From Alphaproteobacteria bacterium (lineage in GTDB: Bacteria; Pseudomonadota; Alphaproteobacteria; UBA7887), in NCBI GenBank assembly GCA_030739735.1, contig JASLYQ010000001.1:159633-223632 (forward strand): a stretch of DNA of 64,000 nucleotides, given 5' to 3'. The position numbers and the translations under genes are program-made. A model generated the notes under the pieces. It was not told the origin of the DNA. It was given only the letters and a program-made list of their open reading frames with translations, and made no database searches. Below, in pieces: positions 1 through 64,000 of the stretch (position 1 is the stretch's first letter; each line of letters opens with the position of its first letter).

Positions 1-1662
1 CGCAAAAAGCGCACTATCACGGTTAGCGATAATGGCATCGGCATGAGCCATGACGAGTTGATCGCTAATCTCGGGACGATCGCGCGCTCTGGCACCGCCG
101 CCTTCGTCGAGCAGATGACCGGCGAGGGCGCCAAGGATACGAGCCTGATCGGCCAGTTCGGCGTCGGCTTCTACAGCAGCTTCATGGTCGCCGATCGGGT
201 GACGGTGACGAGCCGCGCCGCCGGCAGCAACAAGACCTGGCGCTGGATCTCGGACGGCAGTGATGCCTTTACGCTAGAAGCCGTTCCGGAGCAGGCGCGC
301 GGCACCACCGTGAAGCTGCATCTGCGCCGCGGCGAAAACGAGTTTCTCGAGTCCGACCGCCTGCGCAGCATCGTCACCACTTATTCCGACCACATCGCTA
401 TTCCCATCTGCTTTACCAAGGACGATGGCGAGGCAGAGACGGTCAATACCGCCTCCGCGCTCTGGATGCGGCCCAAGAAAGAGATCTCGCAAGAGCAGTA
501 CACCGAGTTCTATCACCACGTGGCGCATGCCTTCGACGAACCCTGGCTAACCCTGCATAACCGCGCCGAGGGCAGACTGGAATACACCAACCTGCTGTTC
601 GTGCCGAAGACACCGCCGTTCAATCTATTCGATCCTGAGCGCAAGCATGGCGTCAAGCTCTACGTCAAACGGGTCTTCATCACCGACGAATGCGAGGGTC
701 TGGTGCCAGCTTGGCTGCGTTTCCTGCGTGGCATCGTGGACAGCGAGGACCTGCCACTCAATGTCAGCCGCGAGATGCTGCAACACAGCCCCGTGCTGGC
801 GCGCATCGGTAAAGCGCTTACCAAGCGCGTGCTGACCACCCTGGAAAAGAAGGCAGAGAAGGAGCCCGAGGCCTATGCCGAGTTCTGGGAGGCCTTCGGC
901 GCCGTGCTCAAGGAAGGCCTGTACGAAGGCGGCGATTGGCGCGATACGCTGCTCAGCTTATTTAGGGCGCCCGGCGCCCGTAGCCAAGGCCTGGTCGGGT
1001 TCGCCGATTATGTCGCGTGCATGAAAGACGGCCAGGACGCCATCTATTACATCACAGGCGAGGACCTGGAGGGCTTACGCCACAGTCCGCAACTCGAAGG
1101 TTTCGTCGCGCGCGGGCTCGACGTGCTCCTGCTGAGCGATCCCATTGACGAGTTCTGGGTCACCGCCGTACCTGACTACAAGGGCAAGCCCTTTAAGTCG
1201 ATTACCCGCGGCGACATCGACCTGTCTACCGTCAAGGGCGATGACGGCGATGTCAAGGCAGAGGAGAAGCCGCCGCTCGCAGAAGGCATGAGCGAACTCG
1301 TCGTGGCGCTGCGCGAAGCGCTTGGCGAGGCCGTAAAAGATGTGCGCACCTCCGAGCGACTAACCGACAGCGCGGTCTGTCTGATCGCCGACGAAGGCGC
1401 GCTGGACATGCGCTTGGAGCGCCTGCTACGCGAGCACAAGCAGCTCGGCCAGGCGGCCCAGAAAATTCTGGAGATCAACCCGCAGAACCCGCTCATTACA
1501 TCGCTCGCAGCGCGTGCCAAGGCCTCACCAACAGACCCAGCGCTAGCCGACGCTGCTCAACTCCTGCTTGACCAGGCCCGCATCATCGAAGGTGAACCGC
1601 TCCCGGACCCCGCCGCCTTCGCCAAGCGCATGACCGACGCCATGGCGCGTGGACTGGCATAA
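1..1662 (+). CDS. htpG: Molecular chaperone HtpG (Hsp90 family), 5'-truncated by window edge
   Basis: Frame is open from nt 1 (RKKRTITVSDNGIGM... upstream of the first Met at 43). Hsp90 middle and C-terminal motifs (IGQFGVGFYSSFMVADRV, dimerisation region) are present. TAA stop at 1660-1662. Confidence 0.9.
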   Translation, partial: RKKRTITVSDNGIGMSHDELIANLGTIARSGTAAFVEQMTGEGAKDTSLIGQFGVGFYSSFMVADRVTVTSRAAGSNKTWRWISDGSDAFTLEAVPEQARGTTVKLHLRRGENEFLESDRLRSIVTTYSDHIAIPICFTKDDGEAETVNTASALWMRPKKEISQEQYTEFYHHVAHAFDEPWLTLHNRAEGRLEYTNLLFVPKTPPFNLFDPERKHGVKLYVKRVFITDECEGLVPAWLRFLRGIVDSEDLPLNVSREMLQHSPVLARIGKALTKRVLTTLEKKAEKEPEAYAEFWEAFGAVLKEGLYEGGDWRDTLLSLFRAPGARSQGLVGFADYVACMKDGQDAIYYITGEDLEGLRHSPQLEGFVARGLDVLLLSDPIDEFWVTAVPDYKGKPFKSITRGDIDLSTVKGDDGDVKAEEKPPLAEGMSELVVALREALGEAVKDVRTSERLTDSAVCLIADEGALDMRLERLLREHKQLGQAAQKILEINPQNPLITSLAARAKASPTDPALADAAQLLLDQARIIEGEPLPDPAAFAKRMTDAMARGLA

Positions 1663-1849
1663 CGTGCAGACCTATCACTGCAGCTGCTACTGTGGCGCCG
1701 TACACTTCGAGATCAATCCCGACTATGTGCAGAATGCTTGGCCCGAGTTCGCGGCATTCAATTCGGTTAATTGGGTCGTCAAGTGCAACCGTGAGAGCCC
1801 GGTAAAAGTGAGGCTGAAGATCTCCGAGGGGCTGCCCATAGTTAATTAA
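1649..1849 (+). pseudogene. GFA-family (glutathione-dependent formaldehyde-activating / CENP-V-like) N-terminal gene remnant
   Basis: 66-aa ORF overlapping the htpG stop. Its N-terminus MDWHNVQTYHCSCYCGAVHFEI matches the N-terminal Cys motif of the intact GFA gene at 62305-62733 (GRCHCGAVSFDI). The second Cys cluster and C-terminal half are absent, and a convergent gene abuts at 1846. Confidence 0.3.
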
Positions 1850-2421
1850 ATCTCGTTGCGCACGCCAAGAATACCGCTGGCGGTTGCAATCTCTTCGGTC
1901 TTGAGACGACGCCCATCCGCCAGCGCTTCTTCGAAGGTCTCGCAGGCCTGATGGCGGGCGAGGCGGCGGGCAATCAGAGTATCGATGTCCTCGCCGCCCG
2001 TGGCAACGTGACCGGCGCGGTAGGCAGCAGCCATGATCTCGGCAAAAGGCGTACCCGTCTTCAGCAGATGCGCATTGGGTCCGAGCACGCGCTCATAGGC
2101 CTTGTTGTACCAGAGCAGTAGGTCGTCAGCCGTATAGATCACGATGACGGTGTCGAGGTCGTGCACGACGGCTTCGTCGAGTGGCGCCTCGTCTTCGGTC
2201 GACAGGCGCAGCAGCCAGACCGCAGCGATCCCCGCCGGCAAGGGTAGAGCCTCAACGTGCGCGCCTTCGACATCGAACGATGTCACAACATTGCCGGATA
2301 TCGCCCCGGCTAGCATCTCCTGCGTCACGTCAACGCCCATCTCGCCAAAGGCCGGACTGGTCCAGAGTCGGACGAAGTCGCCCGCCGTGCCATCGCAAAT
2401 AGCGATTGCCGGCTGGCTCAA
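1846..2421 (-). CDS. hypothetical protein, possibly a stand-alone PAS-like sensor domain
   Basis: 191-aa ORF overlapping the upstream SDR gene stop by 4 nt. Weak PAS-like pattern (…LLLWYNKAYERVLG…). No catalytic motif recognised. Confidence 0.4.
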   Translation of the reverse strand: MSQPAIAICDGTAGDFVRLWTSPAFGEMGVDVTQEMLAGAISGNVVTSFDVEGAHVEALPLPAGIAAVWLLRLSTEDEAPLDEAVVHDLDTVIVIYTADDLLLWYNKAYERVLGPNAHLLKTGTPFAEIMAAAYRAGHVATGGEDIDTLIARRLARHQACETFEEALADGRRLKTEEIATASGILGVRNEI

Positions 2422-3182
2422 AACTGTACACGCTGGGTCAACCCGCCATCAACGATGACATTGCTGCCGGTAATGAAGGCGGCGGCCGGGCTCGCCAGGA
2501 AGACCGCAGCGGCGGCGACTTCCTCGGGCGTGCCCATACGGCCCATGGGATTACGTGCCAGTGCACCCTGATAAATCTCGGGCTGGTTAAGGCGGCGGTC
2601 GTCCCAGACCCCGCCCTCGAAGAAGATGGTGCCAGGCGAGACTGAGTTGGCGCGCACGCCTTTCGGTGCCAACTCATTGGCGAGATTCGAGACATAGGTG
2701 ATCAGCGCCGCTTTAATGGCGTTGTAAGGGCGCGCGCCACCGAAGAACTCGAGCGCGGCGATACTCGAGATGGCGACGATAGCTCCCGCGCCTGCGGCCT
2801 CAAGATGCGCGCGCGTGGCGTCTACGGCATTGAGCGTGCCGAGAATATCGCCCTCGAAGGCCTGCCGCCAGCCGGCCTCATCCTGGGTCAGTCCGAAGCC
2901 GCTGACATTGGCCACGAGAATATCGATACCACCGAAAGCTGTGGCACTGTCATCAGCCCAGCCCACGACAGCATCTCGCTCGCGCACGTCGAGGGCACTA
3001 CCGCTAGCCTGGCCCGAACTGATGCCCGCCAAGGCTTTCACTTCCACCGCCACTGCGTCCGCATTGCGAGCACAGATAGCCACGTCGCAGCCCTCACCAG
3101 CGAGCCCACGCGCGATCGCCTGTCCGATGCCACGCGTGCCTCCAGTGACCAATGCTCGTTTTCCTGCCAGACCAAGATTCAT
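2418..3182 (-). CDS. SDR-family NAD(P)-dependent oxidoreductase
   Basis: N-terminal Rossmann motif ALVTGGTRGIGQAIA. Length 254 aa. Typical SDR catalytic YxxxK region (NAIKAALITYV). Confidence 0.85.
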   Translation of the reverse strand: MNLGLAGKRALVTGGTRGIGQAIARGLAGEGCDVAICARNADAVAVEVKALAGISSGQASGSALDVRERDAVVGWADDSATAFGGIDILVANVSGFGLTQDEAGWRQAFEGDILGTLNAVDATRAHLEAAGAGAIVAISSIAALEFFGGARPYNAIKAALITYVSNLANELAPKGVRANSVSPGTIFFEGGVWDDRRLNQPEIYQGALARNPMGRMGTPEEVAAAAVFLASPAAAFITGSNVIVDGGLTQRVQF

Positions 3183-3200
3183 GTGTCCCTGTCCTTTCTC

Positions 3201-4043
3201 TCAGGTGCCCTTTGTCGCCGGCTTTCTGGTCTCGAGAAAATCGTCGAACTCGGCCTGCGTCTTAGCCGCATTAGCTTTTATCTGCCGCGCCACGTCCTCA
3301 GTCTGAATCATCGCCGCCTGCCAAGTGGCGATGTGGTTTAGGCCGTCATCGATGCTGTGGTCACGGGCATAATTCAGCATTTGCTTGGTCCCGGTAATGG
3401 CCAACGGCGACTTGGCCGCGATATCTGCGCCCATCTCCATCGCCGCGGCGAGTAGCACCTCGGCATCGTCGTGAACCGAATTCACCAGGCCCACCGCGTG
3501 CGCCTCCTCGGCCGACAGTGGCCGGCCCGTATAGGCCAACTCGCGCACCAAGCCGGCGGGCATCAGATGGGGCAGACGCTGCAGAGTGCCTACATCCGCA
3601 GCCATCCCGATATTGATCTCCTGGATGCGGAAATAGGCATCCGCCGAGCACAGCCGAATATCGCAGGCCGAGATGAGATCTACGCCGCCGCCGATGCAGG
3701 CGCCCTGTACGGCAGCGATGACCGGAATGCGGCAACGGTCGATCACGGAAAAGCTCTTCTGCATGTCGAGCACGCTGCGCCGCAGCCGCTCGCCGCGCCG
3801 ACCGGCATCGCCTTCGCAGTCAGCGAAGGATTCCATGACACTGAGTTCGAGGCCGGCAGTGAAGTGGCGGCCGGTCGAGGAGATGATAGCGGCGCGCACC
3901 GCCGCATCGCTGTCGACGGCGTCGAACACCGCAACCATGTCACGCCAGAACGGCAGAATCATGGTGTTGAGCGCCTCCGGCCGGTTGAGTCGGATATGCG
4001 CGACGTGATCTTTGACCGTAAGGGTCAAGGTCTCATAGGGCAT
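3201..4043 (-). CDS. enoyl-CoA hydratase/isomerase (crotonase) family protein
   Basis: 280 aa. Crotonase-fold hallmarks (HIRLNRPEALNTM…, oxyanion-hole region AAVQGACIGGGVDL). Confidence 0.85.
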   Translation of the reverse strand: MPYETLTLTVKDHVAHIRLNRPEALNTMILPFWRDMVAVFDAVDSDAAVRAAIISSTGRHFTAGLELSVMESFADCEGDAGRRGERLRRSVLDMQKSFSVIDRCRIPVIAAVQGACIGGGVDLISACDIRLCSADAYFRIQEINIGMAADVGTLQRLPHLMPAGLVRELAYTGRPLSAEEAHAVGLVNSVHDDAEVLLAAAMEMGADIAAKSPLAITGTKQMLNYARDHSIDDGLNHIATWQAAMIQTEDVARQIKANAAKTQAEFDDFLETRKPATKGT

Positions 4044-4162
4044 GCTGGCTCGACCTTTTGGGACATACGACAGCGCTAATCATATCGCACGGCGCCAGAT
4101 ATTGAAGTCAACGAAGTCGAGGCAGTTGAGGCAGCGTCAGCGAGAGCTTGAGTCCGGGCGCC

Positions 4163-4666
4163 TCAAGCACGGTCGATCTCGTCGGAGGACAGCTTCACCC
4201 GCACCTCGCGCCCGAGCAGATGCAGCATGACAACCACGCGGTCCGTGTCACCCTCGACCTCCAGAATGCCTTCGAGAGCGCGCATCGGCCCGGATTCGAT
4301 GCGCACCTTGTCACCCGACTTCAGGCCACGGGCAAGCGTGTAGTGACCATCCTCATCGGCGCGCGCGCGCAGCGCATCAATCACCGCATCGGCTAGCGCC
4401 AACGGGCCGTCGCCGCTACCTACCAGATCGGCGACGCCATAAGTCGAGAGCACGGGGCGCCACTGCTCGCCATCGAGGTCCAGGACGACAAAGAGATAGC
4501 GCGGAAACAAAGGCCGCAGCACCTGTTCACTACGTCGGGCACGACGACGCTGCTTGCGGTAGAGCGGCAGCCAGGCCTCGAAGCCCTGGCGCTTAAGGTT
4601 CTCCAGCGCCCGCGCCTCCGCATGGAGCCTAGTGTGGACGGCATACCAGCGCTTTCCGGCGCTCAT
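4163..4666 (-). CDS. NusG-family specialised transcription antiterminator (RfaH/UpxY/LoaP-like paralog)
   Basis: 167 aa. NGN-domain start WYAVHTRLHAE. C-terminal KOW-like segment KSGDKVRIESGPMRALEGILEVEG. ATGA stop/start overlap with the upstream DUF218 gene. Confidence 0.75.
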   Translation of the reverse strand: MSAGKRWYAVHTRLHAEARALENLKRQGFEAWLPLYRKQRRRARRSEQVLRPLFPRYLFVVLDLDGEQWRPVLSTYGVADLVGSGDGPLALADAVIDALRARADEDGHYTLARGLKSGDKVRIESGPMRALEGILEVEGDTDRVVVMLHLLGREVRVKLSSDEIDRA

Positions 4667-5448
4667 GAACCAGGCTCCAAATCAGCCATGACGATGTGGC
4701 CGTTGATCAGGTACCAAAGAATGCCAAGATATTCGTGCAGGGCGGCACGGCTACCGGCCAGGCCTGCGGCACTGGGCAGATAGGGCGCTAGCACACCGAG
4801 TGGCTGTCGAGGTGATGCGTGCGGGGCCGGCGCATGGGCACTCACCGTGAGCCCCACATGGCGCAGGTTCGCCGCCATGCGCGCAACATGAACGGGCGAG
4901 GTGACGAGCACGATGTGCGTGCCGCCGAGACGCTCGGCGATGGTACGCGCTGCCGCTGCCGTCTCGGCGCTATTGCGCGCGCCAGATTCGAGCAGAACTG
5001 TCGGGTCATCAGGCCGGTCGGAACCGATCATGCCAAGTTGGCGAGCGACGCTGACAGCCTCCGTTTCCGCCTCGCCGAGTGGGCTGCCGCCGATCAGCAC
5101 CAGGGGCAGGCTGGTGCGCTCGGCCAGCGCCTGGCCGGCCACTGCGCGGCGGATGCTGGCCGACGACGGCCACCAGCCACCTTGCGAATCGGCGAAAATA
5201 CCGGCCGTCGGCACCACGATGGCCACGGCATCGCCTGGCGTTGCGACATCAAAGGACGGCGCCGCCTCGCCGAGCTGGGTCTCGAGCCAAGTCGCGACTA
5301 GTGGCACGCTGAGGCCGAGAAAGGCGAGCGTCGCACCTCCAATCAGCACCAGGCTCCAGCCGCGGTGCAACCACAGAACAAGGCCCAATAGCAGCATTGC
5401 CAGAATCGGCATAGGCAGGGTGAGCAGGGTCTCAGTCACCTCTCGCAT
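4663..5448 (-). CDS. DUF218 (ElyC/YdcF/SanA-family) membrane-anchored protein
   Basis: The six-frame ORF runs to 5865, but the credible start is the Met at 5448 (MREVTETLLTLPMPILAMLLLGLVLW, an N-terminal TM helix). The DUF218 core is present (LVLIGGSPLGEAETEAVSVARQLG…LLESGARNSAETAAAART…VLVTSPVHVARM). Confidence 0.7.
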   Translation of the reverse strand: MREVTETLLTLPMPILAMLLLGLVLWLHRGWSLVLIGGATLAFLGLSVPLVATWLETQLGEAAPSFDVATPGDAVAIVVPTAGIFADSQGGWWPSSASIRRAVAGQALAERTSLPLVLIGGSPLGEAETEAVSVARQLGMIGSDRPDDPTVLLESGARNSAETAAAARTIAERLGGTHIVLVTSPVHVARMAANLRHVGLTVSAHAPAPHASPRQPLGVLAPYLPSAAGLAGSRAALHEYLGILWYLINGHIVMADLEPGS

Positions 5449-5550
5449 TTCGAGCTTTTTCTCCCTCGGCGCCGCGTTGCAAGCTGCGGCCCGCTCCCAT
5501 ATGGTACAAGGGTCCTGACCACTCCCTGGTTCGCCCACACACTGCCAAGT

Positions 5551-7029
5551 ATGACTCAGCCGAGTGAAAATGCCGAGCCCAGCGGCAAACGCGCGAGCCT
5601 TAGCGCGCGCAAGCGGAAGGCGCTCGCCCTGGCCGAGGCGGTGGCCAGCGAGCGCACCGGTTGGATAGCCCGCAATCGGTATTTCTACGACGACCACTAC
5701 CGCTATCTGCGCTTCCTCGTGCCGGAAAGCTCGCACGTGCTCGACCTCAGCTGCGGTATTGGTGATTGCTTGGCGGCGCTGGCGCCGGAGCGCGGCGTCG
5801 GGTTCGACCTCAGCCCGGCCATGATCGAAGTAGCGCGCAAAGAGAACCCGCAGTTCGAGTATCATGTCGGCGACATCGAGTGCACTGCAGCCATCGCCGA
5901 CCTCGAAGGCCCGTTCGACGCCATTATCTTGTCAGACACCATTGGCAACCTCGAAGACATTGAGATCACCATTGAGGCCCTGCACGCGTTATGTGCCCCC
6001 GACACACGACTGATTCTCTGCTATTACTCGCGCGCTTGGCAGCCGCTACTGCGTCTGACCGAAAAGCTTGGCGAAAAGCAACAACAATTACCGCAGAATT
6101 GGCTCAGCACCGAAGATATCAGCGCCCTGTTGCAGCTTGCTGATTTCGAGGTGATCAAGCGCGAATGGCGGCAATTGCTGCCCAAGCGCTGGCTCGGTTT
6201 GGGTTATCTGATCAACCGTACTTTCGGCACGCTGCCTGTGCTGCGGCGCTTCTCACTGCGAAACTATATCGTCGCCCGCCCGCTTCCCAAGCGCACCATG
6301 CCTGCAGAGCTGCCCTCGGCGACCGTGCTCATCCCCTGCCGTAACGAGCGCGCCAATATTGCCGCCGCCATCAAGCGCATGCCACACTTCGCGCCGGAGC
6401 AGGAGATCCTCTACGTCGAAGGGCACTCCAGTGACGGCACCTGGGAGGAGATCCAGCGTGTCATCGAGACTTATCCTGACTGGACCATCCGCGCTGTGCA
6501 GCAGGACGGTAAGGGCAAGGGCGATGCCGTGCGCAAGGGATTCGACGTGGCCGCGGGTGAGGTGCTAATGATCCTCGATGCTGACCTTACCGTACCACCC
6601 GAGACGCTACCCAAGTTTTACCGCGCGCTGGTCGCCGGCAAGGGCGAATTTGTTAACGGCACGCGGCTCGTCTATCCGCTCGAGAAAGAGGCCATGCGGC
6701 GGCTCAACTTGATCGCTAACCGCACCTTCTCGCTGCTCTTCTCATGGCTGCTCAACCAACGCCTGACCGACACCCTGTGCGGCACCAAGGTGTTGACCAA
6801 AGCCCATTATCGCAAGATCGCCGCCGGGCGCGCCTATTTTGGCGAGTTCGATCCGTTCGGTGATTTTGATCTCCTCTTTGGCGCCGCACGCCTGAACCTA
6901 AAGCTGGTAGAGATTCCCATCCGCTATCAGGCGCGAACCTATGGCGAGACCCAGATCTCGCGCTTCGCTGACGGCTGGCTGCTGCTGCGCATGGTCATCT
7001 TCGCCTGGCGCAAACTGAAAGCGCTTTGA
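5551..7029 (+). CDS. bifunctional class I SAM-dependent methyltransferase / family-2 glycosyltransferase (polyprenyl-phosphate sugar synthase-like) fusion protein
   Basis: 492 aa. The N-terminal approx 240 aa carry SAM-MTase motif I (VLDLSCGIGDCLAAL). The C-terminal approx 240 aa are GT2/DPM1-like (TVLIPCRNERANI…, DAD motif in MILDADLTVPP, GTKVL). Confidence 0.8.
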   Translation: MTQPSENAEPSGKRASLSARKRKALALAEAVASERTGWIARNRYFYDDHYRYLRFLVPESSHVLDLSCGIGDCLAALAPERGVGFDLSPAMIEVARKENPQFEYHVGDIECTAAIADLEGPFDAIILSDTIGNLEDIEITIEALHALCAPDTRLILCYYSRAWQPLLRLTEKLGEKQQQLPQNWLSTEDISALLQLADFEVIKREWRQLLPKRWLGLGYLINRTFGTLPVLRRFSLRNYIVARPLPKRTMPAELPSATVLIPCRNERANIAAAIKRMPHFAPEQEILYVEGHSSDGTWEEIQRVIETYPDWTIRAVQQDGKGKGDAVRKGFDVAAGEVLMILDADLTVPPETLPKFYRALVAGKGEFVNGTRLVYPLEKEAMRRLNLIANRTFSLLFSWLLNQRLTDTLCGTKVLTKAHYRKIAAGRAYFGEFDPFGDFDLLFGAARLNLKLVEIPIRYQARTYGETQISRFADGWLLLRMVIFAWRKLKAL

Positions 7030-8018
7030 GCGCCCTGTTAGCGGGGCTCGTTGCTGCCGCGCTGGCCTGGGCCACGACCGGGGCGCTGCGAAAGCTGCTC
7101 ACGGCCAAAGAGATCCTCGATCACCCCAATGCGCGCTCGAGCCACGCGCACCCTATACCGCGCGGCGGTGGCATCGCCGTGATGGCGGTAATTTTGTTCG
7201 GCTGGCTGGCTCTCGGCCTCGCCGAGATCACGCCCTTGCGCCTGATTTGGCCGCTGCTCGGGCTGAGCTTCGGCTTGGCGCTGGTCTCCTGGGCCGACGA
7301 TTTGCGCGGGCTCTCGCCGCTACTGCGCTTTACGGCCCAGATCGCGGCCGTTTCCATTGCACTCTCGACCGTGCCACTCGGTCCACATTTCCCCGGACCC
7401 TTGCCGCTTTGGCTGGCGATCGGCAGCGCCGCACTGGCCTGGCTCTGGTTCGTCAATTTGTTCAATTTCATGGACGGTATCGACACCATCGCTGGTGTCG
7501 AGACTGTGACGATCGCAGGCGGAACCGCGGTAGTCGCAGCCGCCCTCGGCCTGCTCGACGGCAGCTCCTGGCTAGCCGCAGTCGTTGCCGGTGCGGCGCT
7601 CGGCTTCTTGGTCTGGAACCGGCCGCCGGCGCGCATCTTCCTCGGCGATGTCGGCAGCGTGCCACTCGGCTTTCTGCTCGCCTGGCTGCTCCTGTCGCTG
7701 GCCGCCCATGGTGCCTGGGCAGCAGCCTTGATTCTACCCGCCTATTTCCTTACAGATGCCACACTAACCTTGCTACGCCGCGCTTTGCGTGGCGAAAAAC
7801 CATGGCATGCGCATCGCGAGCATTTCTATCAGCAGGCGGTGCAGAAAGGTGCCGGCCACGGCCGCGTTAGCGCCAGTGTGGCGGTGGCTAATCTGGCGCT
7901 ATTCGCCTGCGCGTTGGCCAGCCTGCACGGCCTCAGCGCCGCTATCGCAGCGCTTGCCGCATCGCTAGTGATCGTGCTGGTTTTGTTGTGGTACCTTCGC
8001 CGCGGTGCCACCTGGTAG
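7026..8018 (+). CDS. WecA/MraY-family polyprenyl-phosphate N-acetylhexosamine-1-phosphate transferase (GT4/PNPT)
   Basis: 330-aa polytopic membrane protein with the diagnostic NLFNFMDGIDTIAG motif and the PNARSSHAHPIPRGGG loop. TTG start overlaps the upstream TGA (TTGA). Confidence 0.8.
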   Translation: MSALLAGLVAAALAWATTGALRKLLTAKEILDHPNARSSHAHPIPRGGGIAVMAVILFGWLALGLAEITPLRLIWPLLGLSFGLALVSWADDLRGLSPLLRFTAQIAAVSIALSTVPLGPHFPGPLPLWLAIGSAALAWLWFVNLFNFMDGIDTIAGVETVTIAGGTAVVAAALGLLDGSSWLAAVVAGAALGFLVWNRPPARIFLGDVGSVPLGFLLAWLLLSLAAHGAWAAALILPAYFLTDATLTLLRRALRGEKPWHAHREHFYQQAVQKGAGHGRVSASVAVANLALFACALASLHGLSAAIAALAASLVIVLVLLWYLRRGATW

Positions 8019-9659
<1,641 letters not shown>

Positions 9660-9765
9660 TGCCGATGACGAGCAAGATTCGCCACCGCTGTGGAGCACAA
9701 GGAGGATATCGGACCCGAGAGCTTGCGAATGTTCAGCGCCCGCAAGCCGGCATAGGACGCAATCC

Positions 9766-10596
9766 ATGAACGGCGTTATCTCTTATTACGACGAGCACCC
9801 GATCAACGAGGTACAGATCCGCACGGCGCTGGCGCGCGAGGGCAAGGCGATGCAGAACCTTGTGCCCGAAGACCTCTACGACCACGACCAGGACCATTAC
9901 GGCGGCATCGACGCCACCCGCCGTCTAGCCCTGGTCTGTGGCATTCAGGTGAGCGATCACGTGCTCGACATCTGCAGCGGTATGGGCGGGCCGGCACGCC
10001 TGATCGCGCACGAGTGGGACTGTCAGGTCACAGGCATCGACCTCAACCCCAACCGCACACCCTCAGCTGCCCGGCTGACCGCGCTTGTGGGCCTCGAGGC
10101 GCGAGTGCGCTTCGTGCGCGGTGATGCCACAAGCTTGCCGTTCGGTGCGGAAAGCTTCGACCGGGCGATCGGCCAGGAGGCCTTTCTCCATATCGCCGAC
10201 ACGCGGGCGCTGTTCCGCGAGTGTTTCCGCGTACTGCGGCCGGGCGGGCGGCTTGCCTTCACCAACTGGATCGCGCTCGGCGCTCTGTCGGACGAGGAAC
10301 GGAAAGACCTTGCCAAGGGCATAGCCTTTCGCGGTGTTCATCCTCTGGCAAAATACCGCGGCTTCGTCACCGACGCCGGGTTCGACCCGGTCGAGGCAGA
10401 GGATGTGTCTGCCCATTGGCGCTGCATTCTGCGCGCCCGACTAGAGATGTATCGCAGCATGGAGGCGGATACCGTGGCCCAGTTTGGCGCCGAGCGCCAC
10501 CGCGCCTACATCACCGGTTACGAAATCTTCATCAGTCGCATCGAAGGCAAGAAGCTCGGCGGAGCGCGCTTTGTCGCCACCAAACCGCTAGCATAG
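9766..10596 (+). CDS. class I SAM-dependent methyltransferase (type 11)
   Basis: Motif I ([16 protein letters not shown]), post-I acidic residue (GIDLNP) and motif III (LRPGGRLAF). 276 aa. Confidence 0.8.
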
Positions 10597-10918
10597 GAAG
10601 CACACCGCTGGGCGCTCGCTGACGGCCTCGACATCTTCCTCCGCCAGGAAGCGGCCGGTCACCAGCTCGTCGCCCGCAACCGGCCCCCAGGTGTAGGCCC
10701 GCCAGATCTCGAGAGGGTCAAACCAAACGCCGAATTTGCCCTTCGTCTCCCCACAGCATGAAAAGCCGGCAGCACACCTTTCCCCCCGGTGGCGCAGCTC
10801 GCCCGGTCGTGCTCAAGATAGATCGTCGCCCCGGCGCGATAGTCCTCGCACAGGCGCACGAAACCGCCCACGACAGAGACATACTCAGGCGTGAATCCCT
10901 CGAAGAACACAACGCCGC

Positions 10919-10927
10919 TTGGTATAA
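10919..10927 (+). promoter_or_regulatory. candidate extended -10 promoter element (TGGTATAAT) upstream of the oxidoreductase gene
   Basis: A perfect TGnTATAAT lies about 33 nt upstream of a GGAGAGGGGAG ribosome-binding site and the ATG at 10960. No convincing -35, which is usual for extended -10 promoters. Confidence 0.4.
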
Positions 10928-10959
10928 TGCTATCCGCATCCGCAAAAGGAGAGGGGAGC

Positions 10960-11982
10960 ATGAACGACGGCAATCGACAAGTGGTTCTGGCAGCCCGCCC
11001 CGTGGGAGCGCCCAAGCTCGGCGATTTTCACCTGCAGGAAACGCGGCGGCCCGAGCCCGGGACCGGCGAGATGCTGATACGTACCCTTTGGCTCTCGCTT
11101 GACCCCTATATGCGCGGGCGTATGAACGCGCAGAAATCCTATGCGGAGCCGATACCCATCGGCGGTGTCATAGAAGGCGGCACGGTAAGCGTGGTCGAGG
11201 CGTCCAACCATGGCGACTATGCCGTCGGCGACATCATCGTCGGCCGTGCCGGCTGGCAGGAATGGGCAGTGTCCGCAGGCACAGGCATGCGCAAGATCAA
11301 CCCCAACGCAGGACCGCTCTCCGCCTCGCTCGGCGTGCTCGGCATGCCGGGCATGACCGCATATACGGGCCTGCTCAACATAGGCCAACCCAAGGCGGGC
11401 GAGACCGTAGTCGTGGCCGGCGCCTCGGGCGCGGTCGGCAGCGTGGTCGGGCAAATCGCAAGGATCAAGGGCTGTCGTGCTGTCGGCGTCGCCGGAGGTG
11501 CAGAGAAGTGCACCTTCACCACGGGCGAGCTTGGCTTCGACGCCTGCATCGACCACCGCGCACCCGATTTTGCAAATCAGCTCGGCGCCGCCTGCCCTGA
11601 CGGCATTGACGTCTATTTCGAGAATGTCGGCGGGCCGGTGCTGGAGGCAGTGTTCCCACTCATGAACATGTGGGGGCGCATGCCGGTTTGCGGCATGATC
11701 TCACACTACAACGACACCGCGCCGTCGCCCGGCCCCAACATGTTGCCCAAAGCGATGATGTTGATCCTCACCCGGCGCCTGATCCTACGCGGCTTCATCG
11801 TCAGAGACTATACGAGCCAACTGGACGATTTTCTGCGTGACGTGGGTGGTTGGGTGCGCGAGGGCAGGATCCGCTATCGCGAAGACGTGCTGGACGGTCT
11901 GGACAAGGCGCCCGAAGGCCTCATTGGGCTGCTGCAAGGCAATAACTTCGGCAAGCTGGTGGTCAAGGTGGCGGAGCTATGA
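10960..11982 (+). CDS. NADP-dependent oxidoreductase, MDR family (YncB/CurA, alkenal/one reductase-like)
   Basis: The start was chosen at the Met preceded by a strong RBS; the ORF track begins at 10891. Nucleotide-binding motif VVAGASGAVGSVVGQIA. LSLDPYMRGRM N-domain. Confidence 0.8.
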   Translation: MNDGNRQVVLAARPVGAPKLGDFHLQETRRPEPGTGEMLIRTLWLSLDPYMRGRMNAQKSYAEPIPIGGVIEGGTVSVVEASNHGDYAVGDIIVGRAGWQEWAVSAGTGMRKINPNAGPLSASLGVLGMPGMTAYTGLLNIGQPKAGETVVVAGASGAVGSVVGQIARIKGCRAVGVAGGAEKCTFTTGELGFDACIDHRAPDFANQLGAACPDGIDVYFENVGGPVLEAVFPLMNMWGRMPVCGMISHYNDTAPSPGPNMLPKAMMLILTRRLILRGFIVRDYTSQLDDFLRDVGGWVREGRIRYREDVLDGLDKAPEGLIGLLQGNNFGKLVVKVAEL

Positions 11983-12013
11983 GACGGGCCTGCCGCCCTG
12001 CTGATCTCCCCGC

Positions 12014-13162
12014 CTACAAACCCATCTGCCGCGCCGCGAGGTCGCGCATGATTTCTTCGGCGCCACCGCCGATGGCATTCACGCGCACCTCGCGGTAGAT
12101 GCGTTCGACCTTCTGGCCCCTCAGATAGCCGGCGCCACCGAAGGTTTGCACGGCCTCGCGAGCGCAGAACTCCATAGTCAGCGTTGCCTGGTTCTTGAGC
12201 AGGCAAATCTCGGCGACCGGGTCTTCTCCGTGGTCGATGCGCCAGGCGAGGGCTTCCAGCCAGGCCTGGGTCGCCTTGATGCGCATCGCCATGTCGACCA
12301 GCTTATGACGAACCACCTGGTGATCGATGAGGCGCTTGCCGAAGGTTTCGCGCTCCCGAGCATAGCCAACCGTCTCATCGAAGCAGACCTGGGAGAAGCC
12401 GTTGCACCCAGCTGCCATCATCAGCCGCTCGAAGTTGAAGTTCTGCATGATGATCTTGAATCCCTGGTTCTCCGCGCCGATGAGGTTCTCCGCCGGCACG
12501 CGCACATCGTCGAAATAAAGTGTCGCGGTATCGGAGGCGTGCCAGCCCATCTTCTTCAGCGGTGTGCGCGAAAAACCCGGCATGTCGGCCTCTATCAGCA
12601 ATAGGGAGATGCCGTGCATGCCCGCGCCGCCGGTGCGCACTGCCGTGGTGATGTAGTCGGCCTGAAGTCCCGAGGTAATGAAGGTCTTACTGCCCTTGAC
12701 GATATATTGCTTGCCCTCGCGCCGCGCCGTGGTCCGTAGGTTGGCGACATCAGACCCGCCCGTCGACTCGGTGATTGCCAGCGCCGCGATCTTCTCGCCC
12801 GCCAGAACCTCAGGCACGACACGCGCCCTCACCGCGTCCGTCGCCGCCCGGATGACCGGCGGCAGGCCGATGGCATGGCTGCATAGGCTGGCCGACACGC
12901 CACCGGCGCCAGCGCGCGCGAGCTCTTGTGCAGCGATGATCATGCTGAAGTGATCTGCCATCGCGCCCCCAGCCTTGACCGGGTGATAGGCCGCGATAAG
13001 CCCAATCTCACCGGCCTTGCGGAAAAGCGTGCGCGGCAGGCGCTCGGCATCCTCCCAGGCTTCGACGTTGGGATCAACCTCCATCTCGACAAAGCGGCGC
13101 AGGCTATCGCGCCAGACCTCGTGATCAGCGGTGTAGTACGGACTTGGTATCATGACCGACAT
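12014..13162 (-). CDS. acyl-CoA dehydrogenase family protein
   Basis: 382 aa. ACAD N/M/C domains. C-terminal QTFGGAGY…YREVRVNAIGGGAEEI. Confidence 0.85.
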   Translation of the reverse strand: MSVMIPSPYYTADHEVWRDSLRRFVEMEVDPNVEAWEDAERLPRTLFRKAGEIGLIAAYHPVKAGGAMADHFSMIIAAQELARAGAGGVSASLCSHAIGLPPVIRAATDAVRARVVPEVLAGEKIAALAITESTGGSDVANLRTTARREGKQYIVKGSKTFITSGLQADYITTAVRTGGAGMHGISLLLIEADMPGFSRTPLKKMGWHASDTATLYFDDVRVPAENLIGAENQGFKIIMQNFNFERLMMAAGCNGFSQVCFDETVGYARERETFGKRLIDHQVVRHKLVDMAMRIKATQAWLEALAWRIDHGEDPVAEICLLKNQATLTMEFCAREAVQTFGGAGYLRGQKVERIYREVRVNAIGGGAEEIMRDLAARQMGL

Positions 13163-13366
13163 CCCTCCGATGAGCGGAAGTCACTATAGGACGGTTGCGA
13201 CTGCACGGCACTGTCTAACAGCTAAAATATTCTTACATATTACTAGTATGCCAATAGAATGCTCATAGAGGTCTGACTCAATTTTGGATTCCAATGGCTT
13301 GCCCACACTAGAAGCACAGTACAGTGTGACGCGATCGACGCGCGCGGCGGGATAGGCGAAAGAACC

Positions 13367-13996
13367 CTACCCCCGTTTCTCCTCCGTCCATTTCGGGCGA
13401 GGGTGGGTGATGATAGTTTCGACGGGAGAATAGTCGAGATAGCCAAGCCGGCCAACGGGGCGTAGCTTATTCCAGGCTACTATCCCGTTCTCGATCACGC
13501 GGTCGTCAATATGAATGCCTATGACCTCGCCAAATACCACGCTGTTGTCGGCCGGTGCGATTGAGCGCAGGCGCGTGGTCTGCACGTAGCGGCATTCGAG
13601 ATGCACTGGGCTACCGGCCACGCGCGGCGGCCTGACCACCTTGGACGCCTCGGTCTGTAGCCCAGCATAAGCAAATTCGTCGACCTCGTGCGGCGCCGGC
13701 ACTGAGGTGGCGTTCATGGCCTCGACAAGCTCTTGCGTGACCATGTTGACCACAAACTCACCCTGCGTTTCAACATTATGCACGGTGTCCTTGAGCCCGC
13801 CCTGCTCGTGGTGGCCAGAGGCCGCGAACATCACGTGCGGCGGCGTGTAAGAGAGCGCATTGAAGAACGAATAGGGCGCTAGGTTGACATTGCCGTCGGT
13901 GTCCATCGACGAAATCCAGCCGATCGGTCGCGGGACGACAAGGGCGTTAAACGGATTATGCCGCATACCATGCGGCTCGCCGGGCTTGTAGAACAT
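13367..13996 (-). CDS. flavin reductase family protein (NAD(P)H:FMN oxidoreductase-like)
   Basis: 209 aa. Flavin_Reduct domain signature PRPIGWISSMDTDGNVNLAPYSFF. Confidence 0.8.
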   Translation of the reverse strand: MFYKPGEPHGMRHNPFNALVVPRPIGWISSMDTDGNVNLAPYSFFNALSYTPPHVMFAASGHHEQGGLKDTVHNVETQGEFVVNMVTQELVEAMNATSVPAPHEVDEFAYAGLQTEASKVVRPPRVAGSPVHLECRYVQTTRLRSIAPADNSVVFGEVIGIHIDDRVIENGIVAWNKLRPVGRLGYLDYSPVETIITHPRPKWTEEKRG

Positions 13997-14060
13997 GCCT
14001 TCCCTCCCACAAAGAAAAGCCCCTCCCGCCGCGACGGCGGGAGGGACCGAATTTGTGCGC

Positions 14061-15245
14061 TTAGTTGACCTCGAACAGGCCGGCCGCGCCCATGCCGCCG
14101 CCGATGCACATGGTCACAACCACGTTCTTGGCGCCGCGGCGCTTACCTTCGATAAGCGCGTGGCCGGTCAGCCGAGCGCCGGACATGCCATAGGGGTGCC
14201 CGATAGAGATGGCGCCACCGTCGATATTGAGATTTTCGTTGGGGATGCCGAGCTTGTCGCGGCTGTAAATTACCTGCACCGCAAAAGCCTCGTTGAGTTC
14301 CCAGAGATCGATGTCATCCATGGTCAGGCCGTTGCGCTCCAAAAGCCGGGGTACAGCATAGACCGGCCCGATACCCATCTCGTCGGGCTCCAGCGCCGCG
14401 ACACTGAAACCGCGGAAAGTGCCGAGCGGCTCAAGGCCGCGCTGCTCGGCGAGCTTGGCATCCATCACCACGCAAGCCGAAGCACCATCCGAGAGCTGGC
14501 TGGCATTGCCGGCAGTGATGAAGCCACCCTCGCCGATCACCGGTTGCAGGCCCGCCAGGCCTTCCAATGTCGTGCTCGGTCGGTTGCCCTCGTCCTGCTC
14601 CAAGGTCACCGCCTGTTCGCTAGTCTCGCCGGTTTCCTTGTCGGCAACGATCTTGACGCTCGGTAGCGGCACGATCTCATCATCAAAGCGTCCAGCCTGC
14701 TGCGCCGCCGCTGTGCGCATCTGGCTTTGCAAGCCGTATTCGTCCTGGACCTCACGGCTAATACCATAGCGGTCGGCCACCACCTCGGCGGTCTGGATCA
14801 TGCTGTAGTAGATCTCGGGTTTGTGCTCGTCTAGCCATTCGTCATGGCCGCGATAACTGTTCTGGTGGTCGTTCTGCACCAGGCTAATTGAATCGAGACC
14901 ACCGGCAACCATCACCGGCACGTTGTCAACGATTACTCGCTGCGCCGCCATGGCAATGGTTTGCAGACCCGATGAACAAAAGCGATTGACCGTGGCACCG
15001 CTAGTGGTCACGGGTAGGCCCGCACGCAGCACCGCCTGGCGGGCAATATTGCCACCGGTGGCACCTTCCGGGATAGCACAGCCGAGCAACACGTCCTCAA
15101 CCTCCTCCGGATCGACGCCGGCACGCTCGACCGCATGCTTAATCACATGGCCGCCGAGTTCGGCACCGTGGGTGTTGTTGAAGGCACCGCGATAGGCTTT
15201 GCCGATCGGCGTACGTGCGGTTGAGACGATGACGGCTTCACGCAT
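14061..15245 (-). CDS. acetyl-CoA C-acyltransferase (thiolase I/II family)
   Basis: 394 aa. N-terminal [12 protein letters not shown]. Active-site regions NRFCSSGLQ and C-terminal CIGGGMGAA. Confidence 0.9.
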
Positions 15246-15275
15246 GACTGCACTCCCATTGTGATAGCGTATCGG

Positions 15276-17366
<2,091 letters not shown>

Positions 17367-17693
17367 GAGGCCCGCGTCCTTTGCAAGAATGGGAAAGCCC
17401 CGGCAAGAAAGCCCGCTGGGCACCCCGCGTCAATCGCTAATGCGGAAGGGCCGGTCTGCGCTCAGCGTATTGACACAGCCCACGCGGTTACATTGCGCGA
17501 GGCAGGAGCAAGCCGCGCCATCTGATGCGACTGCTTCAGGCGCCAGTAGGGAAGGGAACCGGCGTGACTGAGGACGAAGGGTAAGCGGGTATAACTGACC
17601 CCGTGCTCGCCGGATATTCGCCCCGCGGTTGGGACTTGCCGCCTGACCTAGGGCCGAATGTTGCGGCAAACTACTGATCTCAAGTAACACTTT

Positions 17694-18551
17694 CTACGCC
17701 GCACCCAGCCTTTTCAAATATGAGTAAACACGGGTGAAGTCGGCGCCCGGCATGGCGTCGTGCATGGCAGCGAGAGTCTCGCCCACTTGCCGCGCGACCT
17801 TTTCGCGGGCGCCGATGCGCTCGGCTTCAGCCAGATAGAGCGCCACGTCCTTGCTCAGGAGATCAACCGTGAAGCCAGCATCGTAGCGGCCGTTCAATAT
17901 GCGGGTCGGAAATTTATCTGACGTGGCCGTGTTTTGGCCGCTGGAGACGTTGAGCACGTCGATGATCACTTTTGGGTTGAGCCCGTGCGCCTCGCCGAAC
18001 AGCACGACCTCGCTGGTGGCAACCATAGCGACGCCCGAGAGCAGATTGTTGAGCAGCTTCATGGTCTGGCCCTGGCCCGGCGCGGGGCCGATGTAGAAGA
18101 GATTCTTGGCCATGGTCTTGAGCGCCGGCGTGGCGCGCTCAAACTCTGCGGACTCGCCCGAGACCATCATCGCCAGGGTGCCCCGCACCGCTCCGCGGGT
18201 GCCGCCCGAGACCGGCGCATCGAGATAGGTGATACCGGCTTCGGCCAGCAGCCCGTGTACGCGCACTGCCGCTTCCGGGCCGATGGTCGAATGGTCGAAC
18301 ACACAGCCCGTCCAGCCACTCTCCACGATCTCGCTTGCCACTGCCTCGACCGCCGAGCCATCAGGCAGTGACAGCAGCGCCACACCAGCACCGGCCAGCG
18401 CCTCCGCCACCGAGTCGGCGGCCGTGCCGCCATCGGGCAGCCGCTCGGCCGTGCCCGCGGCATCGTACCCGATCAGAGCATAACCGGCGTCCGCCAGCCG
18501 CGCCGCCATACGCGCGCCCATCTGCCCGAGCCCAATAAAGGCGGTGCGCAT
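17694..18551 (-). CDS. NAD(P)-dependent oxidoreductase, 3-hydroxyisobutyrate / 6-phosphogluconate dehydrogenase-like family
   Basis: Start at MRTAFIGLGQMGARMA (Rossmann motif). 285 aa. Confidence 0.8.
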   Translation of the reverse strand: MRTAFIGLGQMGARMAARLADAGYALIGYDAAGTAERLPDGGTAADSVAEALAGAGVALLSLPDGSAVEAVASEIVESGWTGCVFDHSTIGPEAAVRVHGLLAEAGITYLDAPVSGGTRGAVRGTLAMMVSGESAEFERATPALKTMAKNLFYIGPAPGQGQTMKLLNNLLSGVAMVATSEVVLFGEAHGLNPKVIIDVLNVSSGQNTATSDKFPTRILNGRYDAGFTVDLLSKDVALYLAEAERIGAREKVARQVGETLAAMHDAMPGADFTRVYSYLKRLGAA

Positions 18552-18625
18552 GGTTTTGCTCCTCACTTGCATGCTTGGTTCAGACCGTGCCAGCTTAGCA
18601 GCCGCATATTGCAGGGAGGAAGCCC

Positions 18626-19090
18626 GTGAGAGAGATCGAAAGTTTCGAGGCCATGCGCGCCCTGGTCGGCGAGGAGCTTGGCGTCAGCAGCTGGGTCGAT
18701 GTGACCCAGGAACGTATCGATAAGTTCGCCGAAGCAACGGGTGACTTCCAATGGATCCACGTGGACCCAAAGCGTGCCAAGACCGAGCTGCCGGGGGGCA
18801 AGACTATCGCCCACGGCTATCTCACGTTGTCACTGGTGCCGATGATGATGTACGAGATCTACAAGATCGTCAACGTCACCCACGGGCTGAACTACGGCGC
18901 CAATAAGATTCGCTTCACAGCGCCGGTGCCAGCGGGCGTGCGCGTACGCGGGCGCCTGCGCATCAAGAACACCGAGGACATGCCCAATAACGGCCTCAAG
19001 ATCTTCGGCGAGGTCACGGTTGAGATAGAAGGCGCTGAGCGCCCCGCCTGCGTGGCGGAAACAATCAGCGTGGCCTACAGCGCCACTTAA
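18626..19090 (+). CDS. MaoC-family (R)-specific enoyl-CoA hydratase/dehydratase
   Basis: 154 aa hot-dog fold. FQWIHVDPKRA…GKTIAHGYLTLSL motif. Confidence 0.85.
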   Translation: MREIESFEAMRALVGEELGVSSWVDVTQERIDKFAEATGDFQWIHVDPKRAKTELPGGKTIAHGYLTLSLVPMMMYEIYKIVNVTHGLNYGANKIRFTAPVPAGVRVRGRLRIKNTEDMPNNGLKIFGEVTVEIEGAERPACVAETISVAYSAT

Positions 19091-19136
19091 GCCGCGGCGA
19101 ATGTAGGTTGTGCCTTGGATCGAGTTACAAGAATAC

Positions 19137-20627
19137 CTAAGTCTGTAACCGCTCGCGTAAAGCGACCTTGACCACCTTACCATAGTTGTTCTTAGGGAGC
19201 TCGTCGATAGCAAGGTAGGACTTAGGGCGCTTGAAGCGAGCAATGTTTTCCAAGCATAGCACATCCAGCGCCACGGGGTCGATGTCGACCCCCTTTTGCA
19301 TGACCACGAAGGCCACTACCTCTTCGCCCCATTCGGGATGAGGGCGCCCAACCACCGCAGCTTCGCGCACATCGGCGTGGCGCAGCAGCACTTCCTCAAC
19401 CTCACGCGGATAGATGTTGCTGCCGCCCGAAACGATCATGTCCTTTGAGCGGTCACGCAACGTCAAAAAGCCATCTTCATCGAGCACCCCGACATCGCCC
19501 GTGCGCAGCCAGCCGTCGCGCAGGGCCTCGGCTGTCGCTTCCAGATCGTTCCAGTAGCCGAGCATAACCGCAGGCCCCTTGACTTCGATCTCACCCACCT
19601 CGCCCGCCTCCAGCGCCTGGCCATCCTCGCCGGTGATGCGCAGCTCGACCGCGCTTTCCGCGAGGCCGACCGATGACAGGTACTCACGCGACTCGTGCCA
19701 GCGGCGACTCAGCGCCGTGATGGTCATGGGCGATTCAGCCTGGGCGTAGATCTGGATAAAACGCTGACCCATGACTGCGATAGCCTTCTCGATATCGGCG
19801 AGATACATTGGCCCACCGCCATAGATCACGGACTTGATGCCGTCGCCGTCCATGCCGCGCACCTTGGCCGCATCCACTAGGCGACGCACCATCGTCGGGG
19901 CCGCAAACAGCGAGACGTTGCGCAAGGTTTGGGCTAGATCCAGAACCTCGGCTGCGTCAAAGCCGCCGGACGCGGGCACGACGTGGCGGGCGCCGGCGCG
20001 CACGTTCTGAAAATTGTAGACACCGGCGCCATGCGACATGGGCGCGGCATAGAGGATAGCGTCGCTGGGCGCGATCGCCTCGACGTCCATGACATAGCAC
20101 AGCGCCTGCACGACGAGATTGCCGTGCGACAGCATAACGCCCTTTGGCCGGCCCGTGGTACCGGAGGTATAGAACAGCCAGGCGAGATCATTCTCTTTGC
20201 GTGATAACGGCCGTGGTGGTCCCTTGCCTTCCCGCATCACAGCATGCGCCGACTCGTCTACGGAAAGGACGGTGGCGTCGGTATTCAGCACAGCCGCGGT
20301 GGTAGCGTCGCAATAGACAACCTTGCAGCCCGCATTATCGAGAATCCACTCCGCCTCGCGGGGATGCAGCTTGGCATTGATTGGTACCACCGCCGCGCCC
20401 AGCCACCAGATGCCGTAAAGCACTTCGAGATACTCGATGCGGTTCTTCATGAGGACGCCTACGCGGTCACCAGAGACAACGCCGTAATCACGCGCCAGCC
20501 CACCCCCCAGCGCCGAAGCGCGACGGGCAAATTCCTGATAATCCGCCACCATCCTCTGGCCACAAAACAGTGCTGGCGCCTCTGGGCGCGTGTGGGCGGT
20601 GCGATATAACCACTCAGCTAGATTCAT
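19137..20627 (-). CDS. AMP-dependent acyl-CoA synthetase/ligase
   Basis: 496 aa. AMP-binding motif LFYTSGTTGRPKGV. C-terminal KSYLAIDELPKNNYGKV. Confidence 0.85.
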   Translation of the reverse strand: MNLAEWLYRTAHTRPEAPALFCGQRMVADYQEFARRASALGGGLARDYGVVSGDRVGVLMKNRIEYLEVLYGIWWLGAAVVPINAKLHPREAEWILDNAGCKVVYCDATTAAVLNTDATVLSVDESAHAVMREGKGPPRPLSRKENDLAWLFYTSGTTGRPKGVMLSHGNLVVQALCYVMDVEAIAPSDAILYAAPMSHGAGVYNFQNVRAGARHVVPASGGFDAAEVLDLAQTLRNVSLFAAPTMVRRLVDAAKVRGMDGDGIKSVIYGGGPMYLADIEKAIAVMGQRFIQIYAQAESPMTITALSRRWHESREYLSSVGLAESAVELRITGEDGQALEAGEVGEIEVKGPAVMLGYWNDLEATAEALRDGWLRTGDVGVLDEDGFLTLRDRSKDMIVSGGSNIYPREVEEVLLRHADVREAAVVGRPHPEWGEEVVAFVVMQKGVDIDPVALDVLCLENIARFKRPKSYLAIDELPKNNYGKVVKVALRERLQT

Positions 20628-20633
20628 AGCCGG

Positions 20634-21410
20634 CTACATGGCCGTAATGCCGCCGTCGAGCACGAATTCGGTGCCGGTCATAAACTTCGATTCATCAGAG
20701 GCCAAATAGACGATACCCCAGGCGATGTCGTCGGGCTCGCCCATATGGCCGAGAGGAATCTGGCGCTCGAGCTTGGCCTTGGTCTTGGCGGGATCGGGTG
20801 AGCCCTCGTACATGGCCTTGACCATGGGCGTGTCGATAAAGGTCGGATGCACCGAGTTGCAGCGGATGTTGTAGCCCTGGCGCGCGCAATAGAGTGCGAC
20901 AGATTTGGTCAGCAGCCGCACCGCACCCTTGCTGGCGTTGTAGGCGGCGAGGTTGTGGCCACCGATCAGCCCCGAGACAGACGAGATGTTGACGATCGAA
21001 CCACCCGCCCCGTCCTCGCGCGAGGTCTGCTTGATCGCCGCGACACCGTACTTACAACCGAGAAAAACGCCGTCTGAATTGACCGCCTGGGTGCGTGTCC
21101 AGTCCTCGAACGAGGTCTCCTCGACATTGCCCATCTCTGCGATGCCGGCGCTGTTGACCAGCACATCGAGGCGGCCATGACGGGTTAGCGCCACCTCAAC
21201 CACCGCCTGCCAGCCGGCCTCGTGGGTGACATTATGCTCGAGAAACAGAATGTCGCCGCCTATCTCCGCCGCCACCGCATGGCCCGCTTCGGCCTGGATA
21301 TCGGTAATCACTACCCGCGCACCCTCCTCTACCATGCGCTCGGCACTGCGCCTGCCGATGCCCGATGCCCCGCCCGTGATCAATGCGACCTTGCCATCCA
21401 ACCGTGCCAT
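20634..21410 (-). CDS. SDR-family oxidoreductase
   Basis: VALITGGASGIGRRSAE Rossmann motif. NISSVSG…YNASKGAV catalytic region. Confidence 0.85.
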   Translation of the reverse strand: MARLDGKVALITGGASGIGRRSAERMVEEGARVVITDIQAEAGHAVAAEIGGDILFLEHNVTHEAGWQAVVEVALTRHGRLDVLVNSAGIAEMGNVEETSFEDWTRTQAVNSDGVFLGCKYGVAAIKQTSREDGAGGSIVNISSVSGLIGGHNLAAYNASKGAVRLLTKSVALYCARQGYNIRCNSVHPTFIDTPMVKAMYEGSPDPAKTKAKLERQIPLGHMGEPDDIAWGIVYLASDESKFMTGTEFVLDGGITAM

Positions 21411-21495
21411 GCCGACCCCCTATGCTGCGTCCGGGACCACGATACGCGCCTGCATAGCTTGACTCAATTGGCACCTCACGCCCAAATGTGCCGAC

Positions 21496-22392
21496 ATGAG
21501 GGACGCCGTGACCACAACACCATCAGCCGCAGACACACACCCGCGCCAGCGCGCGACGGTGCTCGATTCCGAGATCACTTATGTCGATACCGGCAAGACG
21601 GACGGCCGCCCGTTGGTGTTCCTACACGGTAATCCGACCTCGTCCTATCTCTGGCGCAATATCATTCCGCACCTGGCCGAGGGCAATCGGTGCTTGGCAC
21701 CGGATTTGATCGGCATGGGCGATTCCGGTGGCGCGTCGAACGACGACTACAGCTTTGCCACCCACGCGCGTTATCTCGATGCCTGGCTTGCAATCATGGA
21801 CCTGCGCGATACAGTCTTGGTAGTGCATGACTGGGGTTCAGCGCTGGGCTTCCACTGGGCCTATCGCAACCAGGACCGAGTCGCCGGCATCGCCTACATG
21901 GAAGCCTTGGTACGCCCGGTCCGCTGGGCCGACTGGCCCGACAGCGCACGCGAGTTCTTCCAGGCGCTGCGCTCGCCCGCAGGCGAGGAAATGGTACTGG
22001 AGAAGAACCTATTCGTGGAGGTGCTGCTGCCGCGCGCAATATTGCGCGGGCTGACGGATGCTGAGATGGCGCACTACCGCAAGCGCTACACGCAGCCCGG
22101 CGAGTCGCGCCGCCCGACGCTGACTTGGCCGCGCCAGATCCCTATCAATGGCGAGCCGGCAGACGTGGTGGCCATCGCCGAAGCCTATTCAGCGTGGATG
22201 GCGGCAAGCGACCTGCCCAAGCTTTTCATAAATGCCGAGCCCGGCAGCATCCTCGTCGGCGAGCAACGCGAGTTCTGTCGCGCCTGGCCCAACCAGACCG
22301 AGATCACGGTGCCTGGGCTGCATTTCATCCAGGAGGACTCGCCTGATCAGATCGGCGAGGCGGTGAGCGACTTCGTAGCGCACCTCGGCTAA
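21496..22392 (+). CDS. haloalkane dehalogenase, HLD-II subfamily (LinB/DhaA/DmbA-like)
   Basis: 298 aa. LVFLHGNPTSSYLWRNIIPH (halide-stabilising Asn-Trp), nucleophile HDWGSALG, GLHFIQEDSPD catalytic His. By my recollection of those sequences, it is near-collinear with LinB/DhaA over the cap and core domains. Confidence 0.9.
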   Translation: MRDAVTTTPSAADTHPRQRATVLDSEITYVDTGKTDGRPLVFLHGNPTSSYLWRNIIPHLAEGNRCLAPDLIGMGDSGGASNDDYSFATHARYLDAWLAIMDLRDTVLVVHDWGSALGFHWAYRNQDRVAGIAYMEALVRPVRWADWPDSAREFFQALRSPAGEEMVLEKNLFVEVLLPRAILRGLTDAEMAHYRKRYTQPGESRRPTLTWPRQIPINGEPADVVAIAEAYSAWMAASDLPKLFINAEPGSILVGEQREFCRAWPNQTEITVPGLHFIQEDSPDQIGEAVSDFVAHLG

Positions 22393-22782
22393 GGCGTTGC
22401 ACGAGACTGGCTGTTTTTCTCATCTTCGGCCAATACAAGTCTTTGACTATTAAACAAAAATCTGTACCTAGCTTATTTCGTAATTCCCGGTGCCACACGT
22501 TCGGTGACCAGGAGATAGACTCCGGCGAACAGAGAATTCACTGACTGGCACCTAGCCCCTCGTCCGGCAAATGAAGGGGCACGCGGAGAAACGGAGGATT
22601 CGCGTTTGACGGATTTGATGAGGGATGCCAGTCAACGGCGGTACCGATCAGACGCAATACCTTCGCGCTGCCACGAGGGAGGGCGCCGGAAGACGCCGAA
22701 TGTGATCGCCGGAATCGCAAATGGTACTCGCCCTTGCAAAGCGCCCGCGGCCCTGCCCACAATGTGCCACGGGAGGGCGATT

Positions 22783-23091
22783 ATGCGTAGTCATCATGAT
22801 ATGGGCGGTGAGCCGGCCGGGCCAGTCGAGATCACCGAGGACGACTACGACGTCTGGGAGAAGCGCATCGACGCGCTGCTTTCCTTGCTCATCCAGGAAG
22901 AGAAGATCATGCGCGTCGACGAGCTGCGCCGCGGCATCGAGGCACTGGCGCCAAATGCCTATGCGTCTTTGAGCTATTACGAGCGCTGGATTGCCTCCAT
23001 CGCCGCTATTCTCGTCGAAAAAGACGTGCTGGGTCAGGACGAGGTCGACGCGCGCGTGGCTGTAGTGGCGGCGCGGGAGGGCGAAGCATGA
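22783..23091 (+). CDS. nitrile hydratase-like beta subunit, N-terminal half encoded as a separate polypeptide (ScnB/ToyK/L-like)
   Basis: 102 aa from the ATG at 22783, preceded by a GGGAGGG RBS (the six-frame ORF extends upstream to 22606). MRSHHDMGGEP…WEKRIDAL…YYERWIASIA aligns with the NHase beta N-domain (YDVGG…WEK…YYWHWI). The stop overlaps the next start (ATGA). Confidence 0.75.
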   Translation: MRSHHDMGGEPAGPVEITEDDYDVWEKRIDALLSLLIQEEKIMRVDELRRGIEALAPNAYASLSYYERWIASIAAILVEKDVLGQDEVDARVAVVAAREGEA

Positions 23092-23387
23092 GTCGCTTTG
23101 CCGTCAGCGAGCGCGTACAGGTCGCCTTCCACGACCCGCCCGATACCCCGCGCAAGCCGCATCTGCGCACGCCCTGGTACGTGCGTGGCAAAAGCGGTGA
23201 GATCGAGCGCATCTGCGGCGAATTCCGCAATCCCGAAGGCCTGGCCTATGGTGAGGACGGCCTGCCCAAGCAGACACTGTATCGCGTACGGTTCTCCCAA
23301 TCCCATCTCTGGCCAGATTATGCGGGCCCGGCTCACGACTGCGTCGAGGTCGAGATCTACGAGCATTGGTTGGAGCGGACGTCATGA
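23088..23387 (+). CDS. nitrile hydratase-like beta subunit, C-terminal half as a separate polypeptide (ScnA/ToyL/K-like)
   Basis: 99 aa. WYVRGKSGEIERI…LYRVRFSQSHLW…DCVEVEIYEHWLE aligns with the NHase beta C-domain (YVRGKTGTV…LYTVRF…ELW). ATGA overlaps on both sides. Confidence 0.75.
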   Translation: MSRFAVSERVQVAFHDPPDTPRKPHLRTPWYVRGKSGEIERICGEFRNPEGLAYGEDGLPKQTLYRVRFSQSHLWPDYAGPAHDCVEVEIYEHWLERTS

Positions 23388-24007
23388 GCGACGAAGTCAG
23401 GCACCGTCACGGTGTCCACGATCCTCATTACCGCCACCTCGCGATCGCGGTGCACGAACTGCTTGTCGAGAAAGGCGTGCTGAGTGAGGATCGAATTGAC
23501 CGCCAGATCGTGCGCATGGATGCACGTAGCCCGGCCGATGGTGCTCGCATGGTGGCCCGTGCCTGGACCGACCAGGCGTATCGCGCCCGCATGCTCGCTG
23601 ACGGTAGCGCCGCGGCCGAGGAAATCGGTCTCGTCGTCGACGGTACCCTGTTGGTGACAGTCGAAAATACGGACGCGGTGCACAATCTTTTCGTCTGCAC
23701 ACTTTGCTCCTGCTATCCGCGCTCGATTCTCGGCTTACCGCCGACCTGGTACAAGGCGCCGGAATACCGCAGACGGGTGGTGCGTGAGCCGCGCAAGGTG
23801 CTGGCCGAGTTCGGCGTCAGCGTGGCGGATGACGTCGAGCTGCGGGTGCACGATTCCACCGCCGATATGCGCTATATTGTACTGCCACGCCGACCCGACG
23901 GCACCGAGGGCTGGAGTGAGGACGCGCTTGCCAAGCTTGTGACCCGGGACAGCATGATCGGCGTTGGTCTGCCTTTGTCGCCGGAGACCGCACAAGCGGC
24001 AGAGTAG
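23384..24007 (+). CDS. nitrile hydratase-like alpha subunit, cobalt type (VCTLCSCY metal-binding motif)
   Basis: 207 aa from the ATG overlapping the upstream stop. Matches NHase alpha: AWTDQAYRARMLADG, NLFVCTLCSCYP…LGLPPTWYK, EYRRRVVREPRKVL, LVTRDSMIGV. The Thr and Tyr in the Cys cluster are the Co-type signature. Confidence 0.85.
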   Translation: MSDEVRHRHGVHDPHYRHLAIAVHELLVEKGVLSEDRIDRQIVRMDARSPADGARMVARAWTDQAYRARMLADGSAAAEEIGLVVDGTLLVTVENTDAVHNLFVCTLCSCYPRSILGLPPTWYKAPEYRRRVVREPRKVLAEFGVSVADDVELRVHDSTADMRYIVLPRRPDGTEGWSEDALAKLVTRDSMIGVGLPLSPETAQAAE

Positions 24008-24016
24008 GGCACAAGC

Positions 24017-24637
24017 ATGCTCAAGGTTTGGGGGCGGCGCAACTCGTCCAACGTACAGAAGGTGCTGTGGTTTTGCGACGAGGCGGCGCTACGCTTCAAA
24101 CACGAGGAGATCGGCGGCGAGTTCGGCCGTACCGCCGATGCCGACATGCTGGCGCGCAATCCCAATGCCCGCGTCCCCACCATTGAAGATGATGGTTTCG
24201 TGTTGTGGGAGAGCAACGCCATCCTGCGCTATCTCGGAGCAAAATATGCCTCCGGTGCCATGTTTCCGACCGAGCTCAAGGCCCGGGGCGATGCGGACCG
24301 CTGGATGGACTGGCAGCAATCTACGGTACTAGCACCGCTGACCACCATCTTCTGGGGTCGGGTGCGAACGCCCGAGGCCTACACTGAAGAGCAGATCGCG
24401 CAAGCCGAAACGGCGGCCGTGCAGCTCTGGAAGATTCTCGATACCCGCCTCAAGGGACGTGACTGGATCATGGGCGATACATTTACCATTGCCGACATAC
24501 CGCTCGCCATCCTCGCCTGGCGTTGGTTTTCGCTGGCCAAGGAACCGCCTACCATGGCGGCGCTTGACGCCTGGTTCGTGCGTATCCGTGCGCGTCCCGC
24601 ATTTGAGGCCCGCGTCTCCAGCATACCGCTCACCTGA
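24017..24637 (+). CDS. glutathione S-transferase family protein
   Basis: 206 aa starting 9 nt after the NHase alpha stop. Thioredoxin-like N-domain (KVWGRRNSSNVQKVLW…RVPTIEDDGFVLWESNAILRYL) and helical C-domain. Confidence 0.8.
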   Translation: MLKVWGRRNSSNVQKVLWFCDEAALRFKHEEIGGEFGRTADADMLARNPNARVPTIEDDGFVLWESNAILRYLGAKYASGAMFPTELKARGDADRWMDWQQSTVLAPLTTIFWGRVRTPEAYTEEQIAQAETAAVQLWKILDTRLKGRDWIMGDTFTIADIPLAILAWRWFSLAKEPPTMAALDAWFVRIRARPAFEARVSSIPLT

Positions 24638-24678
24638 TAGCGTGGACAGACACCGTAGCTTGCGGCAGAGTTCTCCCT

Positions 24679-26358
24679 ATGCATGACTTGGTAATTAAAA
24701 ATACCGTCATTTACGACGGCAGTGGCGAAGCGCCGCAACATGCCGCGCTCGCCGTTAGCGAGGGCCGTATCGCGGAAATCGGTAGTGATGTTGGAGCCGG
24801 CCGCGAGGTTGTCGATGCGGAAGGCTTGGCGCTGGCGCCGGGTATCATCGACACCCACACCCATTACGACGCACAGGTCACCTGGGACCCCTGGCTAGAC
24901 CCCTCCTCACGTCTCGGCGTGACCACGGTGGTGATGGGCAATTGCGGCTTTACCGTAGCGCCCTGCAAGCCGCAGCACCGTGCGGCCACCGCACGCAATT
25001 TATGTAACGTAGAAGGCATGTCGATCGAGGCCTTGCGCGAGGGCATGCGCTGGGAGTTCGAGAGCTTTGGCAACTATCTAGATCATTTGGAGAGCCGTGG
25101 CGTTGGCCTCAATGTTGCGTGCTTTGCAGGCCATTCCTCGATTCGCACCTGGGTGATGGGCGACGACGCTACCGAGCGCGCGGCCACTGCGGACGAGATT
25201 GCGGCCATGGCAGACCTGGTGCGCGAGGCGATGGCAGCCGGCGCTATCGGCTTCGCTACCTCGACTTTCGAGGGCCACAACGGCGCCGGTGGCGTGCCCA
25301 TGCCCTCGCGGCTGGCAAAACAGGACGAGTTGCAAGCGCTCGTCGTCGCCATGGCCGAGGGCGACCGCGGCACCTTCATGCTCACGCGCGGCTCAGGCTC
25401 GCGGCTCAGCTTTCTCGAATCCCTTGCCGAAATGGCGCGGCGGCCGGTAATCGTCGCAGCGCTACTGCACAATCCTTTGAACGACCAGACAACGACGCGC
25501 GCAATGCAAAAGATCGCCGAGGCCAACAGCCGCGGGCGCGAGCTTTACGGCCAGGTCTCCTGCTGCCCGCTGACTTTGGATTTCACCTTGTACAACCCGT
25601 ACATGATGGAGGCGTTCGACTCCTGGAAGCCAATCATGGAAGCGGAGCCGGAAGACCTGCCACGCCTGTATCGCGACCCGGAGCTACGCGCCGCCGTGAA
25701 AGCCGAGATCGCCGAGCCGGGAAAAATAACCGCGTTCACCGGGGACTGGAGCGGCATCAAGGTCGCCGAGGTCGCGAACCCCGCCAACCGCGACAAGGAG
25801 GGTCGCGATACTGCCGACCTGGCAGCGGAGGCGGGCGTCGATCCACTCGACTGGATTCTCGACTTCGGTCTCAGCGAGGACATGAAAACGACCTTCGCCT
25901 CGGTGCTCTTAAACGCCGATAGCCAAGCGGTGGGTAAGCTGCTCAGCGACCCCTACAGCACGATCGCCTTGTCGGACGCCGGCGCACATCTCACCTTCTT
26001 TTGCGACGCCGGCTTCGGGCTGAATCTCTACGGCAGCTGGGTGCGCGAGCGTGGTCTGTTTTCGTTGGAGCGCGCAATCTACGAGATGACCGGCCGCCAG
26101 GCGGACATCTACCGTATTCGCGGCCGCGGGCGCCTCAGGCCCGGCGCTTGGGCCGACATGATGCTGTTCGACCCGACGACCGTAGCGCGGTCGCCCAACC
26201 TCCGCGTCCACGACCTGCCGGCCGGCGCCAGCCGCCTGGTCTATGATGCCAAGGGCCTGCACGGCGTCTGGGTCAATGGCAGCCACATTGCCGATGCTGG
26301 GGGCCTCATCACCAACGGCGCGTTGCCCGGCATGGTAATCCGTAAGTTCGATAGCTAA
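24679..26358 (+). CDS. N-acyl-D-amino-acid deacylase-family amidohydrolase (Amidohydro_3)
   Basis: 559 aa. Metal-binding GIIDTHTHYD…VTTVVMGNCG, characteristic of D-aminoacylase-type amidohydrolases. Confidence 0.8.
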   Translation: MHDLVIKNTVIYDGSGEAPQHAALAVSEGRIAEIGSDVGAGREVVDAEGLALAPGIIDTHTHYDAQVTWDPWLDPSSRLGVTTVVMGNCGFTVAPCKPQHRAATARNLCNVEGMSIEALREGMRWEFESFGNYLDHLESRGVGLNVACFAGHSSIRTWVMGDDATERAATADEIAAMADLVREAMAAGAIGFATSTFEGHNGAGGVPMPSRLAKQDELQALVVAMAEGDRGTFMLTRGSGSRLSFLESLAEMARRPVIVAALLHNPLNDQTTTRAMQKIAEANSRGRELYGQVSCCPLTLDFTLYNPYMMEAFDSWKPIMEAEPEDLPRLYRDPELRAAVKAEIAEPGKITAFTGDWSGIKVAEVANPANRDKEGRDTADLAAEAGVDPLDWILDFGLSEDMKTTFASVLLNADSQAVGKLLSDPYSTIALSDAGAHLTFFCDAGFGLNLYGSWVRERGLFSLERAIYEMTGRQADIYRIRGRGRLRPGAWADMMLFDPTTVARSPNLRVHDLPAGASRLVYDAKGLHGVWVNGSHIADAGGLITNGALPGMVIRKFDS

Positions 26359-26544
26359 GAGTCTGAGACAAAGGCCTTATAGGTCAGCGCCTCGGAGGTC
26401 TCCCAGAATCGTCGCGCCATAGTCTCGGGTTTCGAAGCGTGTAGCAGCCTTTACAGATCGTGCGCTCGATATCGTTACAGACCCCGTCCTCTCTTACTTA
26501 GACGTCCCCTCAGTACCGGGCCGCCACGGCGCATTTCACCCTGT

Positions 26545-27345
26545 TCAGCCGCCGCCGTGCCCACTAATGCCGTAATCGAATGCCCAGGCCATACCGTCCC
26601 GGGTGGCTCCGGCCGGGCTGTACTCGCAGCCGACCCAGCCACGATAGCCGAGACTGTCGAGCAAGTTGAACAGATAGGGATAGTTGATCTCGCCATTGTC
26701 GGGCTCGTGGCGACCGGGAACACCGGCGATCTGAATATGGTCGATTAGCGGCAGCGCTTCCTCCAGTTCCGCCGCCAGATTACCACCCATGATTTGGCGG
26801 TGATAAAGATCGAACTGCAAGAACAGATTGTCGCTCGCGACCTCATCCATGATGGCGCGTGCCTGATCGATGGTGTCGAGAAAATAGCCCGGCATGTCGT
26901 GCCGGGTATTGATCGGCTCGATCAGGGCGCGTACGCCGCGCCTAGCGCATTCCGCTGCCGCCCAACGCAGGTTGTCTATAAAGCACACATGAGCCGCCGC
27001 CGCATTGCCATCCGCCCCTAGCATGCCCGCCATCACGTGCAACCGCGGACAACGCAGGGTCTCGGCATAATCGAGCGAGCGGTGCACACCGTCACGGAAA
27101 TCCTCCTCCCGCCCCGGCACCGCGCCGAGCCCCCGCTCGCCCGCTGCCAGATCCCCAGGCGGCACGTTGAAAAGCACCAGTTCGAGCCCGTTGGCGAAAA
27201 GACGCTCGGCGATCTCGCCGATACGCCACTGGTAGGGAAACTGGAACTCGACCGCGCCAAAGCCGCAATTTGCTGCCCCCCGAAACCGCTCAAGAAAATC
27301 CAGCTCCGTGAACATCGTGGAGAGATTGGCGGCGAAGCGCGGCAT
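26545..27345 (-). CDS. hydroxypyruvate isomerase-like sugar-phosphate isomerase/epimerase (xylose isomerase-like TIM barrel)
   Basis: Start set at MPRFAANLSTMFTE (the six-frame ORF extends 144 aa further, overlapping the upstream gene, and is rejected). Hyi-like motifs FQFPYQW, HVMAG, NLFLQFDLYH. Confidence 0.8.
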   Translation of the reverse strand: MPRFAANLSTMFTELDFLERFRGAANCGFGAVEFQFPYQWRIGEIAERLFANGLELVLFNVPPGDLAAGERGLGAVPGREEDFRDGVHRSLDYAETLRCPRLHVMAGMLGADGNAAAAHVCFIDNLRWAAAECARRGVRALIEPINTRHDMPGYFLDTIDQARAIMDEVASDNLFLQFDLYHRQIMGGNLAAELEEALPLIDHIQIAGVPGRHEPDNGEINYPYLFNLLDSLGYRGWVGCEYSPAGATRDGMAWAFDYGISGHGGG

Positions 27346-27361
27346 TGGCGTAGCGGCGCCC

Positions 27362-28534
27362 TCAAGCCGCCGGGTTGCGCGGCAAGGCTGTCTCCACGAG
27401 CCGCGCAAAGAAGCTCGCCCCAACGGGCAGGATCTCATCGTTGAAGTCGTAGTGCGGGTTATGCACTGTGACGCAGGCGGGACCGTCGCCATTGCCGACG
27501 AAGGCATAGGCACCGGGCTTTTCCTCAAGAAAGAACGAGAAGTCCTCCGAGCCCATGACGGGCGGTTGTGCCGGCGCCTCCGCGCCCAGCACGTTGGCCG
27601 CAACCTCACGCGCAAAGGCGGTCTCCGCGTCGTGGTTGCACGTCGGCGGGTAGCCCTTGCGGTAGGAGAAAGCGACGCCGGCACCGTGCGCCGCGGCAAC
27701 GCCCTCGAGCACCTCACGCATGCGGCGCTCAGCCATCTCGCCGACGGCGCTGTCGAAATGCCGCACCGTGCCGCCAAACTCCACCGTATCGGGAATCACG
27801 TTGAAGGCATCGCCAGCGTGCAGCGTGGTCACCGATATCACCAGAGTCGCCGAGGGATCCGCATTGCGCGAGACGATGCCCTGCAAGGCCGAGATCATAG
27901 CTGCAGCAGCCGGCACCGGGTCGGTAGCCATATGCGGCATGGCACCGTGGCCACCCTTGCCCTGGACGGTGACACGGAACTCGTCCGCCGCGGCCATCAC
28001 CGGGCCAGGCGACAGCGCGATGGTGCCCGTGGGCAGGCCCGGCATATTGTGCACGCCGTAAATGGAATCTACCGGATAGCGCTCGAACAGCCCGTCGTCG
28101 ATCATCGCCTTGGCACCAGCGAAGCCTTCTTCCGCGGGCTGGAAAACGAAAACCACGGTGCCAGCAAAATTGCGGTTCTCGGAGAGATATCGCGCGGCTC
28201 CCAGCAGCATCGCCGTGTGCCCGTCATGGCCACAGGCATGCATCAAGCCATCCTTGGTAGACTGATAGGATAGGCCCGTCTCCTCCGTAATCGGCAGGGC
28301 ATCCATGTCGGCGCGCAAGCCGATCGCAGGCCCGTCGCCATTGTGGATGACCCCCACCACACCCGTCTTGCCTATGCCTTCCGCGACCTCGTCGAGACCA
28401 AACTCGCGCAGTCGCTCCGCGACCACCGAGGCTGTGCGATGTTCCTCGTAGGCCAGCTCGGGATGGCGATGAATGTCACGGCGCCACTCGCGCATGACAT
28501 CGTGGAATGCCGCTATTCGATTGACGACTGGCAT
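27362..28534 (-). CDS. M20-family amidohydrolase (hippurate hydrolase / N-acyl-L-amino acid amidohydrolase-like)
   Basis: Start at MPVVNR, preceded by AAGGAG. RRDIHRHPELAYEE, MHACGHDGH, FQPAEEG metal-ligand motifs. Confidence 0.8.
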   Translation of the reverse strand: MPVVNRIAAFHDVMREWRRDIHRHPELAYEEHRTASVVAERLREFGLDEVAEGIGKTGVVGVIHNGDGPAIGLRADMDALPITEETGLSYQSTKDGLMHACGHDGHTAMLLGAARYLSENRNFAGTVVFVFQPAEEGFAGAKAMIDDGLFERYPVDSIYGVHNMPGLPTGTIALSPGPVMAAADEFRVTVQGKGGHGAMPHMATDPVPAAAAMISALQGIVSRNADPSATLVISVTTLHAGDAFNVIPDTVEFGGTVRHFDSAVGEMAERRMREVLEGVAAAHGAGVAFSYRKGYPPTCNHDAETAFAREVAANVLGAEAPAQPPVMGSEDFSFFLEEKPGAYAFVGNGDGPACVTVHNPHYDFNDEILPVGASFFARLVETALPRNPAA

Positions 28535-28715
28535 GGCCACTCCTTGCTGGTTGAGCATCTCCAAAGTACCGGACGTTAGCACGGGATCAGCGACTTCGCT
28601 ACGCGCCATGTCGCGTGCCAGTGCGAGGCTATTTCACAAGACCCGAACGCGACTTCGATGCTATAGAGATTGGCAAATTTTGGGGCAGGCTTGCAGCTGG
28701 AGGCAAGTGGGAACC

Positions 28716-29783
28716 ATGATTCCCGGTATGGGCATCAGACTGGCGGGCAGAATCTCGGAGGCTAGTATTCTAGTGATCGAGAACGATGCCACCCAGATGC
28801 AGCTGGTGACAGCCATGCTGAAGAGCATCGGCGCTGGCCGTGTCGCCTGCGCGCAATCGGCCGAGGACGCCTTCGCGGTCATCGGCTATCCAGAAGCTGG
28901 GCCGAAGACGCACCCGGTGGATCTAATCCTGATGGATGTGGTCCTAGCTGACAGCAACGGCATTGATCTGTACCAACGACTTGCCGCATCGCCGGCGATG
29001 GCGCTGGTGCCAATCATCATCATCACTTCCCTCTCCGATGCCGAGACACTCAAGGACGCCTTCGATGCGGGAGCCGCCGACTTCATTACCAAGCCGATCG
29101 CCGATTACGAGCTTGAGGCACGCGTCAGTGCGGCTCTCGGCTGGCGGCGTTCAATGCTGATCCGCATAGAGCGGGAGAATGAGTTGGAAAAGCGGGAGAA
29201 GGAACTGGTCAAGGTTACCGAGGTCCTGCAGCAGACAAACGAGCGGTTACAACTCTTGTCGACACGCGACGCACTGACGGGTATCGCCAACCGCCGCGGG
29301 CTGAACGATTTTCTCGAGATGGAATGGCGCCGCGCCGCGCGCGAGGAAGGCAGCCTATCCCTGTTGATGATCGACGTAGACGATTTCAAGAACTTCAACG
29401 ACACCCATGGGCATCAGGCCGGCGACGAATGCCTCTGGATGGTCGCCCTCTGTCTTAAGGACTGCCTCCATCGCGGCGCCGATATGGTTGGCCGCTATGG
29501 CGGCGAAGAGTTTCTTGCCGTGCTCCCCGATACACCGATCGAGGGCGCGATGAATGTGGCCGAGGTCATGCGGCAAAGCGTGGAAGAGAAAGGTATTGCC
29601 CACACCGAGTCCCGCACGGGCGCAGGCGTGGTTACGGTAAGCGTCGGTGTCGCCTGCGGTAAGCCGAAAATGGCAATGGTCTCTGATAGTTTGCTAACCG
29701 CCGCCGACACCGCACTCTACGAGGCCAAAAGCCAGGGCCGAAACCGTGTCGTCACCGCGCCAGATTTGGTGACGGCGGCTTAG
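28716..29783 (+). CDS. response regulator receiver – GGDEF diguanylate cyclase (PleD/WspR-like)
   Basis: Start at MIPGMG (RBS GGAGG). REC domain (ILVIENDA…LILMDVVLADSNG…FITKP), coiled linker, GGDEF domain with an intact GGEEF. Confidence 0.85.
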   Translation: MIPGMGIRLAGRISEASILVIENDATQMQLVTAMLKSIGAGRVACAQSAEDAFAVIGYPEAGPKTHPVDLILMDVVLADSNGIDLYQRLAASPAMALVPIIIITSLSDAETLKDAFDAGAADFITKPIADYELEARVSAALGWRRSMLIRIERENELEKREKELVKVTEVLQQTNERLQLLSTRDALTGIANRRGLNDFLEMEWRRAAREEGSLSLLMIDVDDFKNFNDTHGHQAGDECLWMVALCLKDCLHRGADMVGRYGGEEFLAVLPDTPIEGAMNVAEVMRQSVEEKGIAHTESRTGAGVVTVSVGVACGKPKMAMVSDSLLTAADTALYEAKSQGRNRVVTAPDLVTAA

Positions 29784-31510
29784 GCTTTCTTGCGATAGAC
29801 GGCACCCTCGCTGACCACATAATCGACCCGGTCGTCAGCTAGCGCCTGCGCGCATTCTTCTGGCGCATTGATAATCGGCTCCTCGTGAGCGTTAAAGCTG
29901 GTATTGATCAGCACCGGGATGCCACTGGCCTGCTTGTAAGCAGCGAGGATATCGTAATATAGCGGGTTGGGCTCGCGCTCGATAATCTGTGGCCGAGCGG
30001 TGCCGTCAACATGGACGACCGCCGGGATACGCGCACGCCATTCGGAGCGCACCGCGCAGGTAATGGTCATGAAACGGGCGGCATAGGAGAGCCCGTCACC
30101 AAGGACGAAGATCTCGGCCGCATCATCGGCCGCAACGACGGGTGCGAAAGGCATGAATTCCGTGCGCCCGAGCCTGGCGTTGAGAACGTCGTTGATGCGA
30201 CTATCGGTTGGCGCTGCAAGGATGCTGCGCGAGCCGAGCGCCCGCGGCCCGTATTCGCCACCGTGGCTGAAAATAGCGACCGCAGCGCCCTCTGTCAGCA
30301 ACTTCACCGCGGTCTCGACCGGCGCCCCAGGCAGAGCTTCGAGGCGGGCATCGCCGGCAAGAACGGTATCGGCCTTGCTACCCCAATCCCTCCCCAGATA
30401 GAGCGTATCGAGACGCCAGCGGCTCGCAAGCCAGCGCTCGAAACCGTCGCGGGCGAGCAAGAAATCGAGCACGCCGCCAGCCGCCAAACCAGCATCGCTC
30501 ATCGCGGGATAGACGAAAATCTCATCGACGTCCGTTTCCTCGGCAAGGCGTTGATTGAGTCGCACATTGCCGAAGACGCCGCCAGCCAGGCCCAGATTGC
30601 GTACCGGATGGCGTGTCAGCAAGCGTCGCACCGCGGTCAATACGGTCTCTTCCAGCAGAGTCTGGACGGAAGCAGCAACATCGGCAGGCTTGGCTCCATC
30701 TGCCAAGGCGAAGATATGCCTACGCATCGCCGTGTAGTTCTCGAAGTCGCTATTAATACAGCCCTTATTATCTACAGAAAAATGTGTAGCTAATGACTGG
30801 TACAGCGTCGGTTCACCGAACGCGGCGAGGCCCGTTAACTTCCCCTCGTGACGGTTCATACGATAGCCGAGCGCCTGCGTAGCATAGCCATAGGCCAGAC
30901 CCAGACTGTCAATACGCTGCGGCTCGAGAAGCCCCGCATCACCACCATGCAAGGTCTCGATGGCACCATCACGAAAGACGCGATGGCTGTATTGTACGTT
31001 GTCGCCACCGCCGTCGGCGGTGTAGAGCAGCGCCTCATCCCAGTCCGTATGGAACAGGGTAGGCAAGGCATGGGCGCGATGGTGATTGTAGAAAGTGACC
31101 GGAATGTCAGCGCGAAAGCCCTGCTCGCTCCTGAAGCGCTCGACGTTGAAGATTCCTGCTGCGTCCGTGCACCTGGCGCGGATCAGCTCGCGCTCCATGC
31201 TCTTCTGTTTTTGCTTGCCGAGCGCCTGGCGAACTTTGCCTTCAACCCAGCGCCCGCCGGAGAAATGGTTGAAGTAGTGCCAGGGAAAGACGGCCCGGCC
31301 GAGTGCCACCGCATCAACATCAACACGGCCCGCACCGACTACATCAAGGCATGCGTCGATTGCCTCGCCGGGGATGCGGCCACCGTCGATCTTGCGCCGG
31401 GTCAGGCGTTCTAGCTGGATGGCCGCACGCATGGCATAGTCCTCGAAGAGAATCGCCACGGCATCGTGGTGGCCGGAATGAACGCCGAGAATGAGCATGT
31501 GTGATAGCAC
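29780..31510 (-). CDS. NodU/CmcH-family carbamoyltransferase
   Basis: 576 aa. ILGVHSGHHDAVA and YNHHRAHA (Kae1/YgjD-like N-domain). C-terminal NTSFNAHEEPII. Confidence 0.8.
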   Translation of the reverse strand: MLSHMLILGVHSGHHDAVAILFEDYAMRAAIQLERLTRRKIDGGRIPGEAIDACLDVVGAGRVDVDAVALGRAVFPWHYFNHFSGGRWVEGKVRQALGKQKQKSMERELIRARCTDAAGIFNVERFRSEQGFRADIPVTFYNHHRAHALPTLFHTDWDEALLYTADGGGDNVQYSHRVFRDGAIETLHGGDAGLLEPQRIDSLGLAYGYATQALGYRMNRHEGKLTGLAAFGEPTLYQSLATHFSVDNKGCINSDFENYTAMRRHIFALADGAKPADVAASVQTLLEETVLTAVRRLLTRHPVRNLGLAGGVFGNVRLNQRLAEETDVDEIFVYPAMSDAGLAAGGVLDFLLARDGFERWLASRWRLDTLYLGRDWGSKADTVLAGDARLEALPGAPVETAVKLLTEGAAVAIFSHGGEYGPRALGSRSILAAPTDSRINDVLNARLGRTEFMPFAPVVAADDAAEIFVLGDGLSYAARFMTITCAVRSEWRARIPAVVHVDGTARPQIIEREPNPLYYDILAAYKQASGIPVLINTSFNAHEEPIINAPEECAQALADDRVDYVVSEGAVYRKKA

Positions 31511-31732
31511 CGGAGAAGGGGCAAAAACGCGTCCCCCTCATGCCAAATTTTTGCTTCACTCGCAATGCGCCGCGATATTTTTATGTGCGAACGTACTGCT
31601 GCCCAGTTCCCCTGTCATGGCAGCCGATGAGCTATATATCGCTTTCGAAAGTGCGCCCCAGGTCAGCAGAGATGAGGCGTTGTTTCACGTCCCCACCGTC
31701 TGGCACGGGCGTTGCCGCGTGCCGATCTTGGC

Positions 31733-32665
31733 TTAGCCCTCGCGGATACCACGTGCAACCTCGGCGGCCCGCACCAGCGCGGTCAGCGTATCATGGGTCG
31801 GCGTGTCCACGCCTGCAGCCTTACCGGCGCCGGCGATGGCACCGTTGATGGCGTCTATCTCGCCCGGGCGACCCGCATCCATGTCCTGCCACATGGACGG
31901 CCGGCCATCGCGAATCTTGCTGCCGAATGCGTGTACATAGGCAACCGCGTCGTCGAAATCGAGGCTGATGCCTTTGGCGCGCGCTACCGCCGCGCCCTCG
32001 CTGGCACAAGCCGAAGCCACGGCCCAGGCATCGGCGTCGTCAAGCACGCCGCCCGCGGTCAGACCGGTCAGGGTGCAGACGGCGCTGAAGGTACCGTTGC
32101 AGATCAACTTCTCCCAGATTAGCTGGTGAATATCGTCGAAGCATTTCACGTGGAAGCCCGCGTTTCTCCATACCTTGGCGATGGCTTCGAGGCGCAACGT
32201 CACCGGGCCTTCCATCTCACCCAGGCGAATCATCTCCATGCCCTCATGGCGGGCATGTCCCGGCGCCAGCATCTTGGCGCCGAAGCCACCGGCTACGCCG
32301 ATGGTCACACGCGCTGCGCCGAGCGCCGCCGCCGCCGCATCACCACTGCCGAGACCGTTCTGGATGGTCAGCACGGGCGCCTCGGGCGCCAGCATGCCCA
32401 CCACGCTTTTAGCCGCGGCCCTAACGTGCCGTGCCTTGGTGGCAAGGATAACAAGCTCGCAGGCGCCCACCTCACTCGCTTCCGTGGTGGCGTTCAGAAC
32501 AACCGTATTGTCGCCGCTGGCACCCTCGATATGCAGGCCGTTCGCGCGAATCGCGTCGACATGCTCCTGCCAGACATCGACCGCCCAGATCTCGTTGCCG
32601 GCTTTGGCCAACAGCGCCGCATAGACCGAGCCCATGGCGCCACACCCCACCACCGCAATTTTCAT
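31733..32665 (-). CDS. 2-dehydropantoate 2-reductase family protein (ApbA/PanE)
   Basis: Start at MKIAVVGCGAMGSVYAALLA (Rossmann motif), preceded by GGAGGAAGG. 310 aa. Confidence 0.8.
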   Translation of the reverse strand: MKIAVVGCGAMGSVYAALLAKAGNEIWAVDVWQEHVDAIRANGLHIEGASGDNTVVLNATTEASEVGACELVILATKARHVRAAAKSVVGMLAPEAPVLTIQNGLGSGDAAAAALGAARVTIGVAGGFGAKMLAPGHARHEGMEMIRLGEMEGPVTLRLEAIAKVWRNAGFHVKCFDDIHQLIWEKLICNGTFSAVCTLTGLTAGGVLDDADAWAVASACASEGAAVARAKGISLDFDDAVAYVHAFGSKIRDGRPSMWQDMDAGRPGEIDAINGAIAGAGKAAGVDTPTHDTLTALVRAAEVARGIREG

Positions 32666-32762
32666 GCTTGCCTTCCTCCCGTCATAACGGCGCACAGTGT
32701 GTCCGAGCTGGCGGGCCACGGCAATGGCGTGCTATCGCTCAGGCCTCAGGTAGGAGTAAAAC

Positions 32763-33512
32763 ATGCGCGAATATGAGATTGAGCTCGGCACCGACGATGG
32801 CAACATGGACTGCTTCGTCTGCCATCCCGACGAGGGTGGACCTCACCCGGCGGTGATCCTGTACATGGACGCGCCCGGCATCCGCGAGGAGCTGCGCGAC
32901 ATGGCGCGGCGCATCGCCACGGTGGGCTATTTCGCGATGCTACCCAACATGTACTACCGCACCGGCCGCGAGAGTCATTACGGCTTCGATCTGTCGCGCA
33001 TCCGCGTCGACGATGGCGAGCAGAAAAAGATGTTCGGCGTCATGAACAGCTTGAGCAATGCTCGTGTGGTTGCCGACACCGGACCCATGCTCACGCATAT
33101 CCGAAGCACCGAGGCCGCTTCTGCAGGCGCCGTCGGCTGTGTCGGTTATTGCATGAGCGGGCAATATGTAGTCTCGGTCGCCGCGGCCTTTCCGGACGAC
33201 TTCGCCGCCATCGCTTCGTTCTACGGCGTCGGCATCATTACCGAGCGGGACGATTCACCACACCTCAAAGCGGAGCGCATCAAGGGAGAGCTTTATCTCG
33301 GCTTCGCCTCCGACGATCCTTACGTGCCGCAAGACCTGCTCGACCGCATGCCGGGCATCTTCAAGGCCGCTGGTGCCAATGCCCGTATCGAGGTCTACCC
33401 CGGCACCGAGCACGGTTTTGCCTTCCCGCAGCGCCCCGTCTACAACAAGCTGGCGGGCGAGCGTCACTGGCAGCGTATGCTGGCGCTGTTCGATCGCCGG
33501 CTACACGACTGA
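32763..33512 (+). CDS. dienelactone hydrolase family protein
   Basis: 249 aa. DLH-fold pattern with nucleophile elbow GYCMSG. Confidence 0.75.
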   Translation: MREYEIELGTDDGNMDCFVCHPDEGGPHPAVILYMDAPGIREELRDMARRIATVGYFAMLPNMYYRTGRESHYGFDLSRIRVDDGEQKKMFGVMNSLSNARVVADTGPMLTHIRSTEAASAGAVGCVGYCMSGQYVVSVAAAFPDDFAAIASFYGVGIITERDDSPHLKAERIKGELYLGFASDDPYVPQDLLDRMPGIFKAAGANARIEVYPGTEHGFAFPQRPVYNKLAGERHWQRMLALFDRRLHD

Positions 33513-33694
33513 GGGCTTACCGAAGATTGACGACAGGCTGTAAAGCTCTGCGCAAGCTCATCACCGCAAGGCCTCGACGAGAAGAAAATATCGACGAGGG
33601 CGGCGTCAATCTCGGCCGATTTCATCGATCCGACTCCAATTCAGCCCAACATGATCTAGCATAGCCACTCACTGGCAGAGCTCGCGAGGACGCA

Positions 33695-34867
33695 ATGATC
33701 CCCAACCGTTACCCTACCCTCGACTTCGGTCTCAGCGAGACCGTGAACATGCTACGCGAGTCGGTAGCCGATTTCACGGCCGAGGAGATTGCGCCACGGG
33801 CAGCGGCAATCGATGAGAGCAACAATTTTCCCAGCGATCTCTGGCGCAAGCTGGGCGATCTCGGCCTGCTCGGCATTACCGCCGATGAGGACTATGGCGG
33901 CACCGGCATGGGCTATCTCGAGCAAGTGGTGGCGATCGAGGAAGTGAGCCGTGGCTCGGCCTCCATCGGCTTATCCTATGGTGCCCACGCCAATCTTTGC
34001 GTCAATCAGATCAATCGCAACGCCACGCCAGAGCAGAAAGCGCGCTACCTGCCCAAGCTCATCTCGGGCGAGCATATCGGCGCGCTGGCCATGAGCGAGC
34101 CCAGCGCCGGCTCGGACGTTGTCGGCATGAAGCTGCGCGCCGAGAAACGCGGCGAACGCTACATTCTCAACGGCAGCAAGATGTGGATCACCAACGGCCC
34201 CGACGCCGATACCGTGGTGGTCTACGCCAAGACCGACCCGGAAGCGGGCAGCCACGGTATCACTGCCTTCCTTATTGAGAAGGGCTTTCCCGGCTTTTCC
34301 ACGGCCCAGAAGCTCGACAAACTCGGCATGCGCGGCTCCAACACCGGCGAGCTGGTGTTCGAGAACTGCGAAGTACCCGAGGAGAACGTGCTCGGCGAGG
34401 TCGGCGGCGGCGTCGGGGTGCTCATGAGCGGCCTCGACTACGAGCGCACGGTGCTAGCCGGCGGGCCGCTCGGCATCATGCAGGCCTGCATGGACATCGT
34501 CGTGCCCTATGTGCACCAGCGCGAGCAGTTCGGTCGGCCGATCGGCACTTTCCAACTCATGCAGGGCAAGCTCGCCGACATGTACACCACCATGAATGCA
34601 TGCAAGGCTTACGCCTATGTCGTCGCCAAGGCCTGCGACCGCGGCGAGACCACGCGCAAGGATGCCGCTGGCGTGATTCTCTATACGTCCGAGAAGGCGA
34701 CCTGGATGGCACTCGAAGCGATACAGGCACTGGGCGGCACCGGCTATATCAACGAAAGCCCCACGGGGCGCCTACTGCGCGATGCCAAACTCTACGAGAT
34801 CGGCGCCGGGACGAGCGAAATCCGCCGCATGCTCATCGGCCGGGAGCTTTTCGAGGATACCGCTTAG
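33695..34867 (+). CDS. isovaleryl-CoA dehydrogenase-like acyl-CoA dehydrogenase
   Basis: 390 aa. Strong IVD-type conservation ([21 protein letters not shown]…[22 protein letters not shown]…[10 protein letters not shown]). Confidence 0.85.
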
Positions 34868-35091
34868 CTATTAGCGACAGTGACCTATTAATTTGGGCAT
34901 GATTGACGCTGACGGACCGGCCATCCAGTCTACGACTGTGCGGCCGGATAGCCTCTCTCTATACTGACAAACGCTGAGACGAAATTCCACATCGTCAAAA
35001 CCCACATCTCGAAACACATGGCGATAGGCGTTGATATAGGTTGTTTAGGCTGCGAGCGAAGGCCGCAACACCATCTTGTTGCGGGCCACCG

Positions 35092-35607
35092 ATGAAGCTC
35101 GTGCGGGTGATCGAAAGCACCAGCCTGTTGTGTGGTTGGCTGGCAGCAGCAGCCTTCTTTACCCTCGGACTGATTGTCGGCTACGAGGTTTTCATGCGGT
35201 ACCTTTTCCTGGCGCCGACGCGTTGGGTAGAAGAGGTCGCGCGCCTGCTCCAGATCTATGCCGTCTTTCTAGCTGCAGCCTGGCTGGTGGCGCGACGCGA
35301 GCATATTCGCATCACCGTGCTCGCCGCCGCCCTGCCGCCGCGCCCGCGCCTTTGGCTGGCGCGCCTAGCTTTGGCCGTGGTTGCGCTGATCGCCAGCGCC
35401 GGCGCCTGGCATGCCGGTACCCTACTACGCTTCTCGGTGGAGATGGAGCAGTTCACCGATTCGACCGTCGGCCTGCCCATGTGGCTGCTTCAGGCGCCAG
35501 TGGTCGCCGGCCTCGGCCTCGCCAGCCTGCAGGCGCTCGCCACTCTGTGGCGCAGCTTCCTCGAGCCTGAGCGCCTCGTCGAAGCAGCGGATCCCGCGAG
35601 CGTATGA
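35092..35607 (+). CDS. TRAP transporter small permease subunit (DctQ family)
   Basis: Start at MKLVRVIEST (the track ORF begins at a TTG at 35041). 171 aa, 4 predicted TM helices. Confidence 0.7.
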   Translation: MKLVRVIESTSLLCGWLAAAAFFTLGLIVGYEVFMRYLFLAPTRWVEEVARLLQIYAVFLAAAWLVARREHIRITVLAAALPPRPRLWLARLALAVVALIASAGAWHAGTLLRFSVEMEQFTDSTVGLPMWLLQAPVVAGLGLASLQALATLWRSFLEPERLVEAADPASV

Positions 35608-35611
35608 CGCC

Positions 35612-36904
35612 ATGGAAGCGCTGCTCGTTTTTCTCGCTCTCTTCGCGGTACTGCTGATCGGCGTCGATATAGCCTTCGCCCTCGCGGGTCTCGGCCTAGC
35701 CTTGCTGCTGATCGGTGGCTTTTCGCCGCTGATTATGCCCCAAACCATGATGGCTAGCATGGACAACTTCATCCTGCTAGCGGTGCCATTATTCATCCTG
35801 ATGTCGAATGTTCTGTTGCGCGGTGGCGCTGGCGACGACCTCTTTGCCGCGGTGCAGAGCTGGGTCGGGCACTGGCCTGGCGGGCTCGCGGTGGCAACCA
35901 TTCTCTCATGCGCCCTTTTCGCCGCTATCTCCGGCTCCTCGGTGGCAACTGCGGCGACCGTCGGCACGGTAGCCATTCCGGCCATGGCGGCGCGTGGCTA
36001 CGACCGCCGCTTCACCTATGGTCTGCTAGCGGCGGGTGGGACGCTCGGCATTCTCATCCCGCCGTCGATCCCGATGATTGTCTATGGCGTGGTGATGTCG
36101 GAATCGATCGTCGATCTGTTCCGCGCCGGCGTCGTTCCCGGCCTTATGCTTACGGCCCTATTCGTGGCTTATTCCGTGCTGCAGGCGCGCTTTGGCGGTG
36201 CCTGCCAGCCCGAGCCGCGGGCCGATTGGCAAACCCGGCGTACCGCTAGCTTACGCGCGGCACCAACGCTAGCGCTGGCCCTAGTCATCGTGTTCGGCAT
36301 CTATTTTGGTGCCTTCACGCCGACCGAGGCAGCTGGCGTCGGCTTCCTGCTGGCAGCAGCCATCACCCTCGGCTGGCGGCGTAGCCTACTCCCGGCCGAT
36401 CTGGTGCCTATCGCGCTCGAATCAGCGCGTACCTCTGCCATGATCTTGTTCATCGTCGCCGCCGCCAGCGTCTTCGGTAAGGCGCTGACGCTCTACCGCA
36501 TCCCGCAGGAGGTCACAACGCTGGTGGTAGGCAACATCGCCTCGCCCGAGCTGTTCATAGCCGTCACCTGCGTCCTGCTGCTGGCCATGGGCTGCGTACT
36601 GGAAGCGCTTTCCATGATGCTGCTCGTGGTGCCCGTGGTGCAGCCGGCTCTATCTGACCTCGGCGTCGACCCGATCTGGTTCGGCGTCATCTTCACCATG
36701 ATGATCGAATGTGCTCTGATCACGCCGCCGGTAGGACTTAATCTCTTCGTTATCCGTGCCGTTGCCAGCCAGTCGCTCGGCGCCGGAGAAACAGCTACGG
36801 TCGGCGATGTCGTTCGCGGGACACTACCCTTTGTCTTGCTTATCCTATTCGCAGTCGTCTTATTGATTGTCTGGCCCTCGATTATTCTAGCCGTTATCCA
36901 CTAA
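35612..36904 (+). CDS. TRAP transporter large permease subunit (DctM family)
   Basis: Start at MEALLVFLALFAVLLIG, 5 nt after the dctQ stop. 430 aa polytopic membrane protein with a typical DctM start and length. Confidence 0.8.
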   Translation: MEALLVFLALFAVLLIGVDIAFALAGLGLALLLIGGFSPLIMPQTMMASMDNFILLAVPLFILMSNVLLRGGAGDDLFAAVQSWVGHWPGGLAVATILSCALFAAISGSSVATAATVGTVAIPAMAARGYDRRFTYGLLAAGGTLGILIPPSIPMIVYGVVMSESIVDLFRAGVVPGLMLTALFVAYSVLQARFGGACQPEPRADWQTRRTASLRAAPTLALALVIVFGIYFGAFTPTEAAGVGFLLAAAITLGWRRSLLPADLVPIALESARTSAMILFIVAAASVFGKALTLYRIPQEVTTLVVGNIASPELFIAVTCVLLLAMGCVLEALSMMLLVVPVVQPALSDLGVDPIWFGVIFTMMIECALITPPVGLNLFVIRAVASQSLGAGETATVGDVVRGTLPFVLLILFAVVLLIVWPSIILAVIH

Positions 36905-36914
36905 GGAGACACAC

Positions 36915-37826
36915 ATGTTCGCCGCTCCGCCAGTTATCGAGACCCGCGTCTTCAGCCGTATGCCCGAGCGCTTCCGTAAGCCCAATACGCGTAACGAGTG
37001 GACCGATATCATGTTGCTCGGCGGTACGGCGGACTGTTTTCTCGAAGGCCCATCCTTCGATGCCGACGGCAATCTGTGGCTAGTTGACATTCCCTTTGGC
37101 CGTATCTTCCGCGTCTCGCCAGATGGTGAATGGACCTGTGCAGCCGACTATGATGGCGAGCCAAACGGTCTCAAGCTCCATGCCGACGGGCGGATCTTTA
37201 TCGCCGATCACAAGCAGGGAATCCTGCAACTCGACCCGGCCACAGGCGCTGTCAACCCAGCACTCGACCGGCCACGGCTCGAACGCTTCAAGGGCTGCAA
37301 CGATCTTTTCTTCGGCGCCGACGGCACACTCTATTTCACCGACCAGGGGCAGACCGGTCTGCATGACGCCAGCGGGCGTCTTTACCGCTTGCGCACAGAC
37401 GGCGGCCTTGATCGCGTACTGGAAGGAATTCCGAGCCCGAACGGCCTAGTAACCAATCTCGACGAAAAAATTCTCTATCTCGCTGTGACCCGTGACAACG
37501 CGGTCTGGCGCGTGCCCATGTTGCCGGGCGGCGAGGTTACCAAGGTTGGGGTCTTCGTGCAGATGTCGGGCGGCCTTGCCGGCCCCGACGGCATGGCGCT
37601 TGATGTCGCCGGCAATCTGGCAGTGGCCCATGCGGGGCTGGGAACGGTGTGGCTGTTCAGCCCTCTTGGAGAGCCGGTCGCACGGGTGCGCAGCTGCGCC
37701 GGCGTCATGACCACCAATGTCGCCTATGGCGGATCCGACAACAAAAGCCTTTACATCACCGAATCCGAAAGCGGCAGCATACTCGTTGCCGAGATGCCAG
37801 AGCCCGGCCGCAAGATGTACGGTTGA
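36915..37826 (+). CDS. SMP-30/gluconolactonase/LRE-family lactonase
   Basis: 303 aa. Beta-propeller lactonase motifs (EGPSFDADGNLWLVD, NGL, DGMALD). Confidence 0.75.
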   Translation: MFAAPPVIETRVFSRMPERFRKPNTRNEWTDIMLLGGTADCFLEGPSFDADGNLWLVDIPFGRIFRVSPDGEWTCAADYDGEPNGLKLHADGRIFIADHKQGILQLDPATGAVNPALDRPRLERFKGCNDLFFGADGTLYFTDQGQTGLHDASGRLYRLRTDGGLDRVLEGIPSPNGLVTNLDEKILYLAVTRDNAVWRVPMLPGGEVTKVGVFVQMSGGLAGPDGMALDVAGNLAVAHAGLGTVWLFSPLGEPVARVRSCAGVMTTNVAYGGSDNKSLYITESESGSILVAEMPEPGRKMYG

Positions 37827-37853
37827 GGCCGAGCCGGAAGCGCCGCAACAAGT

Positions 37854-38654
37854 CTAACGCGCGTCGAGGAAATCCAGCACCGCCTGGGCGGCAGCGGTGC
37901 CGTGGCTCAACACCACACCATGGCGGGCACGGGAGAACAGCATCAACTCAGCGCCGGGCACCAGAGAATGAGTATCGGCGAGCGTTAGCGGCGACAGGAA
38001 GGGGCTCGAATCGCCGGCAATCATGAGTGTGGGCGTGTCGATACGTCCCAGCTCATCAGAGAGATCGACCTCGGCCAGCATGTCGCCCTGGCCGAGCACC
38101 ACATCGCGATTGCAGGCTGACTGAACGGCGTGGAACCAGTTCCATTCGCGTTCGCTTATGCCACCAGGGAAGAAGCGCCGACCCATCATGGTTTTGGACC
38201 AGGCGACCATGCCATCGTTTTCGATCTGCTGGCGCCAAGCAAGCAGCCCCGAGACAGCACCGCCTTTGTGCGGCGCGGTGCACGAGGTGAGGCTCAAGAG
38301 AGCCTCGCCGTGGTGGATGGCAAGGTAATAGCCGAGCGCGCCTCCCATCGATTCACCGACGTAATGGAACTGCTCGGTCCCAGCTGCTTTAGCCACGGCC
38401 AGGGTATCGGCGGCAAGACCCGGTATCGACCAGTCGTAGCCGACACCGGCGCTTGCCGAACGGCCATAGCCGCGCACGTCGAAGCGCACCAGGCGGAAGC
38501 GCCGCGACAGGACAGGCCACCACTTGCACCATATGCGGTGATCTATACCGACGCCATGGTGAAACAGAACCGTCTCGGGTGACTCCACCCATGGCGGGTT
38601 CAGATCGATAATGTCATACCAAATATCACCGTTGGCGGTTTGCAGCATGCTCAT
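37854..38654 (-). CDS. alpha/beta-fold hydrolase
   Basis: 266 aa. HGVGIDHRIW, nucleophile elbow GESMGG. Confidence 0.75.
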   Translation of the reverse strand: MSMLQTANGDIWYDIIDLNPPWVESPETVLFHHGVGIDHRIWCKWWPVLSRRFRLVRFDVRGYGRSASAGVGYDWSIPGLAADTLAVAKAAGTEQFHYVGESMGGALGYYLAIHHGEALLSLTSCTAPHKGGAVSGLLAWRQQIENDGMVAWSKTMMGRRFFPGGISEREWNWFHAVQSACNRDVVLGQGDMLAEVDLSDELGRIDTPTLMIAGDSSPFLSPLTLADTHSLVPGAELMLFSRARHGVVLSHGTAAAQAVLDFLDAR

Positions 38655-38761
38655 GCGCTGGCTCTCCCTGAAAGCTATCGACCACCTTTGGTATAGGCGG
38701 AAGTGGCATGCCTTGGCGAGCCCGCTATGATAGCGCTCCCCGCAACCCTGCCCAGACTGCC

Positions 38762-39436
38762 ATGCCCCGCTCGCCCCGCCCCAAGGATGCCGCCACGCTT
38801 ATACTGCTGCGTCACAGCCATGGCGCAGCGGAAGTGCTGCTGGGCCAACGTAACGCCAGACACGCCTTCATGCCCAACCGCTATGTCTTTCCCGGCGGGC
38901 GCGTCGACGCCTATGACCACCGGGTACGCGTCGCCAGCGAGTTGAGGCCCGAGGTGCGCGACCGCCTTGAACGCGCGACAACGCCGGCACGGGCGCATGC
39001 GCTAGCCGTAGCCGCGGTGCGCGAGACCTGGGAGGAGACCGGACTGCTTCTGGCCCAACCCCTGCCTTACGGCATGTCCTCAACCAAGCGGGCGCCGTGG
39101 GACGCTTTCACCGAGCGCGGCTTAGCGCCCGCATTGGATTGCCTTGACTACATCTATCGGGCGGTGACACCGCCGGGGCGGCCACGACGTTTCAATGCGC
39201 GGTTCTTCTTGGCAGATGCAGCCAATGTCAGCGGCGAGTTGGCCGGCGACGGGGAGTTGCTGGATTTGCGCTGGGTGGCGCTTGACGAAGCGCTTTCGCT
39301 GCCCATCCCCCAGGTCACCCATCTGGTTCTCGAGGAAGTGCGGCGCATCATGGACACACGGCCTGATACGCCCAAAAACCGGCCGTTGCCGCGCTTTCAG
39401 ACGGTCAACGGCCGCTTCGTCTTCGATCACGAATAG
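38762..39436 (+). CDS. NUDIX hydrolase
   Basis: Nudix box GGRVD…AAVRETWEETGL. The start could alternatively be 38708. Confidence 0.7.
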   Translation: MPRSPRPKDAATLILLRHSHGAAEVLLGQRNARHAFMPNRYVFPGGRVDAYDHRVRVASELRPEVRDRLERATTPARAHALAVAAVRETWEETGLLLAQPLPYGMSSTKRAPWDAFTERGLAPALDCLDYIYRAVTPPGRPRRFNARFFLADAANVSGELAGDGELLDLRWVALDEALSLPIPQVTHLVLEEVRRIMDTRPDTPKNRPLPRFQTVNGRFVFDHE

Positions 39437-39439
39437 GCG

Positions 39440-39874
39440 CTATCCGCTCTCAACCCGTCCGGCCTTGACCTCGGTGCCGGCGGGCATATCCTCGCCCGCC
39501 ACCAGCCAAAATCTATCGCCGCCGCACGCCCGGCCACGGCCGTTGCTGATCGGCTCCGCCAGGGTATAGATACGGTCGATATACTAGTCAGTGCGGCGGT
39601 TGAGGTCGGGACGGTCGTTCTCCACGTAATCGGGCCGCCAGGACTTTCGCCCTACACAAATACTGACGATCGACAGTGCTGAAAACACGAGCATCTGATA
39701 CCGCCAATCGAACTCGGGCATGGCCAGCAGCAGAAGCCCGGTAACGCCAGCCGAGACGCCAAACCAGAGGAACAGAGTTCCTGGTAGTAGGGCCCCGATA
39801 ATCATGAAGGTGACGCCGGCGATCCACCAATGCCAATACTGAACCTCGGTGAAGAAGGCGGGATCCATTTCCAT
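39440..39874 (-). pseudogene. NfeD-family membrane protein gene interrupted by an in-frame TAG (39584-39586)
   Basis: The 96-aa ORF 39584..39874 encodes the N-terminal TM part. The same frame continues after the TAG for 49 more codons, encoding an NfeD OB-fold tail (…ISNGRGRACGGDRFWLVAGEDMPAGTEVKAGRVESG*). Confidence 0.55.
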
Positions 39875-40221
39875 GGCTTAGGCTTCCCGATTCCAGGGCC
39901 CGTCGCCACCGCGCGTGACCCCAACCTGCTTGCCAAGCTCAGCGACACCGGCCACCGCTCCCATCACGTCTAAAGCCTTGAGCGGCATCAGCATGACCCT
40001 TTCGTTATTGGCATTCCCAATCGCTTCCAGGGCCAAGTCGCCGTTCTCAACGGATCCACACTTGCGGTTTATGCGGAAAAGGCAACCGCCACCACCGTTG
40101 CCACTGCTACAGGCCGTGTTTGCATGGTCCCGTCCACTACCAAATTTCGAATAATCTTTTCACTCGATGGCAGAATGGTCAAATAAACGCCGATATCGCG
40201 TTTTAGAGACGGAGGGAAAAC

Positions 40222-41310
40222 ATGGTCAAGATCGCAACTTTTGAGACTAACCTTTACCGTATTCCGTTGCCGACACCCGTGCGAGGTGCCAGCACGGGCA
40301 TCATGAGCGACTTCGACATGGTCATGGTTCGTCTAACCGATGACGATGGCGTCGAAGGCACAGGCTATACCGCCGTGATGCTGGGGCAAGGGGCATCCAT
40401 CGCCACCATGATCGACACGGTTTACGGCGACATCGTCAGCGAAGGCGATCCGCGCGCGATTGAAGGACTTTGGGCCAAGATGTGGAAGCGCCAGCACTAT
40501 GCTGGACGCGGCGCGCCGGCCAGCTTTGCCATCGCGGCGATCGACACGGCGCTTTGGGACTTGCGCGCCCGCGCTTTCGACGAGCCTCTCTGGCGCCTGC
40601 TCGGCGGCCACGATCCTGCGGTGCGCGCTTATGCCGGCAATATCGACCTCAATTTCCCGCTGGAGAAGGCCGTCGAAGGTGCCTGCCGCAGCGAAGCGGC
40701 AGGATTCCGGTCGATCAAGACGCGCCTGGGCAAGCCGACCTTGAAAGAGGACTTGGCGCGCATCACCGCCGTCCGCGAAGCGCTCGACCCTGACACGGAA
40801 CTCATGGCGGATGCCAACGAGGCCTGGCGGCCGGACCAAGCGTTGCGGGCCTTGCGGGCACTGCGCCCCCTGGATCTGGTATGGGTGGAGGAGCCTATCA
40901 CCCCTGACGATTTTTCCGGCTATGCGCATTTGCGCGCCCATGGCGGTGTGCCGCTGTCGGCCGGCGAGAACTTGCACACACTCGCCGAGTTTGCCCAACT
41001 CATCGGCGCCCGCGGCATCGACTTTCCCGAGCCCGACCTGACCACCTGCGGCGGCATCACCCCGTGGATGAAGGTCGCGCATCTGGCCGAGGCGAATGCC
41101 CTGCCGGTAACCTCCCACGGCGCCCACGATATTCACGTGCACCTGCTCGCGGCAGTGCCCAACGCGGCCTATCTGGAAGTGCACGGCTTTGGCCTCGACG
41201 CCTATATGGCCGATCCGCTGGAGATGCGCGATGGGCTGGCGATCGCGCCCGAACGTCCGGGACACGGCATCACCTGGAATTGGGGCGCACTGTCTGCCCA
41301 CCGGGTGTGA
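40222..41310 (+). CDS. mandelate racemase / muconate-lactonising enzyme family (enolase superfamily) protein
   Basis: 362 aa. Metal-ligand pattern (KTRLG…MADANEAW…VWVEEP…). Substrate not assignable. Confidence 0.8.
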   Translation: MVKIATFETNLYRIPLPTPVRGASTGIMSDFDMVMVRLTDDDGVEGTGYTAVMLGQGASIATMIDTVYGDIVSEGDPRAIEGLWAKMWKRQHYAGRGAPASFAIAAIDTALWDLRARAFDEPLWRLLGGHDPAVRAYAGNIDLNFPLEKAVEGACRSEAAGFRSIKTRLGKPTLKEDLARITAVREALDPDTELMADANEAWRPDQALRALRALRPLDLVWVEEPITPDDFSGYAHLRAHGGVPLSAGENLHTLAEFAQLIGARGIDFPEPDLTTCGGITPWMKVAHLAEANALPVTSHGAHDIHVHLLAAVPNAAYLEVHGFGLDAYMADPLEMRDGLAIAPERPGHGITWNWGALSAHRV

Positions 41311-41613
41311 CTCGCTATCAGATAGCTTCCGCTGTGAAGGCGAGCTTGTCTCCCGCAGTCAGCGCACGGTGCAAGAAAATAGCGTATTTTTCGGTTTTCA
41401 ACACCTCAGCCAGGCTCTCGGTCCTGGTCCGATCGGTGCTGGGCACAGGGAACTCGTGTTCAGCGAGGCCGTCGCGGAGTTGTAGTCGGCCGCCCAAGCC
41501 GCAACATTGCCGCGTAGGGTGTGTCGGCGAAGGCCGGCACGCCAAGTTCGGCAAGTGCACCGACCAGCGCGATTGTGCGGCTACCCTAGCCGCCAGCAAT
41601 GAAAAAAACAGCT

Positions 41614-42795
41614 TCACCCGGCGCGACGGTCGTTACGCCCATGGTCGGGCGGTTCGCAAAAAATACGACCCGGGTCGAGCTGCCCGAAATCACTGATCCC
41701 CGCCTGGCCCATGACCACGTCAATCTCACCACGCAGGATGTCTATGGCGTGCGTCGCGCCCGCCAAGCCGCCGACCGTCACGCCGTAGAGTGTCGAGCGC
41801 CCGAGGAAGACGAACTCGGCGCCGAGGCAGAGCGCAGTCAACACGTCCGAGCCGCGCCGGATACCACTGTCAAACATCACCGTCATACGCTCGCCGACTG
41901 CCGCCTTAATGGCAGGCAGTACGTCGAGCGGTGACGGCGCCCGGTCGAGCTGACGGGCGCCGTGATTGGAGACGATGATACCGTCCACGCCCATATCCGC
42001 AGCCCGCACAGCATCAGTCGTGCTCATGATTCCCTTGAGCACCAAAAAGTCGGGCCAGAGATTGCGAAAATTCTCGACATCGCGCCAGGTTATCGGCGCC
42101 GGCGTCTGCGTGGCGACCAGGTCTGCGACCTGATCAGATGTCGGATCGTCACCCGCATAAGCCGCCCAGTTGGCAAAGGTCGGTTTGCCGTTTTTGAGAT
42201 AGCCGGCCAGCCAGTGGGGATGGCGCAGCGCCTCGATCTTGGTGGCAAGTGATAGCTTCAAGGGCCGCGAGAAGCCGTTGCGCCGGTTGCGCTCACGTTT
42301 CGCATGGATCGGCACGTCAACGGTGAAGACCAACGTCTTCAGACCGGCCTCGTGAACGCGGCGAATCATATCTTCCGATATCGCCTTGTCGCGTGCCGCA
42401 TAGAGTTGGTACCAGCCGTGATCGGGCGCCAGCTTGCCCAAATCCTCAATCGAGCCCGTGCTCGCGCCCGACAGGATGAAGGGAATGTTCGCCTCGCGCG
42501 CGGCTTGGGCCAACATCATATCCGCGCCAGGGCGAAACAACGCCGCGAGCCCGGTCGGCGCGATGCCGAACGGCGACGCATAGTCATGCCCGAACAGCCG
42601 CGCCGTCTGATTGCGCGTGGCGATATCAACCAGATACTGCGGGATCAGCCGGTGCCGGCGAAACGCCGCCTGATTATGGTTGAGGCCGTCCTCGTCATCG
42701 ACGCCACCCTCGATGTAGTCGAAGGCTATCTTCGGCAGATAGCGCTTGGCCATGTGCCGCAGATCCTCGAGATTTATGGCGTCGCAAATGTTCAT
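41614..42795 (-). CDS. FMN-dependent alpha-hydroxy-acid dehydrogenase (L-lactate / (S)-mandelate dehydrogenase family)
   Basis: Start at MNICDAINLEDL (RBS GAGGAG). FMN_dh motifs (GIAPTG, SNHGARQLD, catalytic His/Arg region). Unusual approx 20-aa C-terminal tail. Confidence 0.85.
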   Translation of the reverse strand: MNICDAINLEDLRHMAKRYLPKIAFDYIEGGVDDEDGLNHNQAAFRRHRLIPQYLVDIATRNQTARLFGHDYASPFGIAPTGLAALFRPGADMMLAQAAREANIPFILSGASTGSIEDLGKLAPDHGWYQLYAARDKAISEDMIRRVHEAGLKTLVFTVDVPIHAKRERNRRNGFSRPLKLSLATKIEALRHPHWLAGYLKNGKPTFANWAAYAGDDPTSDQVADLVATQTPAPITWRDVENFRNLWPDFLVLKGIMSTTDAVRAADMGVDGIIVSNHGARQLDRAPSPLDVLPAIKAAVGERMTVMFDSGIRRGSDVLTALCLGAEFVFLGRSTLYGVTVGGLAGATHAIDILRGEIDVVMGQAGISDFGQLDPGRIFCEPPDHGRNDRRAG

Positions 42796-42858
42796 GACAC
42801 TCCTCAATAGGCCGGCGCTATAGCATGCATGGGCTTAGGCTGGTACCGCGAATCCGAC

Positions 42859-43852
42859 TAACAGATTTGCGCCCCGGGGATCAGGATTGTTGAGCCGGTC
42901 GTGCGACGGTCTTCAAGATCAGCATGCGCCCGGGCTGCGTCCCGCAAGCCATAACGCTGGTTGATCTCGATGCGCAGGGCGCCGTCCGCAATGAGCTTGA
43001 ACAGCTCCGCCGCGTTGCGCGAGCGCTGTATGGGGTCCTTGACAAAACAGGCAAGCCCGCCACACGGGTGACATTGAGCGCCTTGGGCGCCAGCCGCGTT
43101 GTCTGCAAGAGTGGCGTTGGGCCAGACGACTGGCCATAGCTCACCATCCAGCCGCGCTCGGCCAGGACATCGATGCCCTTGTCGAAAGTGTCCTTGCCGA
43201 TGGCGTCATAAATGGCATTGACGCCCTTGCCCTGGGTCAGGTCCATGGCTGCCTCGGCAAAATTTATCTTGCGATAGAGGATGGGATGGTCACAGCCGTG
43301 CGAGGCAGCAAGCGCAGCCTTGTCGGCATTCCCAACCGTGCCGATGACCGTGGCGCCGAGATGTTTGGCCCACTGGCAAAGCAACAGGCCGACCCCGCCC
43401 GCCGCGGCGTGCACCAGTACGGTGTTGCCAAGCTTAACAGGATACAGCTCACGCACCAGATAATGCGCCGTGAGCCCTTTCAGCGTCGCCGCCGCGGCGG
43501 TCTCGTCCGAGATGCCGTCCGCCAACTTGATCAGCCGGTCGCACTGGATGAGGCGCCGCTCGGCATAGCTGCCGAGCATCATACAATAGGTCACACGGTC
43601 ACCCTCGGCAAAATCGCTCACACCAGGACCGATGGCCTCGACAGCGCCCATGCCTTCCATGCCGAGCGTCACCGGAAGTTCGCGCAGAGGATAGGCGCCA
43701 GAGCGTTGGTTGACGTCAATGAAATTGAGCCCGATGGCACCGTGACGGATGCGCACCTCACCGGGTCCGGGATCACCGACCTCGACCTCCTCCCAGCGCA
43801 TCTCCTCGGGCCCGCCGGTCGCGTGGATACGTATCGCATGGCTCGTTGTCAT
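42859..43852 (-). pseudogene. quinone oxidoreductase (MDR/Zn-ADH superfamily, Qor-like) with an apparent -1 frameshift near 43055-43072
   Basis: Start MTTSHAIRIHATGGPEEM (RBS GGAGGA). The N-terminal 270 aa are a clean Qor match up to …LAPKALNVTR. The conserved C-terminus (…AAELFKLIADGALRIEINQRYGLRDAARAHADLEDRRTTGSTILIP*) is encoded in the -1 frame ending at 42859, whereas the in-frame continuation is low-complexity. Confidence 0.6.
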
Positions 43853-43943
43853 GTGCCGCACTCCTCCAAAGAATGGGACTGGACCATTGCCTAACCACAG
43901 GTCAGAATCGCAGCGCCACCGCAAGGACAAAAGGATCCAGCGC

Positions 43944-44576
43944 ATGAAGCTCTACGATTTCGGCCCTGCTGCCAACTCCAAACGCGTTCGAATGTTCCTG
44001 GCTGAGAAGGGCCTTAAGCTTCCCACCGTAGAGCTCAACGTCCGCGACGACGAGCAATTCAAGGAGCCCTTCACCTCGATGAACCCGTTCCACTGCGTGC
44101 CTTTCCTTGAACTCGACGACGGTACGGTGATCGCGGAATCGATCTCGGTATGCCGCTATCTCGAGGAGCTACATCCTGAACCCTCGCTATTCGGGCGCAC
44201 GTCAGCCGAACGCGGCATCATCGACATGTGGACCCGGCGAGTTGAGCTCGACGGCTTCCTGCCACTGCTTCATGCGACGCGTAACGACATGCCTCTATTC
44301 GCCGGGCGTGTCGTGCCCGGCACGCGCACCGATCTCGCCCAGCTGCCAGCCATGGTCGAGCGCGGCCAGGAAATGGCTCATGTCTTTTTTGGGCGCCTCG
44401 AGCCACACATGCAGGACAACGAATTCATTGCCGGCGCGAACGTAAGCAACGCCGACATCACTGCCTGGTTCGTGGTCAACATGGCCAACCGCTTCAAGAT
44501 GGGTATCGGAGAGCGCTATCCCGGCATCCAACGCTGGCACACCATGTTCTCCGCCCGGCCAAGCACAGAGGCTTAG
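43944..44576 (+). CDS. glutathione S-transferase family protein
   Basis: Start at MKLYDFGPAANSKRVRMFLAEKG (the track ORF extends upstream). GST N- and C-domains. 210 aa. Confidence 0.8.
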   Translation: MKLYDFGPAANSKRVRMFLAEKGLKLPTVELNVRDDEQFKEPFTSMNPFHCVPFLELDDGTVIAESISVCRYLEELHPEPSLFGRTSAERGIIDMWTRRVELDGFLPLLHATRNDMPLFAGRVVPGTRTDLAQLPAMVERGQEMAHVFFGRLEPHMQDNEFIAGANVSNADITAWFVVNMANRFKMGIGERYPGIQRWHTMFSARPSTEA

Positions 44577-44737
44577 CACCCTTACGACAACCGGCTAATG
44601 CATCGTGGCAAGCATTCCAGAAGACTTCCCGATTTCCGGTCTGAAAGCAGCCCGGATCGATGGTGCCCATATCGGCCTATCGGGCGAGACTATCACGGAC
44701 ACGGGCCACACTCACGAGGCAGGTTAGATTCTTACTT

Positions 44738-46381
44738 CTATTTCTGCATGACGAATAGTTGCCAGGGATTGGCTTCGCTATCGGGATCTATCATTATCTC
44801 GATCAGCGCGGGGGCGTTCCGTTCTATGGCGGCGGCAAGCACTGGGCGCAGGGCTTCCGGGTTGTCGACGCGCGCGCCGTGCACGCCAAAGCTCTCGGCG
44901 AGCGCCACAAAGTCCGGGTTCTCGAGCTCTGAGGCGATGATGCGGTCCTGGAAGCGAGTCCGCTGGTCACGGCGGATATTACCGTAGGCCGAGTTGTTGA
45001 AGACCAGCACCACGACGCCAAGGTCGTGCTGCGCCGCGGTCGCCAGCTCCTGCACGCCGAACATGAAGCCGCCATCCCCCGCCACCGAGATTACCACCCG
45101 GTCCGGGTTGGCCGCTTTAACGCCCAGCGAGGTCGGATAGCCGAAGCCGAGCGTGCCCTGGTAGCCGGCAGTGATATATTGCCGCGGCCCTGCCATGGGC
45201 AGGCCGTAATAGGACGCATAGCCGACTTGGCAGAGCTCCTCGACGAAAAAGCCGTCGGCCGGCATGATCTCGCGGATGACATCGAGATAGCCCATCTGTG
45301 GCTGCAATTCCTGCAGCCGCACCTGCGCACGGTCCTTGGCTGTAGCCGTCTCGGTCCGGCGCCCCGCGCCGGCCGGGCGAATACGCCCGGAAAGCGCCGC
45401 CGTGGCCTCGGCTGCATCGCCCAAAATGCCAACCTGCGGCACCAGGCGCGCGAGCTCTTCCTCGTCGATATCAATGCGAATGAGCGCCGGCGGCGGGCGC
45501 ACCTCGGTGATAGCATTCATGAAGCCGCGCCAGCGCATATAGGGCAGCTCGAGCCGCGTGCCGATGCCGAGCAGCACGTCGGTCTCGCGCCACAGCACCT
45601 GCGCCGCCAGCGCCGAGACCGCCAGCGCATGGTGCTCGTCGATGACACCACGTCCGGCGCGGAACGACCCTACTGGCGCGCCCAGCGCCTCGGCCAGCGC
45701 CAAGACCCCGGGCCCAGCATGGCGGGCGCCGCCACCGACCAGGATCAGCGGCGCGCGGGCACCGTTCAGCAGTGCCGCCGCCTCGTCGAGGGCAAGCGGA
45801 TCGGCGCGGGGCGGGCGGTCCGCGCCGGCGGGCGGCAGGAAACACACCTCGGCGCTCTCGCCCATGGTGTCCCAGCACATCTCCAGCGCCGCCGGGCCGG
45901 GCCGGCCCGAGAGCATGGCGCGGAAGGCGCCCTCTACCGCTGCCGGCACGTCCTCCGTGCGATCAATATGCGTCGCCCATTTGGTGATCGAGCGCAGAGT
46001 GGCAAGCTGGTCGGGGATCTCATGCAGGTGTCCGCGCCCCTTGCCGAGAAAGCCAGACGGCACCTGGCCCGTTAGGCAGAGCACCGGCTGGTTGGTGGCT
46101 AGCGCCGTGCACAATGCGGCGCCGGTATTCAGCACGCCGGGCCCCGGCACCACGGAATAGACGCTCGGCTTGCCGGTCGACTGCGCATGGCCAAAAGCCA
46201 TATAGGCAGCCGCCTGCTCGTGGCGCGTCACCACGGTACGAATTTTATCCCGGACGCCGTAAAGGGCGTCGAACAGGGGATAGGTCTGCACGCCGGGCAC
46301 GCCATAGACGGTGTCGATGCCGTGGGCAATCAAGGCTGCGACGATAGCCTCGCCGCCGCACACGGTCTCAGGTGCGCTCAT
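44738..46381 (-). CDS. thiamine-diphosphate-dependent enzyme (acetolactate synthase large subunit-like family)
   Basis: 547 aa. TPP_enzyme N/M/C domains. C-terminal ThDP motif GDGGFMF…NNSAYG. Confidence 0.8.
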   Translation of the reverse strand: MSAPETVCGGEAIVAALIAHGIDTVYGVPGVQTYPLFDALYGVRDKIRTVVTRHEQAAAYMAFGHAQSTGKPSVYSVVPGPGVLNTGAALCTALATNQPVLCLTGQVPSGFLGKGRGHLHEIPDQLATLRSITKWATHIDRTEDVPAAVEGAFRAMLSGRPGPAALEMCWDTMGESAEVCFLPPAGADRPPRADPLALDEAAALLNGARAPLILVGGGARHAGPGVLALAEALGAPVGSFRAGRGVIDEHHALAVSALAAQVLWRETDVLLGIGTRLELPYMRWRGFMNAITEVRPPPALIRIDIDEEELARLVPQVGILGDAAEATAALSGRIRPAGAGRRTETATAKDRAQVRLQELQPQMGYLDVIREIMPADGFFVEELCQVGYASYYGLPMAGPRQYITAGYQGTLGFGYPTSLGVKAANPDRVVISVAGDGGFMFGVQELATAAQHDLGVVVLVFNNSAYGNIRRDQRTRFQDRIIASELENPDFVALAESFGVHGARVDNPEALRPVLAAAIERNAPALIEIMIDPDSEANPWQLFVMQK

Positions 46382-47595
46382 AGCTGCTGTCGCAAGAAAT
46401 CGAGCACACTAATCACGGCATATTGCCGTACCCGGTCGCGATCGCCGGGCAGGCGCACGAGGCGACTTTCGGTGCCACGTTCGCGCGCCAGGCCGAGATA
46501 GACTGTGCCGGGCCTCTCTCCGCTGGGGTGATCGCGCTCGAAGATGCCGGTGGTCGCCAGCCCGATATCGGCGTCGAGCGTCTCGCGCACTGCCACCGCC
46601 ATGGCGCTTGCCGCCTCCGGCGTCGGTTGTGCCGCAGGTAGGCCAAGCGGCGGCTCGCCCTCGAGCGGGCTGACGACGGTTCCACGCAGCACATCGTCGG
46701 CGCCAGGCACCAGCGCCAGACGGGTACCGGCGATGCCGCCGGTAACCCCCTCGGCGACCGCCAGTGTCAGGCCCTTTTCGCGCATGGCCCCGATCACCAC
46801 CGATTCCATGGTCTCGTCATCGGTGCCAAAAATGATCGGCCCGAGCATGTCGCGCAACCGCGTTTCCTCTTCGGCGAGTACGGCTTCGGCAGCGGCCTCG
46901 TCGGCAGCCTTAGCCGTAATGCGCACCTTGATACCCTCGATGCCGCTAGCCTGAAACGCCAGCGTCGGCGAGCCGAGGCGGTCGAGCTCCGCGATACGCT
47001 CGGCTAGAATTTCAGCCAAGCCTGATTCTGTCTGGCCCCAGGTGCGCACGACGCGACTGCGGATCACCGCTGTGGTACCAGCTCGGCGCCGCAGGTCGGG
47101 CAGGATGGTGCCCTCCATCATCAAACGCATCTCGAAAGGCACGCCGGGCACGGCATAGATCACCTTGTCACCGACCGGGCAGATTAACCCCGGCGCGGTA
47201 CCGGGCATTTGCGGGATGGCGGACGCGCCTTCTGGCATGTCGGCTTGGCGTAAATTGTTAGCGGCCATGGGGCGACCGCGCGAGGCGAACAGATTGCGGA
47301 TGTGCTCGGCCATGGCCTCGTCGCGCAGCAGCGGCACGCTCATGATCTCGGCGATGGCCTCGCGTGTGATATCGTCCTGGGTCGGACCCAGCCCACCGCA
47401 GGTGATCACCGCATCGGCGCGCGACAACGCGAGGCGGATGGTCTCGACCATACGCACCTGGTTGTCGCCGACCTTAGTCTGGTAATAGGAGTCGATCCCC
47501 GCCAGGGCCATCTGGCCGCCGATCCAAGACGAATTCGTATCGACGACCTGGCCGAGCAGAAGCTCGGTGCCGACCGCCACCACCTCGCAGCGCAT
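46378..47595 (-). CDS. CinA-family competence/damage-inducible protein (MocF-like N-domain + NMN deamidase domain)
   Basis: Start at MRCEVVAVGTELLLGQVVDTNS (RBS GGAGGA). ATGA overlap with the downstream ThDP-enzyme gene. Confidence 0.8.
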   Translation of the reverse strand: MRCEVVAVGTELLLGQVVDTNSSWIGGQMALAGIDSYYQTKVGDNQVRMVETIRLALSRADAVITCGGLGPTQDDITREAIAEIMSVPLLRDEAMAEHIRNLFASRGRPMAANNLRQADMPEGASAIPQMPGTAPGLICPVGDKVIYAVPGVPFEMRLMMEGTILPDLRRRAGTTAVIRSRVVRTWGQTESGLAEILAERIAELDRLGSPTLAFQASGIEGIKVRITAKAADEAAAEAVLAEEETRLRDMLGPIIFGTDDETMESVVIGAMREKGLTLAVAEGVTGGIAGTRLALVPGADDVLRGTVVSPLEGEPPLGLPAAQPTPEAASAMAVAVRETLDADIGLATTGIFERDHPSGERPGTVYLGLARERGTESRLVRLPGDRDRVRQYAVISVLDFLRQQL

Positions 47596-47675
47596 GTTTC
47601 CTCCGCATCCCGAAGCCACGCGCCGGCATCTTAGCGGCGCACAAGCAAGGAAGCGAGGCTCGCCGAATGCGGTGT

Positions 47676-47833
47676 TATTAATTAGTGACTGCCACCTATT
47701 TACCCACACCTATTCAGGTGATTTCAATATGTTATATAAAACCAAAAATTTTTCTTTCTGTATAACTACGCTAATTATATGAATTCACGGAAAAAATAGA
47801 ACATTAATTAGTAACTGTTACCTTTATCTTGCG
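47676..47833. repeat. AT-rich intergenic segment carrying two imperfect approx 25-bp direct repeats (ATTAATTAGTrACTGyyACCTwT)
   Basis: Copy 1 at about 47679-47703 (ATTAATTAGTGACTGCCACCTATTT). Copy 2 at about 47806-47830 (ATTAATTAGTAACTGTTACCTTTAT). The surrounding 200 bp are under 35% GC in a 65% GC genome. Confidence 0.6.
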
Positions 47834-47946
47834 GTATATAAAGAAAATTATGGAACGAACTCAATCTCTCTTTTTGCCTGAATATCAATTTCTTGTATCG
47901 GACACACGGTGCCGGACACCGCCTCGCGACCGAGCGCATTAGGGCC

Positions 47947-49719
47947 TCAGTTGAAGTGTAGCGCTGCCGGGGGTAGGTGGTCGGCGTCAAGGCAGCACCA
48001 ATCGGCGACTTCAATGCCAAGGTCGGCGAACAGTGGACGCAGAATGGCAACGCGGCGAAAGGGGGCATTGCCGAGGGCGTCGCTGTCACCGGCGCGGCTG
48101 CGCGCGGCAAGCCCCTCTATCGCGGCCTTGAGCGTGGCGAAGTCGTCGGCCATGGCGACAGTCGCGGCGCCCTCGCCAGTGATGTTCCAGGACAGACTGA
48201 CGGAAAGCCAGGCATCGCCCGCGGCGGAGCGCGCGCCAAGGCCACTCACAGTGTCGCGCAGGGCAAAGGTCGCCCGCCAGTTTTCGCCGTCGCGGCGCAA
48301 ATTTCTGTCCTCGACGGCCAGGCCGGCAGGCGCCGCGGAATCGGAGCGCAGCCGCGCAACGCTGCCACTGCCATCGCCGCGCAAACGCCCGCGCAGCACC
48401 AGGCTACCGTCAGCAAAAGGCTCGCAAGTGAAGCCGAACTCGTCGCCGTCGGCGCGCACCGCGCACGGTGTCACCACCTCGCGGACCACTGTGGCGCCGT
48501 CGCGCAGGCGCGCATCGAGGCGCTGGATATCCACCAGGGCCATGAAGTTACCCAGCCCGGCAATGGTCTGGCTCACCCAGAAGGGCTCGACAGACGGCAT
48601 GCCGGCAAAGGACGCCGGCACTCCCCAAACGCTCTCTGGCCGCCGCTCATAGAGCGGCTCGTAGGTATCGTCGAATTGCAGCAGAGCGGGCGTGACCAGC
48701 GCCCTGAGCTCAGCGAGATCCATCTCGCCGTCCACGCGGCCAGTGCCGTAGCCGGCTTCTGCAAATGGGTCGTAGTCCGCGAGATCTGCGCTAGCGAGGG
48801 CGGCCCCTGCAGGGAAGCGTGCCTGCCAGCCCGCCACGACAGAGGCGGCGAAACGGTCGCGCGCGCCGTCGCCCGCCTCGGCAAGCTGGTAACCGCTGGT
48901 TAGACGGTAACGCAGCGCCGCCACCAGACCGTCGCGCCGGCACCCCACCGCATCCTCCGAGGCCTCGCACGCCTGTTGCCAAGCCGCCTGATAGGCGACG
49001 AAATAATTGGCGCGATTTGTCGACTCGTCAAAGGATTCGGGAATGTCGAATGGCACCGTGGCATCGATACCGTAGAAACGCTCGCTGGTATGGCGCAGCA
49101 ACGCCGCCACCTTAATGTTCGTATTGCTCTCGGCCCAGGGGCGGTCGGCATAGATCAGCGCATGGTTATGGTGGCAGGCGAGGCAGAGCCCGCGGTCAAC
49201 ATAGCCCACCGTGGGGTTACCGCCTTCACGGTAATCGCTGATGACCTGATAATCGAAGCGCCCGGCGGCCTCATTGTAGCTGATCGCCTCGACCGAGTTG
49301 GTGCGCGGCTGATAGCCGAGATAGAGCCTGTCCTTCATCATCAGACCCGATTCCCCCGCGGTGGGCGCCGGCTCTGTATCGACGGCACCGACCGCCCGCG
49401 GGTAGCGGAAGAAGTCCGGCTCAGCCTCGTGGCGGTGCAGAGAGCGGCCGATCGGGTGCAGTACCCGCTTTATGGGCTCCCGGAATCCGGGTCCAAGCCG
49501 CGCGGCGATGCGCTCGATTAACGCCTCAAAGGGATAGGGTGCGACGATCTGCCAATCGCCATCGACCTCCTCGGCCAGTACGAAGTCGAGCAGCGAGCGC
49601 CCGACCGGCGGCAGGTCCGGTCCGCGATTAGCTTCCGAGGTTAGCGCTTCGGGCTCGGCCAGTACCGGCGCCACAAAGGTTAGTACCAAGAGTATTGGGA
49701 AAAGTTGTCGCATCACCAC
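47947..49719 (-). CDS. exported hypothetical protein with a single CXXCH haem-c-type motif
   Basis: 590 aa. N-terminal signal peptide MVMRQLFPILLVLTFVAPVLAEP. CLACHH at about residue 186. No other family recognised. Confidence 0.6.
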   Translation of the reverse strand: MVMRQLFPILLVLTFVAPVLAEPEALTSEANRGPDLPPVGRSLLDFVLAEEVDGDWQIVAPYPFEALIERIAARLGPGFREPIKRVLHPIGRSLHRHEAEPDFFRYPRAVGAVDTEPAPTAGESGLMMKDRLYLGYQPRTNSVEAISYNEAAGRFDYQVISDYREGGNPTVGYVDRGLCLACHHNHALIYADRPWAESNTNIKVAALLRHTSERFYGIDATVPFDIPESFDESTNRANYFVAYQAAWQQACEASEDAVGCRRDGLVAALRYRLTSGYQLAEAGDGARDRFAASVVAGWQARFPAGAALASADLADYDPFAEAGYGTGRVDGEMDLAELRALVTPALLQFDDTYEPLYERRPESVWGVPASFAGMPSVEPFWVSQTIAGLGNFMALVDIQRLDARLRDGATVVREVVTPCAVRADGDEFGFTCEPFADGSLVLRGRLRGDGSGSVARLRSDSAAPAGLAVEDRNLRRDGENWRATFALRDTVSGLGARSAAGDAWLSVSLSWNITGEGAATVAMADDFATLKAAIEGLAARSRAGDSDALGNAPFRRVAILRPLFADLGIEVADWCCLDADHLPPAALHFN

Positions 49720-50008
49720 GGCCGCACCATAGGTCGTATTTACCGATTATACACAGGCTTTCTGTGCCGACGTCGGCTCATGGCGAAAGCCGCGTACAAG
49801 TTTTCTGGGTGCGATACCCCACACCTGGCATTTACACCATCAACAGTTGAAGATATTTGGGTATTGAAGGTTTACCAAAATGACGCCAAATTAAGGCTAT
49901 GTGACCCAATTCGCAGAAGATTTTGTTGGAGAAATTAGTGGACTTTGTGGCGTACTGCTTCGTAGTAAGCTAATGCAAAATAGTGTTAAATCTTTTATTT
50001 AATTGAAT

Positions 50009-50095
50009 GCCCCTGTGGTGGAATTGGTAGACACGACAGACTCAAAATCTGTTGTCCGCAAGGACGTGTCGGTTCGAGTCCGACTGGGGGCACCA
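50009..50095 (+). tRNA. tRNA-Leu (anticodon CAA)
   Basis: 87 nt. Acceptor stem GCCCCTG/TGGGGGC, D-arm GTGGAATTGGTAGAC, anticodon loop CT-CAA-AA, long variable arm (type II), T-arm GGTTCGAGTCC, encoded CCA. Confidence 0.85.
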
Positions 50096-50243
50096 CCGCT
50101 TAACTAGCTTTTTGCATCGGTATTAATGCTTTAGTGCGTAGTGGGCGCCGGTCTGTCGGCGCTAAGCCGCGTGGGTAAGTGCGACTGCTGCATCCGGATT
50201 CGTTTTTAGTCTCCGGAAATACTCGGTTTTCGAGACCCAACGC

Positions 50244-52691
50244 TCAACTTGTCACGCGCTCATGGGCCGGGTCATAAAACGGCCGAGCGCTCGCCTTAGC
50301 GGCGAATTGGCTACCGCCAATCTCTATCTCGTAGGAGGCCTCTTCGATCCAGGCTTTATCGGCGCCATCGGGCATGTCGAGATAGCCCATGCCCACGGAC
50401 CGACCCAGCGTGTAGCCGAAGGTGCCGGACGTCATCATGCCGGCCAGATCGCCATTACGAAAGATCGGCTCGTCATGCAGCAAGATCGGCTCGGGGTCGT
50501 CCATCAGAAAATGCGCGAGGCGCCGGCTCAGACCCTTCGCCTTTTGTTGCTCCAAGGCTGCGCGACCGATGAAGTCGGTAGTCTTCTTGAAAGAAACGGC
50601 GAAGCCGAGTCCCGCCTCGAGCGGCGTGTCGGCTGGCGTAATGTCGTGGCCCCAATGGCGATAGCCCTTTTCGCTGCGTAGCGAATCAAGAGCATGATAG
50701 CCGGCCAGGCGAAGGCCGAGATCCGCCCCATCGGCCATCAGCAGATCGAAAACCGGGCCGCTGAATTCCGTCGGCAGATAGAGCTCCCAACCCAGCTCGC
50801 CGACATAGGTGATGCGCATTGCGCGTGCCTTAGCATAGCCGATTTCGATCTCCTGGCTTGTACCAAACCGAAAAGCCTCGCTCGAAAAATCGGTATTTGA
50901 CAGACGCGACAGGAGCTGCCGTGAATTCGGGCCCATCACCGACAGCACGCCATAGGCCGAGGTCACGTCCTCGATGGTAACGAACGCCTCGTCATCGAGA
51001 TTGCGGCGGATCCAGTTGATGTCGCGCGCTTGCGAGGCAGCAGCCGTAACCACCAGGTACTTATTCTCGGCCAGACGCGTCACGGTCAAGTCGGCCTCGA
51101 TACCACCACCGGAATTGAGAAATTGCGTGTAGACCACTTTGCCGACCGCCACCGCCATATCGGCAGCGCAGATTCGTTGCAGTTGGACTTCGGCATCGCG
51201 CCCCTGAACCACGGCCTTGCCGAACGACGAGAGGTCGAACATACCGACGGCCTCGCGCACCGCCTTGTGCTCCTCGCCGACAGGATCGAACCAATTCTGC
51301 CTACCATAGGCGTATTCGTATGCAGTGCTAACACCGTTGGGTGCGTACCAGTTTGCGCGCTCCCAGCCAGCGACCTCCCCGAAGCTCGCATTATGTTTTG
51401 CCAAGCGACTGTGCAGTGGCGTCTCGCGCACAGGGCGCGCAGTCTCCATCTGCAGATGCGGCCAATGCATAGCGTAGAGGAGGCCAAGGCTTTCCCGCGT
51501 GCGGTCGTGCAAGTAGCGACAGTTGGCCTGAAAGCGCTGAAAGCGAACAATGTCGATCTCTGACAGATCCATGGTTGGTTGCCCCTCGACAATCCATTCC
51601 GCGAGGGCGCGCCCGACGCCAGCCCCACTGAGGATACCTTGGGAGTTGAATCCAGCGGCAACGAAGAAATTCTTCAACTCTGGCGCTTTGCCGAGAATGA
51701 AACGGTTGTCTGGCGTAAAACTTTCCGGGCCGTTCATAAAATGCCTGATACCTGCGTTCTCGAGTAGGGGTATCATCTCCATGGCGCGGCCCAGTGGCGG
51801 TCCGAACTGGTCCCAATCCTCCTGCAGTTCGCCGAACTCGAACTTGGCCGGAAGCGCGTCGAGCGACAACGGCTTAGCATTCGGCTCAAAGGCACCAACC
51901 AACAGCTTGCCGGCATCCTCTTTCACATACACGGTGCCGTCGGTATCACGCAGGACAGGCAAGTCAGAAGGTATCGCCGGATCGGTCTCGGTCGTCACAT
52001 ACATGTGCTCGGCGGCGTAAAGCGGCACGTTGACACCGGCCAGGCAACCGATATTGCGGGCCCAAACGCCGGCACAGTTAGCAACAACCTCACAGACTAT
52101 GTTCCCGTGGTCGGTTACGACCGCCGTGACCGCCCCGTCGACAATCTCGAAGCCTGTGACGCTAACCCCCTCGACAATTCGAATGCCACCTCGGCGCGCT
52201 CCCTTGGCGAGCGCCATGGTCGTATCGATGGCATTGGTCTGGCCGTCGCCCGGAATGAAACCGCCGCCGAGCACGCGGCCCTCGTCGAGCAGGGGGTAAA
52301 GCTCTTTGGCCTCGGCCGGGCCGACCATCCGCGTCTCGACGCCAAAGACCTTGCCCAGCGAGATCATGCGCGCAACCTCGGTTAGACGCTCTGGCGTGCG
52401 CGCGACCTGTAACGAGCCATTGGCCTTGAACCCCGTGGCCTGTCCCGTTTCCGCCTGCAACGCCCCATAAAGCAAGGGGCCGTAGCGGCAAAGCTCGGTC
52501 ATCGTATGGGTAGCGCGGAGCTGCGTGACCAGCCCCGCCGCGTGCCAGGTGGTGCCGCAGGTCAGTTTCCCACGCTCCAGCAACGTAACGTCGCTCCAGC
52601 CCAGCTTGGCGAGATGGTAGGCGATCGAGCAACCGGCGATGCCACCACCGATGATGACGACCCGGGACTGGCTGGGAAAGGCTTCGGCCAC
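50244..52691 (-). CDS. dimethylglycine/sarcosine dehydrogenase-family protein (FAD DAO domain + GcvT-like folate-binding domain)
   Basis: 815 aa. VVIIGGGIAGCSIAYHL FAD motif, covalent-FAD His region (GTTWHAAGL), C-terminal aminomethyltransferase fold. Confidence 0.85.
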   Translation of the reverse strand: MAEAFPSQSRVVIIGGGIAGCSIAYHLAKLGWSDVTLLERGKLTCGTTWHAAGLVTQLRATHTMTELCRYGPLLYGALQAETGQATGFKANGSLQVARTPERLTEVARMISLGKVFGVETRMVGPAEAKELYPLLDEGRVLGGGFIPGDGQTNAIDTTMALAKGARRGGIRIVEGVSVTGFEIVDGAVTAVVTDHGNIVCEVVANCAGVWARNIGCLAGVNVPLYAAEHMYVTTETDPAIPSDLPVLRDTDGTVYVKEDAGKLLVGAFEPNAKPLSLDALPAKFEFGELQEDWDQFGPPLGRAMEMIPLLENAGIRHFMNGPESFTPDNRFILGKAPELKNFFVAAGFNSQGILSGAGVGRALAEWIVEGQPTMDLSEIDIVRFQRFQANCRYLHDRTRESLGLLYAMHWPHLQMETARPVRETPLHSRLAKHNASFGEVAGWERANWYAPNGVSTAYEYAYGRQNWFDPVGEEHKAVREAVGMFDLSSFGKAVVQGRDAEVQLQRICAADMAVAVGKVVYTQFLNSGGGIEADLTVTRLAENKYLVVTAAASQARDINWIRRNLDDEAFVTIEDVTSAYGVLSVMGPNSRQLLSRLSNTDFSSEAFRFGTSQEIEIGYAKARAMRITYVGELGWELYLPTEFSGPVFDLLMADGADLGLRLAGYHALDSLRSEKGYRHWGHDITPADTPLEAGLGFAVSFKKTTDFIGRAALEQQKAKGLSRRLAHFLMDDPEPILLHDEPIFRNGDLAGMMTSGTFGYTLGRSVGMGYLDMPDGADKAWIEEASYEIEIGGSQFAAKASARPFYDPAHERVTS

Positions 52692-52780
52692 GACAACTTT
52701 CTCCTCAATAGGTCGACGGCGTGATCGCTCAGATCACGACGGTTTCGATCTCGCCGGGATTGCGATAGCGGTGCGGGAAA

Positions 52781-53893
52781 CTATGCGCCGTTGCGTGCTT
52801 CCTTCAGGGCTGCGGGTAGAGCTTCTTCAAGCAGGTCGAGGTCGCCGGGCAGGCCGGCGCTGATACGGATACACCGATTGAGAGGAGCGACGCCGGGCAT
52901 GCGAACGAATACATCGCGCCTGGCAAGTGCTTCGAGAACGCGTATCGCTAGGTTGCCGTCACCCGCGCAATCGACGGCCACGAAATTGGTCGCAGTCGGC
53001 AGGCTATCGAGCCCATTCGCGGCAGCGATGGAGGCAATGCGCTCGCACGCAGCAGAGACCTTGATAGTCACCTCGGCCAGATGAGCCGCATCGCCGAGCG
53101 ATGCCAGCGCCGCTACCTGGGCCATTCGGTTAACGCCAAAATGATTGCGCACCTTATCAAAAGCACCAACCAAACCAGCTTCGCCAAGCGCATAGCCGAC
53201 ACGCGCACCGGCCAGGCCGTGCGCCTTTGAAAAAGTGCGAAAGCGCAGCACCTTGCGGCAAGAGATATCGAGTGGCGGAACCGTGCCGGCCGGTGCGAAG
53301 TCCGAGTAGGCTTCGTCGAGCACCAGCACACAACCATCGGGTACAAGCGCGATCATGTCCTCGATCTTCGCCGCATCGGACCAACTGCCCATGGGATTAT
53401 CCGGGTTAGCGAGATAGATCAGGCGTGCCTTCTCGCGTACCGCCAGGTCGAGCAACGCCTCCGGATCCTCACGGTCCTCACGATAGTGAACCGTGGCTAG
53501 CCTGCCGCCAAAGCCAACAACATGAAAATTAAAGGTGGGATAGGCGCCGAGTGAGGTTGCCACGGTCACGCCAGGCTCGACGAACAGCCGCACCATATAG
53601 CCGAACAGCGCATCGATGCCCTCGCCCACGACGACATTCTCGGGCGCCACGCTGTGATGCGCGGCGAGCGCCACCTTCAGATCGTGGTTCTCGGGATCAC
53701 CATATTGCCACAGCGCGGTCGCTTCGGCCTGCATTGCCGCGACAGCCTTCGGCGAACAGCCGAAAACACTTTCATTAGCACCGATGCGGGCACAAAACGG
53801 CTTGCCACGCCTGCGCTCCAGCGCCTCTGGGCCGACAAAGGGCACGCTTTGCGGCAGGCTCCTGGCAAGCGGCGTGAAATCGTAATCTGTCAC
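52781..53893 (-). CDS. PLP-dependent aminotransferase, class I/II (HisC-like)
   Basis: 370 aa. LDEAYSDFA, PLP-Lys region RTFSKAHGLAGARVGY. Confidence 0.8.
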   Translation of the reverse strand: MTDYDFTPLARSLPQSVPFVGPEALERRRGKPFCARIGANESVFGCSPKAVAAMQAEATALWQYGDPENHDLKVALAAHHSVAPENVVVGEGIDALFGYMVRLFVEPGVTVATSLGAYPTFNFHVVGFGGRLATVHYREDREDPEALLDLAVREKARLIYLANPDNPMGSWSDAAKIEDMIALVPDGCVLVLDEAYSDFAPAGTVPPLDISCRKVLRFRTFSKAHGLAGARVGYALGEAGLVGAFDKVRNHFGVNRMAQVAALASLGDAAHLAEVTIKVSAACERIASIAAANGLDSLPTATNFVAVDCAGDGNLAIRVLEALARRDVFVRMPGVAPLNRCIRISAGLPGDLDLLEEALPAALKEARNGA

Positions 53894-53907
53894 GCCAGCC
53901 TCCGTTT

Positions 53908-54450
53908 TCAGTTAGGCTCTGGCCAGTATAGCAGGAAGCCGTCACGGTTCGGCATCTTCACACCAGGCAGGCTATCGGCATCCATGACCTGGCCGTCCTT
54001 GATGATGCCGTTCAAGCTCAACAGGTATGCCGTGACCGCATAGACATCGTCATTGCTGAGCGACATCGGCCGATCATAGGGCATGGCACGGCGCACGTAG
54101 TCAAAAATAGTGGTGGCATAGGGCCAGTAGCTGGCTATGGTTTTCACCGGCTTGTCGCCGGCTAGAGAATCGATGCCACCGGCAAGTGCATCAGCAAATT
54201 TCTCGCCGCCCCTGGCGCCCCCGCCATGGCAGCGCCTGCAGTGCTGATGGTAGACGTGAGCGCCGCGTTCGGCATCACCCCTACCGGGCGGCAAGGTGGC
54301 ACCGTCGGGCGCGATGCTGATATCCCATTTAGCGACCTCTTCCGCCGATACCGGCTCGCCCAGCTCTGGACCGGGCTCAGCGAGAACGGGACTGGCAACA
54401 AGCAGGACCACGGCCAAGGTCGAAAGCGTGCAACGATCAAATATAGACAT
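53908..54450 (-). CDS. monohaem cytochrome c, sulfite dehydrogenase partner subunit (SorB/SoxD-like)
   Basis: Start at MSIFDRCTLSTLAVVLLVASPVLA (signal peptide), overlapping the sorA-like stop by 14 nt. Single CRRCH haem site. Confidence 0.7.
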   Translation of the reverse strand: MSIFDRCTLSTLAVVLLVASPVLAEPGPELGEPVSAEEVAKWDISIAPDGATLPPGRGDAERGAHVYHQHCRRCHGGGARGGEKFADALAGGIDSLAGDKPVKTIASYWPYATTIFDYVRRAMPYDRPMSLSNDDVYAVTAYLLSLNGIIKDGQVMDADSLPGVKMPNRDGFLLYWPEPN

Positions 54451-55735
54451 TGCTGACCTCCCCGTTGCTTGCAATGCCCCAGGTTTGGATGGCGTTGCAG
54501 TGGTAGAGATGGCCTGCCGCATACTGCTCGGACCACACTTCGCGTCGTAGCTGGGTGTTACCTTTCTCGTCGGTCGCGCGGCTTTGCACGACAGCTGGCG
54601 CGCCGTCCCAACTCCAGGGCAGGCGGAAACGCGTCAGCGCCATCGGCTGCACCGGCCCGTCCAGCGCCGCCTCCGCCCAGCTCTTGCCGCCGTCGGCCGA
54701 GACCTCGACGCGGGCGATTCGGCCGTGGCCTGACCAAGCGAGGCCCGAGATCTGATAGAGCCCCGCGCCGCGCATCGTCAGACCCGTTGCCGGGCGTGTG
54801 ATGGTTGATTTCACATCCATGCGGAAAGTGAACTGGCGCGCCATGCCGTCGGGCATCAGGTCGGAATATTTCGAGGTCTCGTCCTTTGTGTGAGTTGGTC
54901 CCTCGGTGACCTTGATGCGGCGCAGCCACTTGACCGACATATTACCTTCGTAGCCCGGCAACACGAGGCGCATGGGGTAGCCGTTCTCGGGGCGTAGGCG
55001 CTCGCCGTTCTGATACAAAGCCACGATGGCGTCGTCGAGTGCCTTTTCCATGGGAATGCTACGGCTCATGGCGGCGGAATCAGCCCCCTCGGCAAGAATC
55101 CACTTGCCGCGCGGATCCAATCCAGCTTCATCGAGTAGGATCGAGAGCGGGATACCCGTCCACTCGGCACCGGAGATGAGACCGTGGATCATACCTACCG
55201 GCACCTGCATGGGCTCGGAGAACAGGTTGCTGTTGAAGAAACTATTGCCAGCGCACTCGATAAATAGAAGTCGGCTAGCCATCGGATAGCGCAGCAGCGC
55301 CTCTATGTCGAACTTAAGCGGCTGCACCACCAGACCATGGATCAAAAACTCATGCCTCTCCGAATCGATGATGGGTCGGCCGTTGTGGCTGCGCTCGAAA
55401 TGCAGACCGTTGGGTGTGATGGTGCCTTCAAGGTTCTGCAGTGGCGTCATGCCGACACCAGCGCCGGGCGCCAGATCGCCATAGGGCTGAAGCACGGTGC
55501 GAGCTGTCTCCCGTTCGGCGCGAGCAGGATCACCGTAGGGCCGAAACGTGATGCCCGGCACGGTCATCCAGCTCGGCGCTTCATCGCCGATGGATTCCGC
55601 GGCTACAGCCGCACCGGGCAGGGCCGCCGCAGCCACCGCACTGCCAGCGAGAAAGGCGCGCCGGTGCAGCAGACCACCGCTCGCGACTGGCTCGCCGAGC
55701 GCCTCGGCGGCGGGCACAGTGTTCTTCTTTGACAT
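54437..55735 (-). CDS. Tat-exported molybdopterin oxidoreductase of the sulfite-oxidase family (SorA/SoxC-like sulfite dehydrogenase catalytic subunit)
   Basis: 432 aa. Twin-arginine signal HRRAFLAGSAVAAAALPGAAVA. Moco domain (ECAGNS…). C-terminal Mo-co dimerisation domain. Strong RBS GAAGGAGGAG. Confidence 0.8.
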   Translation of the reverse strand: MSKKNTVPAAEALGEPVASGGLLHRRAFLAGSAVAAAALPGAAVAAESIGDEAPSWMTVPGITFRPYGDPARAERETARTVLQPYGDLAPGAGVGMTPLQNLEGTITPNGLHFERSHNGRPIIDSERHEFLIHGLVVQPLKFDIEALLRYPMASRLLFIECAGNSFFNSNLFSEPMQVPVGMIHGLISGAEWTGIPLSILLDEAGLDPRGKWILAEGADSAAMSRSIPMEKALDDAIVALYQNGERLRPENGYPMRLVLPGYEGNMSVKWLRRIKVTEGPTHTKDETSKYSDLMPDGMARQFTFRMDVKSTITRPATGLTMRGAGLYQISGLAWSGHGRIARVEVSADGGKSWAEAALDGPVQPMALTRFRLPWSWDGAPAVVQSRATDEKGNTQLRREVWSEQYAAGHLYHCNAIQTWGIASNGEVSNVYI

Positions 55736-55749
55736 CGGTTCTCCTCCTT

Positions 55750-57837
55750 CTATTTTGCTGCCACCGGCACGGCTTCCTCGCGCGGCCCAATACCGGAACT
55801 ACCCGACAGGCGCTCGCGGCGCTCCCTCCTGGCCACCAAGGGCGGACAGACCTGATCGTCCTGATAGGCCACCTGGCAGGCCAGACAGTGATAACACTCA
55901 TTGAAATTTATGCTGCCATCGTTGCCGATCGCCTGCACCGGGCAAAGCGGCTGACAAGTGTTGCAGCTACTGCCGCATTCGGGCCGACGCTTTAACCAGA
56001 GCAGCATGCGCCAGCGCCCGAGGATGGCAAGGCTGCCGCCCAGCGGACAGAGATAGCGGCAAAAGGCGCGCTCAACGAAGAGCCCTACACCGAGTATAGC
56101 GAGCGTAAACAGCACATAGGGCCAGGCGCGCACGAAGCCGAACAGGATCGCCGTGTCGAAGGGCTCTATCTCGACAGCGCGTATGACCGGGGTCCGATCG
56201 ATGAAGACCAGCGCGACTAGTGCTATCGCGACAACATATTTGAGCGCCCACAGCCGCTCGTTGAGCGCAGCCGGCAGTTGCCGCTGGCGCAGCCCAAGCC
56301 ACCGCGCAGCTTTGTTGAGCAACTCCTGCAAAGCGCCAAAGGGGCAAAGCCAGCCGCAGAATATGCCGCGTCCGAGCAGCAGCAGGGTAAGCCCCGCGAA
56401 GCCTAGCACGATCAGTGTCAGGGGATCGAGCAGCATTGCCTCCAACCCACCGCCTTCGAAGGGCGCCCGGGCAATCGTGAAGAGATGGCTGATCGACAGT
56501 TGCGCGCCTGCATACCAGCCGATCCAGCCCAGCGAAAAGACAAGAAAGACAGCGCGTAGCCAGCGCATACATTGGGCGTGTCGGACGAGCCGGTTTTGGG
56601 CCAATAGCACAGCCGAAAGGGTTGCCAGCGCCAGCAGCAGCACCGCGATCTTGGCTTCCTGGTCCTTCCACACCGAGAGCCAAAGGGCCGGCACCTCAGC
56701 GGCACGATTATCGACAGCGGCAACGAGCCGCGGAATAGGCTCGACCACCAGCTCAGCCGGCGGCGCGTAGTCAAGCCCGAACCGGGCTTCTCCGCCGAAG
56801 GCGATCTCCAGCAACCACGGCCGGCTACCATCGAAGCCGCTCGTCGCCGGAATTCGCAACAGAACTAGCTGCTCCATGGCCGGCGCACCACTCACGGCGA
56901 CACCGTTCAGGGCAACCGACTCAAACTCGTTGAGTGATAGCGTCAGCCCGCCTTGACGCAGGCTAAGCGCGCTTGACACCGGCGCTTCGGCAAGGGTCGC
57001 AACGCCCCGCCGCAGACTGGCCCGTCCGGCACTTGCGACGAGCAGAAGTGAATCACCTTCCGCGAGCCCGGCCGCGGCATGAGCTTCGGCGCCAAGCAGA
57101 TTGCGCCCGATCAGTGCCGGAGTCGCGAGCGCCGTAACGAGGTCAGCAAAAAGCATGTCGGCTGGACCGCTGCTAAGCTTTGCGGCATGGGCGGCGACAT
57201 CACCATTGCTGAGCGTCAGCCGGCGGACCGCACCAATGGCGCGCAGCCCTGCCCAATCGAGGGGGCGGAAGCTCACGAGATCGAGGCGGCGGGCCTCGCG
57301 GGCGCCGGGACCGAGCAGGTCACGCGAGACCGCGACCATGCGCCCGGCCCGGTAGATACCGTCGAGCAGCGCCAACACGCTGATATCAGCACGCCCGCCA
57401 TAGTCTTCGGGTGCGGCAGGCCGTGGCGCGAGCACATCAAGGCCGACCAGCCCGGTAAGCGCCGCTTCCAGCGCCGCGCGCCCACCGAGATTACGCAGTA
57501 GTGGCTCGTCCTCAGCAATCAGCACTGCGCCGGTGACGCGGGCGTGCATATCGAGGCCGAGCAGAATGTCAAAACGACTGCCGCCGTAGCCACGCGGCTT
57601 GGCCAAGTCGCCGACCGAAAAGACATAGCCCACAATGTCACCGTCGCGAAGAACCTCGGCAGCAGGCGGGCGCCCATCCGTCGGTTGAGCGCGATCTGCG
57701 CCGGGAAAGGCTTGCGCCAGGCGGTCCGGCGTCAAGCGGTCGGCCAGGGGGTCGGGTTTTGCGGCCGGGGATTCCGTTGCCATCCCAAGCCCGCAGAAAA
57801 GCCCCAAGATGACGAGCCGTCCGATCGATTTTCTCAC
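55750..57837 (-). CDS. NosR/NirI-family membrane polyferredoxin, paralog 1 (FMN-attachment motif degenerate)
   Basis: 695 aa, GTG start with signal-like N-terminus. Periplasmic N-domain, 5-6 TM helices with CGWLCPFGALQE and FCRYLCPLGG, C-terminal 2x[4Fe-4S] ferredoxin motifs (CGSSCNTCQPLCP, CYHCLACQ). The SGATxSS flavin site is replaced by ADISVLA. Confidence 0.8.
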   Translation of the reverse strand: MRKSIGRLVILGLFCGLGMATESPAAKPDPLADRLTPDRLAQAFPGADRAQPTDGRPPAAEVLRDGDIVGYVFSVGDLAKPRGYGGSRFDILLGLDMHARVTGAVLIAEDEPLLRNLGGRAALEAALTGLVGLDVLAPRPAAPEDYGGRADISVLALLDGIYRAGRMVAVSRDLLGPGAREARRLDLVSFRPLDWAGLRAIGAVRRLTLSNGDVAAHAAKLSSGPADMLFADLVTALATPALIGRNLLGAEAHAAAGLAEGDSLLLVASAGRASLRRGVATLAEAPVSSALSLRQGGLTLSLNEFESVALNGVAVSGAPAMEQLVLLRIPATSGFDGSRPWLLEIAFGGEARFGLDYAPPAELVVEPIPRLVAAVDNRAAEVPALWLSVWKDQEAKIAVLLLALATLSAVLLAQNRLVRHAQCMRWLRAVFLVFSLGWIGWYAGAQLSISHLFTIARAPFEGGGLEAMLLDPLTLIVLGFAGLTLLLLGRGIFCGWLCPFGALQELLNKAARWLGLRQRQLPAALNERLWALKYVVAIALVALVFIDRTPVIRAVEIEPFDTAILFGFVRAWPYVLFTLAILGVGLFVERAFCRYLCPLGGSLAILGRWRMLLWLKRRPECGSSCNTCQPLCPVQAIGNDGSINFNECYHCLACQVAYQDDQVCPPLVARRERRERLSGSSGIGPREEAVPVAAK

Positions 57838-57922
57838 AAGGATCCCCTACGTACCTGTCGCCCGCAATGGCAGTGGCCGTTGCATAGCAAAGATGGGTGG
57901 GCACGCAAAGCGCCGTTTTCCC

Positions 57923-59959
57923 TTATGTCGCCGCCGCCCGCGCAGCGCGCTTGCGCTGCTGGATCAGCGGCGGACAGCGCCCCTCATCGAAATACTCGAC
58001 CTGGCACTCCAGGCATTGGAAACATTCGTTCATATCGATGCTGCCATCGCCGCGGATCGCATCGACTGGACAAATCTGGCGGCAAACCGCGCAAGGGCTG
58101 CCGCATTGCGGGCGTTGCCTGAGCCAGCGCATCACGTGCCAACGCCCGAGAAGACTCAGCGCGCCGCCGAGCGGGCAGAGAAAGCGGCAGAAGAAGCGCT
58201 CAATGAAGAGACCGAGAACAAGGAGGATCCCAGCATAAAGCACGTAGGGCCAGTGACGCGCGAAGCCGACCACGATGGCGGTCTTGAAGGGTTCCACCTC
58301 CGCGGCCACCTGGGCGGCGTCGAGCGACCATATGGCGAGTCCGAAAATTACCAATGTCACCAGATATTTGGCAGTCACCAGACGTTCACCCAAGCTCTCC
58401 GGAATCTTGACACGCGGCAGGCGCAAACGGCGCGCGACGGCGCCAGCGAACTCCTGCAAGGCGCCGAAGGGGCAAAGCCAGCCACAGAAGACGCCACGAC
58501 CCCATAGCAGCAGCGTGACCAGCACATAGAGCGACAGCAGAAAGATTAACGGGTCGAGCAGTACCAGCGCCGGGTCGAGGCCGGAGACCATGATCCGCGC
58601 ATAGGTGACGATGTTGAGGATCGTCAGCTGTGCATCGACGATCCAGCCAAGCCATACCAGAACCACCGCCAGAAAGCCGAGGCGCAGCATGCGGTAAAGA
58701 CGGCGACCACGGACCAGGCGATCCTGCCACAGCAACATCAGCGTAAGCGTGGTGAGCAAACCTACAAGAGCCACGATATCGCCGGCCCGGGCCACCCAGA
58801 CCCTTTGCCAGTCATTGAGCAGGCTTCCGCGCAGCAGACCGAACAAGACATAGGTGGGCTCTTTGTAGCCAGCCTCCTCCAATGCAAAGTCGCTGCCGGT
58901 CACGAAAAGCGCGGGCAGCGTGTAGGGTAGACTGTGGGTTTCGTCCCCGATATCGAACTCGAACGCCCAGGGCTTGAACACGTCAAAGCCGTCGCGGGCG
59001 CCGAGGCGGAACATAACTCGCTCGCTGAAGCACGGCGCGCCGTCACCAATGATGGAGGGCTTACCGAGCTTGTTATCGCGGCTCAGCGGCAGGGTTTTGC
59101 CGTCCTGGACAATGCGCACATTGGGATAGGGTTCACCACCGCGCGGCCTTTTGCGGAACAGCGCCGGATTGCCGGTACCGGCGAGGACGAGCAGGTGCTC
59201 GTCAGTGCCGAGCTTCGAGACATGGAAGGTATGCCAGCTACCGCCAAAAAAATTGCGGCCGATGCCGGGCGGTGTGGTAATCGCGGCATAGACCTCCAGG
59301 GTCTCGCCAGCCTCGCTCGGCACGGCGAGTGTCGTCACCGCGCCCAGCGCAAGCAGGGTTTGCCAGTCGCGTGGCTCGTAGCTCCTCATATCAACGCTGA
59401 CGCCCGTTTCCAGCCCGTCGATCAAACCGTATTCCGTAGCAATCTTGCGCGCTGAAGACAGCACCGCCGAGCGCATCAGCTTGCTGCTCACCGTGGCACC
59501 CGAGATGGCATCGGTGGCCTCGCGTACATTGCGCAGCGATTGATCCACGGGAAAGCCGGAGAGCTGAAGCAAAAATCCATCCAGACGTGAGAGCGGGATG
59601 GCGTTGTGGCTGATGATCGGCTCGTGGTGCTCGATCACATGCACGCCGCGCAGGCGGCCATCCAGATCAATGCCGACCAGTAGATCGAAAGCGAGGCCGG
59701 TGAAACCACCGATGGGATCGATGTCGTAGGTCGAGAGCACGTAACCCGCCAGGGCATCGTCGATGAGCACTTCCGCCACCGCGGGCCGGCCGCTGATCTC
59801 GCCGACCTCGTCGGCCTCGGGAAAGGCCTGGTCGAGGGCGCGGACCGACAGGCGACGCTCCAGCGGATCCTCCTTGTCAATTGCCTGAGCATCGCCAGTG
59901 AGCACACAAAGCAACGCGGCAACAACAAGAAACAGGCGGTACGTCGGAAAGGCAACCAT
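57923..59959 (-). CDS. NosR/NirI-family membrane FMN-binding polyferredoxin, paralog 2 (intact FMN_bind motif)
   Basis: Start at MVAFPTYRLFLVVAALLCVLTGDAQA (the track ORF runs to 60016). FMN_bind signature DAISGATVSS. TM domain with CGWLCPFGALQE/FCRFLCPLGG. C-terminal CGSPCAVCRQICP and CFQCLECQ ferredoxin motifs. Confidence 0.8.
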   Translation of the reverse strand: MVAFPTYRLFLVVAALLCVLTGDAQAIDKEDPLERRLSVRALDQAFPEADEVGEISGRPAVAEVLIDDALAGYVLSTYDIDPIGGFTGLAFDLLVGIDLDGRLRGVHVIEHHEPIISHNAIPLSRLDGFLLQLSGFPVDQSLRNVREATDAISGATVSSKLMRSAVLSSARKIATEYGLIDGLETGVSVDMRSYEPRDWQTLLALGAVTTLAVPSEAGETLEVYAAITTPPGIGRNFFGGSWHTFHVSKLGTDEHLLVLAGTGNPALFRKRPRGGEPYPNVRIVQDGKTLPLSRDNKLGKPSIIGDGAPCFSERVMFRLGARDGFDVFKPWAFEFDIGDETHSLPYTLPALFVTGSDFALEEAGYKEPTYVLFGLLRGSLLNDWQRVWVARAGDIVALVGLLTTLTLMLLWQDRLVRGRRLYRMLRLGFLAVVLVWLGWIVDAQLTILNIVTYARIMVSGLDPALVLLDPLIFLLSLYVLVTLLLWGRGVFCGWLCPFGALQEFAGAVARRLRLPRVKIPESLGERLVTAKYLVTLVIFGLAIWSLDAAQVAAEVEPFKTAIVVGFARHWPYVLYAGILLVLGLFIERFFCRFLCPLGGALSLLGRWHVMRWLRQRPQCGSPCAVCRQICPVDAIRGDGSIDMNECFQCLECQVEYFDEGRCPPLIQQRKRAARAAAT

Positions 59960-60169
59960 GGGGCCCGGGACGGATACGGCTTTGCTGTGCCCTTGTCGAG
60001 AGTTAAGCCGGTGCAAGGATCGGCTGAGCGAGAATCCACAGGCTCAGGACCGAGTATGCGACCATCAGCAGCAGCAGTGGCAATTGCGCGAGATTGCGCG
60101 CGCCCCGAGGTGGGAAGAACGCCGGGTTGTCACGCCTAGAACCTAGGACCCGGCCAACCGATATCGTCG

Positions 60170-60379
60170 TCAGTCAATCACGCGCAGATTATCCGCTGCC
60201 ATCCGGCCGCGATTATCGGCAACCATGTCGAACTCGATCTTCTGTCCTTCGGACAGGGTAGACAGGCCCGCCCGCTCGACGCTCGAAATATGGACAAAAG
60301 CATCCTTGTCACCTGTCTCGGGTGTAATAAATCCGAACCCCTTTACGGAATCGAACCATTTCACGGTTCCCGTCGTCAT
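60170..60379 (-). CDS. cold-shock protein (CspA family)
   Basis: Start at [18 protein letters not shown] (RNP1-like KGFGFI, RNP2-like FVHIS). RBS GAGGAGG. 69 aa. The upstream part of the track ORF is rejected. Confidence 0.9.
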
Positions 60380-60559
60380 ACGTACCTCCTCGCACCAGTG
60401 TTTACCCCATCCCTTCGGACAGGGTCTCTCTATAGAGCTTCGACTTGCTATCCCGGAGGAGGCAGTCACGAAAACTCACACACATAACCATAGCAGTGGC
60501 GAGCCCTGCGTCACAAGCCAATGCGTGTAACACTTTCGTGACTTGCTGGAAAATGCCGC

Positions 60560-61378
60560 TCAACCGCGGCCGCGGAACAATTGCCGTGGCGCGGGACTGC
60601 TCCGCGAGTAGCCATCTGCGCAAAACGCGCCGCCCTGATAGCGCCTGGCGACGGGATTCATATCGTCCTCGCTGCCTTCGACGATCGAGCCATAGGCGTC
60701 AGCGCTGTCTTCGGACGAAAAACCGATCTGTTCCCGGGCCAGATCGGACCACCAGCGCCCGGTATTCTCGGATACACCCCAATAAACCGCATGGCCCAGA
60801 GTGTCGGCCGCGAGACAGCAGCGCACTAGTGCGGTCAGATCGGCAAAGCTCAGCCAGGTGTAAAGCTGGCGGCGGTCGACGGGCTCGGCAAAGCAGGAGC
60901 CGATCCGCAAGCAAGCGTTCTCCACCCCGTACTTATCCCAATAGGTGCGCCCAAGTAGCTCACTATAGGCCTTCGATAGACCATAATAGCTGTCGGGGCG
61001 GAGCTGGCAGTCCTCGGTCAGCGCCTCGTCGCGCTGGTGAAAGCCGATGGCGTGGTTGGAGCTTGCGAAGACCACACGCGCACCGTTACGCCGGGCGCCT
61101 TCGAAGATGTGATAAGTGCCGCGCAAGTTGGCCTCAAGGACTTCTTCGAAGCTCGCTTCCGTAGAAATAGCGCCGAAATGCACGATGGCATCGACACCTT
61201 CGCAGAGCGCCAGTACCGTGTCCTTGTCGGCGAGGTCCGCCAGCCGAAAAACCGCGCCATCCGGTATCTGGCGAGCGGTCACGATGTCCATGAGGCGTAA
61301 TTTGTGCTCATCAGCCAAGCCGGCGCTGAGTACACGCCCGAGATTGCCAGCGGCACCGGTCAGAAAAATGGTGGACAT
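60560..61378 (-). CDS. uronate dehydrogenase (Udh-like extended SDR)
   Basis: 272 aa. Near-collinear with Agrobacterium/Pseudomonas Udh from my recollection of those sequences: FLTGAAGNLGRV, VFASSNHAIGF, YGLSKAY, RIGSC, WGVSENTGRWW, RYQGGAF. Confidence 0.8.
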   Translation of the reverse strand: MSTIFLTGAAGNLGRVLSAGLADEHKLRLMDIVTARQIPDGAVFRLADLADKDTVLALCEGVDAIVHFGAISTEASFEEVLEANLRGTYHIFEGARRNGARVVFASSNHAIGFHQRDEALTEDCQLRPDSYYGLSKAYSELLGRTYWDKYGVENACLRIGSCFAEPVDRRQLYTWLSFADLTALVRCCLAADTLGHAVYWGVSENTGRWWSDLAREQIGFSSEDSADAYGSIVEGSEDDMNPVARRYQGGAFCADGYSRSSPAPRQLFRGRG

Positions 61379-61381
61379 GGC

Positions 61382-62281
61382 TTATTCTCCGAATTGGCCA
61401 ACGGGAACGCCTGCGACGTCGACCTGCAACATAAGAATGCTGCCGGACAGGGGATAGCGCTCGATGAGCTCGGGCGCGCGGCCATCGCGCAGGCTGCTAA
61501 CGAAGAGTGTGCGCATGTCTTCGCCGCCGAAGCAGCACATGGTCGGTGCTGGGACAGGAAGTGAGATCGACTCGATCACCTCACCGGTCGGCGAAAAGCG
61601 GTTGAGACGGCCGGCCGAGACCCCGGCGCTCCAATAGCCGCCTTCAATATCGCATGCGGCACCATCCGGACGGCCTTGCTCGGGTGTCGGCTCGGCATAA
61701 ACACGGCGAACGGCGATGGTACCATTGGCGGCATCAAACTCCCAGACATCGATGCGGTTGGCAGCGCTGTCGCTGTGAAACATCAGACTGCCCTGGGCGT
61801 TCCAGGCAAGGCCGTTCGAGACCATCAGGCCGTCAATCTTACGCTCGCAAGCGCCGTCCGCCGTGATGCGATAGAGCGCGGCAATAGGCTTGCGCTCGGG
61901 CCGGTCATCCATGCTGCCAATCCAGAAGGCGCCGTCGGGGCCAACCTTGCCGTCGTTAAGCCGAGTGTGCGGCATGTCCGCTTCGATCGCCACCAGCGGT
62001 TCCAAATCGCCACTGGCCGGATCGAAAAGCGAGACACCGTCGCGTAAGCCCACAACCAGACGCCCATCAGGGCAGAGCCCGAAAGCGCCGACCTCGCTGG
62101 GAAAGTTCCAGCCCTCATGCTTCGCCGAGGCTAGCGTGTAGACATGAATGCGCCGGCCCGTGATGTCGGCCCATAACAACCTGTCGCCAGCGGCATCCCA
62201 GACTAGGCTCTCCCCCAGTCGGCAGCGACAGTCGACCAGACAGGAAATCTCGTAACCCACGGCACCCCCTGCAATTTCCAA
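61382..62281 (-). CDS. SMP-30/gluconolactonase/LRE-family lactonase
   Basis: 299 aa beta-propeller lactonase motifs (ESLVWD, NDGKVGPDGAFW, SNGLAW, PDGAACD). Ends 3 nt before the udh-like start. Confidence 0.75.
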   Translation of the reverse strand: MEIAGGAVGYEISCLVDCRCRLGESLVWDAAGDRLLWADITGRRIHVYTLASAKHEGWNFPSEVGAFGLCPDGRLVVGLRDGVSLFDPASGDLEPLVAIEADMPHTRLNDGKVGPDGAFWIGSMDDRPERKPIAALYRITADGACERKIDGLMVSNGLAWNAQGSLMFHSDSAANRIDVWEFDAANGTIAVRRVYAEPTPEQGRPDGAACDIEGGYWSAGVSAGRLNRFSPTGEVIESISLPVPAPTMCCFGGEDMRTLFVSSLRDGRAPELIERYPLSGSILMLQVDVAGVPVGQFGE

Positions 62282-62304
62282 GATTCGTGTGCCGCCTACC
62301 CCGC

Positions 62305-62733
62305 TTAGTCCGCGTCGGGGACAGCTAAAACCTCTGGCGGCGGCCAGGCCTCGAAGGTGGGCGCCTCGCTCTGCCAGTTGCCGTAGTCGGCGCTTTCGCC
62401 GGTGAAGATGCGCGCGACCAAGGCCAGACCGCTTGGTCCTTCCAGGTTGCCGCCGGCGATGACCAGGCGGTCACCACCGTCGCGGCGGTAGAAGAGGCTC
62501 GAGCCGCATCTGTTACAAAAGCCCCTCTGCGCCTTGTCGGAACTGCGGTACCAAGTTAGTGCCCCAGCCGCGTCATGGATCTCAATATTGCTCAACTTAG
62601 CCGCTGTACCGTGCCAGAGCCCGCCACTGACACGTCGGCAGCTCTCGCAGTAGCACTCAATGACGCCCCGCATGGGACCATAGATGTCGAACGATACAGC
62701 ACCGCAATGGCAGCGTCCTTTGGTCTCGCTCAT
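62305..62733 (-). CDS. GFA-family (glutathione-dependent formaldehyde-activating enzyme / CENP-V-like) protein
   Basis: Start at MSETKGRCHCGAVSFDI (RBS AGGGAG). 142 aa. Both Zn-binding Cys clusters are present (CHCGAV…; CYCESC…; CNRCGSSLF). Confidence 0.8.
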   Translation of the reverse strand: MSETKGRCHCGAVSFDIYGPMRGVIECYCESCRRVSGGLWHGTAAKLSNIEIHDAAGALTWYRSSDKAQRGFCNRCGSSLFYRRDGGDRLVIAGGNLEGPSGLALVARIFTGESADYGNWQSEAPTFEAWPPPEVLAVPDAD

Positions 62734-62743
62734 GATCGCCTCC

Positions 62744-63895
62744 CTATGTCGTATCCTGGCCTCCGAGGATAGTCGTGACCTGGCTCGAGAAAACACCACC
62801 ATTGCCGTGCACAAGCGCCACCTCGGCGCCGTTGATCTGGCGCTCGCCGCATTCGTCGCGCAACTGGCGGACGGCTTCAATGAAGGGGAAGATGCCGTAC
62901 ATGCCGGGATGGCAACACGACAGCCCACCGCCATTGGTGTTCACGGCCACCTTGCCGCCGGGTGCAATGGCACCGCCTTCGACGAACGCCCCGCCCTCGC
63001 CCTTGGCGCAAAAACCGAGGTCTTCGAGGAACATCAGCGTGGTGATGGTGAAGGCATCGTAGAGCTCGACTATATCGACGTCGGCAATGTCCAAGCCTGC
63101 CATCTCGAACGCCCGTGCTCCGGATTCGGTGGCTGCCGAGACCGTGAGATCGGGCATGTTGGTGATGTAACGGTGCCAATGGGCCATGGCCACGCCGAGC
63201 ACATAGACCGGCACCTTGGGCAGATCGGGCGCGCGCTCGGGCCGGGTAAGCACCACGGCACCGCCACCGTCTGTGACTAGGCAGCAGTCGCGGACCGTGA
63301 AAGGATCGCTAATCAAGCGCGCCGCCAGCACCTCCTCCAGCGAAGTCGGCTCGCGGCAGAAGGCTTCCGGGTTCAACTGGGCCCACTGCCGCGCGGCAAC
63401 GGCGATCTCCGCCAGCTGCTCGCGCGTGGTGCCATATTCGTGCATGTGCCGCGCCGCAGCCAGCGCGTAGGACGTGATCGGCTGGCGCGGCCGGTAGGGC
63501 GCCTCATAGGGGTCCGGACGCGAGCTCGACACCAGGCGCCCCGCTGCCGAGCGCTGGTTGCTGGCATAGGCGATCAGAGCCACATCGCAGATACCGGCCT
63601 GCAGCGCCATGGTGGCGATCAGCACCTGGGAGAGGTTGGACGAGCCGCCGATCACCGTCGAATCGGAGAACTTCGGCTTGATACCGAGATATTCGGCAAG
63701 GCTGAGCGAGCCCATATTGAGCTGCATCGAGGTGCAGAACACAGCGTCCACGTCGCTGATGGCAAGGCCGGCATCGCCGAGCGCAGCCTGTGTCGTGGCA
63801 GCCAGCAGCTCGAGCTCGGACAACCCGGACATCTCGCCAAGGCCATAAGTGCCGGCGCCAGCGACGATGCTCGCCGCGCGCAAGGTGCCGCTCAT
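62744..63895 (-). CDS. thiolase-like protein (SCP2-thiolase / lipid-transfer protein family)
   Basis: 383 aa. Thiolase fold without a classic catalytic-Cys motif. Of the kind that pairs with a DUF35 OB-fold protein. Confidence 0.7.
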   Translation of the reverse strand: MSGTLRAASIVAGAGTYGLGEMSGLSELELLAATTQAALGDAGLAISDVDAVFCTSMQLNMGSLSLAEYLGIKPKFSDSTVIGGSSNLSQVLIATMALQAGICDVALIAYASNQRSAAGRLVSSSRPDPYEAPYRPRQPITSYALAAARHMHEYGTTREQLAEIAVAARQWAQLNPEAFCREPTSLEEVLAARLISDPFTVRDCCLVTDGGGAVVLTRPERAPDLPKVPVYVLGVAMAHWHRYITNMPDLTVSAATESGARAFEMAGLDIADVDIVELYDAFTITTLMFLEDLGFCAKGEGGAFVEGGAIAPGGKVAVNTNGGGLSCCHPGMYGIFPFIEAVRQLRDECGERQINGAEVALVHGNGGVFSSQVTTILGGQDTT

Positions 63896-64000
63896 TGCCC
63901 AGCTCCCACGGCTGGGCGGAAGACGAGTAGGGCCGCCTCGTCTTCCTGAATGATCTCGGCCTCGACGGCCATGCCAATGCTTACCTCTTGCGGCGCGATA
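63892..64000 (-). CDS. DUF35-type OB-fold/zinc-ribbon protein, C-terminal fragment (3' end only; gene continues past the window edge)
   Basis: Open frame from the window end to a TGA at 63892-63894 (…IAPQEVSIGMAVEAEIIQEDEAALLVFRPAVGAGQ*), ATGA-overlapping the thiolase-like start. Typical tail of DUF35 partners of SCP2-thiolases. Confidence 0.5.
   Translation of the reverse strand, partial: IAPQEVSIGMAVEAEIIQEDEAALLVFRPAVGAGQ

Follow-up and report, generated by a model that had tools for sequence, protein, structure and literature searches.

The covalent-flavin site of a NosR-like protein has been lost in a small monophyletic clade, and in every locus inspected the genes of this clade lie directly upstream of a SoxCD-like dehydrogenase pair. 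In the 64,000-nucleotide stretch of alphaproteobacterial DNA analysed here (the window), the locus is an operon-like unit of four minus-strand genes encoding a flavin-bearing NosR-like protein (paralog 2), a flavin-less NosR-like protein (paralog 1), and SoxC-like and SoxD-like proteins. The favored reading, held at a probability of roughly 0.55, is that paralog 1 serves a periplasmic SoxCD-type dehydrogenase as its own membrane redox partner or docking subunit, with the flavinylated paralog as an optional periplasmic relay. The relevant features are:

57923..59959, minus strand: NosR-like paralog 2, flavin-site-bearing, 678 aa from the ATG at 59959; N-terminal signal/anchor, then a periplasmic FMN_bind domain; two CX3CP repeats in the membrane domain; 2x[4Fe-4S]-type cysteine motif at the C-terminus
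59492..59512, minus strand: ApbE flavinylation motif D-A-I-S-G-A-T of paralog 2, from the translation; predicted FMN-bearing Thr156 (678-aa numbering)
58451..58483, minus strand: first CX3CP repeat of paralog 2 (GWLCPFGALQE), in a 33-nt stretch common with paralog 1
55750..57837, minus strand: NosR-like paralog 1, flavin-site-less, 695 aa, GTG start; architecture as in paralog 2
57379..57408, minus strand: degenerate flavinylation site E-D-Y-G-G-R-A-D-I-S of paralog 1; Asp151 codon at 57385-57387
57280..57342, minus strand: clade-specific conserved segment R-M-V-A-V-S-R-D-L-L-G-P-G-A-R-E-A-R-R-L-D of paralog 1; clade consensus VAVSRELRGPGEREGRRLD
56323..56355, minus strand: first CX3CP repeat of paralog 1 (GWLCPFGALQE), in the 33-nt stretch common with paralog 2
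54437..55735, minus strand: SoxC-like molybdoenzyme of the sulfite oxidase family, 432 aa; twin-arginine signal HRRAFL; Pfam Oxidored_molyb and Mo-co_dimer
53908..54450, minus strand: SoxD-like mono-haem cytochrome c; Pfam Cytochrom_C; probable start ATG at 54450

The longest open frame of paralog 2 (57923..60016) would encode 697 aa from a TTG at 60016; since its homologues are 678 aa long, translation probably begins at the ATG at 59959 instead. The stop codon of paralog 1 is separated from the SoxC-like start by 14 nt. For the SoxD-like gene, the longest ORF begins at 54522, and the ATG at 54450 gives a 14-nt overlap with the soxC-like gene, likewise present in the gene models of homologues (181-184 aa).

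The sequence-only reading had claimed that the flavin site is kept in paralog 2 and lost in paralog 1, and the aligned translations bear this out: DAISGAT in paralog 2 stands opposite E-D-Y-G-G-R-A-D in paralog 1, within the stretch DYGGRADISVLALLDGIYRAGR. The paralog 2 motif (D150-T156), located downstream of the signal/anchor, fits the published ApbE motif D-x-x-[S/T]-G-A-[S/T] (PMC12052999), and its G154, A155, and T156 are invariant across 24 members of the flavin-bearing clade. Pfam FMN_bind (PF04205) matched paralog 2 only (28 bits, with a cut-off of 22), and the Pfam scan returned no match to this family for paralog 1 at E<=1. Both MAFFT and profile-profile hhalign (probability 100, 675 columns) place Asp151 of paralog 1 opposite the flavinyl Thr; in neither alignment does paralog 1 offer an alternative Thr-containing flavinylation motif, which had been set beforehand as the refuting test. 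Likewise, its periplasmic part contains no D-x-x-[ST]-G-A-[ST]. With an acidic residue at the position of the flavin-bearing Thr, flavinylation at that site is impossible, and published mutagenesis, in which replacement of the FMN-linking Thr by Ala abolishes flavinylation (PMC12052999), leads to the same conclusion for paralog 1. By its motif, paralog 2 is a plausible ApbE substrate and paralog 1 is not. No ApbE gene (PF02424) was detected, either among the 44 window ORFs scanned or in neighbour tables for the related loci, so flavinylation of paralog 2 would rely on a gene outside the window.

The CxxxCP membrane motifs and both C-terminal ferredoxin cysteine clusters were found in both paralogs, as that reading had stated. 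Fer4_5 (PF12801, the CX3CP repeats) matches two stretches in each protein (E=2.2e-15 and 2.8e-19), the CX3CP cysteines are invariant in both clades, and the same holds for the CX3CX2CX3CP and CX2CX2CX9CP motifs of the C-terminal 2x[4Fe-4S]-type region, for which Pfam Fer4 matches are only sub-threshold. In the flavin-less clade alignment, C494, C498, C593, C597, C621, C625, C628, C632, C648, C651, C654, and C664 are all invariant. Precomputed annotations assign the PF27538 'NosR' region to homologues, among them P0001 and P0049 (99-100% identical); the local Pfam copy gave no PF27538 match for either paralog. Homologues are annotated at source as 'NosR/NirI family transcriptional regulator'. 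A nos locus was considered and rejected, because there is no nosZ and the genes directly downstream are SoxC/SoxD-like; in fact, none of the 44 window ORFs scanned is a nos gene, nosZ and nosDFYL included.

Loss of the flavin site is not peculiar to the window. The Thr is missing in all 24 paralog 1 homologues of at least 45% identity, its position being occupied by Asp or Glu in 21, Asn in two, and Lys in one, whereas the roughly 70 remaining NosR-like proteins of that alignment have Thr or Ser there; all further NosR-like ORFs outside the flavin-less clade also keep Thr or Ser. When 1.84 billion representative proteins were searched, the top 150 matches included only three without the Thr, namely P0008 and P0022 (541 and 501 bits) and one fragment; the next match scored 228 bits. 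The flavin-less clade is narrow and monophyletic (100/100 bootstraps in a tree that is neighbour-joining only), and the flavin-less state is fixed in it.

The two paralogs align over their full length in a single BLASTP alignment with 37% identity (253/690, E=1e-116), and the flavin-less clade and the paralog 2 superclade are sisters in the neighbour-joining tree (87/100 bootstraps). By these sequence comparisons, sister clades are consistent with a single duplication, after which the flavin site was lost on one branch. The duplication is old rather than recent, judging from orthologues of each paralog that are 45-99% identical in other organisms versus 37% between the paralogs. The paired DNA stretches noted earlier around 56330 and 58450 are real: the two copies (56323-56355 and 58451-58483) are identical at 31 of 33 bases, a match not reached in any of 100 shuffles, and they encode the invariant GWLCPFGALQE. 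Of the earlier proposal of a tandem duplication followed by subfunctionalisation, the paralogy stands, both genes being of the NosR/NapH-like type, and one duplication with a later loss of the site in a single branch is compatible with the tree; the subfunctionalised pair does not fit, since in 4 of the 10 loci with readable upstream DNA the flavin-less gene has no flavin-bearing neighbour. Members of the flavin-bearing clade are also found alone in unrelated contexts (L084-L086). In addition, the flavin-less N-domain has its most conserved segment, a gained one, exactly at and after the lost motif, which resembles a new function more than a split of old ones.

AlphaFold models of the periplasmic regions of the two paralogs (mean pLDDT 80.5 and 79.2) were compared with RnfG (7zc6_G), giving TMt 0.51 and rmsd 4.6 over 141 columns for paralog 1 and TMt 0.53 and rmsd 4.5 over 157 columns for the paralog 2 N-domain. 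Paralog 2 also matches RnfG by sequence in the PDB (E=5e-4), with SGAT opposite the RnfG TGAT. The FMN_bind fold is thus still predicted for the flavin-less N-domain. The segment VAVSRELRGPGEREGRRLD (residues 166-186) comes after the helix that follows the lost motif, and no 15-residue blocks in the periplasmic domain are more conserved than those of this region (0.87 and 0.76 versus a domain mean of 0.62), while the matching region in the flavin-bearing clade scores 0.49-0.56. Within the flavin-less clade, E111 of the 'E-P' loop preceding the motif is invariant, P112 is near-invariant, and Ser153 is conserved. The conservation profile speaks for purifying selection on the domain, and the retained fold, together with a strongly conserved new segment, points to changed function rather than decay.

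The closest solved relative of the SoxC-like protein is SoxC of the SoxCD complex (2XTS_A, E=1.5e-104, residues 62-431), and the SoxD-like protein matches 2XTS_B (E=3e-37). In each of the 11 inspected loci, the flavin-less gene is directly followed by such a pair (the window, the P0004 locus, L081, L082, L083, L087, L089, L090, L091, L120, and L154); the SoxC-like proteins are 73-88% identical, and the SoxD-like gene is readable except in L083 and L091, where the contig breaks off. Metagenomic contigs supply most of these contexts. Six of the loci (the window, the P0004 locus, L081, L083, L089, and L154) have the flavin-bearing partner next to the flavin-less gene, and in L154 the two genes overlap by 4 nt. 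The partner is absent upstream in L082, L087, L090, and L091, where no FMN-binding gene lies beside the flavin-less protein. Some SoxCD-like pairs that are closely related (68-69% identical) have no NosR-like gene at all, even within the same genome (L152, L153), so the module is not generally needed by such enzymes. Apart from the CD-like pair, no sox gene (soxXYZAB included) turned up among the 44 window ORFs scanned or in gene tables for the look-up loci; screening of the metagenome-scan loci covered NosR-like and SoxC/D-like ORFs. The substrate may be free sulfite or carrier-bound sulfur, and a close homologue is named 'sulfite dehydrogenase' by NCBI.

With NosR of Pseudomonas (Stutzerimonas) stutzeri and NirI of Paracoccus, the paralogs share a signal/anchor, an FMN_bind domain, two CX3CP repeats (PF12801), PF27538, and a two-cluster ferredoxin motif; canonical NosR homologues are 32-35% identical to them, and paralog 2 has the same flavinylation motif. 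In contrast to NosR, the neighbour here is a SoxCD-like molybdo-haem enzyme with no nos gene nearby, and paralog 1 lacks the flavin site, which in NosR is required for function in N2O respiration (PMC12052999). The window operon, combining a PF12801 membrane protein, an extracytosolic FMN-binding domain, and a periplasmic oxidoreductase, also resembles the NapH-like flavinylation-associated systems. These are described by Meheust et al. (2021, eLife, PMC8238504) as PF12801 proteins of the membrane, most of which carry an FMN-binding domain at the N-terminus, and include 539 clusters in which a NapH-like protein without the FMN domain lies beside a separate FMN-binding protein; sulfite and molybdopterin are not mentioned in the main text of that paper. 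Unlike those FMN-less proteins, paralog 1 still has its FMN_bind-fold domain, full-length though degenerate and with a clade-specific conserved segment, and the flavin-less protein may occur without an FMN-binding neighbour. The predicted fold of the first periplasmic subdomain in both paralogs matches RnfG, but RnfG and NqrC are separate subunits of the Rnf and Nqr pumps and conserve the flavinyl Thr that is Asp in paralog 1. SoxCD sulfane dehydrogenase of Paracoccus pantotrophus (PDB 2XTS) has the same domains, Tat signal, and overlapping genes as the enzyme pair; unlike in that system, no SoxYZ carrier or further sox gene was found among the window ORFs scanned, and the cytochrome is mono-haem. 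SorAB, the sulfite:cytochrome c oxidoreductase of Starkeya novella (PDB 2BLF), likewise joins a periplasmic molybdoenzyme to a small cytochrome c of the same Pfam families, but it is a far more distant relative (2BLF_A, E=3e-29 only). We know of no NosR-like accessory genes for SorAB. No description of a flavin-less NosR-like protein paired with a SoxCD-type enzyme was found in the literature.

Instead of conducting electrons for catalysis, the NosR-like proteins might serve regulation or maintenance, sensing redox state and controlling whether the SoxCD-like enzyme is expressed or activated, with the flavin-less N-domain acting as a sensor or ligand-binding domain; this is possible, although unlikely. 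NosR was first described in such a role for nosZ. The source annotation, the description of the nos cluster as maintaining fully functional N2O reductase (PMC12052999), the accessory appearance of the module given SoxCD-like pairs elsewhere without NosR-like genes (L152, L153), and the potential of the new periplasmic segment to bind a ligand all agree with it. However, the annotation is historical, the Pfam scan found no DNA-binding domain in either NosR-like protein, and the invariance of 12/12 cluster-binding cysteines in the flavin-less clade argues for working iron-sulfur chemistry. It is more doubtful that paralog 1 remains a periplasmic redox domain by binding flavin or a related cofactor non-covalently in the old pocket: the predicted FMN_bind fold, the 'E-P' loop, and Ser153 are retained, but FMN_bind does not match paralog 1 at E<=1, the entire D-x-x-S-G-A-T stretch is replaced, with an acidic side chain where a hydroxyl would carry the FMN phosphate, and Thr removal abolishes flavinylation in characterised ApbE targets (PMC12052999).

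Flavinylation of paralog 1 at a different, non-canonical site is highly improbable. No support for it was found; P0008 carries TGAT on the strand equivalent to RVTGAV, the sole TGA-type string in paralog 1, which ends in Val. Within the clade this string varies (TGAA, TGAV, SGVV, KGAI); it belongs to a core beta-strand ahead of the 'EP' loop, and RnfG has VTG there as well. A recent tandem duplication with a decaying paralog 1, whose asymmetry would be functionless N-domain drift, would fit two adjacent genes of like architecture with a common 33-nt stretch, but this scenario has hardly any likelihood. The 33-mer merely encodes an invariant motif, the paralogs are merely 37% identical, orthologues of paralog 1 at 45-78% identity retain the same replaced site, and the flavin-less periplasmic domain is as conserved (0.62) as the flavin-bearing one (0.59), with its peak at the replaced region. 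The clade-wide replaced site, invariant cysteines, neighbour-joining tree, and conservation profile thus contradict decay.

Under the favored reading, paralog 1 would be the dedicated membrane redox partner for a putative periplasmic SoxCD-type dehydrogenase acting on sulfite (or sulfane). The old flavodomain would have been recruited for docking or scaffolding without a redox role, with the new conserved segment (residues 166-186) as candidate interface. The CX3CP membrane module and cytoplasmic 2x[4Fe-4S] domain of paralog 1 would still link the enzyme, by electron transfer, to the quinone pool or cytoplasm. Electrons may leave the dehydrogenase for the membrane or, in the manner proposed for NosR and N2O reductase, be fed to the enzyme to maintain its activity. 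Because electron transfer from c-type haem to iron-sulfur clusters or FMN is normally uphill, an acceptor role is thermodynamically uncertain. Paralog 2, where present, would add a periplasmic FMN relay, probably as a hetero-oligomer with paralog 1. At the four partner-less loci, either paralog 1 works without a periplasmic cofactor, a route shown, to our knowledge, by no known system, or the partner gene sits elsewhere. A precedent for the proposed arrangement is the modular combination of NapH-like membrane proteins with periplasmic reductases or oxidases (NosZ, PceA, NirS, and ExaA; PMC8238504). The SoxCD-like neighbours, missed by the sequence-only reading, are the context that gives the NosR-like pair its meaning.

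The two NosR-like genes are followed on the reverse strand by genes for a SoxC-like molybdoenzyme and a SoxD-like cytochrome c, with the following features in window positions.

57923..60016 (-): longest open frame of paralog 2, the flavin-bearing NosR-like protein, 697 aa, TTG start
59492-59512 (-): ApbE-type motif DAISGAT of paralog 2, from translation
55750..57837 (-): paralog 1, the flavin-less NosR-like protein, 695 aa
54437..55735 (-): SoxC-like molybdoenzyme, 432 aa, sulfite-oxidase family, Tat signal
53908..54522 (-): SoxD-like mono-haem cytochrome c, longest frame 204 aa

The likely start of paralog 2 is the ATG at 59959, as its close homologues are all 678 aa long, and the resulting N-terminus is MVAFPTYRLFLVVAALLCVLTGDAQA. 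For the SoxD-like gene, homologues of 181-184 aa and a 14-nt overlap with the preceding gene point to a start at the ATG at 54450. The four genes are thus spaced by 85 nt, 14 nt, and then this overlap. Since a scan of 53400-60700 for promoter and terminator consensus sequences gave no more sites than shuffled sequence, we infer that they constitute an operon from their spacing and from a gene order conserved elsewhere. Only ~150 nt (60016-60170) separate paralog 2 from a cold-shock gene; at the P0004 locus (JGI 3300072015), a 77-81% identical relative, the corresponding interval holds two extra genes (395 and 444 aa, no Pfam match, locus coordinates 5216-7835) that are missing from the window. 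Elsewhere in the window are a 590-aa ORF with gene-like codon bias (47947-49719 (-), GC3 0.76) and a 205-aa ORF (4901-5518 (+)), both without a Pfam match at E<=1e-4, as well as genes for nitrile hydratase beta and alpha subunits (22606-24007 (+)) followed by GST and amidohydrolase genes, apparently unrelated to the NosR-like pair.

The two paralogs are 37% identical end to end (253/690, E=1e-116). In Pfam scans both contain Fer4_5, the CX3CP repeat family, and only paralog 2 contains FMN_bind (28 bits, cut-off 22). Its DAISGAT agrees with the motif recognised by ApbE, D-x-x-[S/T]-G-A-[S/T], in which FMN is attached to the last residue (PMC12052999), and its SGAT was aligned with the TGAT of RnfG (7zc6_G) in a PDB sequence search, marking paralog 2 as a canonical candidate ApbE substrate; apbE itself had no match in Pfam scans of 44 ORFs in the 64-kb window. 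At the equivalent place paralog 1 reads EDYGGRADISVLALLDGIYRAGR, with Asp151 opposite the flavinyl Thr both in a multiple alignment of ~95 homologues and in a profile-profile alignment of the two clades that includes the periplasmic domain (hhalign probability 100, 675 columns). Both paralogs keep two CX3CP motifs and two ferredoxin-type cysteine clusters, invariant throughout each clade, and a 33-nt stretch encoding the invariant GWLCPFGALQE recurs at 56323 and 58451 with 31/33 bases identical (0 matches in 100 shuffles). These results bear out the sequence-only reading, which had described a flavin site intact in paralog 2 and lost in paralog 1, membrane and C-terminal cysteine motifs kept in both, and a DNA stretch common to the two genes. 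Flavinylation of paralog 1 is not possible at the homologous position, yet the protein has kept the fold and all cluster-binding cysteines.

When paralog 1 was searched against 5.8 billion clustered proteins, 24 homologues at 45-99% identity were recovered, none of which has the Thr; the column is occupied by Asp/Glu (21), Asn (2), or Lys (1) and is followed by an invariant Ser within the consensus S-A-L-x-M-L-D-x-I-Y-R-A-G-R. The pattern [S/T/A]-x-A-[T/S] is retained by all more distant homologues in the alignment, by all paralog 2 homologues, and by NosR-like ORFs recovered outside the flavin-less clade. The flavin-less periplasmic domain was also used as query in an exhaustive HMMER search of 1.84 billion cluster representatives (50% identity). 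Only two of them scored high (541 and 501 bits), one fragment belongs to the same group, and the next entry scored 228 bits; among the top 150, Thr/Ser is missing at the site in those three only. The clade is therefore real but narrow, with about three clusters at 50% identity among the 1.84 billion representatives. It is monophyletic in a neighbour-joining tree of 126 sequences, and in the 93 thinned sequences bootstrap values, all from this distance-based method only, are 100/100 for the flavin-less clade, 99/100 for the superclade containing paralog 2, and 87/100 for the two as sisters. Judged from sequence, the flavin-less state is a clade character rather than a local accident. The proposal of a tandem duplication followed by subfunctionalisation is partly right, as regards an ancient duplication with a single loss of the site; that proposal had missed the SoxCD linkage, the dispensability of the partner, and the new conserved segment.

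A missing precomputed PF04205 label was considered as a sign of flavin loss and rejected, because a weak Pfam score rather than site loss explains its absence: many unlabelled proteins carry SGAT, among them P0057, P0059-P0062, and the flavin-bearing partner at locus L083. Variant flavinylation motifs were seen in other NosR-like subfamilies (loci L127-L148; L111-L122; L103, L118, L150), namely D-G-V-T-K-A-T (Lys for Gly), D-A-I-S-S-A-T, and N-I-I-S-G-V-T (Val for Ala).

AlphaFold models of the periplasmic regions have mean pLDDT values of 80.5 (paralog 1) and 79.2 (paralog 2) and an identical order of secondary-structure elements. With Foldseek against the PDB, the paralog 1 model matched RnfG (7zc6_G) at E=2.7e-3 (TMt 0.51, rmsd 4.6, 141 columns) and two more RnfG chains at E<1e-3, and the paralog 2 model, serving as control, matched 7zc6_G at E=2.4e-4 (TMt 0.53, rmsd 4.5, 157 columns). 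By sequence, the flavin-less clade profile retrieved from the PDB only a non-significant RnfG match (E=0.13). A second periplasmic subdomain, residues ~190-385 of both paralogs (window ~56680-57270 and ~58800-59390), is predicted to be a beta-sandwich; its best PDB match in paralog 1 is the DUF4426 protein PA0388 (3uc2, E=1.6e-4, TMt 0.39).

Averaged over the columns of the periplasmic domain, conservation is 0.62 in the flavin-less clade and 0.59 in the flavin-bearing clade. In the latter it peaks at the SGAT block (0.84) and then falls to 0.49-0.56, whereas in the former the peak lies at and just past the replaced site (0.76, 0.87, and 0.76 across residues 151-195, consensus VAVSRELRGPGEREGRRLD). 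This pattern indicates a new constraint, which we read as a probable change of function and not drift. A recent duplication with paralog 1 in decay is scarcely tenable in the face of the clade-wide site alignment, the tree, and this conservation profile. Paralog 1 is very probably not covalently flavinylated. Flavinylation at another site is contradicted by its sequence and is highly improbable: no alternative Thr motif was found, and the sole TGA-type string of the periplasmic part, RVTGAV, ends in Val, varies within the clade, and falls on a core strand where RnfG likewise reads VTG. Non-covalent binding of flavin by paralog 1 would be compatible with the retained fold and E-P loop, but the whole motif has been replaced, and we regard such binding as unlikely.

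Among solved structures, the SoxC-like and SoxD-like proteins are closest to the two chains of the SoxCD complex 2XTS (E=1.5e-104 and 3e-37), and SorA of Starkeya matched the SoxC-like protein at 3e-29 only. NCBI applies the name "sulfite dehydrogenase" to a close homologue from the cluster to which P0099 (88% identical) belongs, and the neighbours are called "4Fe-4S binding protein" and "FMN-binding protein". Neither nos genes nor soxXYZAB were found in Pfam scans of the 44 window ORFs. By its predicted gene products, the locus is Sox-type, not nos.

Genomic contexts were read through exact-protein look-ups and a metagenome contig scan seeded with the flavin-less N-domain alignment, which yielded 10 further members and, with the window, 11 loci. 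A SoxC-like gene (73-88% identical) lies directly downstream of the flavin-less gene in all 11, and a SoxD-like gene comes next wherever the contig goes on. The flavin-bearing partner is directly upstream in six (window, P0004 locus, L081 = L088, L083, L089, and L154). In four (L082, L087, L090, and L091) the upstream sequence that could be read does not contain it, which means that it is not adjacent, as the contexts are mostly metagenomic contigs; for L120 no upstream sequence could be read, and this locus falls outside the count. The partners in L083 and L089 come from a branch of the flavin-bearing superclade other than that of paralog 2. In L154 (5782-10007) the flavin-bearing gene, ending at 8004, overlaps the flavin-less gene, starting at 8001, by 4 nt (85-nt gap in the window), which suggests translational coupling.

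Genes of the flavin-bearing superclade are also found on their own in unrelated surroundings (for example L084, L085, and L086). Conversely, L152 and L153 contain SoxCD-like pairs that are 68-69% identical to that of the window but have no NosR-like gene with them; L152 (Ga0315336_1000001, 2958947-2976251) is on the same 4.79-Mb contig as the NosR-linked L081. The constant association is therefore that of the flavin-less NosR-like protein with a particular SoxCD-like subclade, and the flavin-bearing paralog, although often adjacent, is dispensable. A scan of genome contigs with the full-length alignment and the generic motifs CGWLCPFG and CRYLCPLG gave, among the matches listed, loci at most 41% identical that were mostly canonical NosR, none of them with SoxC/D-like genes. 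The lone relatives of paralog 2 (L084 8001-10112, L085 8001-10274, L086 8001-10277) are 47-56% identical to it; hemerythrin genes flank the one in L084, and a cytochrome P460 gene adjoins the one in L086. A creatininase-family gene follows the SoxCD-like pairs of both L152 and L153, with TauD or DctP genes close by.

Sequence, models, and synteny together favour, with a probability of roughly 55%, a model in which the flavin-less protein would be the dedicated membrane partner of a periplasmic SoxCD-like dehydrogenase. Its former flavodomain would provide docking or scaffolding, for which the new conserved segment is the candidate interface, and through its membrane and cytoplasmic iron-sulfur module the enzyme would be connected with the quinone pool or the cytoplasm; loci that have the flavinylated paralog would gain an FMN relay in the periplasm, the two paralogs probably forming a hetero-oligomer. 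This model is in line with the modular use of NapH-like proteins described in a flavinylation survey (PMC8238504), where such modules are swapped among NosZ, PceA, NirS, and ExaA, an alcohol oxidase. That NosR-like proteins are instead regulatory or maintenance factors with no catalytic electron transfer would agree with the way they have historically been annotated and with the SoxCD-like pairs that lack a NosR-like module, but the cysteines are invariant and there is no DNA-binding domain, so that such a role appears rather doubtful.

Within the membrane-partner model, electron transfer from c-type haem to FMN or iron-sulfur centres would usually be uphill, which speaks for an acceptor site at quinone level in the membrane domain or else for a donor role, like that of NosR, in keeping the enzyme active. 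As a matter of speculation, the Asp/Glu conserved in place of the Thr may imitate the missing FMN phosphate through its negative charge. Only tentatively can these elements be combined into a distinct kind of membrane partner, a NosR-type polyferredoxin whose pseudo-flavodomain would dock the SoxCD-like enzyme and pass electrons between SoxD haem and a membrane iron-sulfur or quinone site without flavin, with Asp/Glu as the phosphate mimic. If true, this would represent a hitherto undescribed type of periplasmic sulfite:quinone (or sulfite:ferredoxin) oxidoreductase.

Both paralogs share the architecture of NosR/NirI (NapH-like) proteins; paralog 2 has every sequence feature of that family, whereas paralog 1 lacks the flavin site, and in the absence of nos linkage neither counts functionally as a NosR. 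A full-text literature search for NosR-like proteins together with SoxCD or sulfite dehydrogenase returned no paper linking them, only genome reports naming both separately; the main text of the large flavinylation survey (PMC8238504) mentions neither sulfite nor molybdopterin, and no solved NosR structure was found. The kind of architecture is already known, and what sets this case apart is a conserved pseudo-flavodomain in a NosR-like protein and its linkage to a sulfur-oxidising molybdoenzyme.

The ecological weight of the flavin-less clade is probably modest because the clade is small. In several respiratory systems of the periplasm, NosR-type proteins are the link that is understood least, both in the passage of electrons across the membrane and in the role of the flavin. 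A natural, conserved flavin-less form beside a flavin-bearing sister offers a built-in comparison for what the flavodomain does. The strict linkage to SoxCD widens the known modular use of NapH/NosR-like modules, so far in N2O, organohalide, nitrite, and alcohol metabolism, to sulfur oxidation, and it suggests that the membrane connection of some "stand-alone SoxCD/sulfite dehydrogenases" in marine or soil Alphaproteobacteria differs from that of SorAB or SoeABC.
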